Source of the DNA: Selaginella moellendorffii
Taxonomy: Eukaryota > Plantae > Lycopodiophyta
Assembly: GCF_000143415.4 (NCBI RefSeq)
Contig: NW_003314377.1
Coordinates: 248,001 to 312,000 of the forward strand
Length of the DNA stretch: 64,000 bases
Reading direction: 5' to 3'
Both the position numbers and the translations under genes were made by a program. This document shows, piece after piece, positions 1 through 64,000 of the stretch (the first letter of the stretch is position 1; every line of letters starts with the position of its first letter). Under the pieces are notes generated by a model. It saw nothing but the letters and a program-made list of their open reading frames with translations. It was not told the DNA's origin and ran no database searches.

Positions 1-2
1 TC

Positions 3-644
3 GCCGAAGCCGGAGTTATCTACGTCATGACGCACGACTCCATCGGTCTCGGCGAGGACGGCCCGACTCACCAGCCGATCGAGCACCTGGCCAGCTTCAG
101 AGCAATGCCAAACATCTTCATGTTCCGGCCAGCCGACGGCAACGAGACGGCGGGCTCGTACAAGGTGGCAGTGCTCAGCAGGAAGACCCCCTCGATCCTG
201 GCTCTCTCCAGGCAAAAGCTCCCTCAGCTGGCCGGCTCTTCGATCGACGCAGTTTCCAAGGGCGCCTACATCCTCAGCGACAACTCGTCCGGAAACAAGC
301 CGGACCTCATCTTGATAGGCACCGGCTCCGAGGTGGAGATCGCTGCAAAGGCCGCGGACGTGATCAGAAAGGAAGGCAAGAGCGTGAGGGTGGTCTCGTT
401 CCCGTGCTGGGAGCTGTTCGAGAAGCAAAGTGACGAGTACAAGGAGAGCGTCTTCCCGAGCGAAGTGACTGCCCGAGTGAGCGTGGAGGCCGGGTCGACG
501 TTTGGATGGGGGAAGTACGTTGGAAGCCGGGGTGTGGCGATCGGACTGGACAGGTTTGGAGCGAGCGCTCCGGCAGGAACTCTGTACAAGGAGTTTGGAT
601 TCACAGTTGACAACGTTGTTGCGAAGGCAAAGTCGCTGCTGTGA
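3..644 (+). CDS. TKL: Transketolase, C-terminal part (gene starts upstream of window)
   Basis: Transketolase signature [19 protein letters not shown], plus [15 protein letters not shown] and FGASAP; frame is open back to position 3; stop TGA at 642-644. Confidence 0.97.
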
Positions 645-1096
645 TCTCTTCACATCCAATCCAGCAAAGAAGTTCCTTGGCGAAGTTTTTTTTCTTCACG
701 CGAGAGAGGAGGAGCTAATGAATCCGCTGACACTATTCTTATAAGTTTTTTTTTTTTCTTGTTAGATTTTTTTTCTTGCAGTTAAGCATGAAGAAGAACG
801 AAGAAAAAAAAAACCAAGCAAATCGGGAAGAGCGTTTCGAAAAAATTGTGGCCGGTTTTGTTGCTGTAACGTTGCCAGGCTCTCTTTGTTCTATTCTATA
901 TGATTAAACGAAGTAATAAACCACAGACCAAAAGAGGCTATTGGAATAAGACTGGTTTTCGATTCGATTCTTACAGCTCAAAAGGAAGAGGGCGCGTCGC
1001 ACGACGACGATGGATAAGCTTTGATTTCTCAATGGCCGTACGGGCCACAGGCATGGCCGCCACTGGCATTTGTGGACCACAGGGCGGCTGAGAGAG

Positions 1097-1153
1097 AAAC
1101 CCTAGTTGTAGAGCTTTCCTCGCGCAGGCGCGCGCTAGGGCAGCCTAGGGTTT
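1097..1153. promoter_or_regulatory. Two telo-boxes upstream of the NUP1 start codon
   Basis: AAACCCTA at 1097-1104 and TAGGGTTT at 1146-1153, immediately before ATG 1159. Confidence 0.5.
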
Positions 1154-1158
1154 TGGGA

Positions 1159-4100
1159 ATGGCAGGGCCCCTGCAAGGTCCAGCAGCAGGATCGCTGGAT
1201 CGGACTCCCTACGGCACAGGTCGCGGCGCTGCTGCTGGAGGGAAGATCAGGTCGGCGCGGCACCACCAGAATTTCAATCAGGATCATCAGGTCTCCAAGC
1301 CCGGGGGAGTGAGGAGAGGGCCGTATGACAGGCCCGTAGGGCGGAATCCTCCGCAGCCGGCGGCTCGGCGAGGTGCTTGGATTGGATCCAGGATTCTCAG
1401 CGGCGCTTCGTCCTTCTTGTCTTCCCTCTTCCGCCGGGACGGCGACGAGACGCTTGCGCTGCCGGCGCCGCCACCGCCGCAATCTTATCAGGTGAGGAAT
1501 GGGATTTTGGCAGCTGACTGACTGTAGATTTTGATGCTCGTCAGGAGGGTTTAGTGAATCACGATGTGAATTTTGGGGGCTCGGGAGACCAGATTGAGGA
1601 TTTGCTCAAGGACCGGATTTTTACAAGGTATTTGTGGTGTGCTCTGTGTGTTCCTACTGACCTTGGTTTTTACCAGGGAGCAATGTGACCGCTTTATCAA
1701 GGTTTTGCAGTCCAAGCTCCAGCCCACTATTCCTAATGGTCTTGTTGGTGATCGAGATCAGCGCTACCCAGAGGATGAGCTGGAAAGAGAACGGGAGAAT
1801 GAAGGGGAACGAGATCGACTTGCGCAAAGGAACATGGTATGTATAAAGTCCTTGCTACTCATTTTGCTGTTGGTCTCATGATAATACTTTTGGTGGTCTT
1901 TCAGGACCATCATGAAGACAGTGGGTCTTCGCCTGTTGACATCGCCAAGGCTTACATGGATAAGCGTTTGTCACCTGTTCCTGCGTCTGTATTTCCTATT
2001 AGAACTTTGGACTATGAGCGTACACATGAAGAGTACCGAGCTACTACTCCTCGAGTGGCTCCGACACCGCTTTCTCATATCAGAATAGCTACGCCGGGGC
2101 ATACACCATATGTAAGACTGCCCAAACAACGCCCAAACAACGTGCGTGCGACTCCATATCCTGTGGAGGTTCGTGGTTGATTTTCTCTTTGGTGCTTGCA
2201 TTTCTTACAACTTGTTTTCCGCAGAAAAAGAGACGTGTGGACGATGAGCTAGAATACACTGGGCGTCGTACAAAGTTGAAAATGACTCCAGCAAATGGCC
2301 CGCCTGTTTCGCTACTGCCGAGCGCGTCCAACGGAGGCTTCGCTGGTAGTTATTCCGATCGAATGAAAAATCTTCAAAGAAAGAGATGGGAGAAACGGAG
2401 TAAAGAAGATTCTGCAGCGGCCGTGCCAATGCAATCGTCAGAAACAGCCAGGAGAATTCTTGAGACACTCGAAATCTTGACACCGCCGAAGGTCATGTCT
2501 CTAGAGGAAGAACTTGCTGTCGTCAGGGAGAAGCGGCCAAAGGAACTATCACCTTCGATGATGAGCGAGCAGGCACGAAAAACTGAGCTGACTTTGGAAT
2601 GCCCGCTTTCCGACGCTTTACAAGATCATTCTCCCAGCCACCGTGCTACTGAAACTGGAGAGCCATCGTCATCAGCAGCCCCAGTAACAACGTCGGCTGA
2701 GCCAGCTGAAAACGATGCTAAGGGTAAAGCGGTTACGACGTCACCCGAGCTAAGTTCTCGTCCGTGGTCGCCTGTCTCGGCACAAATGACCAAAGGATTT
2801 CGTATGAATGCCGCTATGGAGGTAAGCTTTTGTTGTAAGAAGGGAACTTTGTGCTTACATTTTGTTGCTGTTATCGCAGGAGTCCAATTCTGATGATGAG
2901 GTCCAACCGATAGCAACCCCAGCAGTGTCTACACCCTCCGAAACAAAAACAACACAACTTTTTGCATCTCCAAGCTCTGTAGCTGACAGTAAGCCATCTT
3001 CTCCGCCTTTGGCCACTCTTACTGTACCGGCGGCCGAAAGCAAGAGTATGTTTGCATTTTCTACCGCGCCAGCGGCAGAGAAGAAAGCAACTTTTGAGGT
3101 GCAGAATACTCAGACGTCGTCGCTTTTATTTACAACTTCTCCAGCAACCAGTACGGCTGCAGAAACGAAGTCAACTCAACTATTTGGATTTGCAACTGAC
3201 AGTAAACCAGCATTTGCGCTTGCAGCAACTTCTACTGTTGCAGCGACCGAAGGCAAGGCTACTGTTGCGTTTCCTAGCACAGCAGTGGCAGAGAAGAAGC
3301 TATTCGCTGGGTTCGAGAGTTCTCATTCGACAGCACCTTCATTCACAGCTGCAAGTAAATCGGGTCCTCTATTTATGGCAACGACAGAGACAAAATCAAC
3401 TCAACCATTTGGATCTTCGAATGACAGTGGGACACTGTTTGCATTTGGCGCAGCTTCTACTGCACCGGTGGCTGAGAGCAGAGGTGCCTTTGGATTCTCT
3501 AGCGTTCCAGTGGTGGAGAAGAAATCAGCGTCCGAGTTTCCGACGCAGGAGATTAAATCATTTACCACTCCTTCAGCTGTCAGTAAAGCCGTCGAAACGA
3601 AATCAACTCCGCTTTTCGCATCGTCAAGCTCTGCAACGGACTTTACTCCTTCCACAACCACTCCTGCAATGCCGGCAGCTGAAAGCAAGGCTACTTTCGC
3701 ATTCTCGAGCGCTCCAGTGGCGGAGAACAAAGCGAGCTTCGAGTTTTTGGCCTCTCAGACATCAGAGACAAAGCCGGCTTTTTCATTCATCGCCACTCCA
3801 GCATCAGCTACAGGTAAACCGGCGTTTGCACCCGTCCCGGCAGCTGAAAGCAAGCCGGCCTTTTCATTTACGAACGCGCCACCAGCGGAAAAGAAGGCAG
3901 GCTTTGAGTTTGGAGGCGTAACAGCGCCGGCATCTTTCACCTTTGGTTCCAACACAAACACCAGCCCGAGTATCTTCGGCATAGCTTCCTCAGCACCTTC
4001 TCCCACCACAGGCACGAGCTCTGCCTTGGGAACCGGGGACATGGAACAGGACATGGCCGAAGAGCCCGCGAGTGCTGTCCAGACGTCGCAGCCTGTAGCG

Positions 4101-4634
4101 TTCGGCAACACTCCGGTCCCGGCGGCTCAACCGTTCGTGTTTGGAAGTCCACCAGCACTGCCAACGTTTGGAGCGGCGTCGGCTCCCGACTTTGGTGCTC
4201 AGCAGACATCGGCACCGGCATTTGGAGGCTTTGGATCGCAGCCATTTAGTTCTCAGTCTTCACCTTTCGGAGCTGCGGCTACTTCCGGCAGTGCTACCAC
4301 CCCAGCGTCGGTTCAACCCTTCGTGTTTGGAAGCTCTCCGCCAGCACCAGCGTTTGGAGCGGCGTCAGCGCCTAGCTTTGGTGGTGGCAGTCCGCAAGCC
4401 AACCCGTTTGCGTCGCAGCCGCCGTTTGGTTCTCAGCCTTCGATCTTCGGCGCCCAGCAACCGGGGGCTGGAGCTACCCCGGCCGCTCCGGTGTTTGGAT
4501 CTCAACCAGCAGGGGCGAATCCATTCAGTGGCTTTAGCGGATTTACAGTGGGAGCAGGGAATGCAGATGGCGAGCAGCGGACGAGGAAGCTTTTCAAGGC
4601 GAAGAGGACGGGTGCTTCGAAGAGGGGGAAGTGA
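1159..4634 (+). CDS. NUP1: FG-repeat nuclear basket nucleoporin NUP1/NUP136-like, multi-exon
   Basis: N-terminal GGK..R..PYDRP, SPVDIAKAYM and SSETARRILETLE blocks; long S/T/A-rich FG/FxFG last exon; basic tail RKLFKAKR...KRGK as in plant NUP1; short GT-AG introns (e.g. 1492-1544). Confidence 0.88.
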
Positions 4635-4979
4635 GAGGAAGAGGAACAGGAAATGGTGGTGGTGGCGGTGGCGGTGGCGACGGTGGCAGTGATTCTGGCT
4701 GGAGCTTAACAGGGAAGAAGAGAGGACGCTGGTTTTTCAGGCAGGACTGACTCTTGATCGATCGAGCTAGCGAAGTTCCAGCGAAGAAAACTCTCTCGAT
4801 CGTTCGAGCTAGCGAAAATCCGGAGAGAGAGCTATTTTGCAGAGGTTGTCATGTTGATTGGAAAGTAAGCTATAGTTTTTTTAAATGAGAATGGATGGAT
4901 CCGCTATGATTTTCTTGGCCTTTATTTTTCTGTTAGTTTAGTTACGATGGAAGGAAATTAGGGCTCCTGGTGCTTGGCT

Positions 4980-6563
4980 ATGAGGCGTATTTCCTGGGCG
5001 GGAAGGAACGCGGGTATGGCGCTGTCGATGCAGCAGGACAAGGCCGTCACGGCGATCGCAGCGGCCGCCGCAGCTGGATGTAGCTTGTCCCAGCAGCAGC
5101 CATGGCAGCGGCGAGCTTCGGCCGGATTCGCGAGGCGCCAGGGCGGATTTGATGTCTTGAGGTTTGCTTTTGGGGGCCGTGAGAGGCGGCTTCAGCATGG
5201 CATGCCGCGGCAGTCGGTGCTGTTCTCCAAGCTGCCCTTTGATGAGATTGCCTCGCAGTTTTCTACGCGAGGTAAGAATGTAGCTTGGAATTTTTGGTGA
5301 GGTGTTGCTGATCTCTCTATCTCTTGAAGCGTCCGAAGAGACAACGCATGTTACTTTCGATGAATCGGCTGTTTCCCTCCCACAACCGGCCAAGAAGTTT
5401 TCCACGCACAACTCAGCTTGCAAAAATGGCGAAGAGGTTTGCAAAAAAAAAATTCCTTCTCTATATACTGAAGTCTCAAGCTTGCAGGGGTGCCAGAATG
5501 CTGAAACGGATTCTACCAGCCGGTGAGCTTGTTTACTTTTCGCGTGGCCATTGGTGAAATTCATGGTGTTCTTGCTTTTTAAGGTTGCTTCGACTCGACT
5601 ATGCTGCCGCGATGCATCCCCATCCTGAGAAGGTGCAAAGCTTACTTGCTAATTTTTGTAGATCTTCTAAGCTTTGCTGTTTACAGGCTCAAAGAGGGGG
5701 TGAAGATGCTTTCTTCACTGAAGGCTCCTGGATGGGTGTTGCTGATGGTGTTGGGGGCTGGGCCGGAGAAGGTAAGACAAATCTTTCTTTGAGTCTGTTT
5801 CTTCAAAAGAGTTTTTACTGGTTTTCAGGCATTGATTCGGGGATGTATTCTCGGGAGCTTATGGGACATTGTAAGGCATTGGTTGTAAACAGCAAAGGGA
5901 AACCGGACCCCAAGGACGTGCTTGTCAAAGCCGCCGGCAGTACAAAGGCCCAGGGATCAGCAACGGTCCTTGTGGCTGCATTGTTTGAGCAAGTAAGCTA
6001 GTCGGATTTGATGTTTGAGGCTGAGTCGGGTCATATGTTTCAGACACTGTACGCAGCAAACTTGGGAGACTCGGGGTTCATCATAGTTCGCAATTGGCAA
6101 GTAGTTGCAAGCTCGGAGCCCATGCAGCATAGTTTTAACTTTCCGTTTCAAGTTGGAACCTTTGGTGACCATCCGACGGTTGCAGAGGTACTCTTGCTTC
6201 TTTTCCCTTAAGTTCGCTAATTTTCCGTCTACAGGAATTCAAGATCCCTGTCTGCAAGGGTGACATTATTGTTTTGGGAACTGATGGCCTTTTTGACAAT
6301 CTCTTCAGCGACGACATAATCGAAGTTCTTAAAAAATCTCTTGGGTCCGACCAAGTCAACTTGAAGGTGAACTCTCGCTGTTGAAGAATCTCAAGATTGC
6401 TGATAGTCTCTTCACTTTACAGGCAGCTGCAGCAGACCTTGTAGCTGGGGCGCAGGCCGAGCGTTTGGACAGCCCGTTTGCCAGGGCGGCTGCAAAGGCG
6501 AGAATGAATTGGAGCGGTGGAAAGCTAGATGATACCACGGCAGTTGTGGCGTTTGTGACGTGA
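4980..6563 (+). CDS. PTC7-type (clade K) protein phosphatase 2C with probable organelle transit peptide; 8 exons; only intact copy
   Basis: Spliced frame is continuous: PHPEK, GGEDA, GVADGVGGW, ANLGDSGF, QHSFNFPFQ, GTDGLFDN, GGKLDDTT; seven GT-AG introns of about 50-60 bp. Confidence 0.9.
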
Positions 6564-6757
6564 TATTTGAGTCGCGAAGGGTAAACATTTCAAGCAGTTT
6601 TTGCGGAGGCCAGTGTAAATTGCTCAGGCCGTTAATTTTTGCGGTATTTCCGGTTCTTACGCTAATTGAGGTATGACATCCTTTTGATTTGATTCAAACC
6701 GCTCATTCTTTGTGTCTTTGGTGTCCAGCCTTCATTAGAAACTGGTTTAAATCGCAG

Positions 6758-7507
6758 GTAGCTGCTGCTGAATCTTCCTTTTAGAAATCAAGGTTTTGTT
6801 CCATCAGAAGGTTCACAGACTGGAAGTTCTAACCTCACTGGAGATTGAACACCGGACAGGACAGGTATCTCTTCTGTTTAGAGGGAACTGCTCAGGGTCA
6901 CTTGAGGTGTTAGACATGTAGTTTAGCTGGACGATCACGAGCAAGCTCAAGATACTCAAGCTCTCCGGCAACATGATCTCTGGCTCGTCCTTCTCGGGGG
7001 TACATCGAGCTGCTAGGCCTTTGGCACGATGGGATCTTTTGCGACTGCGTGGCTCTCCAGGAGCTCTTCAACAGTCTCACATCCTCGTCCAGCAGCAAAC
7101 TCCAGAATGTCATGCTCGGCCCTACATCTCTCAGCCATCCAAGTGGGTGTGCGGGCTTGGAAGTGCTCGAACAACGTTTCAGAGGAGCTCGTGTGGGCTG
7201 TATCTTGTCTCTCAGCTTGGGCAGACTCTTTGAGTTTGCTCGGATCTCTCGGAGAACCGGTTGGAGGTTCTGAAGGACTAAGTGGTGGAAACCCTGCTAC
7301 GGTCGGATAGCAACAAAGAGCTCACGGAGAACAGCTTGAAGGACAGCTCCAGGCGAGCTCGTGTGGAGGATCCTTGGATACCGCTCTCGTCCCAGTACCG
7401 TGAGACTCCACCAGAAAGATGGTGAGGAAGGTGGCGACAAGCCAATTGGCTGGAGCCGTGACTTCCTTCTTTGTCTCGAGTATTTGGTCGCGTGTCCCGT
7501 CCACATG
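6758..7507 (+). pseudogene. Degenerate LRR (receptor-like) gene relic; also in copies 2, 3 and 5
   Basis: Copy 1 reads SLEVLDM*FSWTI..KLKILKLSGNMISGS; copies 3 and 5 read VLDMSGNQFSWTI; the composite fits the plant extracellular LRR consensus LxxLDLSxNxxSGxI; many stops and indels. Confidence 0.45.
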
Positions 7508-7656
7508 GTGAGCCACGGAATTGTTTCTTAGTTGCTCAAATCTTAATTCTTTCTGATCTCCAGGTTGGTAATCACCATCACCAACTAAGAGGAATTTTTT
7601 GCATTGAGGCTTTGGAGTTCGGTAGGCGGCGAAGAAAAACTTTCCAGGATCGGAGG

Positions 7657-9108
7657 ATGAAAAGTTACAGCCCGAGCTTGCTGTTCTTCGTGCTCCTCTT
7701 CTCCGCTGCGGCACTGCTACTCGTATGGATTCTCGACGTAAATTCCGACTCCGCGATGATGTCCCGGAGCCGAACTCTGGGATCAAACTTCCGCATCAGC
7801 AACAACACCACAAGCTACAACGGCAGCGACACTTGCAGGAGTAGGAACGAGTACGACGTCTACAGCCGCCGAAGATCGACGAGCTTCGAGCCATCCGAGT
7901 CGCTCCACCGGAAAATCCTAGAGTACGAGGCTTTGCACGGGAGGTGCGCTCCGGGGCCCGAGCAGTGCGCGAACTGTAGTACATGCGGCTACCTCGTCTA
8001 CGTTCCCGCCAGCCAGGGGATCGGAAACAAGATGGTGGCTATAGTAGCAGCGTTTCTCTACGCGCTGCTCACCGACAGGACGATGCTGATCGCGAGGTTG
8101 GAGAATCTGGACACGCTCTTCTGCGAGCCGTTTCCATCCAGCTCCTGGCTGCTGCCGTCGAGCTGGAAGCACCTCGAGTTGGCGCCGTGGGACGCCTCCA
8201 AGTGGATTGGGAGCCTGGCTGGTTCGCCCAACTGCAGCCGCGGCGTCGACGTGAGCTTCCCCGAGGTGGTGGTGGCCTATCTCGATTACAACTACAGGGA
8301 CCAGGACAAGGCCTTCTTCTGCCAAGATCAACAGCAAGCTCTCAACTCCAGCGCGCGGTGGATCGTCCTCTCCTCCGGCCAGTACTTCACTCCGGCGCTC
8401 TACAACGTCCCGGCTTTCAGGAGCAAGCTCGAGGAATGGTTCCCACAGCAGGAGGCCATCTTCCATCTCCTGGTGAGGTACCTGTTGCTTCCCAGTGACT
8501 TCGTGTGGGACAAGGCAGCCAGGTACTACGACGCGTACCTGAACCAGGCCGAGCTTCTAGTCGGGGTCCAGCTGCGAAACCACATCTGGTTCTCGCCACC
8601 CAACCTCGCCGAGGATACGTTCGACTGCCTGGTGCAACAAGGCGCGCTCGCAAACACCACCCAGGAGCGAGCTCCCAGATCGCCGGTGAGGAAGAACAGC
8701 AAGAAGGTGGCGGTGCTGGTGGTGTCGCTCAACTCGCAGTACTCGGAGACGCTCAAGAGCAAGGTGCTGGGATACGATCTAGCGGACGGCTCCTCGGTGT
8801 CCATCCACCAGCCGAGCGTGGAGGGGGTGCAAAACACAGGGAACTTGGATCACGACGCACAGGCGGTGATGGAGATCTACTTGCTGTCGATGAGCGATGT
8901 CCTGGTGACGAGCCCGCCATCCACGTTTGGCTACTCGGCGGCGGGGCTGGCGGGGATGAGGCCCGTGCAGTTCGTGTGCGACCAGAACAAGAGCGTGGTT
9001 TGCTCGGTGAGGGAGACGATGGAGCCGTGCTACCACGTTTATCCGGCTCAGTTCGCGCTGGACAACATTGAAAAGTGCGAATGCGGCGTGGGTTTCAGAC
9101 TAGTCTAA
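7657..9108 (+). CDS. GT37 galactoside 2-alpha-L-fucosyltransferase (xyloglucan/AGP FUT family), 483 aa, intronless CDS; only intact copy
   Basis: Type II membrane anchor; GIGNK..AFLYALLTDR, LFCEPFP..SWLLP, RYYDAYL, VGVQLR, EIYLLS..DVLVTS..STFGY, MEPC.H; likely 5'UTR intron 7508-7563. Confidence 0.93.
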   Translation: MKSYSPSLLFFVLLFSAAALLLVWILDVNSDSAMMSRSRTLGSNFRISNNTTSYNGSDTCRSRNEYDVYSRRRSTSFEPSESLHRKILEYEALHGRCAPGPEQCANCSTCGYLVYVPASQGIGNKMVAIVAAFLYALLTDRTMLIARLENLDTLFCEPFPSSSWLLPSSWKHLELAPWDASKWIGSLAGSPNCSRGVDVSFPEVVVAYLDYNYRDQDKAFFCQDQQQALNSSARWIVLSSGQYFTPALYNVPAFRSKLEEWFPQQEAIFHLLVRYLLLPSDFVWDKAARYYDAYLNQAELLVGVQLRNHIWFSPPNLAEDTFDCLVQQGALANTTQERAPRSPVRKNSKKVAVLVVSLNSQYSETLKSKVLGYDLADGSSVSIHQPSVEGVQNTGNLDHDAQAVMEIYLLSMSDVLVTSPPSTFGYSAAGLAGMRPVQFVCDQNKSVVCSVRETMEPCYHVYPAQFALDNIEKCECGVGFRLV

Positions 9109-9399
9109 AGGACGTTCTTAGAAAGGATGTTGTCTTAGAAAGTTGTTAAAGCTTTAAGATTTTATTTTCTTTCTCGTGATAGATTTCTAAGTTGCTCCTT
9201 GGGTGCATCACGGAAATCTAGCGTCATTTGTAGACTTGCGTGGTCAGGTCATACTCTTGGCCCACGCAAAGAAATCCAGGTAATTTGGTACCAAGAGCTT
9301 ATAGACTTCAAATGGCGAGCTGTCTTTTGTGCAGGACTTTGAAAAACTGCTCGTATAGTGTTCTGGCGTGGAAGCTAACGAGTCTTTTTGACAAATGGC

Positions 9400-9460
9400 A
9401 CGCGCAAAGGACTTGACTGTTTACCAAGCCCGGTGGAGAACTTTTTGTGTGAATATAAAA
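9400..9460 (+). promoter_or_regulatory. Putative promoter of the small peptide gene: CGCG box, W-box, TATA
   Basis: ACGCGC 9400-9405, TTGACT 9413-9418, TATAAAA 9454-9460, about 100 nt before ATG 9558. Confidence 0.5.
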
Positions 9461-9557
9461 CACTGGAGGCCCATTGGATCCAATCGTATCGGAGCAAGCA
9501 CAGCTCTTGGTTCTTATACAACGATATCATCACTACGTTTAGTGCTTTGTGGCTGGA

Positions 9558-9803
9558 ATGGATCGTGGAAGGATGCTTCTTGCCATCGCATTGGTGATCA
9601 TGATCAGCGGCAACATCGAATGTTCCAGGCCGGGCTCGTTTTCGGTGATGAGCCAGCAGGCCGAGCTTTTCAATTCCGAATTGCGCCTTCCTGTTGTTAA
9701 CAAGATCCACAATCTTTTCGAAAGGACCTTCCGGAGAATGCTCATCCAGGGTCAGCCCACGCCATCCTCCGGCCCTTCCTGGTGCTGCCACGACCATCCA
9801 TAG
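9558..9803 (+). CDS. Small secreted peptide precursor, IDA/PIP-like SGPS motif, copy 1 (81 aa)
   Basis: Signal-peptide-like MDRGRMLLAIALVIMISGNIEC|SRP; C-terminal RRMLIQGQPTPSSGPSWCCHDHP; frame conserved in all five copies. Confidence 0.72.
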   Translation: MDRGRMLLAIALVIMISGNIECSRPGSFSVMSQQAELFNSELRLPVVNKIHNLFERTFRRMLIQGQPTPSSGPSWCCHDHP

Positions 9804-9879
9804 CATTTTCCTAAAACGATTTTTCATTTCAATACCACCATTATTTGGCTAATTGAAGGGGCGGACAGCCACGTGGCTG

Positions 9880-10900
9880 ACAAGTCACGCTGGGAGACGG
9901 CGGCGAATTCTCCTCCAAATCCTCCGCCTCCACCCCTTTCCCCATTCTTCCCCACCTCCGCTTCCTCCCATTACAGTCACAGCTTGCGTCCATGAGGCGC
10001 TTGTCTCACCAAGGTGAAGGGGAATGATAAAGGCATCTTTCCATTTTTCCCTGTCAACTTCAAGAGACTTGAGAGCTGCTTGGAATTCCCCGAAGTTCCA
10101 GTCCAGCAAGTAAAGTCTCCACAAGACTTTCAGGGATGTCTTGTACAGCTGCGAACAATCAGCCGTGGTGGTGGCTTGCCCTTGTTCTGGCGAGAAGATC
10201 TGCAAAGAGGAGCGGCTGCAGTGAGTCTCGAAGATTCGCAGGTCGTTCGGATTGGGCATGGCTTGAGGGCCGGGCAGGGCAGGAGGGACAAGAGCCGGTG
10301 GTGCTAGAACAAGCTGCAGAGGGAAGTGGGCAGCACTGGCAAAGGCAGATTTTTTCCCACTTGACGATGGAGTCTCATTGAAATGCACGTCTGGTGAGAT
10401 GATCAGCGTCTTGGAGACAGGATTGTAGACCTTGTAAGCCTTGTGTTCAATGCCATAGCCTAGGAAAATGTCGCTTGTTGAAGTGAGTTTTTTTTCTAGT
10501 TTTAGAGGGGATATGGACGCCATGGAAGGTGCGCTAATCCATTTGAATTCCACTTTGTGCAAGAACCCTTGACAATCCTGGACCTCAACATTGGCAAGCA
10601 CTTAAACGTGTCTTTTGGTACTTACGAGATATGTTTCCTTACAGTCTTAAGGCCAAGAGTCAAGCTTACTGGGCTGGCTTTGGCTATATTGTTTAGCCTT
10701 CGGTGTTGGGCCGGGTGTCGTTGAGGAGGCGGCAAAGCCAGATGGCCTTTTTGCATGCGGAACTAGCCTCCGCCTCACAGCTGGAGCAGGCAACGACGCT
10801 CTGCTTCTTGCTGCCAATTGCATTGTAATCACAATCATCACAAGATTAATTCCCGGACGAAACACGCACCACGCTGGGAGACACGTCCAGTTCTTTCCAT
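9880..10900. mobile_element. Old rearranged Ty1/copia relic, part of the cassette (also about 32930-33900, 41360-42370, 51850-52850, 60030-60980)
   Basis: Minus-strand integrase C-terminal GIFLGY..HKAYKVYNP..IISPDVHF; RNase H SKKKSVVACSSCEAE..KEAIWLRRLL..YCDNQ on the opposite strand in copies 2-5. Confidence 0.85.
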
Positions 10901-11289
10901 GTTATGCAATCTTAATTGAACATCACAACAGCCTGGAAATCGAGTCCGCTGCTTCATCCCACCAAACAATCTGATCTCGTGCACAGCATGAAACGAACAT
11001 TCTCTGTGCCTCTCCTGATAGAGCCATACAGGACCTTCTCATGTCCAGCCAGCCACTCGATTATTATATGCAGCACACTCAAATACATCCAAGTAAATCT
11101 TGAAATCCTCGCAGAGTAGGCTAAATGAGTCTGCTTGAGGAGGGCTTAAGTGAGTTGGCAAGGTGTAGTTTTGGTCTTTCCCTTGAACATTGTAAGATCA
11201 TGGACCTCACGTCACTACAGTGTCACCTTTAACTCATTGTAACGCCCCATAAAGGGATTACTGCGTTTGCTCAAGTCCTCGATGGGAGC

Positions 11290-11520
11290 GTGGAAGGTGA
11301 TAGCGCCTACATCAGCTCCGTGAATCGCAACAAGGATTTCTTTCTTCTCATGACAGGGGATTTTAGGATCGCGCCAGGCAGGGATCACTTCGTCTGCATG
11401 ATCGATATCTTCGGCCGTGGCAGGGAGAATGCCGAGGAATTGCTGCGTGCCATGCCGTTTGTGCCGGATGCTCTGATTTGTAGGGCTTTGGTGGCATCTT
11501 GCCGATCGCATTACGATATG
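11290..11520 (+). pseudogene. PLS-class PPR/E-domain fragment (also about 34290-34580, 42745-43040, 53200-53480, 62160-62420)
   Basis: DFRIAPGRDHFVCMIDIFGRGRQLENAEELLRAMPFVPDAL..LVASCRSH matches the last PPR motif plus E-domain consensus; truncated. Confidence 0.8.
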
Positions 11521-11715
11521 TTTCGGGCATTGGATCGACATATATGGCAAATCGCTCCAAGAGCGTGTTTAAAATGGAAATTGGCGGGAAAGCGATGTGT
11601 TTGTTTTCTATTCTATCTAGCTGTGCATACTATCGAAAGGTGGAAAAAGAATTTATTTATATATGTAACTTCTTTCCATTCAGTCAAGTCAGCCTCCCAA
11701 CCTTTGGAGAAACTT

Positions 11716-12381
11716 TCAAGTCATGCCGATGAGCTCTCTCAACTTCTGGATGAGACCACGGTCGTCAATCTGGAACGCTTTTGCGATCACGTCGTCGTTG
11801 ATTGGAGGACTGGAATCAAACACCGCCTTGGCCACCTGAGTCGCCCCGGGGTTTTGGCTGTTGAAGCCAGCCATTGCAACCGCAGGCTCCTTTCCAACGT
11901 TGAGCTGGAAGTGAATGAGTCCCCGAGGGAAGACGAACAGATCTCCAGGATAGAGCATTTGGGCGAAGAGCTTGTTGTCCGGCAAGGTGGTGACGAATCC
12001 GACTAAGAGGTTCCCGTGCACGAGGAAGAGCAACTCGGATCCTCGGGGATGGACGTGGGGGGGATTGGTGCCGCCGGGAGCATAGTCGATGCGGGCGAAA
12101 GCTACACCAAAGGTGTTGAGACCGGGGAAATTGTTGACACTCGCCAGCGTGACGTTGGAGCCGAGCTTGTTGTCGGTGTTCCCGGGAGTCGCCAGCAGGC
12201 TCGACTTGAAGTCCTCGGCTTTCACATCGGCGGCCGCCTTGCAGACGACGCCGTTCACTTTGATCTTGGAGCCATTGTCTGCAACGCAAAAGTCCTGCAG
12301 CATATCTTCATCCGCAGCATGTACAAACAAGATGGAGCTGATTGCTAGGAGGAAGGATAGAACAAAACGAAGATGAGCCAT
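11716..12381 (-). CDS. Germin-like protein copy 1 (221 aa, intronless)
   Basis: Signal peptide from MAHLRF; box A QDFCVAD; box B GTNPPHVHPRGSE; box C GDLFVFPRGLIHFQ; Mn ligands H,H,E,H intact. Confidence 0.97.
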   Translation of the reverse strand: MAHLRFVLSFLLAISSILFVHAADEDMLQDFCVADNGSKIKVNGVVCKAAADVKAEDFKSSLLATPGNTDNKLGSNVTLASVNNFPGLNTFGVAFARIDYAPGGTNPPHVHPRGSELLFLVHGNLLVGFVTTLPDNKLFAQMLYPGDLFVFPRGLIHFQLNVGKEPAVAMAGFNSQNPGATQVAKAVFDSSPPINDDVIAKAFQIDDRGLIQKLRELIGMT

Positions 12382-12431
12382 CTTGCGAGCTTGGAAAAGA
12401 CTGATGGAGCTATATGAGGGAGGGGCAGGCA

Positions 12432-12438
12432 TTTTATA
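12432..12438 (-). promoter_or_regulatory. GLP TATA box
   Basis: TATAAAA on the minus strand 51 nt upstream of ATG 12381; conserved in all five copies. Confidence 0.7.
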
Positions 12439-15400
12439 GCCAGAGGAGGGGAGGCGAGGTCCTTTGGATGACTTCGTCGTGAATCGTGCACGATTTTAGG
12501 TACACGGTCTTCTGTTCCCTTCTATTTCATTTTTTACTCTTACTGTCCGCGTAACACAATCTGATTTGTTTGCTGCCAAGTCGTCTCGGAAGTTTTCTTT
12601 TACCGGGCTTGTCTAGAGCCGTCAAAATCATCTTTTCTTAGATGATGACGACCTTGGTTTTGATGGTAGGAACCGGTCTCAGTGAAACTCGAGTTTTACA
12701 CGGTCTTGGTAAAAGCTTGACACTAAATTGCTTTATTCTCCAGAGACTTTTTATATGTGGAGTTTTAATGGAATTATTATGGATTGTGTAGGTCCATTGC
12801 TGATACAAATAAACTATGGGTATATCGACCAAAGGTACGTCTATGTAGGTTATCAATTTTGCAGACAATTATGTTGTCAGAAGGATACTTGCTCACGTAG
12901 TCATGAGATATATATAGTCATAGTCATTGTGATTATTGCTTGCATCATTGTCATGGGCAAAATAGAATGTTTATTGCTGCCACTTTATTAATCAGTTTAA
13001 TGAAATAAACTTATGATATTAAAAAGTTTTATAATTTGTCCCACCATTGCAATCTAGGAAAGCATCCAGTTGGGGTGGTGGGAGTGAACTGAGAAACCCA
13101 ATAAGGTTTAGACTTTGGGTTAAGGCATGACATTTTTGCCTTGAGTAGATTCAAGCTCCATGAGAAAGATCTAACAAGTATTGAGCAAAAAGATCTCACC
13201 TAGCTTGCCTTGTCCTTTGTAACAAGTAGCTCACAAATCCACTCATCCACTCATTATTTGGCAACTTAGAAATAATATAAACTTCCATTTTACTCAAAGT
13301 AGTTGATGGAGTTAGAGGGTTCTTTAGTTGCTGTTGAGCTGACTTAGAAGATGTTTCTTGAGGAGCATCCAATAGCTAAGTATCCAAAGGCCATTTGAAT
13401 TGTCATTCATATCACTATCTATACAAATGGACTAGTTGGATTTTGAGTTGAAATAACTATAACCAAAGGATCTCCAAGAATCTCACTATCCTAGCTAAGA
13501 AGATTATAGCTTCTTCCAAGCTCCAAGCTCCTACTAAACTAGCTCGTAAAATTGTCCATATTGCTACTCTTGCTGCAAGCTTTGGCACCATGCCAATCTA
13601 AAAGTAGGCCTAGGCCTTAGCCTCATCCATGAGCACAAGAAGGGTCTAAAACTCTAAAATCTTTGCTATTTTTGTGTGCCTATAAACCTGTAATGTGAAA
13701 GAAAGAAATAAATAAAGGATAAAAAATAAAGAGAAAAGAAGGGAAGAGTGGAGTGGATGCTTGCTATTGCACTTGCTTGACTTGATCTTGCACTTTGCTT
13801 CAGCTAAATATAAACAATTACATAAAAATTGAGAGAGAAGAGTAACTTAAAGTCCTTCAATCCCCCAAAAGGCTTTTGTTAAGGTTGTGAGCAAGGATAG
13901 GCTTAATATTGCTTGAGTACTTTAGATCTTGAGTATGTGGATATGTGGAGAAGGGAGAAAAAAGGCAAGCTCGAGGATTCAAGTTTAGGGAAGTAAACTT
14001 GAGAGGTTCAAGGTTAGGACTGTATTCTTAACCTTAACGTGAGTAGTAGCGACTATAAAAGTAGGACTTAGAATGTTTTTAGACTTATCCCTAATACAAA
14101 ATACATTGCAATACATCATCATTCTGCCTATCTCTCTTTGGCTCTTCATGGCAATGGCAATGTCTTACTTACCCACCGCCTTCAAGGGATCAAAGGCATG
14201 GGACTAGCACCTTCAAGCACATGTTCACAGTCTCTACTTGGCTTGGCACAAGCAGGTAAGTGCATTCATCTTGTTGTGTTGTTTTAGATTTAGGGATTAG
14301 ATTAGATTTGAAACTCCTAGGAAGATCTCATATGGACGTTTTCCTCCTAGTTTAGAGATTCCAGGAGTTTTCACTGGCAACCACAGTGGGATAGAGCAGA
14401 TCAAGACGCTCATTTCCCCAAAACTTCAAGGAAAACAGACTAAAGACGCACAAGAAAATGGCATAAGAAGAAAAAAAAGACCCAAAAATCAAGAAAAACA
14501 AGAGCGTAAAACAAAAACGGTGGAAAATTATGAAGGAATGAAGAAAAAAATGGATCATAAGACCAAAATATAAAGAACACTTGAAGATTGAAGCCACCCA
14601 AGTTGTGGAAAACTTGGAGCGTACGCGTAACTGTTTTGGCAAGAGGTTGAAGAAAGTGAATATTCCAAGAATCTGTGATAAGGAAACAACCAAGGAAAAA
14701 TTCTAGTGGCTGGAGATGGAGGAAGAATGAAAAAGCACGACTGCCCATTTGGAGACACAAGCTATACAAGATATGAGGACTGCCTTTTGTGTGGTTTCAA
14801 AAATTATGCAAAACCATACAAGCAATGCTATTCAAAATGGCAATGCGACACTTGCAAGCAAGCAAAAGTAAGACTCCAAATCAGGGATGAAAATGCCACA
14901 GCGGAGGAGAGAAGAAAACAAGAAGAAATACCCCAAGAAAACGACACCAAAAAGAAAGATGATAGTTTAGAACAAGTAGCAAAACAAAGCTTTAGCTGCT
15001 TACGAAAACTACAAGAAACAATTTTGCAACTCTTTTACAAATTGTCTAGCAAATAGGAAGAATGCAAAAATGAGGAAATGTTGAAAGAAAAATATGTTTA
15101 CTTCGATTTCTTTGCAACTCGAAGAACTCTGACTTGGGGTGTATCGTGGACACCTCTTTCAACAAACAATTGTCGAATTCCTAGGCATACACAAACATGA
15201 AACTTTTCAACCATTAACGCTTGCTTTCAACACTGATTTGACGAGAGTCATAGCAACAACAAAGTATAGCACCTTTGAACCACGAGTTCGTTGGTTTGTG
15301 GACACTCTTAGATTTAGAGATTTCGAAGAGAATGCGGAATTACTTTACCGACTTCTTCAAAGTCCTCTTCGTGTAATGCTACCAACAAGCACTCTTATTG

Positions 15401-16499
15401 AACAATATACTATAGCATATTGGCACCATTTAGGATGGACAAGAATAGCTAGAAAATTAAGAAATCAAAGACAAGGCCGTCAACAAATTTAAATTCGGAA
15501 TTCAAGTTCAAGAAACCGATGGGAACCTGAACTTGAGTCAAGTTCAAGGGAACGACTTGAAAACTCAAGGATAACAAGTCGAAGGAGGAGAAATTTAAGA
15601 TAGAATCATAATAGGCCAAGATTAAATACAGTAACAAACTTCAACTTTGACACTAATGTCCAACATCGAAACCCTAGCCTAGAGCTACATATCACTCGCA
15701 ACCAACAAGGAAGAGTGCGTCCAAGTAGTCTCAACATTTTAAGGAGTATTTTAGGAGATCTTGCGTCAAGATTTCAAACTTATAATGCAAGAGTTTTAAT
15801 TAAGACTATCCCTTGGGAAGTTCGTGAAGCGATCGACTCTGATCGTGAAAGAGAACATGCTATATGACAGAGGGAAGTAGAACACCACCAGCAAGAACAG
15901 CATCAGGGAAATGCACCATCACGAAATCGACTATAGAAAAAAGTGCACTGGATAAATCTGCGCACACATAGGCTTAAAGCAACAAGAATCTGTTGGAAAC
16001 TATACTGTGACGTGTGGACGTCATTAGAGACTAGAAACATACGAGCAGTAGGACATTTAAAATACAACCACTACTATATTCAGGATTTTCAAATATTACC
16101 AACGACAAAAGCTCATAGTGAGAGCTTGCATACCACAACAACCAACACATCATAAGAGATTAAAACAATTGTTCAAGATTGGACTACTAGAAAGAATTGC
16201 AATCATTTGCATACCTGCTTGATCCCGAAGTTGGCGAACAGTGTCCAAATTTACTAGCGAACAGCTATATCGATCAATTTATGACACAACCGACCTGCTT
16301 CCACAAACAAAATCGTACTTACTTACACCACCAGATTTTTCAAATACAAGACCTTTCCTGAGCTAGACTCAAGAAAGTGACCTCGAGAAGAAACTCGGGA
16401 AGAATTGAGACAGAAAAACTCAATTGAAGATTCAAGACATAAGAGCTTGACTTTGCAACAAAACCAACTTGCAGAAGACTCAGGACATAAGAGCTTGAC

Positions 16500-19400
16500 T
16501 GACACGAACCATAGGAATATTCCGAGAATATTCTATGGCTTGTGGGATTTAAGGCCGTAACGCCTTAAGGGTTGGGAGGTTGGCCTAGGGTTCGCTCTCT
16601 TGTTCGTTTCATTGGTATCGGAGCAGCACGTTCTTTTGGGGATGGTGGGAGAGCAAGACATTGATCCTGATGAGGAGTATGGCGTTAGTGATGATAGCCA
16701 TGACGATGCAGAAGAGACTCTTGATGATGTCGTTGTGCGGCAAGGACTCCAGATTTCTGAGGTTCAGAGCGACATAAAGGACGTTAAGGATTCCGTCAAT
16801 CTCATTAAGGATTTCTTGCTTCGCATGAACCCTCAAAGGTTGAATCAATCTCATGTCCGTGATTACCATTGGTATGTCAAACATGCCAAGGATTATGGTA
16901 TTGTGGAATGGAAATCATCACCGGATGTTTGTGATAGTCAAGAGGTTGATTCTTGGTTGGAATTGTGGGAAAGTTGTTGGTCTCACAATCCTTGTAAGGA
17001 TAAGGTGAAGATAGATTTCTTTGTGACGAAGTTTACGGGCCATGCTTCTTCGTGGTGGAAGAACTACATCAAAGCTAATCCGAAGCCGACTTCTTGGACT
17101 AATTTGACAAAGGTTTTCCGCGCTTCGTTTGTCAAGAAGTTTGAAGAAGTTGATCTTGTGAATCAATTGTTAGAGATCCGGCAAGGGACTCTGTCTTTAG
17201 ATGCGTATGCCCGCAAGTTTTGTGATCTTTGCCTTAGTCTCACAGGCACCTATAATGAGCTGCTAAAGGTGCAATGTTTTATCAAAGGATTGAGCTCGGT
17301 GGATGTGCAGCAGAAGGTCAAGAAGGATTTTCCAGCAACATTGACTGATGCTATCACTAAGGCTCAGATCTTTTCGCCCGAACCATCAGTCAACTCGGTC
17401 AACTCTGGTCAACGAGATAGTCCACAGAGTAGTCAACGTGATGACCAGCTTGCTAATTCTTCATATTCGGGGAAGAAACGGTCGTTATTCCGTTGTGGCT
17501 CGAAGCATGAAAATGGCAGTGAAGCTAAGAAACTTCGTTTGGACCAGCGAGAGAAAGACAAGGCGGAGGGCAATTGTTTTCGTTGCCATAGAGCTGGACA
17601 TCAGAGCAAGGATTGTTCTAAAGGGGTCAATGAATGATAAGGTGACTGTGGTGGAAATTATAGGCAATGATGTGAGTGATAGTGCTTTTGAGGCCATATT
17701 GCTTCAAGTTAGGCATTCTCTCGCCTTCATGAGCCACAAGTTTGATATCACACAGCAGAATTGACCTACTCAAGAATGGCGACATTATCTAAATGGATCG
17801 GACTTCCATATAGTTTCAGATCATCAGTCTCTTCAGATGTGGATCTTCGAGGCCGCCTTGCTCGTTGGCAAGAGTTCCTGCAGGAAATGTCTGTTAAGAT
17901 CCGGTACAAGCATGGAGGTGACAATAAGGTGGCTGATGCGTTATCCAGGATAGTAAATTTTATCTCGTTCGTGAAGCTATCCAGCGATCTCTTGGATGAG
18001 CTTAAGGAGTTTGCTGACTTCGACTCCTTTATCACTGATATTCGCGCGAAGGTTTTGTTGAGGGACGCCTCTACAGATTTGAAGGGTGACAAGTTTGCAT
18101 CATTCGAAATACGAGATGGAATCCTAGTGAAGAAGGGATGTGTTGTGGTTCCTCATGTTGACAAACTCATCAAACGGATTTTGGTTGAGTGTCATGATGT
18201 GCCAAGTGCTGGGCATCTGGGGGTATTAAGAACATATATGTTGGTGAAGAGGCATTTCTTTTGGCCTGGGATGAAGTCAGATGTTGAGAAGTACGTACGT
18301 GGTTGCTTGACCTGCCAGGCGGTCAAAGTTGATCATCAGAAGCTTGCTGGCCTCTATCATCCTTTACGTATTCCCGAGAATAAGTGGGATAGCATCTCGA
18401 TGGACTTTATCACTGGTTTGCCCAAAACCTTTTGAGGAAATGATGCTATTTGGGTTGTTGTGGATCGTTTGACGAAGATGGCTCACTTCTTCCCTGTGAA
18501 GACAACGATAAAAGCTTCTGAACTTGCTCAGTTGTTTGTAGATCGGTTATTCAGTCTCTATGGTTTGCCGGGTGACATTGTGAGTGATCGGGATCCTAAA
18601 TTCAGGTCCAAGTTTTGGCAAACGGTCTTTGAAAAACTAGAGACTAAACTGAGCATGAGTAGTGGTGAGCATCCACAATCTGATGGGCAGACAGAGCGCA
18701 TGAATCAGCTATTAGAAGATATGCTACAGTCTTTTGTGGGAAACTTGACTCGACAGGGAGTATGGGAAAAATACTTGCCTTTGCTTCAGTTTGCTCACAA
18801 TAGCGCTCATCAATCGGCTATTGGCATGTCTCCTTTTATGGCGATGTATGGCTATGAGCCTAGGTCTCCTGTGAATTTGAATTTGGCTTTGGTTCGGGTT
18901 CCTCATGCTTGTGATTTCCTGGAGGATATGCAAGACAAGCTTGAGTTGGCAAAATTGAACATGAGGCAAGCTCAAGAACAAGACAAAAGATTGGCTGATG
19001 AGCATCGTCGTCATCAAGAGTACAAAGTTGGTGACAAGGTTTTCCTTAAGCTGTCGGATGCACAACGATCTCTAAAAGGAAGTGGTAGTGCTAAGTTGTC
19101 CCCACAGTATTGTGGGCCTTGGACAATTTTACAGCGTGTGGGGGATCTTGCATACACTTTGGATTTGCCAGTTAGTTCGAAGATTCATCCAACGTTCCAT
19201 GTGAGCAAGCTTAAAGTGTGTTTGCACTCTGGTGATATCGTGGATCAGTCCATCATCCAGGTTCCAGAGATTGATGCAGAGAAGGCTGGTTCGGCCAATA
19301 TTCTTGCTCAAAGATTGGTGAAAACATGCCGGAAAACAACTAGGGAGTTGTTAGTTCAGTGGAATGGTTATTCCATGGACGAAGCTACATGGGAAACTGA

Positions 19401-19833
19401 GGATGACGTGAAGAGAGTGTTTCCGAGTTTTGGTTATGACTTGGATGACATTCCTGAGGAAGGGGAGAATTGAGTTCTATAGCCGTATTGCTATATAATC
19501 TGAACCGTTTGTTCTATTCTCATTCTCTTGTTTTCCATGACCGTATTGTCATGTGAGAAAGCCGTATTGCTTTCTTTCTTTCGTGACCGTTTGTTGCGAT
19601 GTTGGTGTTGCCGTTTGCACATCTTTTCTCCATGGCCGTATTGCCTTGGACTCCCTTCATTTGAGGCTCGTTTAGCTTCTTGAGGCTACCGTATGTGGCT
19701 GGCTCATGAGGGAGGGGAGAATGACACGAACCACGGAAATATTCCAAGAATATTCCATGGCCTGTGGGATTTAAGGCCGTAACGCCTTAAGGGTTGGGAG
19801 GTTGGCCTAGGGTTCGCTCTCTTGTTCGTTTCA
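16500..19833 (+). mobile_element. Chromovirus-type Ty3/gypsy, non-autonomous (no protease or RT), 112-bp LTRs
   Basis: LTRs 16500-16611 and 19722-19833 (TG..CA, 6 mismatches); TSD TTGAC at 16495-16499 and 19834-19838; PBS TGGTATCGGAGC; PPT 19708-19721; gag with CCHC knuckle; RNase H remnant; integrase; chromodomain LVQWNGYSMDEATWE. Confidence 0.95.
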
Positions 19834-20279
19834 TTGACTTTGCAATCTATGAAGAACAACATTTGACTCAAGACAACTTAGGCAAAACATAAATTCAGGA
19901 AACTTACCTTAATATTCAAGTTGAGAAGACTCAGCAAACTGAATGTACAAACACAAACCAGACCCAATCAAGATCTGGGAAAGAGATCTTCGACAAAAGA
20001 ATCAAGAAGTGAAAAAGGAAGAGATAGAAAAAGAGAAACTAGAACAACAACAGCAACAAATTTTAGAAACGATATTAGAGAAGTACGACAAAGAGGATAA
20101 AGAAATTCAAGTTGCCGAGTCGAACAACTCAGCCAAAGATAACAAAGAACTAAATATTGAAGATGCCCAAAAGTTTGAGGCATTTGAAGAAGCAGAAAAC
20201 ATAGCACCAAAGTTTTACTCCAATCCAAACTCACCAGAACAACAACTTCACCAACAAAGTCTACAACTTCAAATGGCAT

Positions 20280-20379
20280 NNNNNNNNNNNNNNNNNNNNN
20301 NNNNNNNNNNNNNNNNNNNNNNNNNNNNNNNNNNNNNNNNNNNNNNNNNNNNNNNNNNNNNNNNNNNNNNNNNNNNNNN
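20280..20379. other. Assembly gap (100 N)
   Basis: Run of exactly 100 n. Confidence 0.99.
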
Positions 20380-23300
20380 ATTAACCTTACAATAAATACT
20401 TCAAATAGCACCATATCTTAAGAGCCAAATGCTTAAGATTTGTTGTCCACAAATTCCTGATGCTCGCACTCAAGAAAAGCAATTTCCATCTACATCTGAG
20501 AAAGAGGATAACATAAAAATCCAACCTGGAGATTACGATGATAATGTACCTTGTATTGACCTCAACATAGGCAAGAATCAAATCAATGGAGCAATACTTG
20601 ATGGAGGCTCGGGTGTGTATAATCGAGCATGGTATATGTAAAGCAATGGGACTTGGACCCATACAACCTGCTCCCTTCAATGTCTGCATGGCAGACCAAC
20701 ATGTTGTAAGACCAGCTGGCATAATAAGAGATATCACCATTGGAATCAAAGGACACAAGTTCAAGATCAACTTCGTGGTATTAAAAATGCCAATTGAAGA
20801 ATCCTCTTACGTACTCTTGCTTGGAAGACCATGATTAAACAAAGTAGTTTATGCTCAATATTGGATGGACCATGAAATTTGTATACAATCAGACAAAGGA
20901 TAAATGAAAATAGCTACAACTACAACCAAGAAAATTCCAAAAAGATTTCAACCAAATCAAGCCCAAGAATACAATTGGCAAGAAGGCTTGGACGACCTTG
21001 AAGAAGCTAAACTCCTTGAAGCTTACCTAGAGCTACGAGCTTTTCAAGAAATCGATTTACACCATGTACTACCAGTAGTGGCTCAAGACCAGCACCACAA
21101 CTTAAACTCGATGGACCAACCACTCTACTCTACAAAGCTACATGCTCAAAGTCAACAAAGATTAAAGATAAAACAACAAAACGAGAAGCCAACTCTCAAG
21201 CCTGAACAATTACAATCTAAAGAATACAACATTCAGATTGATGATAATCCAGCCCTACAATCTAGAAATGACAACTTTACACCCCGAATTAACCTTAATG
21301 AAGAAATAGAAGAACTCAATCTTGGACTTCACGAAGATCCACACAACATACTCATTGTTGCAAATCTTGACAAAAACTTCAAGATAAAATCTCAACAATT
21401 ACTCATAACTTACAAGGACGTTTTCACATGGTCATACAAAGATCTCAAGGGAATACCCCCGAAACTATGTACACATCGCATAGAGTTACTACCAGGAACT
21501 CGACCAATTAAGCAAACAGCTTATCACATGAATCCAAACTTCACTGATAAAGTCAAAACAGAACTCAACAAACTACAAAATGCTAGATTCATTTACCCCA
21601 TCAAGAATGCACAATGGTTGTCACCATTGGCTATCGTCCCAAAAAAATTGCGAATTTGTGTCAATTACAAAAAGTTGAATGATGTCACGGAAAAAGACTC
21701 TTTCCTTATACCATTCTCAGACGAGATACTTGACGCAGTTGCAGGACATGAGATGTACTCATTCCTCGACGAATTTTCGGGATATAATCAAGTCCACATA
21801 GCGCCAGAAGATCAATACAAGACTGCCTTCATCAGTCTATGGGGCACATATGCATACTCCAGAATGCCATTCGGATTAACAAATGCACCATTTACTTTTC
21901 AAAGGATAATTACCAACACATTTCAGGAATACTTGACTGATTTTATGTGCGTCTTCATGGATGACTTCAGCATTTTTGGAGCAAAAGAAAAACACCTTGA
22001 ACACTTAGAAAAGTGTTTCATTAAATATCAACAAAACCGAGTTGCACTTATATTTTCTTTGTCAAATTAGGAATACTCCTTGGCCATGTCATTTGTAAAG
22101 ACGGAATTCTCATTGACAAAGCAAAAATAGAGGTCATCGTCAAATGACTCCACCCATGGATTTAACGAGTTTGCGAAGATTTCTCGGAAAAATGGGTTAC
22201 CATAGACGTTTTATTCAAGACTATGCAAAGATTGCTAAACCGCTTACGGAGCTACTTAAGAAATCTCAAGTTTATGCATGGACACAAGATTGTCAACTGG
22301 CCTTTGACACACTTAAGGATAAACTTACAAAAGCCCCCATACTGGTTCAACCAGACTGGACATAGGAATTCATTGTCCAAGTAGATGCATTTGATTATGC
22401 ACTTGGAGTTATACTTTGCCAGAGAAAAACTGATAATAGAGACCATCTGATTTACTACACAAGTTGTAGACTCTCTCCACCAGAGATGAACTATACAACC
22501 ACGGAAAAAGAAGCATTAGGAATGGTCTATGCACTCACCAAATTTTGACATTACCTCCTTTCAAACAAAGTCAAGATCATGGTTGATCACCAAGCACTCA
22601 TACACTTACTCAACAAGACAATACTCACTGGAAGAATCGTGAGATGGTTTCTTCTACTTCAAGAATTCAACTTTGAGATTATTCACAAGCCAGGCAAACA
22701 ACATACACAAGCTGATCATCTTAGTCGACTTACCACAGGGGAACAAGTCATGAAAACCAATGATGACTTACTTGATTCACACCTTTTTAAGGTCAAAACT
22801 CAAGGAATGCTCCAGGATATTTACAAATTCTTGACGACAAACAAGATCCCAAATCACTACTTCACAAATGATCAAAGGAAACAATTCGTCTTGAGGACAC
22901 AACGATATTCAGTCGTGGGAGACAAACTATATAAGCTTGGACATGACAACATCTTGAGAAGATGCATAGAATCACAAGAAGAGGTTAAGGATCTACTCGA
23001 TGAAGCTCATGCAGGACGATCGGGAGGTCATTTTGCCGAAGAAATTATGGCTAGGAAAGTGTTACAAGCTGGATTATGGTGGCCAACACTCTAGAAAGAT
23101 GCCACTCAGCATTGTTAAGAATGTGACATATGTCAAAGAACGAAATTTCCACCGAGGAAACAAACTCAGGAACTCAATCTGACAACAACATTGGAACCCT
23201 TCCAGCGTTGGGGACTTGATTTTGTTGGACCTATAGCAAAAAGTAGCAAAGGAAATCAATACATTTTGGTTGCTACCGGCTATATGACAAAATGGGAAGA

Positions 23301-24392
23301 AGCTCTCCCACTAAAGAAAGCCACAGCAAAAAATACAGCCAAGTTTCTCTATGAAACAATTATAACACGATATGGATTACCACGAGAAATTGTTATAGAT
23401 CAAGGAACACATTTTCTGAATGAGACCATCAACATTCTCGTTAAAGAATTTATCATCAACCATAAGAAGTCAACACCATATTACCCCCAAGGTAATGGAC
23501 AAGTAGAATCCACAAACAAAACGCTTAAAAACATACTCAAGAAAATAGTCAAGACAAACCTTAAGGATTGGGATGAAAGAATTTATGATGCTCTTTAGGC
23601 TTACAGAACAACTTACAAAGTTTTAACAAATTCTACATCTTTCAAGCTTGCCTTTTTTCTCCCTTCTCCAATATGCATTGATAATGGAAGGCTAGAGTAC
23701 AAAAGACCCTTTAACTAGTTTTACATGATGGCAACCACTACTTTTTCCTGTTTCTAAGTCTTAAGATTGGAGTCTTGAGACTCGTGATGATACTTCTAAA
23801 TACAGTAACAAATCAATCAGCTGACCTCAGTATTAGTGGTCGTGGGCAGTGCATTCTAAAGCTCTTTGACTTGTTGGGCAAAGTCGGGCACCCATGCTGG
23901 CATGACTTGGTAGTGACCACAGCAAGTTTTGGTTGTTGATATGCAACTAGAACTTGTTTTAAACAGCATATGCATCCTAGTCAAACATGAGGCAGTCAAG
24001 AACTCTTGGAATTCCCCATTATTGCAAAGAAATAAAGAAAAAATATCAATGATTATTCTATTTAACTTTCATTCACCATTTTGTTAAGGAAAAACTTAAA
24101 CAATACACCACATTATTAAATAATAGTTTAAACGACCAGGATGTAATCGTTTGTACTACTCCTATTCCATCTATAGTGCCCAATTGTGTAGTGCTGTTAA
24201 CAATGTAGAGTTGGGAGGCAGCATTAGTCATGTGGATGTCCTCCGCTGCTGCCTGGTTCGAGGAGCCCTTCCACTGTTGTGAGTTGAGCCTGCAAAGTCT
24301 GTTGCAATATTAAAAACGTTTAATTGCCCAGCAAGCCTCACTGGTTTGATCAGTCAGTGTATAGTTTTATCTTAAGAGTAACATTCCACGAA

Positions 24393-24566
24393 CTAGAGAG
24401 TAGAATTTAGCTGCTCAACCAAAGTCCCACCCATATCCATAACCCACGCCTTGTCCACCAGTGGAATCAACTCTCTGCGAGGAAAGAAAATAAGATCCAA
24501 GCACTAATCACGCAAGTTTACCGCAGATCATGGCTCACAACGAGCAACGTCCTCTCCTTCTTTAAG
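24393..24566 (-). pseudogene. ABCI11: 3' end (last two exons) of ABC transporter ATPase ABCI11/NAP14-like; also 36754-36927, 45185-45358, 55640-55794
   Basis: Spliced reading LKKERTLLVVSHDLR|ELIPLVDKAWVMDMGGTLVEQLNSTL* contains the ABC H-loop VSHD and resembles the NAP14 C-terminus as recalled; cut by the repeat junction. Confidence 0.75.
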
Positions 24567-24611
24567 TATGTGAGGTAAGAATGTAGCTTGGAATTTTTGG
24601 TGAGGTGTTGC

Positions 24612-27600
24612 TCTAACGAAAGGTGAAACCGTGTGATGGTGCTCAAGATCCGTCATAGCATATATGGAATGGAAAATGTACATATGTGTGACATGGTGAA
24701 CCAGTGAAGACTCGTGTCTCTCCACGTGGACTAGCCACGTGGCACAGGGCCACTCTCAACACTCCCAGTGGGACTGCGGCCATCACGAGTGATGCTCATC
24801 AGTGGAGAAAGTCCCAGCCCTTCGCAATGGACTTGAAATCGATCTTGGGGTAGTGCTTTTGTGAAGATATTTGCAACCTGAGTGGTCATGTCGCAGTAGA
24901 TCAGCTCAATTGGGGTAGAATGCATAATACAGCACCCCCCCTTATTTAGGGTGGGCCCCATTTGTTTATTTGGATTTGCATGCCACCTCATTGCTTACTT
25001 GCGCATGCCACCTCATTATTATAAATTAAAGAGATAAATCTTTGAGATGCCCGAGTGGGACTGCTGCCACGGAGGACGCGAGGAGTGAGGCGTGCTGCCA
25101 CGGAGGACGCGAGGAGTGAGCGTGGCAAAGGGGCAACCACGTAAGAGTGAGGGGTGCTGTATTATGCATTTCTTCCAGCGAGGATTGGCTGCTAATGCAA
25201 TGCAGCTTTGATTGTCGCAGAAGAGGCGAGTGGGAGTCTTCACACTCACACCAAGGTTAGAAAGTAGTGAGCGTAACCACACACCTTCTTTGGTAGCTTG
25301 TGAGGCTGCCAAATATTCTGCTTCAGTACTAGAGGTTGCCACTGTACTTTGCTTCCTGCTGCACCACGAGACTGTCGCACTGCCCAGGGAAAACGAATAG
25401 CCAGAGGTGGACTTGCGTGTGTCACAGTCTCCCCCAAAATCAGCATCACAGTAGCCCGTGAGGGTAAGCGCTTTTCCCTGGTAGCACAATCCAAGGTAAG
25501 TAGTACCTCGAAGGTACCTGAAGATGCGTTTCACCGCTGCCCAATGTTGAGATCCAGGATTAGCCAGGAATTGGCTCACGGCAAAAGAAATATCTGGGCG
25601 CGTACAAACAGCTGGATACATGAGACTGCCAACAGCTTGTCTGTAAGGGATGGAGTCCATGGCTCTCTTGTCTTCCTCTGTCTCAGGAGACATGGCTCGT
25701 GAAAGCTGGCAGCCTAGTTCCATTGGTGTCGCCACTGGATTAGAGCTCGTCATAGAAAACCTGGCCAGCATATCTTCTATATACTTGGCTTGGTGAAGAT
25801 AGATAGTGCGTTGAGAGCGATCACGCACAAGTTCCATGCCAAGAAAGTAGGAAGCCGAGCCAAGAGTTTTCATCTCAAATTGGCTGCAAAGATCTCGCTT
25901 AACCTGGAGAAACATTAAGCGATGATTATGGATGACAAGAGTATCATCAACATAAAGAGCGATGATCACAAATGATTCACCCTCCACCCGAATATAAAGA
26001 TTCGGGTCTGCCTCGCTACGGGAAAAGCCCACACTTAGTATAAAATCGTCAAAGCGTTTGTACCAAGATCTGGGTGCTTGTTTCGAGCCGATCTGGGTGC
26101 TTGTTACAAGCCGTAGACAGCTTTCTTGAGAAGCCAGAGATGATCCTCTTTTCCAGCGGCTAGAAATCCTTCTGGCTGTGCCATATAGATTTCTTCTTCA
26201 AGCGCACCATAAAGGAATGCCGTGGTCACATCCATCTGTTCCAGATCAAAGTCTCCCACCGCAGCAAAATTAATCAAGGAACGAAGAGTAGAATGTTTAA
26301 CCACTGGAGCGAAGGTGTCGTTGTAGTCAAGTCCAGGAACTTGCGAGCATCCTTTCGCCACCAATCGCGCCTTGTAGCGATCCGAGCCATCAGGATTAAG
26401 CTTCAGAGCATACACCCACATGCTCTTGATAATCTGGCGATTGGAAGGCACAGTTGGAACAAGAACATGTGTCTCGTTCTTTTGCTGTGAAGCAATCTCG
26501 GCTTCCATTGCTACACGCCAGTAAGACGCTTCCTGTGAGGCCATGGCTTCTCCATAGGTCCTCGGAACAGTAGGAGTCCCAGCTGCACGAGAGGAGACCA
26601 TTGCTCAGTAGGCTACTTCCAGACTTTCAAGGATATGGGAGAAACACAAACTGGGAAAATGCTCAAGCGATTGAGAAGTGATGGTGGAGGCGAATTCACT
26701 TCCAATGCTTTCAACCAGCTGTGTGAGCAAGGAGGGATTGTGCGAGAACTTACAACGCGAGAGACTCCACAACAGAATGGCGTAGCTGAGCGCAAGAATC
26801 GCACACTAGTGGAGAGTGCTCGGGCAATGCTACTTTCCAGTGGTCTGCCTCGCAGCTTCTGGTTTCACGCTGTCTTGACGGCGAACTATCTCCAGAACCG
26901 GCTCCCCACCTCTGCCCTTGCTGGCATCACTCCTGAAGAAGCATGGAGTGGCAAGAAACCCACAGTTACGCATCTGAGAATATTCGGGTGTGAAGCGTGG
27001 GCACACATCCCTGATGGAATGCGCAAGAAATTGGACCCCAAGAGCCAGAAGGCTGTGTTTGTGGGCTACAGCCTCGATCACAAAGCCTATCGTCTCTGGA
27101 ATCCAATCACGAAGCAGGAGATCCTGAGCAGAGATGTGGTTTTCAACGAGAATTCTTTTCTTCCTTCTAGTCAAGGTTCTACTTCCAGACCTACCTTGAC
27201 CGAAGAAAATGACGTTGAAGCGGAACAAGATCAGTTGACTGTCGGCACGATCACTGTGCCGCTTCAAACAGTCCCTACGCAACAACCCATGCCCGCTTCT
27301 ACTCCAACACCACCAACCCCGCCGCCTCCTCCAGATCCTCTACGCAGATCGATCCGCACAAGGCGCACTGGACGACTAAGAACCTGGATCTAGACTTCAA
27401 CGAGTGGTGGGATTGGGTATCGGCACCCATGGCAGCCACTGTTCCTACAAATCCGCCTCCAAATCCACCACCTATTTCCCCTCCCATCACAAATCCGACT
27501 GTGCCTACAGCGGATATCGTTTCAGTGGACGCAAATCCACCAAAATTTGATGGGAGGAACTGGCGCTTCTGGAAGACAAAATTCGAATCCTATATGGATG

Positions 27601-29293
27601 AACGAGGCCTCTGGGACATCACCACAGGAACTGAGACACTTCCAGATACAGCTACAGTGGATGAAACTGCGAAGTATCGCAAGAAGGACCGGAGAGCTTT
27701 GGGCAAATTCCATGCAGCGCTGGAAGGGCGAGAATTCCATTGCATTGGACGGTGCAAGAGTGCAAAGGAAGCGTGGGAGGCCATGAAGCAGACTTACCAG
27801 ATCCCTTCAACATCCCATCGCATTTTTTTACGGAAGCAGCTTCATGCACTGGTGATGGCTGAAGGGGACGACCTCAAGGATCATCTTGCTGCAGCGAGAA
27901 CAATCTTAGATGATCTTAAGGATGTGGGAGCAAACATAGAGGATGAAGAAGAAGCAGAGCTGGTGCTCGTCACACTTCCTCCATCCTTTGATCCTCTCAT
28001 ATGTAGCAGCCGCCAGGACGATGATCTGAGACGAAGAGCAACAACAGGATCAGAGGCCGTTGCATTCTACTCTTCTCTCAGGAAAGAAACAGTGAACAAA
28101 GGGAAACAAGGAGCCTCTTCATCCAAGAAGCCCAAGTGTTCTCATTGCAACAAGAAAGGCCATGACGAAGCTCAATGCTGGGTGAAAAATCCATCTCTCA
28201 AGCCTGTAAGGAACAATGCAAAGAAAAAGGTGGTACACGCCTTCATCTTGTCACGAGCTATGGCAGTGGCAGCACTGTCTACAGAGTGCATCTACCTGGA
28301 TTCTGCTGCTACAGACCATATGTTCAACAGTGATAAGTACTTTGAAGCCTATGATCCTACAGCCACAGAGGAGTATGTCATCGTTGGCAATGCCCAGCAG
28401 CTTGCTGTGAAAGGAATTGGAACCATCAAGTTCACTTTACCACAAGGAATAGTCGTAAAGATCCACGAGGTTCTTTATATTCCTGGTTTATGTGCTAATT
28501 TGTTCTCTGTGGGACAATTTGCTGAGGATGGGTATCAGTTCGCCATTACACCTCGCCAATTCCAGCTGATCTCGACCACAGGAGCCATCCTCACAGCGTC
28601 CCGGCCTGGACGGCGTGACCTCTACCGCCTTACCATGCTGCCAGATCTTGCTGGACGGAGTCTGGGCCTACACGCACAAAAGACAACGACCAGTCACTCA
28701 CTGGAGCTTTGGCACGCACGCCTGGGGCATCCTAGTGCTGATAGAATCAAGCATCTCGCACGCGAGCAGATGGTTGAAGGTCTAGACCTGGACCCAAGAG
28801 CCGTTCTTCCATTTTGCCAGGGCTGTCAGCTAGGAAAATCTACTCGCCAACCTTTCCCCAAGACTGGAGCATCTCGAGCTACAGCTCTGTACACACTGAT
28901 GTGTGTGGCCCGATGGCCACCACAGCAGTGGGAGGTTTATCAGTTTCATTGATGACTACAGTCGTCGCACTATGATCTACCCTATGGCTCGCAAATCCCA
29001 ATCGTTACACCCTCTTGCAAGGCCTGGAGCGCTTGGATTAGGGCACGCCTCTGTCTACGTAGACGGAGGCTCCGATTCACCCTAGCAAGTGTCGCCCTGA
29101 TCCTACGGTTTCGAATTCTTCTCGCTCTCCCAGGCATTGCTCTGATACTATCTAACGAAAGGTGAAACCGTGTGATGGTGCTCAAGATCCGTCATAACAT
29201 ATATGGAATGGAAAATGTACATACGTGTGACATGGTGAACCGGTGAAGACTCGTGTCTCTCCACGTGGACTAGCCACGCGGCACAGGGCCACA
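24612..29293 (-). mobile_element. Ty1/copia element with two internal inversions
   Basis: 143-bp LTRs 24612-24754 and 29151-29293 (5 mismatches); TSD GTTGC at 24607-24611 and 29294-29298; PBS 29139-29150 on minus; RT/RNase H on minus 24760-26601; integrase core and gag-protease on plus. Confidence 0.95.
24919..25170. mobile_element. MITE-like insertion in Copia RNase H
   Basis: Perfect 20-bp terminal inverted repeat AATGCATAATACAGCACCCC; internal tandem duplications; non-coding. Confidence 0.7.
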
Positions 29294-30742
29294 GTTGCTG
29301 ATCGCAAAAATGGCGAAGAGGTTTGCAATTTTCTTTTTCCTTCTCTATATCAAGCTTGCAGGGGTGCCAGAATGCTGAAACGGATTCTACCAGCCGGTGA
29401 GCTTGTTTACTTTTCGCGTGGCTATTGGTGAAATTCATGGTGTTCTTGCTTTTTAAGGTTGCTTCGACTCGACTATGCTGCCGCGATGCGTCCCCATCCT
29501 GAGAAGGTGCAAAGCTTACTTGCTAATTTTTGTAGATCTTCTAAGCTTTGCTGTTTACAGGCTCAAAGAGGGGGTGAAGATGCTTTGCAAAGGCGAGAAT
29601 GAATTGGAGCGGTGGAAAGCTAGATGATACCACGGCAGTTGTGGCGTTTGTGACCTGATATTTGAGTCGCGAAGGGTAAACATTTCAAGCAGTTTTTGCG
29701 GAGGCCAGTGTAAATTGCTCAGGCCGTTAATTTTTGCGGTATTTCCGGTTCTTACGCTAATTGAGGTATGACATCCTTTTGATTTGATTCAAACCGTTCT
29801 TTGTGTCTTTTGTGTCCAGCCTTCATTTTAAATCGCAGGTAGCTGCTGCTGAATCTTCCTTTTAGAAATCAAGGTTTTGTTCCATCAGAAGGTTCACAAC
29901 CTGAAGTTCTAACCTCACTGGAGATTGAACACCGGACAGGACAGGTATCTCTTCTGTTTAGAGGGAACTGCTCAGGGTCACTTGAGGTGTTAGACATGTA
30001 GTTTAGCTGGACGATCACGAGCAAGCTCAAGATACTCAAGCTCTCCGGCAACATGATCTCTGGCTCGTCCTTCTCGGGGGTACATCGAGCTGCTAGGCCT
30101 TTGGCACGATGGGATCTTTTGCGACTGCGTGGCTCTCCAGGAGCTCTTCAACAGTCGCACTCCCCCGTCCAGCAGCAAATTCCGGAATTTCATTCTCGGC
30201 TCTACATCTCTCAGCCATCCAAATGGGTGTGCGGGCTTGGAAGTGCTCGAACAACGTTTCGGAGGAGCTCGTGTGGGCCCTATCATGTCTCTCAGCTTGG
30301 GCAGACTCTTTGAGTTTGCTCAGATCTCTCGGAGAACCGGTTGAAGGGGATGGTTCTGAAGGACTAAGTGGTGGAAACCCTGTTACAGTCGAATAGCAAC
30401 AAAGAGCTCACGGAGAACAGCTTGAAGGACAGCTCCAGGCGAGCTCGTGTGGAGGATCCTTGGATACCGCTTTCATCCCAGTACCGTGAGACTCCACCAG
30501 AAAGACGGTGAGGAAGGTGGCGACAAGCCAATTGGCTGGAGCTGTGACTTCCTTCTTTGTCTCGAGTATTTGGTCGCGTGTCCCGTCCACATGGTGAGCC
30601 ATGGAATTGTTTCTTAGTTGCTCAAATCTTAATTCTTTCTGATCTCCAGGTTGGTAATCACCATTACCAACTAAGAGGAATTTTTTGCATTGAGGCTTTG
30701 CAGTTCGGTAGGCGACGAAGAAAAACTTTCCAGGATCGGAGG

Positions 30743-32176
30743 ATGAAAAGTTACAGCCCGAGCTTGCTGTTCTTCGTGCTTGTCTTCTCCGCTGCGGCAC
30801 TGATACTCGTATGGATTCTCGACATAAAAATTCCGACTCCGCGATGATGTCCTGGAGCCGAACTCTGGGATCAAACTCCGCATCAGCAACAACACCACAA
30901 GCTACAAGGGCAGTGACACTTGCAGGAGTAGGAACGAGTACGACTTCTACAGCCGCCGAAGATCGGCGAGCTTCGAGCCATCCGAGTCGCTCCAACAGAA
31001 AATCCTAGAGTACGAGGCTTTGCACGGGAGGTGCGCTCCGGGGCCCGAGCAGTGCGCGAACTGTAGTACATGCGGCTACCTCGTCTACGTTCCCGCCAAC
31101 CAGGGGATCGGCAACAAGATGGTGGCTATAGTAGCAGCGTTTCTCTACGCGCTGCTCACCGACAGGACGATGCTGATCGCGAGGTTGGAGAACCTGGACA
31201 CGCTCTTCTGCGAGCCGTTTCCATCCAGCTCCTGGCTGCTGCCGTCGAAGCACCTCGAGTTGGCGCCGTGGGACGCCTCCAAGTGGATTGGGAGCCTGGC
31301 GGGTTCGCCCAACTGCAGCCGCGGCGTCGACGTGAGCTTCCCCGAGGTGGTGGTGGCCTATCTCGATTACAACTACAGGGACCACTTCTGCCAAGATCAA
31401 CAGCAAGCTCTCAACTCCAGCGCGCGGTGGATCGTCCTCTCCTCCGGCCAGTACTTCACTCCGGCGCTCTACAACGTCCCGACTTTCAGGAGCAAACTCG
31501 AGGAATTGTTCCCACAGCAGGAGGCCATCTTCCATCTCCTGGTGAGGTACCTGTTGCTTCCCAGTGACTTCGTGTGGGACAAGGCGGCCAGGTACTACGA
31601 CGCATACCTGGCCCAGGCCGAGCTTCTAGTCGGGGTCCACTTGCGAAACCACATCTGGTTCTCGCCACCCAACCTCGCCGAGGATACGTTCGACTGCCTG
31701 GTGCAACAAGGCGCGCTCGCAAACACCACCCAGGAGCGAGCTCCCAGATCGTCGGTGAGGAAGAACAGCAAGAAGGTGGCGGTGCTGGTGGTGTCGCTCA
31801 ACTCGCAGTACTCGGAGACGCTCAAGAGCAAGGTGCTGGGATACGATCTAGCGGACGGCTCCTCGGTGTCCATCCACCAGCCGAGCGTGGAGGGGGTGCA
31901 AAACACAGGGAACTTGGATCACGACGCACAAGCGGTGATGGAGATCTACTTGCTGTCGATGAGCGATGTCCTGGTGACGAGCCCGCCATCCACGTTTGGC
32001 TACTCGGCAGCGGGGCTGGCGGGGTGAGGCCCGTGCAGTTCGTGTGCGACCAGAACAAGAGCGTGGTTTGCTCGGTGAGGGAGACGATGGAGCCGTGCTA
32101 CCACGTTTATCCGGCTCAGTCCGCGCTGGACAACATTGAAAAGTGCGAATGCGGCGTGGGTTTCAGACTAGTCTAA
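30743..32176 (+). pseudogene. GT37 fucosyltransferase pseudogene copy 2
   Basis: Frameshifts near 30830-30910 and 32025; in-frame deletions. Confidence 0.9.
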
Positions 32177-32645
32177 AGGACGTTCTTAGAAAGGATGTTG
32201 TCTTAGAAAGTTCTTAAAGCTTTTAAGATTTTATTTTCTTTCTCGTGATAGATTTCTAAGTTGCTCCTTGGGTGCATCACGCAAATCTAGCGTCATTTGT
32301 AGACTTGCGTGGTCAGGTCATGCTCTTGGCCCACGCAAAGTTGCGCCAAGGCTGCCTTGAAATCCAGGTAATTTGGTACCAAGAGCTTATAGACTTCAAA
32401 TGGCGAGCTGTCTTTTGTGCAGGACTTTGAAAAACTGCTCGTATAGTGTTCTGGCGTGGAAGCTAACGAGTCTTTTTGACAAATGGCACGCGCAAAGGAC
32501 TTGACTGTTTACCAAGCCCGGTGGAGAACTTTTTGTGTGAATATAAAACACTGGAGGCCCATTGGATCCAATCGTATCGGAGCAAGCACAGCTCTTGGTT
32601 CTTATACAACGATATCATCACTACGTTTAGTGCTTTGTGGCTGGA

Positions 32646-32891
32646 ATGGATCGTGGAAGGATGCTTCTTGCCATCGCATTGGTGATCATGATCAGCGGCA
32701 ACATCGAATGTTCCAGGCCGGGCTCGTTTTCGGTGATGAGCCAGCAGGCCGAGCTTTTCAATTTCGAATTGCGCCTTCCTGTTGTTAACAAGATCCACAC
32801 TCTTCTCGAAAGGACCTCCCGGAGAATGCTCCCCCAGCGTCAGCCCACGCCACCCTCCGGCCCTTCCGAGGACAACAACGATCGTGATTGA
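32646..32891 (+). CDS. Small secreted SGPS peptide precursor copy 2 (81 aa)
   Basis: Ends RRMLPQRQPTPPSGPSEDNNDRD. Confidence 0.72.
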   Translation: MDRGRMLLAIALVIMISGNIECSRPGSFSVMSQQAELFNFELRLPVVNKIHTLLERTSRRMLPQRQPTPPSGPSEDNNDRD

Positions 32892-34789
32892 AGAGGCGGA
32901 CAGCCACGTGGCTGACACGTCACGCTAGGAGACACGTCTGGCTTTTTTCATCAATTCTCCTCCAAATCCTCCACCTCCACTCCTTCCCTCCCATTACAGT
33001 CACACATCAATTTACCCAGCTTGCGTCCATGAGGCGCTTGTCTCACCAAGGTGAAGGGGAATGATAAAGGCAACTTTCCATTTTTCCCTGTCAAGAGACT
33101 TGAGAGCTGCGTGGAATTCCCAGAAGTTCCACTCCAGCAAGTAAAGTCTCCACAAGACTTTCAGGGATGTCTTGTACAGCTGCGAGCAATCAGCCGTGGT
33201 GCTGGCTTGCCCTTGTTCTGGCAAGAAGATCTGCAAAGAGGAGCGGCTGCAGTGAGTCTTGAAGATTCGCAGGTCGTTCGGATTGGGCATTGGCAGCACT
33301 GGCAAAGGCAGATTTTCTCCCACTTGACGTGATGGAAATGCACGTCTGGTGAGATGATCAGCGCCTTGGAGACAGGATTGTAGACCTTGTAAGCCTTGTG
33401 TTCAATGCCATAGCCTAGGAAAATGCCTCGTTCGCTTGTTGGAGTGAGTTTTTTTTCTAGTTTTAGAGGGGATATGGACGCCATGGAAGGTGCGCTAATC
33501 CATTCGAATTCCACTTTGTGTAAGAACCCTTGACAATCCTGGACCTCAACATTGGCAAGCACTTAAACGCGTCTTTTGGTACTTCCGAGATACGTTTTCT
33601 TACGGTCTTAAGGCCAAGAGTCAAGCTTACTGGGCTGGCTTTGGCTAAATTGTTTAGCCTTCACAATGCAGTTAGCAGCAAGAAGAAGAGCGTCGTTGCC
33701 TGCTCCAGCTGTGAGGCGGAGGCTAGTTCCGCATGCAAAGAGGCCATCTGGCTTCGCCGCCTCCTCAACGACACCCGGCCCAACACCAATCTACTGTGAC
33801 AATCAAGGCTACATCGCCTCGAGCAAACATCACAAGATTAATTCCCCGACGAAACACGCACCACGCTGGGAGACACGTCCAGTTCTTTCCATGTTCTTGT
33901 GATTCCAATCTCGATAATGCAATCTTAATTGAACATCACAACAGCCTGGAAATCGAGTCCACTGCTTCATCCCACCAAACAATCTGATCTCGTGCACAGC
34001 ATGAAACGAACATTCTCTGTGCCTCTCCTGATAGAGCCATACAGAACCTTCTCATGTCCAGCCACTTGATTATTCTATGCAGCACACTCAAATACGTCCA
34101 GGTAAATCTCGAAATCCTCTCAAAGTAGGCTAAAGGAGATACTTTGTCATCTTGCCAAAAGCCCCTTCTAACACATGCTTGAGGGTTAGAGAGGGCTTGG
34201 GTGAGTTGGCAAGGTGTAGTTTTGGTCTTTCACTTGAAAGATCATGGACCTCACTTCACTACAGTGTCACCTTTAGCCCATTACAATGCTGCATAAAGGG
34301 ATCACTGCGTTTGCTCATTGTGGCGAGGGCGAGAAAGTCCTCGATGGGAGCGTGGAAGGTGACACTCCGGCCTGCGCCTACATCAGCTCCGTGAATCGCA
34401 ACCAGGATTTCTTTCTTCTCGTGACAGGGGATTTTAGGATCGCGCCAGGCAGGGTCTGCATGATCGATATCTTCGGCCGTGGCAGGCAACTGGAGAATGC
34501 CGAGGAATTGCTGCGTGCCATGCCGTTTGTGCCGGATGCTCTGGTTTTTAGGGTTTTGGTGGCATCTTGCCGATCGCATTACGATATATTTCGGGCATTG
34601 GATCGACGCATGTCCTGGCAAATCGCTCCAGGAGCGTGTTTAAAATGGAAATTGGCGGGAAAGCGATGTGTTTGTTTTTTATTCTATCTAGCTGTGCTTA
34701 CGAAAGTCTCCACTATCGAAAGGTAAGAGCTTTGGAAAAATAATTCATTTATATATGTAACTTAGTCAAGTCGCAATTTGGAGAAACTT

Positions 34790-35455
34790 TCAAGTCATGC
34801 CGATGAGCTCTCTCAACTTCTGGATGAGACCACGGTCGTCAATCTGGAACGCTTTCGCGATCACGTCGTCATTGATTGGAGGATTGGAATCAAACACCGC
34901 CTTGGCCACCTGAGTTGCCCCGGGGTTTTGGCTGTTGAAGCCAGCCATCGCAACCGCAGGCTCCTTTCCAACGTTGAGCTGGAAGTGGACGAGTCCCCGA
35001 GGGAAGACGAACAGATCTCCGGGATAGAGCATTTGGGCGAAGAGCTTGTTGTCCGGCAAGGTGGTGACGAATCCGACTAAGAGGTTCCCGTGCACGAGGA
35101 AGAGCAGCTCGGATCCTCGGGGATGGACGTGGGGGGGATTGGTGCCGCCGGGAGCATAGTCGACGCGGGCAAAAGCTACACCAAAGGTGTTGAGACCGGG
35201 GAAATTGTTGACACTCGCCAGCGTGACGTTGGAGCCGAGCTTGTTGTCGGTGTTCCCGGGAGTTGCCAGCAGGCTCGACTTGAAGTCCTCGGCTTTCACA
35301 TCGGCGGCCGCCTTGCAGACGACGCCGTTCACTTTGATCTTGGAGCCATTGTCTGCAACACAAAAGTCCTGCAGCATATCTTCATCCGCGGCATGCACAA
35401 ACAAGATGGAGCTGATTGCTAGGAGGAAGGATAGAACAAAACGAAGATGAGCCAT
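34790..35455 (-). CDS. Germin-like protein copy 2
   Basis: Intact; 3 aa differences from copy 1. Confidence 0.97.
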   Translation of the reverse strand: MAHLRFVLSFLLAISSILFVHAADEDMLQDFCVADNGSKIKVNGVVCKAAADVKAEDFKSSLLATPGNTDNKLGSNVTLASVNNFPGLNTFGVAFARVDYAPGGTNPPHVHPRGSELLFLVHGNLLVGFVTTLPDNKLFAQMLYPGDLFVFPRGLVHFQLNVGKEPAVAMAGFNSQNPGATQVAKAVFDSNPPINDDVIAKAFQIDDRGLIQKLRELIGMT

Positions 35456-36927
35456 CTTGCGAGCTTGGAAAAGACTGATGGAGCTATATGAGGGAGGGGC
35501 AGGCATTTTATAGCCGGAGGAGGGGAGGCGAGGTCCTTTGGATGACTTCGTCGTGAATCGTGCACGATTTTAGGTACACGGTCTTCTCTTCCCTTCTATT
35601 TCATTTTTTACTCTTGCTGTCCGCGTAACACAATCTGATTTGTTTGCTGCCAAGTCGTCTCGGAAGTTTTCTTTTACCGGGCTTGTCTAGAGCCGTCAAA
35701 ATCATCTTTTATGTGTGTAGATGATGACGACCTTGGTTTTGATGGTAAGAACCGGTCTCAGTGAAACTCGAGTTTTACACGGTCTTAAAAACTTGACACT
35801 AAATTGCTTTATTCTTCTACCAGAGACTTTTTATGTGTGGAGTTTTAACGGAATTATTATGGATTGTGTAGGTCCATTGCTGATACAAATAAACTATGGG
35901 TATATCGACCAAAGGTACGTCTATGTAGGTTATCAATTTTGCAGACAACTGTGTAGAAGGATAGTTGCTCACATAGTCATGAGACATACATAGTCTTAGT
36001 CATTGTGATTATTGCTTGCATCATTGTCATGGGCAAAATAGAATGTTTATTGCTGCCACTTTATTAATCAGTTTAATACAATAAACTTATGATATTAAAG
36101 AGTTTTATAATTTGTCCCACCATTGCAGCATCCAGTTGGGGTGGTGGGAGTGAACTGAGAAAATACTCCTGTGCTGCTGTGTGAGCATGTCAATCAGTCA
36201 GCTGACCTCAGTATCAGTGGTCGTGGGCAGTGCATTCTAAAGCTCTTGGACTTGTTGGGCAAAGTCGGGCACCCATGCTGGCATGACTTGGTCGTGACCA
36301 CATTGAGTTCTGGTTGTTGATAGGAGTGTTGTAAGTAGCATATGCATCCTAGTCAGACATGAGGCGGTCAAGAACTCTTGGAATTCCCTGCCATTGCAAA
36401 GAAACAAAGAAAAAATATCAATGGCTAACTTTCATTCACCATTTTGTCAAGGAAAAATCTAAACAATACACCACATTATTAAAGAATAGTTTGGCTGACC
36501 AAGATGTAATTGTTTGTACTACTCCTGTTCCATTTGGTGCCCAATTGTGTAGTGCTGTTAACAATGTAGAGTTGGGAGGCGCCATTAGTCATGTGGATGT
36601 CCTCCGGTGCTGCCTGGTTCGAGGAGCCCTTCCGCTGTTGTTAGTTGAGCCTGCGAAGTCCGTTGCAATGTTAAAAACGTTTAATTGCCCAGCCAGCCTC
36701 ACTGGTTTGATCGGTCAGTGTATAGTTTTATCTTAAGAGTAACATTCCACGAACTAGAGAGTAGAATTTAGCTGCTCAACCAAAGTCCCACCCATATCCA
36801 TAACCCATGCCTTGTCCACCAGTGGAATCAACTCTCTGCGAGGAAAGAAAATAAGATCCAAGCACTAATCACGCAAGTTTACCGCAGATCATGGCTCACA
36901 ACGAGCAACGTCCTCTCCTTCTTTAAG

Positions 36928-38177
36928 TACGCAAGGTAAGAATGTAGCTTGGAATTTTTGGTGAGGTGTTGCTGATCTCTCTATCTCTTGAAGCGCCCGA
37001 AGAGACAACGCATGTTACTTTCGATGAATCGGCTGTTTCCCTCCCACAACCGGCCAAGACACACAACTCGGCTTGCAAAAATGGCGAAGAGGTTTGCAAA
37101 TTTTTCTTTCCTTCTCTATATACTGAAGTCTCAAGCTTGCAGGGGTGCCAGAATGCTGAAACGGATTCTACCAGCCAGTGAGCTTGTTTACGTTTCACGT
37201 GGCTATTGGTGAAATTCATCGTGTTCTTGCTTTTAAGGTTGCTTCGACTCGACTATGCTGCCGCGACGCGTCCCCATCCTGAGAAGGTGCAAAGCTTACT
37301 TGCTAATTTTTGTAGATCTTCTAAACTTTGCTGTTTACAGGCTCAAAGAGGGGGTGAAGATGCCTTCGTCACTGAAGGCTCCTGGATGGGTGTTGCTGAT
37401 GGTGTTGGGGGCTAGGGCGGAGAAGGTAAGACAAATCTTTCTTTGAGTCTGTTTTTTCAAAAGAGTTTTTACTGGTTTTCAGGCATTGATTCGGGGATGT
37501 ATTCTCGGGAGCTTATGGGACACTGTAAGGCATTGGTTGTAAACAGCAAAGGGAAACCGGACCCCAAGGACGTGCTTGTCAAAGCCGCCAGCAGTACAAA
37601 GGCCCAGGGATCAGCAACGGTCCTTGTGGCTGCATTGTTTGAGCAAGTAAGCTAGTCTGATTTGATGTTTGAGGCTGAGTCGGGTCATATGTTTCAGACA
37701 CTGTATGCAGCAAACTTGGGAGACTCGGGGTTTATCATAGTTCGCAATTGGCAAGTAGTTGCAAGCTCGGAGCCCATGCAGCATAGTTTTAACTTTCCGT
37801 TTCAAGTTGGAACATTTGGTGACCACATCCGACGGTTGCAGAGGTACTCTTGCTTTTCCCTTAAGTTCGCTAATTTTCCGTCTACAGGAATTCAAGATCC
37901 CTGTCTGCAAGGGGGACATCATTGTTATGGGAACTGATGGCCTTTTTGACAATCTCTTCAACAACGACATAGTCGAAGTTCTTAAAAAATCTGACCAAGT
38001 CAACTTGAAGGTGAACTCTCGCTGTTGAAGAATCTCAAGATTGCTAATATTCCCTTCACTTTACAGGCATGTAGCTGGGGCGTAGGCCGAGCGTTTGGAC
38101 AGCCCGTTTTCTAGGGGGGCTGCAAAGGCGAGACTGAATTGGAGCGGTGGAAAGCTGTTGTGGCGTTTGTGACGTGA
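36928..38177 (+). pseudogene. PP2C pseudogene copy 3
   Basis: 5'-truncated; GGW codon TGG changed to TAG at 37413-37415; frameshifting deletions in the last exon. Confidence 0.9.
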
Positions 38178-39174
38178 TATTTGAGTCGCGAAGGGTAAAC
38201 TTTTCAAGCAGTTTTTATGACACCCTTTTGATTTTATTCAAACGGCTCATCTTTGTGTCTTTGGTGTCTAGCCTTCATTAGAAACTGGTTTAAATCGCAG
38301 GTAGCTGCTGCTGAATCTTCCTTTAAGAAATCAAGGTTTTGTTCCATCAGAAGGTTCACAGCCTGGAAGTTCTAGCCTCACTGGAGATTGAACTCCGGAC
38401 AGGGCAGGTATCTCTTCTGTTTAGAGGGAACTGCTCAGGGTGTTAGACATGTCAGGGAATCAGTTCAGCTGGACGATCACGAGCCGGCAACATGATCTCT
38501 GGCTCGTCCTTCTCGGGGGTACATGGAGCTGCTAGGCCTTTGGCGCGATGGGATCTTTCGCGACTGCGTGGCTCTCCAGGAGCTCTTCAACAATCTCACT
38601 CCCCCGTCCAGCAGCAAACTCCGGAATGTCATTCTCGGCTCTACATCTCTCAGCCATCCAAATGGGTGTGCGGGCTTGGAAGTGCTCGAACAACGTTTCG
38701 GAGGAGCTCGTGTGGGCCCTATCATGTCTCTCAGCTTGGGCAGACTCTTTGAGTTTGCTCGGATCTCTTGGAGAACCAGTTGAAGGCGATGGTTCTGAAG
38801 GACTAAGTGGTGGAAACCCTGCTACGGTCGGATAGCAACAAAGAGCTCACGGAGAACAGCTTGAAGGACAGCTCCAGGCGAGCTCGTGTGGAGGATCCTT
38901 GGATACCGCTCTTGTCCCAGTACCGTGAGACTCCACCAGAAAGATGGTGAGCGACGAAGCCAATTGGCTGGAGCCGTGACTCCTTTCTTCGTCTCGAGTA
39001 TTTGGTCGCGTGTCCCGTCCACATGGTAAGCCACGGAATTGTTTCTTAGTTGCTCAAATCTTAATTCTTTCTGATCTCCAGGTTGGTAATCACCATCACC
39101 AACTAAGAGGAATTTTTTGCATTGAGGCTTTCCAGTTTGGTAGGCGACGAAGAAAAACTTTCCAGGATCGGAGC

Positions 39175-40629
39175 ATGAAAACTTACAGCCCGAGCTTGCT
39201 GTTCTTCGTGCTCCTCTTCTCCGCTGCGGCACTGATACTCGTATGGATTCTCGACATAAATTCCGACTCCGCGATGATGTCCTGGAGCCGAACTCTGGGA
39301 TCAAACTTCCGCATCAGCAACAACACCACAAGCTACAACGGCAGGGACACTTGCAGGAGTAGGAAGGAGTACGACTTCTACAGCCGCCGAAGATCGACGA
39401 GCTTCGAGCCATCCGAGTCGCTCCAACGGAAAATCCTAGAGTACGAGGCTTTGCACGGGAGGTGCGCTCCGGGGCCCGAGCAGTGCGCGAACTATAGTAC
39501 ATGCGGCTACCTCGTCTACGTTCCCGCCAACCAGGGGATCGGCAACAAGATGGTGGCTATAGTAGCAACGTTTCTCTACGCGCTGCTCACCGACAGGACG
39601 ATGCTGATCGCGAGGTTGGAGAACCTGGACACGCTCTTCTGCGAGCCGTTTCCACCCAGCTCCTGGCTGCTGCCATCGAGCTGGAAGCACCTCGAGTTGG
39701 CGCCGTGGGACGCCTCCAAGTGGATTGGAAGCCTGGCGGGATCGCCCAACTGCAGCCGCGGCGTCGACGTGAGCTTCCCCGAGGTGGTGGTGACCTATCT
39801 CGATTACAACTACAGGGACCAGGACAAGGCCTTCTTCTGCCAAGGTTAACAGCAAGCTCTCAACTCCAGAGCCTGGTGGATCGTCCTCTCCTCCGGCCAG
39901 TACTTCACTCCGGCGCTCTACAACGTCCCGGCTTTCAGGGAGCAAGCTCGAGGAATGGTTCCCACAGCAGGAGGCCATCTTCCATCTCCTGGTGAGGTAC
40001 CTGTTGCTTCCCAGTGACTTCGTGTGGGACAAGGCGGCCAGGTACTACGACGCGTACGTGGCCCAGGCAGGCCGAGCTTCTAGTCGGGGTCCAGCTGCGA
40101 AACCACATCTGGTTCTCGCCACCCAACCTCGCCGAGGATACATTCGACTGCCTGGTGCAAGGCGCGCTCACAAACACCACCCAAGGAGCGAGCTCCCAGA
40201 TCGTCGGTGAGGAAGAACAGCAAGAAGGTGGCGGTGCTGGTGGTGTCGCTCAACTCGCAGTACTCGGAGACGCTCAAGAGCAAGGTGCTGGGATACGATC
40301 TAGCGGACGGCTCCTCGGTGTCCATCCACCAGCCGAGCGTGGAGGGCGTGCAAAACACGGGGAACTTGGATCACGACGCACAGGCGGTGATGGAGATCTA
40401 CTTGCTGTCGATGAGCGATGTCCTGGTGACGAGCCCGCCATCCACGTTTGGCTACTCGGCGGCGGGGCTGGCGGGGGTGAGGCCCGTGCAGTTCGTGTGC
40501 GACCAGAACAAGAGCGTGGTTTGCTCGGTGAGGGAGACGATGGAGCCGTGCTACCACGTTTATCCGGCTCAGTTCGCGCTGGACAACATTGAAACGTGCG
40601 AATGCGGCGTGGGTTTCAGACTAGTCTAA
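39175..40629 (+). pseudogene. GT37 fucosyltransferase pseudogene copy 3
   Basis: Premature TAA at 39847-39849 followed by several frameshifts. Confidence 0.9.
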
Positions 40630-41094
40630 AGGACGTTCTTAGAAAGGATGTTGTCTTAAAAAGTTCTTAAAGCTTTAAGATTTTATTTTCTTTCTCGTGA
40701 TAGATTTCTAAGTTGCTCCTTGGCTGCAAAATCTAGCGTCATTTGTAGACTTGCGTGGTCAGGTCATGCTCTTGGCCCACGCAAAGTTGCGCCAAGGCTG
40801 CCTTGAAATCCAGGTAATTTGGTACCAAGAGCTTATAGACTTCAAATGGCGAGCTGTCTTTTCTGCAGGACTTTGAAAAGCTGCTCGTAGAGTGTTCTGG
40901 CTTGGAAGCTAACGAGTCTTGTTTTCACAAATGGCACGCGCAAAGGACTTGACTGTTTACCAAGCCCGGTGGAGAACTTTTTGTGTGAATATAAGACACT
41001 GGAGGCCCATTGGATCCAATCGTATCGGAGCAAGCACAGCTCTTGGTTCTTATACAACGATATCATCACTACGTTTAGTGCTTTTGTGGCTGGA

Positions 41095-41331
41095 ATGGAT
41101 CGTGGAAGGATACTTCTTGCCATCACATTGGTGATCATGATCAGCGGCAACATCGATTGTTCCAGGCCGGGCTCGTTTTCGGTGATGAGCCAGCAGGCCG
41201 AGCTTTTCAATTTCGAATTGCGCCTTCCTGTTGTACACACTCTTCTCGAAAGGACCTCCCGGAGAATGCTCATCAAGGATCAGCCCACGCCACCCTCCGG
41301 CCCTTCCGAGGACAACCACGATCATCATTGA
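41095..41331 (+). CDS. Small secreted SGPS peptide precursor copy 3 (78 aa)
   Basis: In-frame 9-bp deletion; ends RRMLIKDQPTPPSGPSEDNHDHH; TATA mutated to TATAAGA. Confidence 0.68.
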   Translation: MDRGRILLAITLVIMISGNIDCSRPGSFSVMSQQAELFNFELRLPVVHTLLERTSRRMLIKDQPTPPSGPSEDNHDHH

Positions 41332-43223
41332 AGAGGCGGACAGCCACGTGGCTGACACGTCACGCAAGGAGACACGTCAGGCTCTTTCCATCTGGCGGCG
41401 AATTCTCCTCCAAATCCTCCACCTCCACTTCTTTTCCCATTCTTCCCCACCTCCGCTCCCTCCCATTACAGTCACACACCCAGCATGCGTCCAGGAGGCG
41501 CTTGTCTCACCAAGGTGAGGGGAATGATAAAGGCAACTTTCCATTTTTCCCTGTCAACTTCAAGAGACTTGAGAGCCGCTTGGAATTCCCAGAAGTTCAA
41601 AGTCTCCACAAGACTTTCAGGGATGTCGTGTACAGCTGCGAGCAATCAGCCGTGGTGGTGGCTTGCCCTTGTTCTGGCGAGAAGATCTGCAAAGAGGAGC
41701 GGCTGCAGTGAGTCTTGAAGATTCGCAGGTCGTTCGGATTGGGCATTGGGCAGCACTGGCAAAGGTAGATTTTCTCCCACTTGACGTGATGGAGTCTCAT
41801 TGGAATGCACGTCTGGTGAGATGATCAGCGCCTTGGAGACAGGATTGTAGACCTTGTAAGCCTTGTGTTCAATGCCATAGCCTAGGAAAATGCCTCGTTC
41901 GCTTGTTGGAGTGAGTTTTTTTTCTAGTTATAGAGGGGATATGAACGCCATGGAAGGTGCGCTAATCCATTCGAATTCCACTTTGTGCAAGAACCCTTGA
42001 CAATCCTGGACCTCAACATTGGCAAGCACTTAAACGCGTCTTTTGGTACTTCCGAGATACGTTTTCTTACGGTCTTAAGGCCACGAGTCAAGCTTACTGG
42101 GCTGGCTTTGGCTAAATTGTTTAGCCTTCACAATGCAGTTAGCAGCAAGAAGAAGAGCGTCGTTGCCTGCTCCAGCTGTGAGGCGGAGGCTAGTTCCGCA
42201 TGCAAAGAGGCCATCTGGCTTCGCCGCCTCCTCAACGACACCCGGCCCAACACCAATCTACAGTGACAATCAAGGCTACATCGCCTCGAGCAAACATCAC
42301 AAGATTAATTCCCGGACCAAACACGCACCACGCTGGGAGACACGTCCAGTTCTTTCCATGTTCTTGTGATTCCAATCTCGATAATGCAATCTTAATTGAA
42401 CATCACAACAGCCTGGAAATCGAGTCCGCTGCTTCATCCCACCAAACAATCTGATCTCATGCACAGCATGAAACGAACATTCTCTGTGCCTCTCCTGATA
42501 GAACCATACAGAACCTTCTCATGTCCAGCCACTTGATTATTCTATGCAGCACACTCAAATACGTCCAGGTAAATCTCGAAATCCTCTCAAAGTAGGCTAA
42601 AGGAGATACTTTGTCATCTTGCCAAAAGCCCCTTCTAACACATGCTTGAGGGTTAGAGAGGGCTTGGGAAGGTGTAGTTTTGGTCTTTCCCTTGAAAGAT
42701 CATGGACCTCACTTCACTACAGTGTCACCTTTAGCCCATTACAATGCTGCATAAAGGGATCACTGCGTTTGCTCATTGTGGCGAGGGCGAGAAAGTCCTC
42801 GATGGGAGCGTGGAAGGTGACACTCCGGCCTGCGCCTACATCAGCTCCGTGAATCGCAACCAGGATTTCTTTCTTCTCGTGACAGGGGATTTTAGGATCG
42901 CGCCAGGCAGGGTCTGCATGATCGATATCTTCGGCCGTGGCAGGCAACTGGAGAATGCCGAGGAATTGCTGCGTGCCATGCCGTTTGTGCCGGATGCTCT
43001 GGTTTGTAGGGTTTTGGTGGCATCTTGCCGATCGCATTACGATATATTTCGGGCATTGGATCGACGTATGTCCTGGCAAATCGCTCCAGGAGCGTGTTTA
43101 AAATGGAAATTGGCGGAAAGCGATGTGTTTGTTTTTTATTCTATCTAGCTGTGCTTACGAAAGTTTCCGAAAGGTAAGAGCTGTAACTTAGTCAAGTCAG
43201 CCTCGCAACCTTTGGAGAAACTT

Positions 43224-43889
43224 TCAAGTCATGCCGATGAGCTCTCTCAACTTCTGGATGAGACCACGGTCGTCAATCTGGAACGCTTTCGCGATCACGT
43301 CGTCATTGATTGGAGGATTGGAATCAAACACCGCCTTGGCCACCTGAGTTGCCCCGGGGTTTTGGCTGTTGAAGCCAGCCATCGCAACCGCAGGCTCCTT
43401 TCCAACGTTGAGCTGGAAGTGGACGAGTCCCCGAGGGAAGACGAACAGATCTCCAGGATAGAGCATTTGGGCGAAGAGCTTGTTGTCCGGCAAGGTGGTG
43501 ACGAATCCGACTAAGAGGTGCCCGTGCACGAGGAAGAGCAGCTCGGATCCTCGGGGATGGACGTGGGGGGGATTGGTGCCGCCGGGAGCATAGTCGACGC
43601 GGGCAAAAGCTACACCAAAGGTGTTGAGACCGGGGAAATTGTTGACACTCGCCAGCGTGACGTTGGAGCCGAGCTTGTTGTCGGTGTTCCCGGGAGTCGC
43701 CAGCAGGCTCGACTTGAAGTCCTCGGCTTTCACATCGGCGGCCGCCTTGCAGACGACGCCGTTCACTTTGATCTTGGAGCCATTGTCTGCAACGCAAAAG
43801 TCCTGCAGCATATCTTCATCCGCGGCATGCACAAACAAGATGGAGCTGATTGCTAGGAGGAAGGATAGAACAAAACGAAGATGAGCCAT
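43224..43889 (-). CDS. Germin-like protein copy 3
   Basis: Intact; germin boxes A, B and C present. Confidence 0.97.
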   Translation of the reverse strand: MAHLRFVLSFLLAISSILFVHAADEDMLQDFCVADNGSKIKVNGVVCKAAADVKAEDFKSSLLATPGNTDNKLGSNVTLASVNNFPGLNTFGVAFARVDYAPGGTNPPHVHPRGSELLFLVHGHLLVGFVTTLPDNKLFAQMLYPGDLFVFPRGLVHFQLNVGKEPAVAMAGFNSQNPGATQVAKAVFDSNPPINDDVIAKAFQIDDRGLIQKLRELIGMT

Positions 43890-45358
43890 CTTGCGAGCTT
43901 GGAAAAGACTGATGGAGCTATATGAGGGAGGGGCAGGCATTTTATAGCCGGAGGAGGGGAGGCGAGGTCCTTTGGATGACTTCGTCGTGAATCGTGCACG
44001 ATTTTAGCTACATGGTCTTCTGTTCCCTTCTGTTTCATTTTTTTACTCTTGCTGTCCGCGTAACAACAATCTGATTTGTTTGCTGCCAAGTCGTCTCGGA
44101 AGTTTTCTTTTACCGGGCTTGTCTAGAGCCGTCAAAATCATCTTTTCTGTGTGTAGATGATGACGACCTTGGTTTTGATGGTAAGAACTGGTCTCAGTGA
44201 AACTCGAGTTTTACACGGTCTTGGTAAAAACTTGACACTAAATTGCTTGGCACCAGAGTTTTAACGGAATTATTATGGATTGTGTAGGTCCATTGCTGAT
44301 ACAAATAAACCATGGGTATATCGACCAAAGGTACGTCTATGTAGGTTATCAATTTTGCAGACAACTGTGTTGTTAGAAGGATGGTTGCTCACATAGTCAT
44401 GAGACATACATAGTCTTAGTCATTGTGATTATTGCTTGCATCATTGTCATGGGCAAAATAGAATGTTTATTGCTGCCACTTTATTAATCAGTTTAATGAA
44501 ATAAACTTATGATATTAAAAAGTTTTATAATTTGTCCCACCAGTGCAATCTAGGAAAGCATCCAGTTGGGGTGGTGGGAGTGAACTGAGAGATACTCCTG
44601 TGCTGCTGTGTGAGCATGTCAATCAGTCAGCTGACCTCAGTATCAGTGGTCGTGGGCAGTGCATTCTAAAGCTCTTGGACTTGTTGGGCAAAGTCGGGCA
44701 CCCATGCTGGCATGACTTGGTCGTGACCACAGTGAGTTCTGGTTGTTGATAGGAGTGTTGTAAGTAGCATATGCATCCTAGTCAGACATGAGGCGGTCAA
44801 GAACTCTTGGAATTCCCTGCCATTGCAAAGAAACAAAGAAAAAATATCAATGGCTAACTTTCATTCACCATTTTGTCAAGGAAAAATCTAAACAATACAC
44901 CACATTATTAAAGAATAGTTTGGCTGACCAAGATGTAATCGTTTGTACTACTCCTGTTCCATCTATGGTGCCCAATTGTGTAGTGCTGTTAATAATGTAG
45001 AGTTGAGAGGCATTATTAGTCATGTGGATGTCCTCTGCTGCTGCCTGGTTCCAGGAGCCCTTCCGCTGTTGTGAGTTGAGCCTGCAAAGTCCGTTGCAAT
45101 ATTAAAAACGTTTAATTGCCCAGCCAGCCTCACTGGTTTGATCGGTCAGTGTATAGTTTTATCTTAAGAGTAACATTCCACGAACTAGAGAGTAGAATTT
45201 AGCTGCTCAACCAAAGTCCCACCCATATCCATAACCCATGCCTTGTCCACCAGTGGAATCAACTCTCTGCAAGGAAAGAAAATAAGATCCAAGCACTAAT
45301 CACGCAAGTTTACCGCAGATCATGGCTCACAACGAGCAACGTCCTCTCCTTCTTTAAG

Positions 45359-48300
45359 TACACGAGGTAAGAATGTAGCTTGGAATTTTTGGTGAGGTGC
45401 TGCTGATCTCTCTATCTCTTGAAGCGCCCGAAGAGTCAACACATGTTACTTTCGATGAATCGGCTGTTTCCCTCCCACAACCGGCCAAGACACACAGCTC
45501 GGCTTGCAAAAATGACGAAGAGGTTTGCAAATTTTTTTTTCCTTCTCTATATACTGAAGTCTCAAGCTTGCAGGGGTGCCAGAATGCTGAAGCGGATTCT
45601 AACAGCCGGTGAGCTTGTTTACGTTTCGCGTGGTTATTGGTGAAATTCATGGTGTTCTTGCTTTTAAGGTTGCTTTGACTCGACTATGCTGCCGCGATGC
45701 GTCCCCATCCTGAGAAGGTGCAAAGCTTACTTGCTAATTTTTGTAGATCTTCTAAGCTTTGCTGTTTACAGGCTCAAAGAGGGGGTGAAGATGCTTTCAT
45801 CACTGAAGGCTCCTGGATGGGTGTTGCTGATGGTGTTGGGGGCTGGGCCGGAGAAGGTAAGACAAATCTTTCTTTGAGTCTGTTTCTTCAAAAGAGTTTT
45901 TACTGGTTTTCAGGCATTGATTCAGGGATGTATTCTTGGGAGCTTATGGGACATTGTAAGGCATTGGTTGTAAACAGCAAAGGGAAACCGGACCCCAAGG
46001 ACGTGCTTGTCAGTGTGATTTTGTGTATGTGGAATGCCCTGTCAACTTCATTGCTTTGGTATGGTTATGTACATAATGGTATGGGTGTGATGCTTGGCGG
46101 TTGGTGTCTTGGATGAATGACATGTCTTCTTTGCTGACGTGGAGACTTGTCATCACTTGTCTCCACACTCCTTCTCAAGGTTCGCACTGTCAGTCAAAGG
46201 AGTGATTTGAGGAAGAGTTTATGCTTCACTCGAGGCAAGGACTTCGTCAGGATATCAATGACCATTGAGCTGGTCGGACAGAATTCCAGGTTGATTGTTC
46301 CATTGTTGACTTGATCCCGGATGAAATGGAACCTCAACTCAATGTGCTTGGTGTGTGAGTGAAATCTCACATCCCGAGTCAATGCTATTGCTGACATATT
46401 GTCGCAGTAGAGTTTGACTGCTGGAATTTGAATCCCGAGGTGCAGCAATGTCTTAAGCCAGATGGCCTCTTTCGCTGCTGCTGCAGCTGCGATGTATTCA
46501 GATTTGCATGAGAACATCGTAGTGATCTGTTGCCTCCTGGAACACCAACTAACCATGTGATGGTTATACATGAAGACATACCCTGAGGTGGATCTTTTGT
46601 CATCTGGATCTCCTGCCCAGTCTACATCTGTGAATCCCACCAGGCCATTGTCTCCATCTCCTCTTGCATATTTCAGTGTGAATTTCCTTGTGCCACTCAT
46701 ATACCTCATGATCTACTTCACAACGGCCCAATGTGAGGGTGATGGATTGTCCAGGAACTTTGAGACTGCTCCCACACTAAATGTAAGGTCAAGCTTAGTT
46801 GAGACCATCAAGTAGATGAGGCTCCTGACCACTGAATGGTACAGTGTTGTGGTCTCCTCTTCAGGAGTGTCATCAGAGGTTGATGTCAAACTTCTCCAGA
46901 GGTACTCTATGCTTAATGCTAATCCGGTGGCTACTCCTATGGAAGTAGGCTCAAAGTTGTCCAAGGCTTTTATGTCATGGATGTATTTCTCCTAGGGGAG
47001 CTCAAGTACTCCACATTGCTTATCAGTGCAAGTTTCCCAGATCGGTCATCTCAAATCTAGCAGTGAGAGAGGCCTTGATGTGGTGGATGAGTTATATCTG
47101 GTTATTGTATCGTCCACATATAAGGCTAAGAATAGAAATCCTTGGCCATCTCGGTATATGTAGAGATTATTATCAGCCGTGCTACGAGTAAAGCCCAACA
47201 AGGTCAAAAAGCTGTTAATTTTAGTGTACCATGACCTGGGGCTTTGTTTCAGCCCGTAGAGAGCCTTGTGCAAGCGGCAGACTAGATGCTCCTGTCTGGG
47301 ACGTATAAATCCAAGAGGCTGGGCAACATACACCTCCTCCTCAAGATCACCGTTCAGGAATGCAATTCTCACATCAAGTTGATGGAGCTCCAGGTCAAGC
47401 TCAGCTGCAAGACTCATCAAAACACAAATTGTTGTCAGCTTTACAACAAGGCTATAAGTTTCAGAGTAATCAACTCCTTGGATTTGAGAGAAACCACGAG
47501 CTACAAAGCGTGTCTTGTAGCACTCAATGCTGCCATCAGCTCGATATTTCTTCTTGAACAGCCATTTGGCTATGACTGCCTTCTTGTCGGGAGGGAGGGG
47601 AACCAATGTCCAGGTTCCATTCTTGATCAATGAGTCATACTCATCCTGCATGGCTGCTTGCCACTGTGAGGCATCAGGATTGGAGAGAGCAGCTTGGTAG
47701 CCACGAGGTTCAACAATGGAGCTCATGGCCCAATAGAATCCCTTCTTGCGTGGAGCTTGAGCAAGAGATTCTAAAGCTTTGACCGTTGGCTTGCTCACTT
47801 GTCCTGAACGGGTAACAGCTCCAATCTCTTGACGAGGTGGTGGTGTCATGAGAGAATCTGGAGGAGGTGAGCGGGAAGATCCTCCAACTGTTTCTTCACC
47901 AACGAACAGCTCGTCCACAATAGCAGCAAGATTCTGCTCATTGGATGAAGTAGTGTTGCTGCTAGTAGCCACCGAAGTGACTAGAGGAACTGGTAGCAGT
48001 AGAGTTGCTGGAGAAGGCTCATCACCAAGTGGAAGAGATGTTCCTCCTTCTGGAACGAGTAGCCTCTGGATTGCTGGTGTTGGTGGGTGGGTGAGCTCGT
48101 CTTCCAGCACTGGGGTCAAGTCCACCAAGTTAGAACTTGAAGGAATAGTACCTTGAATGTGGCAATAAAGATCTTGCTCATTGAAAGAGACATCTCGGCT
48201 GACCACGAGCTTCTTGAGAGCAAGATTATAGAGGTGATAGGCCTTGGAATGAGCATGATAGCCCACGAAGATGGTCTTCTGGCTCCTAGGATCCAGCTTC

Positions 48301-51300
48301 TGCCGAGTTGCATCTGGAATGCGAGCATACATTTTGCAGCCAAAGACCCTCAAGTGCCCTAACTAAGGACACTTCCCAGTCCAAGCTTGATAAGGAACCA
48401 CACCAGTGCTCCTCGATTACGGATGTAAACAACCATGTTAATGGCTTTACCCCAAAAAGAGTTAGGTATGCTTGCGTGTTGGAGAAGGCAACAAACAGTC
48501 TCTAGCAGCATGCAATTGAGGTGCTCTGCCACGCCGTTCTGTTGGGGAGTATGGGCTGTTGTGTACTGGTGAACAATGCTAGCCTCAACTAAAAAGTTGA
48601 GAAACTCTTTGTTTAGGTACTCTCCACCACCATCCGTGCATAACACACGAATCTTTTGGCCAGTACCCAGCTCTTAAAAAGCTTAAAGTGGTTGAACACT
48701 TCACTCTTGGCATGGAGAAGGCTCACCATAGCATATCTGGAATAGTTATCGATAAAAGACACAAAGTACCTCTTGCGGCTGAGTGTTTCCATGGCAAGTA
48801 GCACATGTCATTGTGAACCAGATCCAATAAGCCTGTAGCTTGGTCCTCCATGGTTCTTGATGGAAAAGGAAGGCGAACTTGCTTCCCAAGATAGCAAGTT
48901 TCACACACGCCTAGATGGCCAGTTGGGAGCATGATGCCTTTAGCATGTTGGTTACGAGCCAAGGCATGTAGATCTCGTTCATTGACATGCCCCAGACAAG
49001 CATGCCAGAGCTCAATGGTGTCTTGTGCTCAGAAAGCAAGCACTTGAGTTGGAAAAACCAGTTCTACATTTAAACAGTAGAGTGTTTCATACCTCACACC
49101 ACTGGCTACAGAAGTACCATCATGACCATAGATGGTGCACCCTTTTGGGAAGAAGGTGGTAGTAAAGCCTTGATCTGAGGCTACACCTATAGAAAGAATT
49201 ATATGCCCTACTTCAAGTACAAAGTGCATGTGATGAACCTCCTTAAAAGGTCCAGTGGATAGCCTGATCACCACCACGCCACGACCTTCCACCTGGAGTG
49301 GTCACTTGTCACCGACATAAACCTGTTGTAGAGCTTGAAGAGCCTTGTAAGTGTGAAAGGCAGACCTTAAGGGAGTCATGTGAAAAGAGGCACCACTATC
49401 CAGCCATAGAACCTCAAGAGCAGACACCAGTGATGGGTAAAGAGCCATCATCAACAACGAGTTGCTCTGGGTAAGCATGTGCTGGGTGGCAGCCTTCTTT
49501 GCATGACACTCATGCCCCATCTTTCCACAATAGTTGCAAAGACCTTTTTTCTTCTTGGAGAAGTTAGATCAAGAGCTGGGAGTTGTAGCAGAAGAGATAC
49601 GAGGCCCACGGCTAGTGCCTCCTTTCCTCTACTCCCCACTCGATTGTTTCTTACCAAGAAACAAGGCCTGCTCGCGAGCAGCCTGAGGGGATCCTTGATG
49701 GCCAACTTGACGCTCAGCAATCTTGTGCTCTTGAGTAGATCAGAGTAGAGCTCCTCCATGGTTTTGCCTGGGACAAAAGAAAGCATGGAGGACAATTGTT
49801 GCAACTCTGGGGATACAGAGTAGAGCAAGAAGGCTTTTGCATAGTCATCGGAAACTACAGCACCTACTTCCTTCAGCTGCTACATTAAACCCTTGAGCTT
49901 CCCAATGTATGTTGCCATTGTCTCACCAGGCTGCATGCATAGGGAGAAAAGTTTCTAGGTCAAAACCAATTTAGCATTAGCAGCTTTGACTACAAAGACT
50001 TGGGAAAGGGAGTCCCAATTGGCCTTGGCGGATTTTTCTAGATCAAGGAGATGAATAAATTCATCTCCAAGACTTAGTCCAATCACGGAAAGGGCTTTGC
50101 GGTTCTTAGAGTCCCAAGTAGCTTGCAAAGCTGCTTCTATATGTTGAGGTCTCACTTCGGTTCCCTCCACCAAATCCCAACAATTTTTTGCCATTAAAAT
50201 TAATTGGACTTTGGTCTTCCAAGTTGTGAAGTTCTCGCCCATGAACTTCTGGAGTAGCTTCTCCCATCCTACATCCCAGTTGCCAGCTAGGATGGCCATG
50301 GTGCTCGCTAGGAGATGTAGTGCGAGGTGGAGTACTGGCAGCCATTAGTTTCTAGAAGAAAGGACAAAACAGCAAAGTAAGCTAGAAGCGAGGGGGGGGG
50401 GGGGGGGTGGGTGGGGGCCGGGAAAAAGCGGTGGGAAACCCTAAAATGCCATACGCCATGCACATAGAGTGACAATTAGGGCAGAGGCACGGATGGACAT
50501 CATGTTGTGCTTGCTTGCGTTCTTGAATCTGTCGTTCCACCCTAGCAAGGACTACAAAATCCCTAGCGCGCTCCTACTCGTTGCGTTGCTGTGTTTGCCA
50601 GTGTTTCGCCATCAGGATCGAAACAAACCCAATACCATGTAGATGTGTGATTTTGTGTATGCAGAATGCTCTGTCGACTTCATTGCTTTGGTATGGTTAT
50701 GTACATAACAGTATGGGTGTGACTCTTGGTGGTTGGTGTCTTGGATGAATGACATGTCTTTTTTGCTGATGTGGAGACTTGTCATCACTTGTCTCCACAG
50801 TACAAAGGCCAAAGGATCAGCAACGGTTCTTGTGGCTGCATTGTTTGAGCAACTAAGCTAGTCGGATTTGATGTTTGAGGCTGAGTCGGGTCATATGTTT
50901 CAGATACTGTATGCAGCAAACTTGGGAGACTCGGGGTTCATCATAGTTCGCAATTGGCAAGTAGTTGCAAGCTCGGAGCCCATGCAGCATAGTTTTAACT
51001 TTCCATTTCAAGTTGGAACTTTTGGTGACCATCCGATGGTTGCAGAGGTACTCTTGCTTTTCCCTTAAGTTCGCTAATTTTCTGTCTACAGGAATTCAAG
51101 ATCCCTGTCTGCAAGGGGGACATCATTGTTTTGGGAAGTGATGGCCTTTTTGACAATCTCTTCAACGACGACATAATCAAAGTTCTTAAAAAATCTCTTG
51201 GGTCCGACAAAGTCAACTTGAAGGTGAACTCTCGCTGTTGAAGAATCTCAAGATTGCTAATATTCTCTTCACTTTACAGGCATGTAGCTGGGGCGCAGGC

Positions 51301-51330
51301 CGAGCGTTTGGACAGCCCGTTTGCTAGGGC
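45359..51330 (+). pseudogene. PP2C pseudogene copy 4
   Basis: 5'-truncated; exon 5 interrupted by Copia; 3' end deleted. Confidence 0.9.
46013..50799 (-). mobile_element. Degenerate full-length Ty1/copia element
   Basis: LTRs 50638-50799 (162 bp) and 46013-46167 (7 bp lost; 11 mismatches); gag, protease WLDSGAS, integrase, RT and RNase H in order on minus with many stops; left TSD lost by a small deletion. Confidence 0.93.
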
Positions 51331-51575
51331 AGCAGCTGTCTTTTGTGCAGGACTTTGAAAAACTGCTCGTAGAGTGTTCTGGCTTGGAAGCTAACGAGTC
51401 TTGTTTCGACATTGGCACACGCAAAGGACTTGACTGTTTACCAAGCCCGGTGAAGAACTTTTTCTGTGAATATAAAACACTGGAGGCCCATTGGATCCAA
51501 TCGTATCGGAGCAAGCACAGCTCTTGGTTCTTATACAACGATATCATCACTACGTTTAGTGCTTTTGTGGCTGGA

Positions 51576-51821
51576 ATGGATCGTGGAAGGATGCTTCTTG
51601 CCATCGCATTGGTGATCATGATCAGCGGCAACATCTAATGTTCCAGGCCGGGCTCGTTTTCGGTGATGAGTCAGCAGGCCGAGCTTTTCAATTCCGAATT
51701 GCGCCTTCCTGTTGTTAACAAGATCCACACTCTTCTCGAAAGGACCTCCCGGAGAATGCTCATCCAGGGTCAGCCCACGCCACCCTCCGGCCCTTCCGAG
51801 GACAACCACCATCATGATTGA
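51576..51821 (+). pseudogene. SGPS peptide precursor copy 4, nonsense allele
   Basis: GAA changed to TAA at 51636-51638; downstream frame still reads ..LIQGQPTPPSGPSEDNHHHD*. Confidence 0.68.
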
Positions 51822-53684
51822 AGAGGCGGATAGCCACGTGGCTGACACGTCACGCAAGAAGACACGTCAGGCTCTTTCCATCTGGCGGCGAATTCTCCTC
51901 CAAATCCTCCACCTCCACTTCTTTTCCCATTCTTCCGCACCTCCGCTCCCTCCCATTACAGTCACACACCCAGCATGCGTCCAGGAGGCGCTTGTCTCAC
52001 CAAGGTGAGGGGAATGATAAAGGCAACTTTCCATTTTTCCCTGTCAACTTCAAGAGACTTGAGAGCCGCTTGGAATTCCCAGAAGTTCAAAGTCTCCACA
52101 AGACTTTCAGGGATGTCGTGTACAGCTGCGAGCAATCAGCCGTGGTGGTGGCTTGCCCTTGTTCTGGCGAGAAGATCTGCAAAGAGGAGCGGCTGCAGTG
52201 AGTCTTGAAGATTCGCAGGTCGTTCGGATTGGGCATTGGGCAGCACTGTCAAAGGCAGATTTTCTCCCACTTGACGTGATGGAGTCTCATTGGAATGCAC
52301 GTTTGGTGAGATGATCAGCGCCTTGGAGACAGGATTGTAGACCTTGTAAGCCTTGTGTTCAATGCCATAGCCTAGGAAAGTGCCTCGTTCGCTTGTTGGA
52401 GTGTGTTTTTTTTCTAGTTATAGAGGGGATATGGACGCCATGGAAGGTGCGCTAATCCATTCGAATTCCACTTTGTGCAGGAACCCTTGACAATCCTGGA
52501 CCTCAACATTGACTTAAACGCGTCTTTTGGTACTTCCGAGATACGTTTTCTTGCGGTCTTAAGGCCACGAGTCAAGCTTACTGGGCTGGCTTTGGCTAAA
52601 TTGTTTAGCCTTCACAATGCAGTTAGCAGCAAGAAGAAGAGCGTCGTTGCCTGCTCCAGCTGTGAGGCGGAGGCTAGTTCCGCATGCAAAGAGGCCATCT
52701 GGCTTCGCCGCCTCCTCAACGACACCCGGCCCAACACCAATCTACTGTGACAATCAAGGCTACATCGCCTCGAGCAAACATCACAAGATTAATTCCCGGA
52801 CGAAACACGCACCACGCTGGGAGACACGTCCGGTTCTTTCCATGTTCTTGTGATTCCAATCTCGATAATGCAATCTTAATTGAACATCACAACAGCCTGG
52901 AAATTGAGTCCGCTGCTTCATCCCACCAAACAATCTGATCTCGTGCACAGCATGAAACGAACATTCTCTGTGCCTCTCCTGATAGAGCCATACAGAACCT
53001 TCTCATGTCCAGCCAGCCACTCGATTATTATTTGCAGCACACTCAAATACATTCTTGAAATCCTCGCAAAGTAGGCTAAATGAGTCTGCTTGAGGGTTAG
53101 AGAGGGCTTAAGTGAGTTGGCAAGGTTTTTCCCTTGAACATTGTAAGATCATGGACCTCACTTCATTACAGTGTCACCTTTAACTCATTGTAACGCCGCA
53201 TAAAGGGCTTACTGCGTTTGCTCATTGTGGCGAGGGCGAGAAAGTCCTCGATGGAGCGTGGAAGGTGATAGCGCCTACATCAGCTCCGTGAATCGCAACA
53301 AGGATTTCTTTCTTCTTGTGACAGGGGATTTTAGGATCGCGCCAGGCAGGGATCACTTCGTCTGCATGATCGATATCTTCGGCCGTGGCAGGGAGAATGC
53401 CGAGGAATTGCTGTGTGCCATGCCATTTGTGCCAGATGCTCTGGTTTGTAGGGTTTTGGTGGCATCTTGCCGATCGCATTACGATACGTTTCGGGCATTG
53501 GATCGACGTATAAGCTGGCAAATCGCTCCAAGAGCATGTTTAAAATGGAAATTGGCGGGAAAGCGATGTGTTTGTTTTTTTATTCTATCTAGCTGCCACT
53601 ATCGAAAGGTGGAAAAAGAATTTATATATATATGTAACTTCTTTCCATGCAGTCAAGTCAGCCTCCCAACCTTTGGAGAAACTT

Positions 53685-54350
53685 TCAAGTCATGCCGATG
53701 AGCTCTCTCAACTTCTGGATGAGACCACTGTCGTCAATCTGGAACGCTTTCGCGATCACGTTGTCGTTGATTGGAGGATTGGAATCAAACACCGCCTTGG
53801 CCACCTGAGTCGCCCCGGGGTTTTGGCTGTTAAAGCCAGCCATCGCAACTGCAGGCTCCTTTCCAACGTTGAGCTGGAAGTGGATGAGTCCCCGAGGGAA
53901 GACGAACAGATCTCCAGGATAGAGCATTTGGGCGAAGAGCTTGTTGTCCGGCAAGGTGGTGACGAATCCGACTAAGAGGTTCCCGTGCACGAGGAAGAGC
54001 AGCTCGGATCCTCGGGGATGGACGTGGGGGGGATTGGTGCCGCCGGGAGCATAGTCGACGCGCGCAAAAGCTACACCAAAGGTGTTGAGACCGGGGAAAT
54101 TGTTGACACTCGCCAGCGTGACGTTGGAGCCGAGCTTGTTGTCGGTGTTCCCGGGAGTCGCCAGCAGGCTCGACTTGAAGTCCTCGGCTTTCACATCGGC
54201 GGCCGCCTTGCAGACGACGCCGTTCACTTTGATCTTGGAGCCATTGTCTGCAACGCAAAAGTCCTGCAGCATATCTTCATCCGCGGCATGCACAAACAAG
54301 ATGGAGCTGATTGCTAGGAGGAAGGATAGAACAAAACGAAGATGAGCCAT
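53685..54350 (-). CDS. Germin-like protein copy 4
   Basis: Intact; germin boxes A, B and C present. Confidence 0.97.
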   Translation of the reverse strand: MAHLRFVLSFLLAISSILFVHAADEDMLQDFCVADNGSKIKVNGVVCKAAADVKAEDFKSSLLATPGNTDNKLGSNVTLASVNNFPGLNTFGVAFARVDYAPGGTNPPHVHPRGSELLFLVHGNLLVGFVTTLPDNKLFAQMLYPGDLFVFPRGLIHFQLNVGKEPAVAMAGFNSQNPGATQVAKAVFDSNPPINDNVIAKAFQIDDSGLIQKLRELIGMT

Positions 54351-55794
54351 CTTGCGAGCTTGGAAAAGACTGATGGAGCTATATGAGGGAGGGGCAGGCA
54401 TTTTATAGCCGGAGGAGGGGAGGCGAGGTCCTTTGGATGACTTCGTCGTGAATCGTGCACGATTTTAGGTACACGGTCTTCTCTTCCCTTCTATTTCATT
54501 TTTTACTCTTGCTGTCCGCGTAACACAATCTGATTTGTTTGCTGCCAAGTCGTCTCGGAAGTTTTCTTTTACCGGGCTTGTCTAGAGCCGTCAAAATCAT
54601 CTTTTCTGTGTGTAGATGATGACGACCTTGGTTTTGATGGTAGGAACCGGTCTCAGTGAAACTCGAGTTTTACACAGTCTTGGTAAAAGCTTGACACTAA
54701 ATTGCTTTATTCTTCTTGGCACCAGAGACTTGTTTTAACGGAATTATTATGGATTGTAGGTCTATCGACCAAAGGTACGTTTATGTAGGTTATCAATTTG
54801 CAGTGTCGTAGAAGGATAGTTGCTCACATAGTCATGAGACATACATAGTCTTAGTCATTGTGATTATTGCTTGCATCATTGTCATGGGCAAAATAGAATG
54901 TTTATTGCTGCCACTTTATTAATCAATTTAATGTAATAAACTTATAATATTAAAAGTTTTATAATTTATCCCACCATTGCAATCTAGGAAAGCATCCAGT
55001 TGGGGTGGTGTGAGTGAACTGGTGAGTGAACTGAGAAATACTCCTGTGCTGCTGTGTGAGCATGTCAATCAGTCAGCTGACCTCAGTATTAGTGGTTGTG
55101 GCAGTGCATTCTAAAGCTCCTGGACTTGTTGGGCAAAGTTGGGCACCCATGCTAGCATGACTCAATTGTGACCACAGTGAGTTCTGGTTGTTGATAGGAA
55201 TGTTGTAAGTAGCATATGCATCTTAGTTATATATGAAGCAGTCAAGAACTCTTAGAATTCTCTGCTATTGCAAAAAAACAAGGAAAAAATATTAATGGCT
55301 ACTCTACTTTAACTTTCACTTACCATTTTATCAAGGAAAAACCTAAACAATACACCACATTATTAAAGAATAGTTTGGCTGACCAAGATGTAATCGTTTG
55401 TACTACTCCTGTTCCATCTATGGTGCCCAATTGTGTAGTGCTGTTAATAATGTAGAGTTGAGAGGCATTATTAGTCATGTGGATGTCCTCTGCTGCTGCC
55501 TGGTTCCAGGAGCCCTTCCGCTGTTGTGAGTTGAGCCTGCAAAGTCCATTGCAATATTAAAAACGTTTAATTGCCCAGCCAGCCTCACTGGTTTGATCGG
55601 TCAGTGTATAGTTTTATCTTAAGAGTAACATTCCACAAACTAGAGAGTAGAATTTAGCTGCTCAACCAAAGTCCCACCCATATCCATAACCCATGCCTTG
55701 TCCACCAGTGGAATCAACTCTCTGCGAGGAAAGAAAATAAGATCCAAGCACTAATCATGCATGCCTCACAACGAGCAACGTCCTCTCCTTTAAG

Positions 55795-57003
55795 TACGCG
55801 AGGTAAGAATGTAGCTTGGAATTTTTGGTGAGGTGTTGCTGATCTCTCTATCTCTTGAAGCGCCCGAAGAGACAACGCATGCTACTTTCGATGAATCGGC
55901 TGTTTCCCTCCCACAACCGGCCAAGACACACAACTCGGCTTGCAAAAATGGCGAAGAGGTTTGCAAATTTTTTTTTTTCCTTCTCTATATACTGAAGTCT
56001 CAATCTTGCAGGCTGAAACGGATTCTACCAGCCGGTGAGCTTGTTTACTTTTCGCGTGGCTATTGGTGAAATTCATCGTGTTCTTGCTTTTAAGGTTGCT
56101 TCGACTCGACTATACTGCCGCGATGCGTCCCCATCCTGAGAAGGTGCAAAGCTTACTTGCTAATTTTTGTAGATCTTCTAAGCTTTGCTGTTGACAGGCT
56201 CAAAGAGGGGGTGAAGATGCTTTCTTCACTGAAGGCTCCTGGATGGGTGTTGCTGATGGTGTTGGGGGCTGGGCCGGAGAAGGTAAGACAAATCTTTCTT
56301 TGAGTCTGTTTTTTCAAAAGAGTTTTTACTGGTTTTCAGGCATTGATTCGGGGATGTATTCTCGGGAGCTTATGGGACATTGTAAGGCATTGGTTGTAAA
56401 CAGCAAAGGGAAACCGGACCCCAAGGACGTGCTTGTCAAAGCCGCCGGCAGTACAAAGGCCCAGGGATCAGCAACGGTCCTTGTGGCTGCATTGTTTGAG
56501 CAAGTAAGCTAGTCGGATTTGATGTTTGAGGCTGAGTCGGGTCATATATTTCAGACACTGTACGCAGCAAACTTGGGAGACTCGGGGTTCATCATAGTTC
56601 GCAATTGGCAAGTAGTTGCAAGCTCGGAGCCCATGCAGCATAGTTTTAACTTTCCGTTTCAAGTTGGAAATTTTGGTGACCATCCGACGGTTGCAGAGGT
56701 ACTCTTTCTTTTCCCTTAACTTCGCTAATTTTCCGTCTACAGGAATTCAAGATCCAAGGGGGACATCATTGTTTTGGGAACTGATGGCCTTTTTGACAAT
56801 CTCTTCAACAACGACATAATCGACGTTCTTAAAAACTCTCTTGGGTCCGACCAAGTCAACTTGAAGGTGAACTCTCGTTGTTGAATCTCAAGATTGCTAA
56901 TATTCTCTTCACTTTACAGGCATGTAGCTGGGGCGCAGGCCGAGCGTTGGGACAATTGGAGCGGTGGAAAGCTAGAACGGCAGTTGTTGCGTTTGTGACG
57001 TGA
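55795..57003 (+). pseudogene. PP2C pseudogene copy 5
   Basis: 5'-truncated; frameshifting deletions in exons 2, 7 and 8. Confidence 0.9.
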
Positions 57004-58005
57004 TATTTGAGTCGCGAAGGGTAAACTTTTTCAAGCAGTTTTTGCGGAGGCCAGTATATAGGCCGCGGTATTTCCGGTTTGTACGCTAATTGAGCACCCT
57101 TTTGATTGGCTCATCTTCGTGTCTTTGGTGTCCAGCCTTCATTAGAAACTGGTTTAAATCGCAGGTAGCTGCTGCTGAATCTTCCTTTAAGAAATCAAGG
57201 TTTTGTTCCATCAGAAGGTTCACAGCCTGGAAGTTCTAGCCTCACTGGAGATGGAACTCCGGACAGGACAGATATCTCTTCTGTTTAGAGGGAACTGCTC
57301 AGGGTGTTAGACATGTCAGGGAATCAGTTCAGCTGGACGATCACGAGCCGGCAACATGATCTCTGGCTCGTCCTTCTCGGGGGTACATGGAGCTGCTAGG
57401 CCTTTGGCGCGATGGGATCTTTCGCGACTGCGTGGCTCTCCACCCCCGTCCAAAAGCAAACTCCGGAATGTCATGCTCGGCTCTACATCTCTCAGCCATC
57501 CAAGTGGGTGTGCGGGCTTGGAAGTGCTCGAACAACGTTTCGGAAGAGCTGTGTGGGCCGTATCTTGTCTCTCAGCTTGGGCAGACTCTTTGAGTTTGCT
57601 CGGATCTCTCGGTGAACCGGTTGGAGGGGCTGGTTCTGAAGGACTAAGTGGTGGAAACCCTGCTACGGTCGGATAGCAACAAAGAGCTCACGGAGAACAG
57701 CTTGAAGGACAGCTCCAGGCGAGCTCGTGTGGAGGATCCTTGGTACCGCTCTCGTCCCAGTACCGTGAGACTCCACCAGAAAGATGGTGAGCGACGAAGC
57801 CAATTGGCTGGAGCCGTGACTTCCTTCTTCGTCTCGAGTATTTGGTCGCGTGTCCCGTCCACATGGTAAGCCACGGAATTGTTTCTTAGTTGCTCAAATC
57901 TTAATTCTTTCTGATCTCCAGGTTGGTAATCACCAACTAAGAGGAATTTCTTGCATTGAGGTGGAGTTCGGTAGGCGACGAAGAAAAACTTTCCAGGATC
58001 GGAGG

Positions 58006-59296
58006 ATGAAAACTTACAGCCCGAGCTTGCTGTTCTTCGTGCTCCTCTTCTCCGCCGCGGCACTGCTACTCATATGGGTTCTCGACATAAATTCCGACTC
58101 CGCGATGATGTCCCGGAGCCGAACTATGGGATCAAACTTCCGCATCAGCAACAACACCACAAGCTACAACGGCAGGGACACTTGCAGGAGTAGGAAGGAG
58201 TACGACTTCTACAGCCGCCGAAGATCGACGAGCTTCGAGCCATCCGAGTCGCTCCAACGGAAAATCCTAGAGTACGAGGCTTTGTACGGGAGGTGCGCTC
58301 CGGGGTCCGAGCAGTGCGCGAACTGTAGTACATGCGGCTACCTCGTCTACGTTCCCGCCAGCCAGGGGATCGGCAACAAGGTGGTGGCTATAGTAGCAGC
58401 GTTTCTCTACCCGCTGCTCACCGACAGGACGATGCTGATCTCGAGGTTGGAGAACCTGGACACGCTCTTCTGCGAGCCGTTTCCATCCAGCTCCTGGCTG
58501 CTGCCGTCGAGCTGGAAGCACCTCGAGTTGGCGCCGTGGGACGCCTCCAAGTGGATTGGGAGCCTGGCGGGTTCGCCAACTGCAGCCGCGGCGTCGACGT
58601 GAGCTTCCCCGAGGTGGTGGTGGCCTAGGACAAGGCCTTCTTCTGCCAAGACCACAGCAGGAGGCCATGTTCCATCTCCTGGTGTGTTGCTTCCCAGTGA
58701 CTTCGTGTGGGACAAGGCGGCCAGGTACTACGACGCGTACCTGGCCCAGGCCGAGCTTCTAGTCGGGGTCCAGCTGCGAAACCACATCTGCCCAACCTCG
58801 CCGAGGATACGTTCGACTGCCTGGTGCAACAAGGCGCGCTCGCAAACACCGCCCAGGAGCGAGCTCCCAGATCGTCGGTGAGGAAGAACAGCAAGAAGGT
58901 GGCGGTACTGGTGGTGTCGCTCAACTCGCAGTACTCGGAGACGCTCAACAGCAAGGTACTGGGATACGATCTAGCGGACGGCTCCTCGGTGTCCATCCAC
59001 CAGCCGAGTGTGGAGGGCGTGCAAAACACAGGGAACTTGGATCAGCACAGGCGGTGATGGAGATCTACTTGCTGTTGATGAGCGATGTCCTGGTGACGAG
59101 CCCGCCATCCACGTTTGGCTACTCGGCGGCGGGGCTGGCGGGCGTGCGGCCCGTGCAGTTCGTGTGCGACCAGAACAAGAGCGTGGTTTGCTCGGTGAGG
59201 GAGACGATGGAGCCGTGCTACCACGTTTATCCGGCTCAGTTCGCGCTGGGCAACATTGAAAAGTGCGAATGCGGCGTGGGTTTCAGACTAGTCTAA
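58006..59296 (+). pseudogene. GT37 fucosyltransferase pseudogene copy 5
   Basis: Frameshift at about 58577 and multiple deletions. Confidence 0.9.
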
Positions 59297-59758
59297 AGGA
59301 CGTTCTTAGAAAGGATGTTGTCTTAGAAAGTTCTTAAAGCTTTTAAGATTTTATTTTCTTTCTCGTGATAAGTTGCTCCTTGGGTGCATCGCGTCTTTTG
59401 TAGATTTGCGTGGTCAGCTAGCTCATGCTCTTAGCCCACGCAAAGTTGCGCATAAGCTGCCTTGAAATCCCACATACACGGAAAAAGTAATTTGGTGCCA
59501 GACTTCAAATGGCGAACTGTCTTTTTGTCCAGGACTTTGAAAAGCTGCTCGTATAGGTGTTCTGGCTTGGAAGCTAACGAGTCTTGTTTTGACAGATGGC
59601 ACGCGCAAAGGACTTGACTGTTTAGCAAGCCCGGTGGAGAACTTTTGTGTGAATATAAAACACTGGAGGCCCATTGGATCCAATCGTATCGGAGCAAGCA
59701 CAGCTCTTGGTTCTTATACAACGATATCATCACTATGTTTAGTGCTTTTGTGGCTGGA

Positions 59759-60001
59759 ATGGATCGTGGAAAGATACTTCTTGCCATCGCATTGGTGATC
59801 ATGATCAGCGGCAACATCGAATGTTGCAGGCCGCGCTCGTTTTCGGTGATGAGCCGGCAGGCCGAGCTTTTCAATTCCGAATTGCGCCTTCCTGTTGTTA
59901 ACAAGATCCACACTCTTCTCGAAAGAACCTCCCGGAGAATGGTCATCCAGGGTCAGCCCACGCCAGCTCCCGGGCCTTCCGGGTGCTGCCACGATAATTG
60001 A
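59759..60001 (+). CDS. Small secreted peptide precursor copy 5 (80 aa)
   Basis: Ends RRMVIQGQPTPAPGPSGCCHDN. Confidence 0.68.
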   Translation: MDRGKILLAIALVIMISGNIECCRPRSFSVMSRQAELFNSELRLPVVNKIHTLLERTSRRMVIQGQPTPAPGPSGCCHDN

Positions 60002-61032
60002 AGAGGCGGACAGCCATGTGGCTGACACCTCACGCTTCGAGACACGTCAGGCTCTTTTCATCTAAATCCTCCACCTTCCCCACCTCCGCTCCCTCCCATT
60101 ACAGTCACACATCAATTTACCCAGCTTGCGTCCATGAGGCGGTTGTCTCACCAAGGTGAAGGGAAATGATAAAGGCAACTTTCCATTTTTCCTTGGCTTG
60201 AGAGCTGCGTGGAATTCCCAGAAGTTCCAGTCCAGCAAGTAAAGTCTCCACAAGACTTTCAGGGATGTCTTGTACAGCTGCGAGCAATCAGCCGTGGTGG
60301 TGGCTTGCCCTTGTTCTGGCGAGAAGATCTGCAAAGAGGAGCGGCTGCAGTGAGTCTTGAAGATTCGCAGGTCGTTCGGATTGGGCATTGGGCAGCACTG
60401 GCAAAGGCAGATTTTCTCCCACTTGACTGATGGAGTCTCATTGAAATGCACGTCTGTTGCGATGATCAGCGCCTTTGAGACAGGATTGTAGACCTTGTAA
60501 GCCTTGTGTTCAATGCTATAACCTAGAAACATGCCTCGTTCGCTTGTTGGAGTGAGTTTTTTTCTAGTTTTAGAGGGGATATCAACGCCTTGGAAGGTGC
60601 GGTAATCCATTCGAATTCCACTTTTTGCAAGAACCCTTGACAATCCTGGACCTCAACATTGGCATGTCTATGTTTCCTTACAGTCTTAAGGCCAAGAGTC
60701 AAGCTTACTGGGCTGGCTTTGGCTATATTGTTTAGCCTTCACAATGCAGTTGGCAGCAAGAAGCAGAGCGTCGTTGCCTGCTCCAGCTGTGAGGCGGAGG
60801 CTAGTTCCGCATGCAAAGAGGCCATCTGGCTTCGCCGCCTCCTCAACGACACCCGGCCCAACACCAATCTACAGTGACAATCAAGGCTACATCGCCTCGA
60901 GCAAACATCACAAGATTAATTCCCGGACCAAACACGCACCACGCTGGGAGACACGTCCGGTTCTTTCCATGTTCTTGTGATTCTAATCTCGATAATGCAA
61001 TCTTAATTGAACATCACCACAGCCTGGAAATC

Positions 61033-61711
61033 ACTGCTCATCAGGATTAAGTTGAGCGTGTCCTGGAGTGTTGAGATTGAGAGGGCTGTCGTTTGGCCAT
61101 ACGAGTAGAATCTGTGTGATCCATATACCTGAGATTGATCGATGAGAATCGAGGATAGAACAGAAGGAGAGCTTACCACTCCCAGTACGACGCCGTTGAA
61201 AGCAGTGTGAAACTCAAAGCTTGGTGTCTTGTATTCTGGCCTTGGATACGCGAAGAGAACGAGAAATGACATGCTTGTCCAGAACGGAAGAACTGCAAAA
61301 AGAGTGTCTTTTGTTCGTCGTATCATCTAACTGGATTTTGGCAGCATACCGTTTTCACCCTCCGTGACAAATTGGTCGATATGATCGTCAACGCAGCACC
61401 AAAACATCAATAGGCACAAGCCAATGGGAATCCCCGCATAGACATCGATGGGCGTGTGCATGCCCAAGTAAAGTCTCCCTGGAAAAAGCAAGGAACACGT
61501 TACACCACGCTGAGCAAAGACAACTTGGCCGTTCTTACCGTAAGCAACAAGAACAATCACGAGGCAGATGATTCCCAACACAAGCCACCACACGCGAGAA
61601 TCGCTTGGAAACTGCTGGTGGTTCATGAAGTAATTAAAGAGATACCTGGAGAAAGACAAACAAAGAACAAAGTAAGACAATGGAATGGATCACCTCGGCA
61701 CGCGAATACCG
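61033..61711 (-). pseudogene. Captured internal fragment (with introns) of lipid phosphate phosphatase delta / sphingoid-base phosphate phosphatase
   Basis: PAP2 motif GRLYLGMHTPIDVYAG and FAYPRPEYKTPSFEFHTAFNGV; present only in copy 5; replaces about 20 bp of cassette. Confidence 0.8.
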
Positions 61712-61749
61712 CCAAACAATCTGATCTCGTGCACAGCATGAAATGAACA

Positions 61750-61902
61750 TGTTGAAAACTAAGGAAGAAGAGAAAAACTCTTATCGCTTAGATATCATCA
61801 TCACTATACATATACAAGGTGAGAGTCGTGACTCTCCAGATCCACCACGTGTCACCACGTGTCTCAGCCGTACGGTGATTTCGAATGTACTACATCCTCA
61901 CA
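61750..61902. mobile_element. Solo LTR (153 bp)
   Basis: TGTTG...CACA flanked by 5-bp TSD GAACA (61745-61749, 61903-61907); absent from other copies. Confidence 0.85.
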
Positions 61903-62638
61903 GAACATTCTTTGTGCCTCTCCCGATAGAGCCATACAGAACCTTCTCATGTCCAGCCACTCGATTATTATATGCAGCACACTCAAATACATCCAGGTAA
62001 ATCTCGAAATCCTCTCAAAGTAGGCTAAAGGAGATACTTTCTGAACTTGCCAAAAGCCTCTTCTAACACATGCTTGAGGATTAGAGAGGGCTTGGGTGAG
62101 TTGGCAAAGTGTAGTTTTGGTCTTTCTCTTGAAGATCATGGACCTCACTTCACTACCGCATAAAGGGATCACTGCGTTTGCTCATTGTGGCGAGGGCGAG
62201 AAAGTCCTCGATGGGAGTGTGGAAGGTGACATTCCGGCCTGCGCCTACATCAGCTCCGTGAATCGCAACAAGGATTTCTTTCTTCTTGTGACAGAGGATT
62301 TTAGGATCGCGCCAGGCAGGGATCACTTCGTCTGCATGATCGATATCTTCGGCCGTGGCAGGCAACTGGAGAATGCTGAGGAATTGCTGCGTGCCATGCC
62401 GTTTGTGCCGGATGCTCTGGTTTGTAATGTTTCGGGCATTGGATCGACGTATGTGCTGGCAAATCGCTTCAAGAGAGTGTTTAAAATGGAAATTGGCGGG
62501 AAAGCGATGTGTTTGTTTTTTATTCTATCTATCTGTGCTTACGAAAGTCTCCACTATCGAAAGGTGAGAGCTTTGAAAAAATAATTTATTTATATATGTA
62601 ACTTAGTCAAGTCAGCCTCGCAACCTTTGGAGAAACTT

Positions 62639-63304
62639 TCAAGTCATGCCGATGAGCTCTCTCAGCTTCTGGATGAGACCACGGTCGTCAATCTGGAATG
62701 CTTTCGCGATCACGTCGTCATTGATTGGAGGATTGGAATCAAACACCGCCTTGGCCACCTGAGTCGCCCCGGGGTTTTGGCTGTTGAAGCCAGCCATCGC
62801 AACCGCAGGCTCCTTTCCAACGTTGAGCTGGAAGTGAACGAGTCCCCGAGGGAAGACGAACAGATCTCCGGGATAGAGCATTTGGGCGAAGAGCTTGTTG
62901 TCCGGCAAGGTGGTGACGAATCCGACTAAGAGGTTCCCATGCACGAGGAAGAGCAGCTCGGATCCTCGGGGATGGACGTGGGGGGGATTGGTGCCGCCGG
63001 GAGCATAGTCAACGCGGGCAAAAGCTACACCAAAGGTGTTGAGACCGGGGAAATTGTTGACACTCGCCAGCGTGACGTTGGAGCCGAGCTTGTTGTCGGT
63101 GTTCCCGGGAGTCGCCAGCAGGCTCGACTTGAAGTCCTCGGCTTTCACATCAGCGGCCGCCTTGCAGACCACGCCGTTTACTTTGATCTTGGAGCCATTG
63201 TCTGCAACGCAAAAGTCCTGCAGCATATCTTCATCCGCGGCATGCACAAACAAGATGGAGCTGATTGCTAGGAGGAAGGATAGAACAAAACGAAGATGAG
63301 CCAT
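62639..63304 (-). CDS. Germin-like protein copy 5
   Basis: Intact; protein identical to copy 2. Confidence 0.97.
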   Translation of the reverse strand: MAHLRFVLSFLLAISSILFVHAADEDMLQDFCVADNGSKIKVNGVVCKAAADVKAEDFKSSLLATPGNTDNKLGSNVTLASVNNFPGLNTFGVAFARVDYAPGGTNPPHVHPRGSELLFLVHGNLLVGFVTTLPDNKLFAQMLYPGDLFVFPRGLVHFQLNVGKEPAVAMAGFNSQNPGATQVAKAVFDSNPPINDDVIAKAFQIDDRGLIQKLRELIGMT

Positions 63305-64000
63305 CTTGCGAGCTTGGAAAAGACTGATGGAGCTATATGAGGGAGGGGCAGGCATTTTATAGCCGGAGGAGGGGAGGCGAGGTCCTTTGGACGACTTCGT
63401 CGTGAATCGTGCACGATTTTAGGTACACGGTCTTCTCTTCCCTTCTATTTCATTTTTTACTCTTGCTGTCCGCGTAACACAATCTGATTTGTTTGCTGCC
63501 AAGTCGTCTCAGAAGTTTTCTTCTACCGGCTTGTCTAGAGCCGTCAAAATCATCTTTTCTGTGTGTAGATAATGACGACCTTGGTTTTGATGGTAGGAAC
63601 CGGTCTCAGTGAAACTCGAGTTTTACAAGGTCTTACACTAAATTGCTTTATTCTTCTTAGCACCAGAGACTTTTTATGTGTGGAGTTTTAACGGAATTAT
63701 GGGTATAGTATGGTTATCAATTTTGTAGACAACTGTGTTGTCAGAAGGATACCTACTCACATAGTCAATAGCCATTGTGATTATTGTTTGCATCATTGCC
63801 AAGGACAAAATAGAATGTTTATTGAAATTGTTTTAGAAAAGAAAAGGTTTATTAAATGAAAAGTGACCTAAAGCTAATCAATAAAACTGTAATATGATAT
63901 AATAATTAATAAAATCATATTTTTATCATAGATTTATTTCTATTTTACTACATTCTACAACCATTCCTTATTGATAAGGGCTGCCACTTTATTAATCAAT

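Follow-up and report, generated by a model that had tools for sequence, protein, structure and literature searches.

A probable lineage-specific family of small, IDA-like secreted-peptide precursor genes in a tandem array of Selaginella moellendorffii

A few ancestral genes of the HSL clade gave rise to receptors for IDA, PIP, CEP, CTNIP and DCC peptides, and the divergence of the ligands is unsettled (PMC8462819). In S. moellendorffii, three HSL-clade receptor genes have been reported together with SmIDA1-3, whose products have His-Asn ends (PMC8462819); IDA-like peptides of this species are thus already published and are not new in themselves. Members of the IDA/IDL family have a conserved Arg directly following the signal peptide (PMC4526919). 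Subtilases cut IDA at Lys/Gly, Hyp64 anchors the peptide in HAESA, and the Arg-His-Asn end, with Asn as the free C-terminus, is needed for HAESA binding and SERK1 recruitment.

We analysed a window of 64,000 nucleotides from S. moellendorffii scaffold GL377681.1 (GCA_000143415.2), where tandem cassettes of about 9 kb carry five copies of a short ORF. We consider it probable that these ORFs belong to a real, lineage-specific, intronless family of small secreted-precursor genes related to IDA/IDL (SGPS core), which has been amplified with the cassettes and is in birth-and-death evolution. The features of the first cassette and the ORF copies are as follows.

5264..12381, no strand assigned: cassette 1, whose layout occurs five times, to about 63.8 kb
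9453..9460, plus strand: TATA-like box, 105 nt upstream of the copy 1 ATG
9558..9803, plus strand: copy 1, the flagged ORF, 81 aa, Cys-Cys tail, type C
9558..9623, plus strand: signal-peptide-like segment of copy 1, residues 1-22, with a basic start and an 11-residue hydrophobic core
9732..9743, plus strand: RRM(L/V), a predicted cleavage site that fits RRxL
9756..9791, plus strand: predicted mature core, a 12-mer in the IDA register
9804..10701, plus strand: probable long 3' UTR of copy 1, assigned from unstranded RNA contigs and including an antisense Copia fragment (9888-10601)
11716-12381, minus strand: germin-like gene of cassette 1 (the others in the window lie at 34790-35455, 43224-43889, 53685-54350 and 62639-63304)
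32646..32891, plus strand: copy 2, 81 aa, acidic EDN tail, type A
41095..41331, plus strand: copy 3, 78 aa, 9-bp in-frame deletion, EDN tail, type A
51576..51821, plus strand: copy 4, a dead allele with TAA at codon 21
59759..60001, plus strand: copy 5, 80 aa, PGPS core, Cys-Cys tail, type B

All five ORFs proposed in the first-pass annotation were confirmed; they have 78-81 codons and are 89-97% identical at the nucleotide level. The single in-frame deletion and single nonsense codon that it described were found as well, as were flank indels reaching up to the ATG (a 1-bp indel lies 13 nt before it). A look-up by germin sequence revealed the matching array on GL377682.1 and the small scaffold GL377838.1, which together hold six further distinct copies of the peptide ORF. 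The claim that no copy carries a frameshift holds for the five window copies, but on GL377682.1 a 4-bp deletion shifts the reading frame of what is probably the allele of copy 5. The probable allele of copy 4 on the same scaffold is open. In total, 9 of the 11 copies are open, and both dead copies are dead in one haplotype only. A longer ORF in another frame (9392-9697) was rejected, because its start precedes the TATA box and the 1-bp indel interrupts it in copies 3-5. A C-to-T change shared by copy 5 (59735-59758) and two related type B copies, h4 and h6, creates an upstream ATG; in copy 5 this ATG is in frame, 24 nt ahead of the main start, and would lengthen the product by 8 residues.

The gene order in cassette 1 is PP2C (plus strand), the xyloglucan fucosyltransferase gene FUT (plus), the peptide gene (plus), Copia and PPR fragments, and the germin-like gene (minus). 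FUT is broken or absent in every cassette copy except one: copies 2, 3 and 5 carry 3-5 frameshifts each and cassette 4 has no FUT. The neighbouring FUT and PP2C copies had been described as full of frameshifts, which fits these FUT copies; in cassette 1, an intact PP2C and an intact FUT accompany peptide copy 1. The germin-like genes, members of a class often tied to defence, are intact in all five window cassettes. Across the array, PP2C and FUT copies decay and the germin-like genes are strongly constrained (dN/dS 0.08-0.11); germin dosage may maintain the array. Remnants of Gypsy-type and Copia-type retrotransposons (13100-29100), with a 100-N gap at about 20.2-20.4 kb among them, split the array between cassettes 1 and 2, and an annotated minus-strand PAP2-family gene (60686-61626) occurs in cassette 5 only, between the Copia and PPR fragments. 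To a segment of about 125 nt at 10701-10832 the other cassette copies align inverted, and RNA contigs show an opposite-strand joint there; by alignment, this appears to be a small inversion differing between cassette copies. A germin paralogue on GL377588.1 (9703-11166 of the retrieved locus) is 89% identical and has the same convergent PPR neighbour, and no peptide ORF was found at that locus, germin and PPR being what the two have in common. The germin-PPR half of the cassette probably derives from the GL377588.1 locus, in which case the cassette would combine parts of two loci; because the GL377588.1 locus lacks the peptide ORF, it provides no older paralogue for dN/dS.

The anatomy of the ORF is that of a small secreted precursor. 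Judged by hydropathy as the sole criterion, the signal-like core has a mean value of 3.46 over 10 residues, and in copy 1 Ile and Cys occupy positions -3 and -1 of the predicted cut. This cut had been given as C|SRP, from which copy 5 departs with C|CRP. Alignment of the copies showed that Arg24, after the cut, is invariant, and that RRM, QPTP and GPS are unchanged across the nine intact copies. Pro7 of the predicted 12-mer, which is the invariant Pro73 of the precursor, aligns with the hydroxyproline site of IDA. The C-terminal consensus quoted in the first-pass annotation is exact in copy 4, the nonsense copy, and in no other: copy 1 reads PTPSSGPSWCCH, with its end given as PTPSSGPSWCCHDHP, and copy 5 reads PTPAPGPSGCCH.

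Compared with IDA/IDL (Arabidopsis IDA and IDL1-8, MpIDA1 and SmIDA1-3), the array copies have the same precursor size (78-81 aa), a variable pro-region, the Arg after the signal peptide (R24) and the register L-x(4)-P-x-P-x-S-G-P-S with its central Pro. The S(G/A/V)PS core is found as SGPS in 7 of the 11 copies, including copy 1, whereas the other four depart from it with PGPS. The copies also differ in having almost no C-terminal extension, and in place of the (R/K)(R/K)HN end they have EDNH, EDNN, WCCH, GCCH or GCCR. IDL6-8 likewise depart from this end, and Arabidopsis IDL8, also without HN, is the nearest precedent; of the 15 residues that precede the tail, copy 2 shares 11 with it. Since the published SmIDA sequences keep His-Asn, the array genes are probably distinct from SmIDA1-3, from which they were set apart by the descriptions of the latter. 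A PVPP-type IDA-like motif of Amborella and spruce has, as here, ML-x-x-G, then P-x-P-P-S-G-P-S, and a Cys among the next three residues, but it ends in CHN, continues into a longer tail and has a spacer one residue shorter (PMC7552357).

Other families share single traits with the array. PIP/PIPL peptides, the ligands of RLK7, likewise carry their SGPS core at the extreme C-terminus of the precursor and have a tandem gene arrangement, and most array copies of types A and C share with them a His six residues after the core. However, the C-terminal GxGH is absent, none of the copies having a Gly among its last five residues, the Pro-rich N-terminal half of the array copies is IDA-like, and PIP/PIPL have been reported only from seed plants. 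The CEP ending SPG(I/V)GH does not occur in the array copies. CTNIP/SCREW peptides, the ligands of HSL3/NUT, also have a cut site followed by x-R-P and an SGP core followed by a cysteine, but their cysteines are 9-11 residues apart, whereas here they are adjacent or absent, and the CTNIP motif is not present. [quoted passage not shown] A CLE 12-mer starts with R/H, contains GP(D/N)P and ends in H(H/N), whereas the 12-mer here starts with P and contains GPS, and the array peptide is not among the eight S. moellendorffii CLE entries in PMC7552357. Because the defining tails of IDA, PIP, CEP, CTNIP and CLE are all absent, we did not file the array genes as members of any of these families. The proposal of an unannotated IDA/PIP-type precursor family stands for the layout, the SGPS core and the RNA coverage, but not for the tail signatures, those of PIP, CEP and CTNIP being missing from every copy. 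An IDA with its His shifted by one residue is one of several readings of a hypervariable tail that is Cys-Cys in 6 of 11 copies and whose His at SGPS+6 would fit PIP too.

If the likeness to IDA holds, the gene would be transcribed in the sense direction from the TATA box and the signal peptide (residues 1-22) would be removed after Cys22. A subtilase would then cut near RRM-L, in keeping with RRxL as the cleavage motif of SBT6.1/S1P (PMC11371470), while the Gln/Gly bond here would correspond to the position of the Lys/Gly cut in IDA. The released C-terminal peptide, predicted to be 12-20 residues long, may be hydroxylated at the Pro of GPS, the counterpart of Hyp64, and perceived by one of the HSL-clade receptors within LRR-RLK XI, for which the species has three genes. 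As the RHN end is missing, the peptides would depend on another receptor of the HSL clade or on C-terminal cleavage at another site. With the tail diverged from RHN, they are probably not interchangeable with canonical IDA.

To compare the copies with IDA/IDL quantitatively, we used a matrix built from nine Arabidopsis 13-residue motifs (supplement of PMC4526919). The match to an IDA/IDL profile was borne out for copies 2, 3 and 4, which scored 21.1, 17.9 and 15.8 bits, inside or at the lower edge of the leave-one-out range of 16-34, but copies 1 and 5 scored lower (11.1 and 5.4). Markov-simulated DNA (10 Mb) yielded 26,819 small ORFs, of which none scored at least 15 and only 2% began in a signal-like way; the combination of motif and signal-like start is far above chance. 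In the ESM Atlas, the nearest named clusters to copy 1 were PF27884 IDL5 (score 0.90, 176 shared features), the ten best matches all fell in one family or clan, and the matches listed were all streptophyte small proteins. A high score carries much weight only from a recognition value of 2300; the value here was 2097-2146, and we therefore treat the IDL5 match as a lead only. No homologue outside S. moellendorffii was found with the copy 3 query or with a nine-copy alignment among proteins of 0.55-1.75 times its length sharing exact 5-mers. A phmmer search of 1.84 billion representatives returned only five long, repeat-rich proteins, of which the three best were inspected and were unrelated, low-complexity chance matches; exact look-up, PDB, Pfam, Rfam and a metagenome scan gave no match to the ORF. 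An origin as a fragment of a transposon or of a larger gene, which the first-pass annotation had named as fatal to its proposal, was rejected on the Pfam result and on the chance nature of the matches among the 1.84 billion representatives.

At this locus, NCBI annotates PP2C, FUT, germin and an antisense Copia-fragment gene (minus strand, 214 aa, ending at 9885) and no gene at the peptide ORF. The NCBI Copia-fragment and PP2C models have ranges spanning whole cassettes and look mis-joined owing to repeats. Contigs from all four RNA runs (X1, X2, X3 and X9) cover the ORF. X1, X2 and X9 represent RNA, because the PP2C and FUT introns are spliced out in their contigs. Between FUT and the peptide ORF, at 9240-9436, the depth in X1 and X9 is zero, and X3 contains 9421-11079 and neither PP2C nor FUT; together, these observations point to the ORF as a separate transcription unit. 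Coverage begins at about 9421-9437, with greater depth at 9537 in X3, and a TATA box precedes the ATG by 105-106 nt in all five window copies. Because the contigs are informative about neither the strand nor the level of the RNA, transcripts running antisense from the Copia fragment could also account for them. A chance ORF lying opposite or next to a Copia-derived transcript would agree with this, with the NCBI annotation and with the protein searches that found no homologue outside the species. It is nonetheless very improbable, because the signal-like start, RRxL and the IDA-register motif occur in the right order and spacing, no simulated ORF matched, no transposon domain was detected, and the TATA box and the start of coverage fit a plus-strand gene. 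A cluster of ACGT boxes follows right after the stop codon (9868-9877 and 41343-41378); in copy 3 it holds a perfect G-box palindrome and two ABRE-like cores, copy 1 retains only one box, and the cluster might confer a response to ABA or light on the peptide gene or on a downstream start.

Purifying selection on the peptide ORF was not supported. The 11 copies differ by 43 replacements and 9 synonymous changes, a dN/dS of 1.6 that is not different from 1 (p = 0.2), compared with 31 synonymous and 7 replacement changes (dN/dS 0.08) in germin from the same cassettes. Over the signal peptide and pro-region, replacements are as dense as synonymous changes are in germin (Fisher p = 1.0), and dN/dS in the pro-region is 1.0. 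One frameshift was observed in 11 copies, against 3.8 expected at the FUT rate (P 0.10) and 5.8 at the PP2C rate (P 0.02); in the window copies alone, zero against about 2.2 expected from the dead FUT copies is not significant (P about 0.11). Frame retention is thus borderline, and we rejected the argument that intact frames prove selection. These rates, the loss of the RHN end and the nonsense and frameshift alleles, each in one haplotype, would all suit neutral passengers of IDA ancestry in an array kept for germin, transcribed but decaying like FUT and PP2C. We regard such an origin as a less likely account, though one that deserves weight. Against it, frameshifts are fewer than in the dead genes, core residues are untouched while neighbouring residues change, the TATA-to-ATG stretch has a diversity of 0.083 against 0.14-0.19 in the flanks, and the mature region exceeds neutral density, as described below. 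Conservation is confined to the reading frame of most copies, RRM, QPTP, GPS and the TATA-to-ATG DNA. In the favoured reading of a gene family in birth-and-death evolution, selection on most of the precursor is relaxed by redundancy.

Three tail types were distinguished: type A, PTPPSGPSEDN(H/N), in 5 of the 11 copies; type B, PTPAPGPSGCCHD, in four; and type C, PTPSSGPS(W/G)CC(H/R), in two. In the last 19 codons there were 19 replacements, a density of 0.44 against 0.18 for neutral change (2.5-fold, p = 0.0005) and higher than in the rest of the ORF (p = 0.0009), counts that are inflated by clustered mutations and gene conversion; after clustered changes were collapsed, the excess was weaker (p 0.007-0.04). 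Within this region, dN/dS was 2.1, which is not significant (p = 0.32). The tail types diverge by 9-25% over about 55 nt, compared with 0-9% in the flanks. Copy 2 combines the upstream DNA of copy 1 with the EDN tail, and such mosaic copies indicate recombination between copies. The copy-1-like Cys-Cys tail was present in RNA of X2 and X3 and the acidic tail of copy 2 in X1 and X9. Diversifying selection on the tail is possible. That these are lycophyte IDA-derived ligands under such selection, with recombination swapping three tails of different chemistry (one acidic and His-rich, two Cys-Cys) onto a fixed PTPxxGPS core, seems to us rather unlikely. A full phytocytokine or self-signal family, with selected new tails, three recombining modules, receptor-specific variants and a DCC-like Cys-Cys end, is quite unlikely: it would agree with the replacement density, the divergent and mosaic tails, the presence of types A and C in RNA and the five intact germin genes beside the ORFs, but the dN/dS of the region, the inflated counts and the restriction of DCC to Poaceae argue against it. 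The EDN and Cys-Cys tails are separated by five bases, for which sequence lying 28-81 nt further downstream gives a match at 11 of 13 positions (P 0.02-0.03), so this difference may stem from one templated mutation. If the copies were neutral passengers, the variable tail would be the residue of a few such multi-base mutations.

If the copies are passengers, this is an ordinary small gene carried along in the amplification of germin. If the tails are under diversifying selection, new receptor specificities would be arising from an IDA-type ancestor, and the double-cysteine tail would parallel the DCC phytocytokines of grasses. The family fills an annotation gap. Its IDA-like layout, with fast-changing copies that lack the receptor-read tail, makes it plausible, judging from sequence, that this is a new variant of the IDA type and no new kind of signal. 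Three tail types on one IDA-like core and three HSL-clade receptors in one lycophyte offer a small and cheap test.
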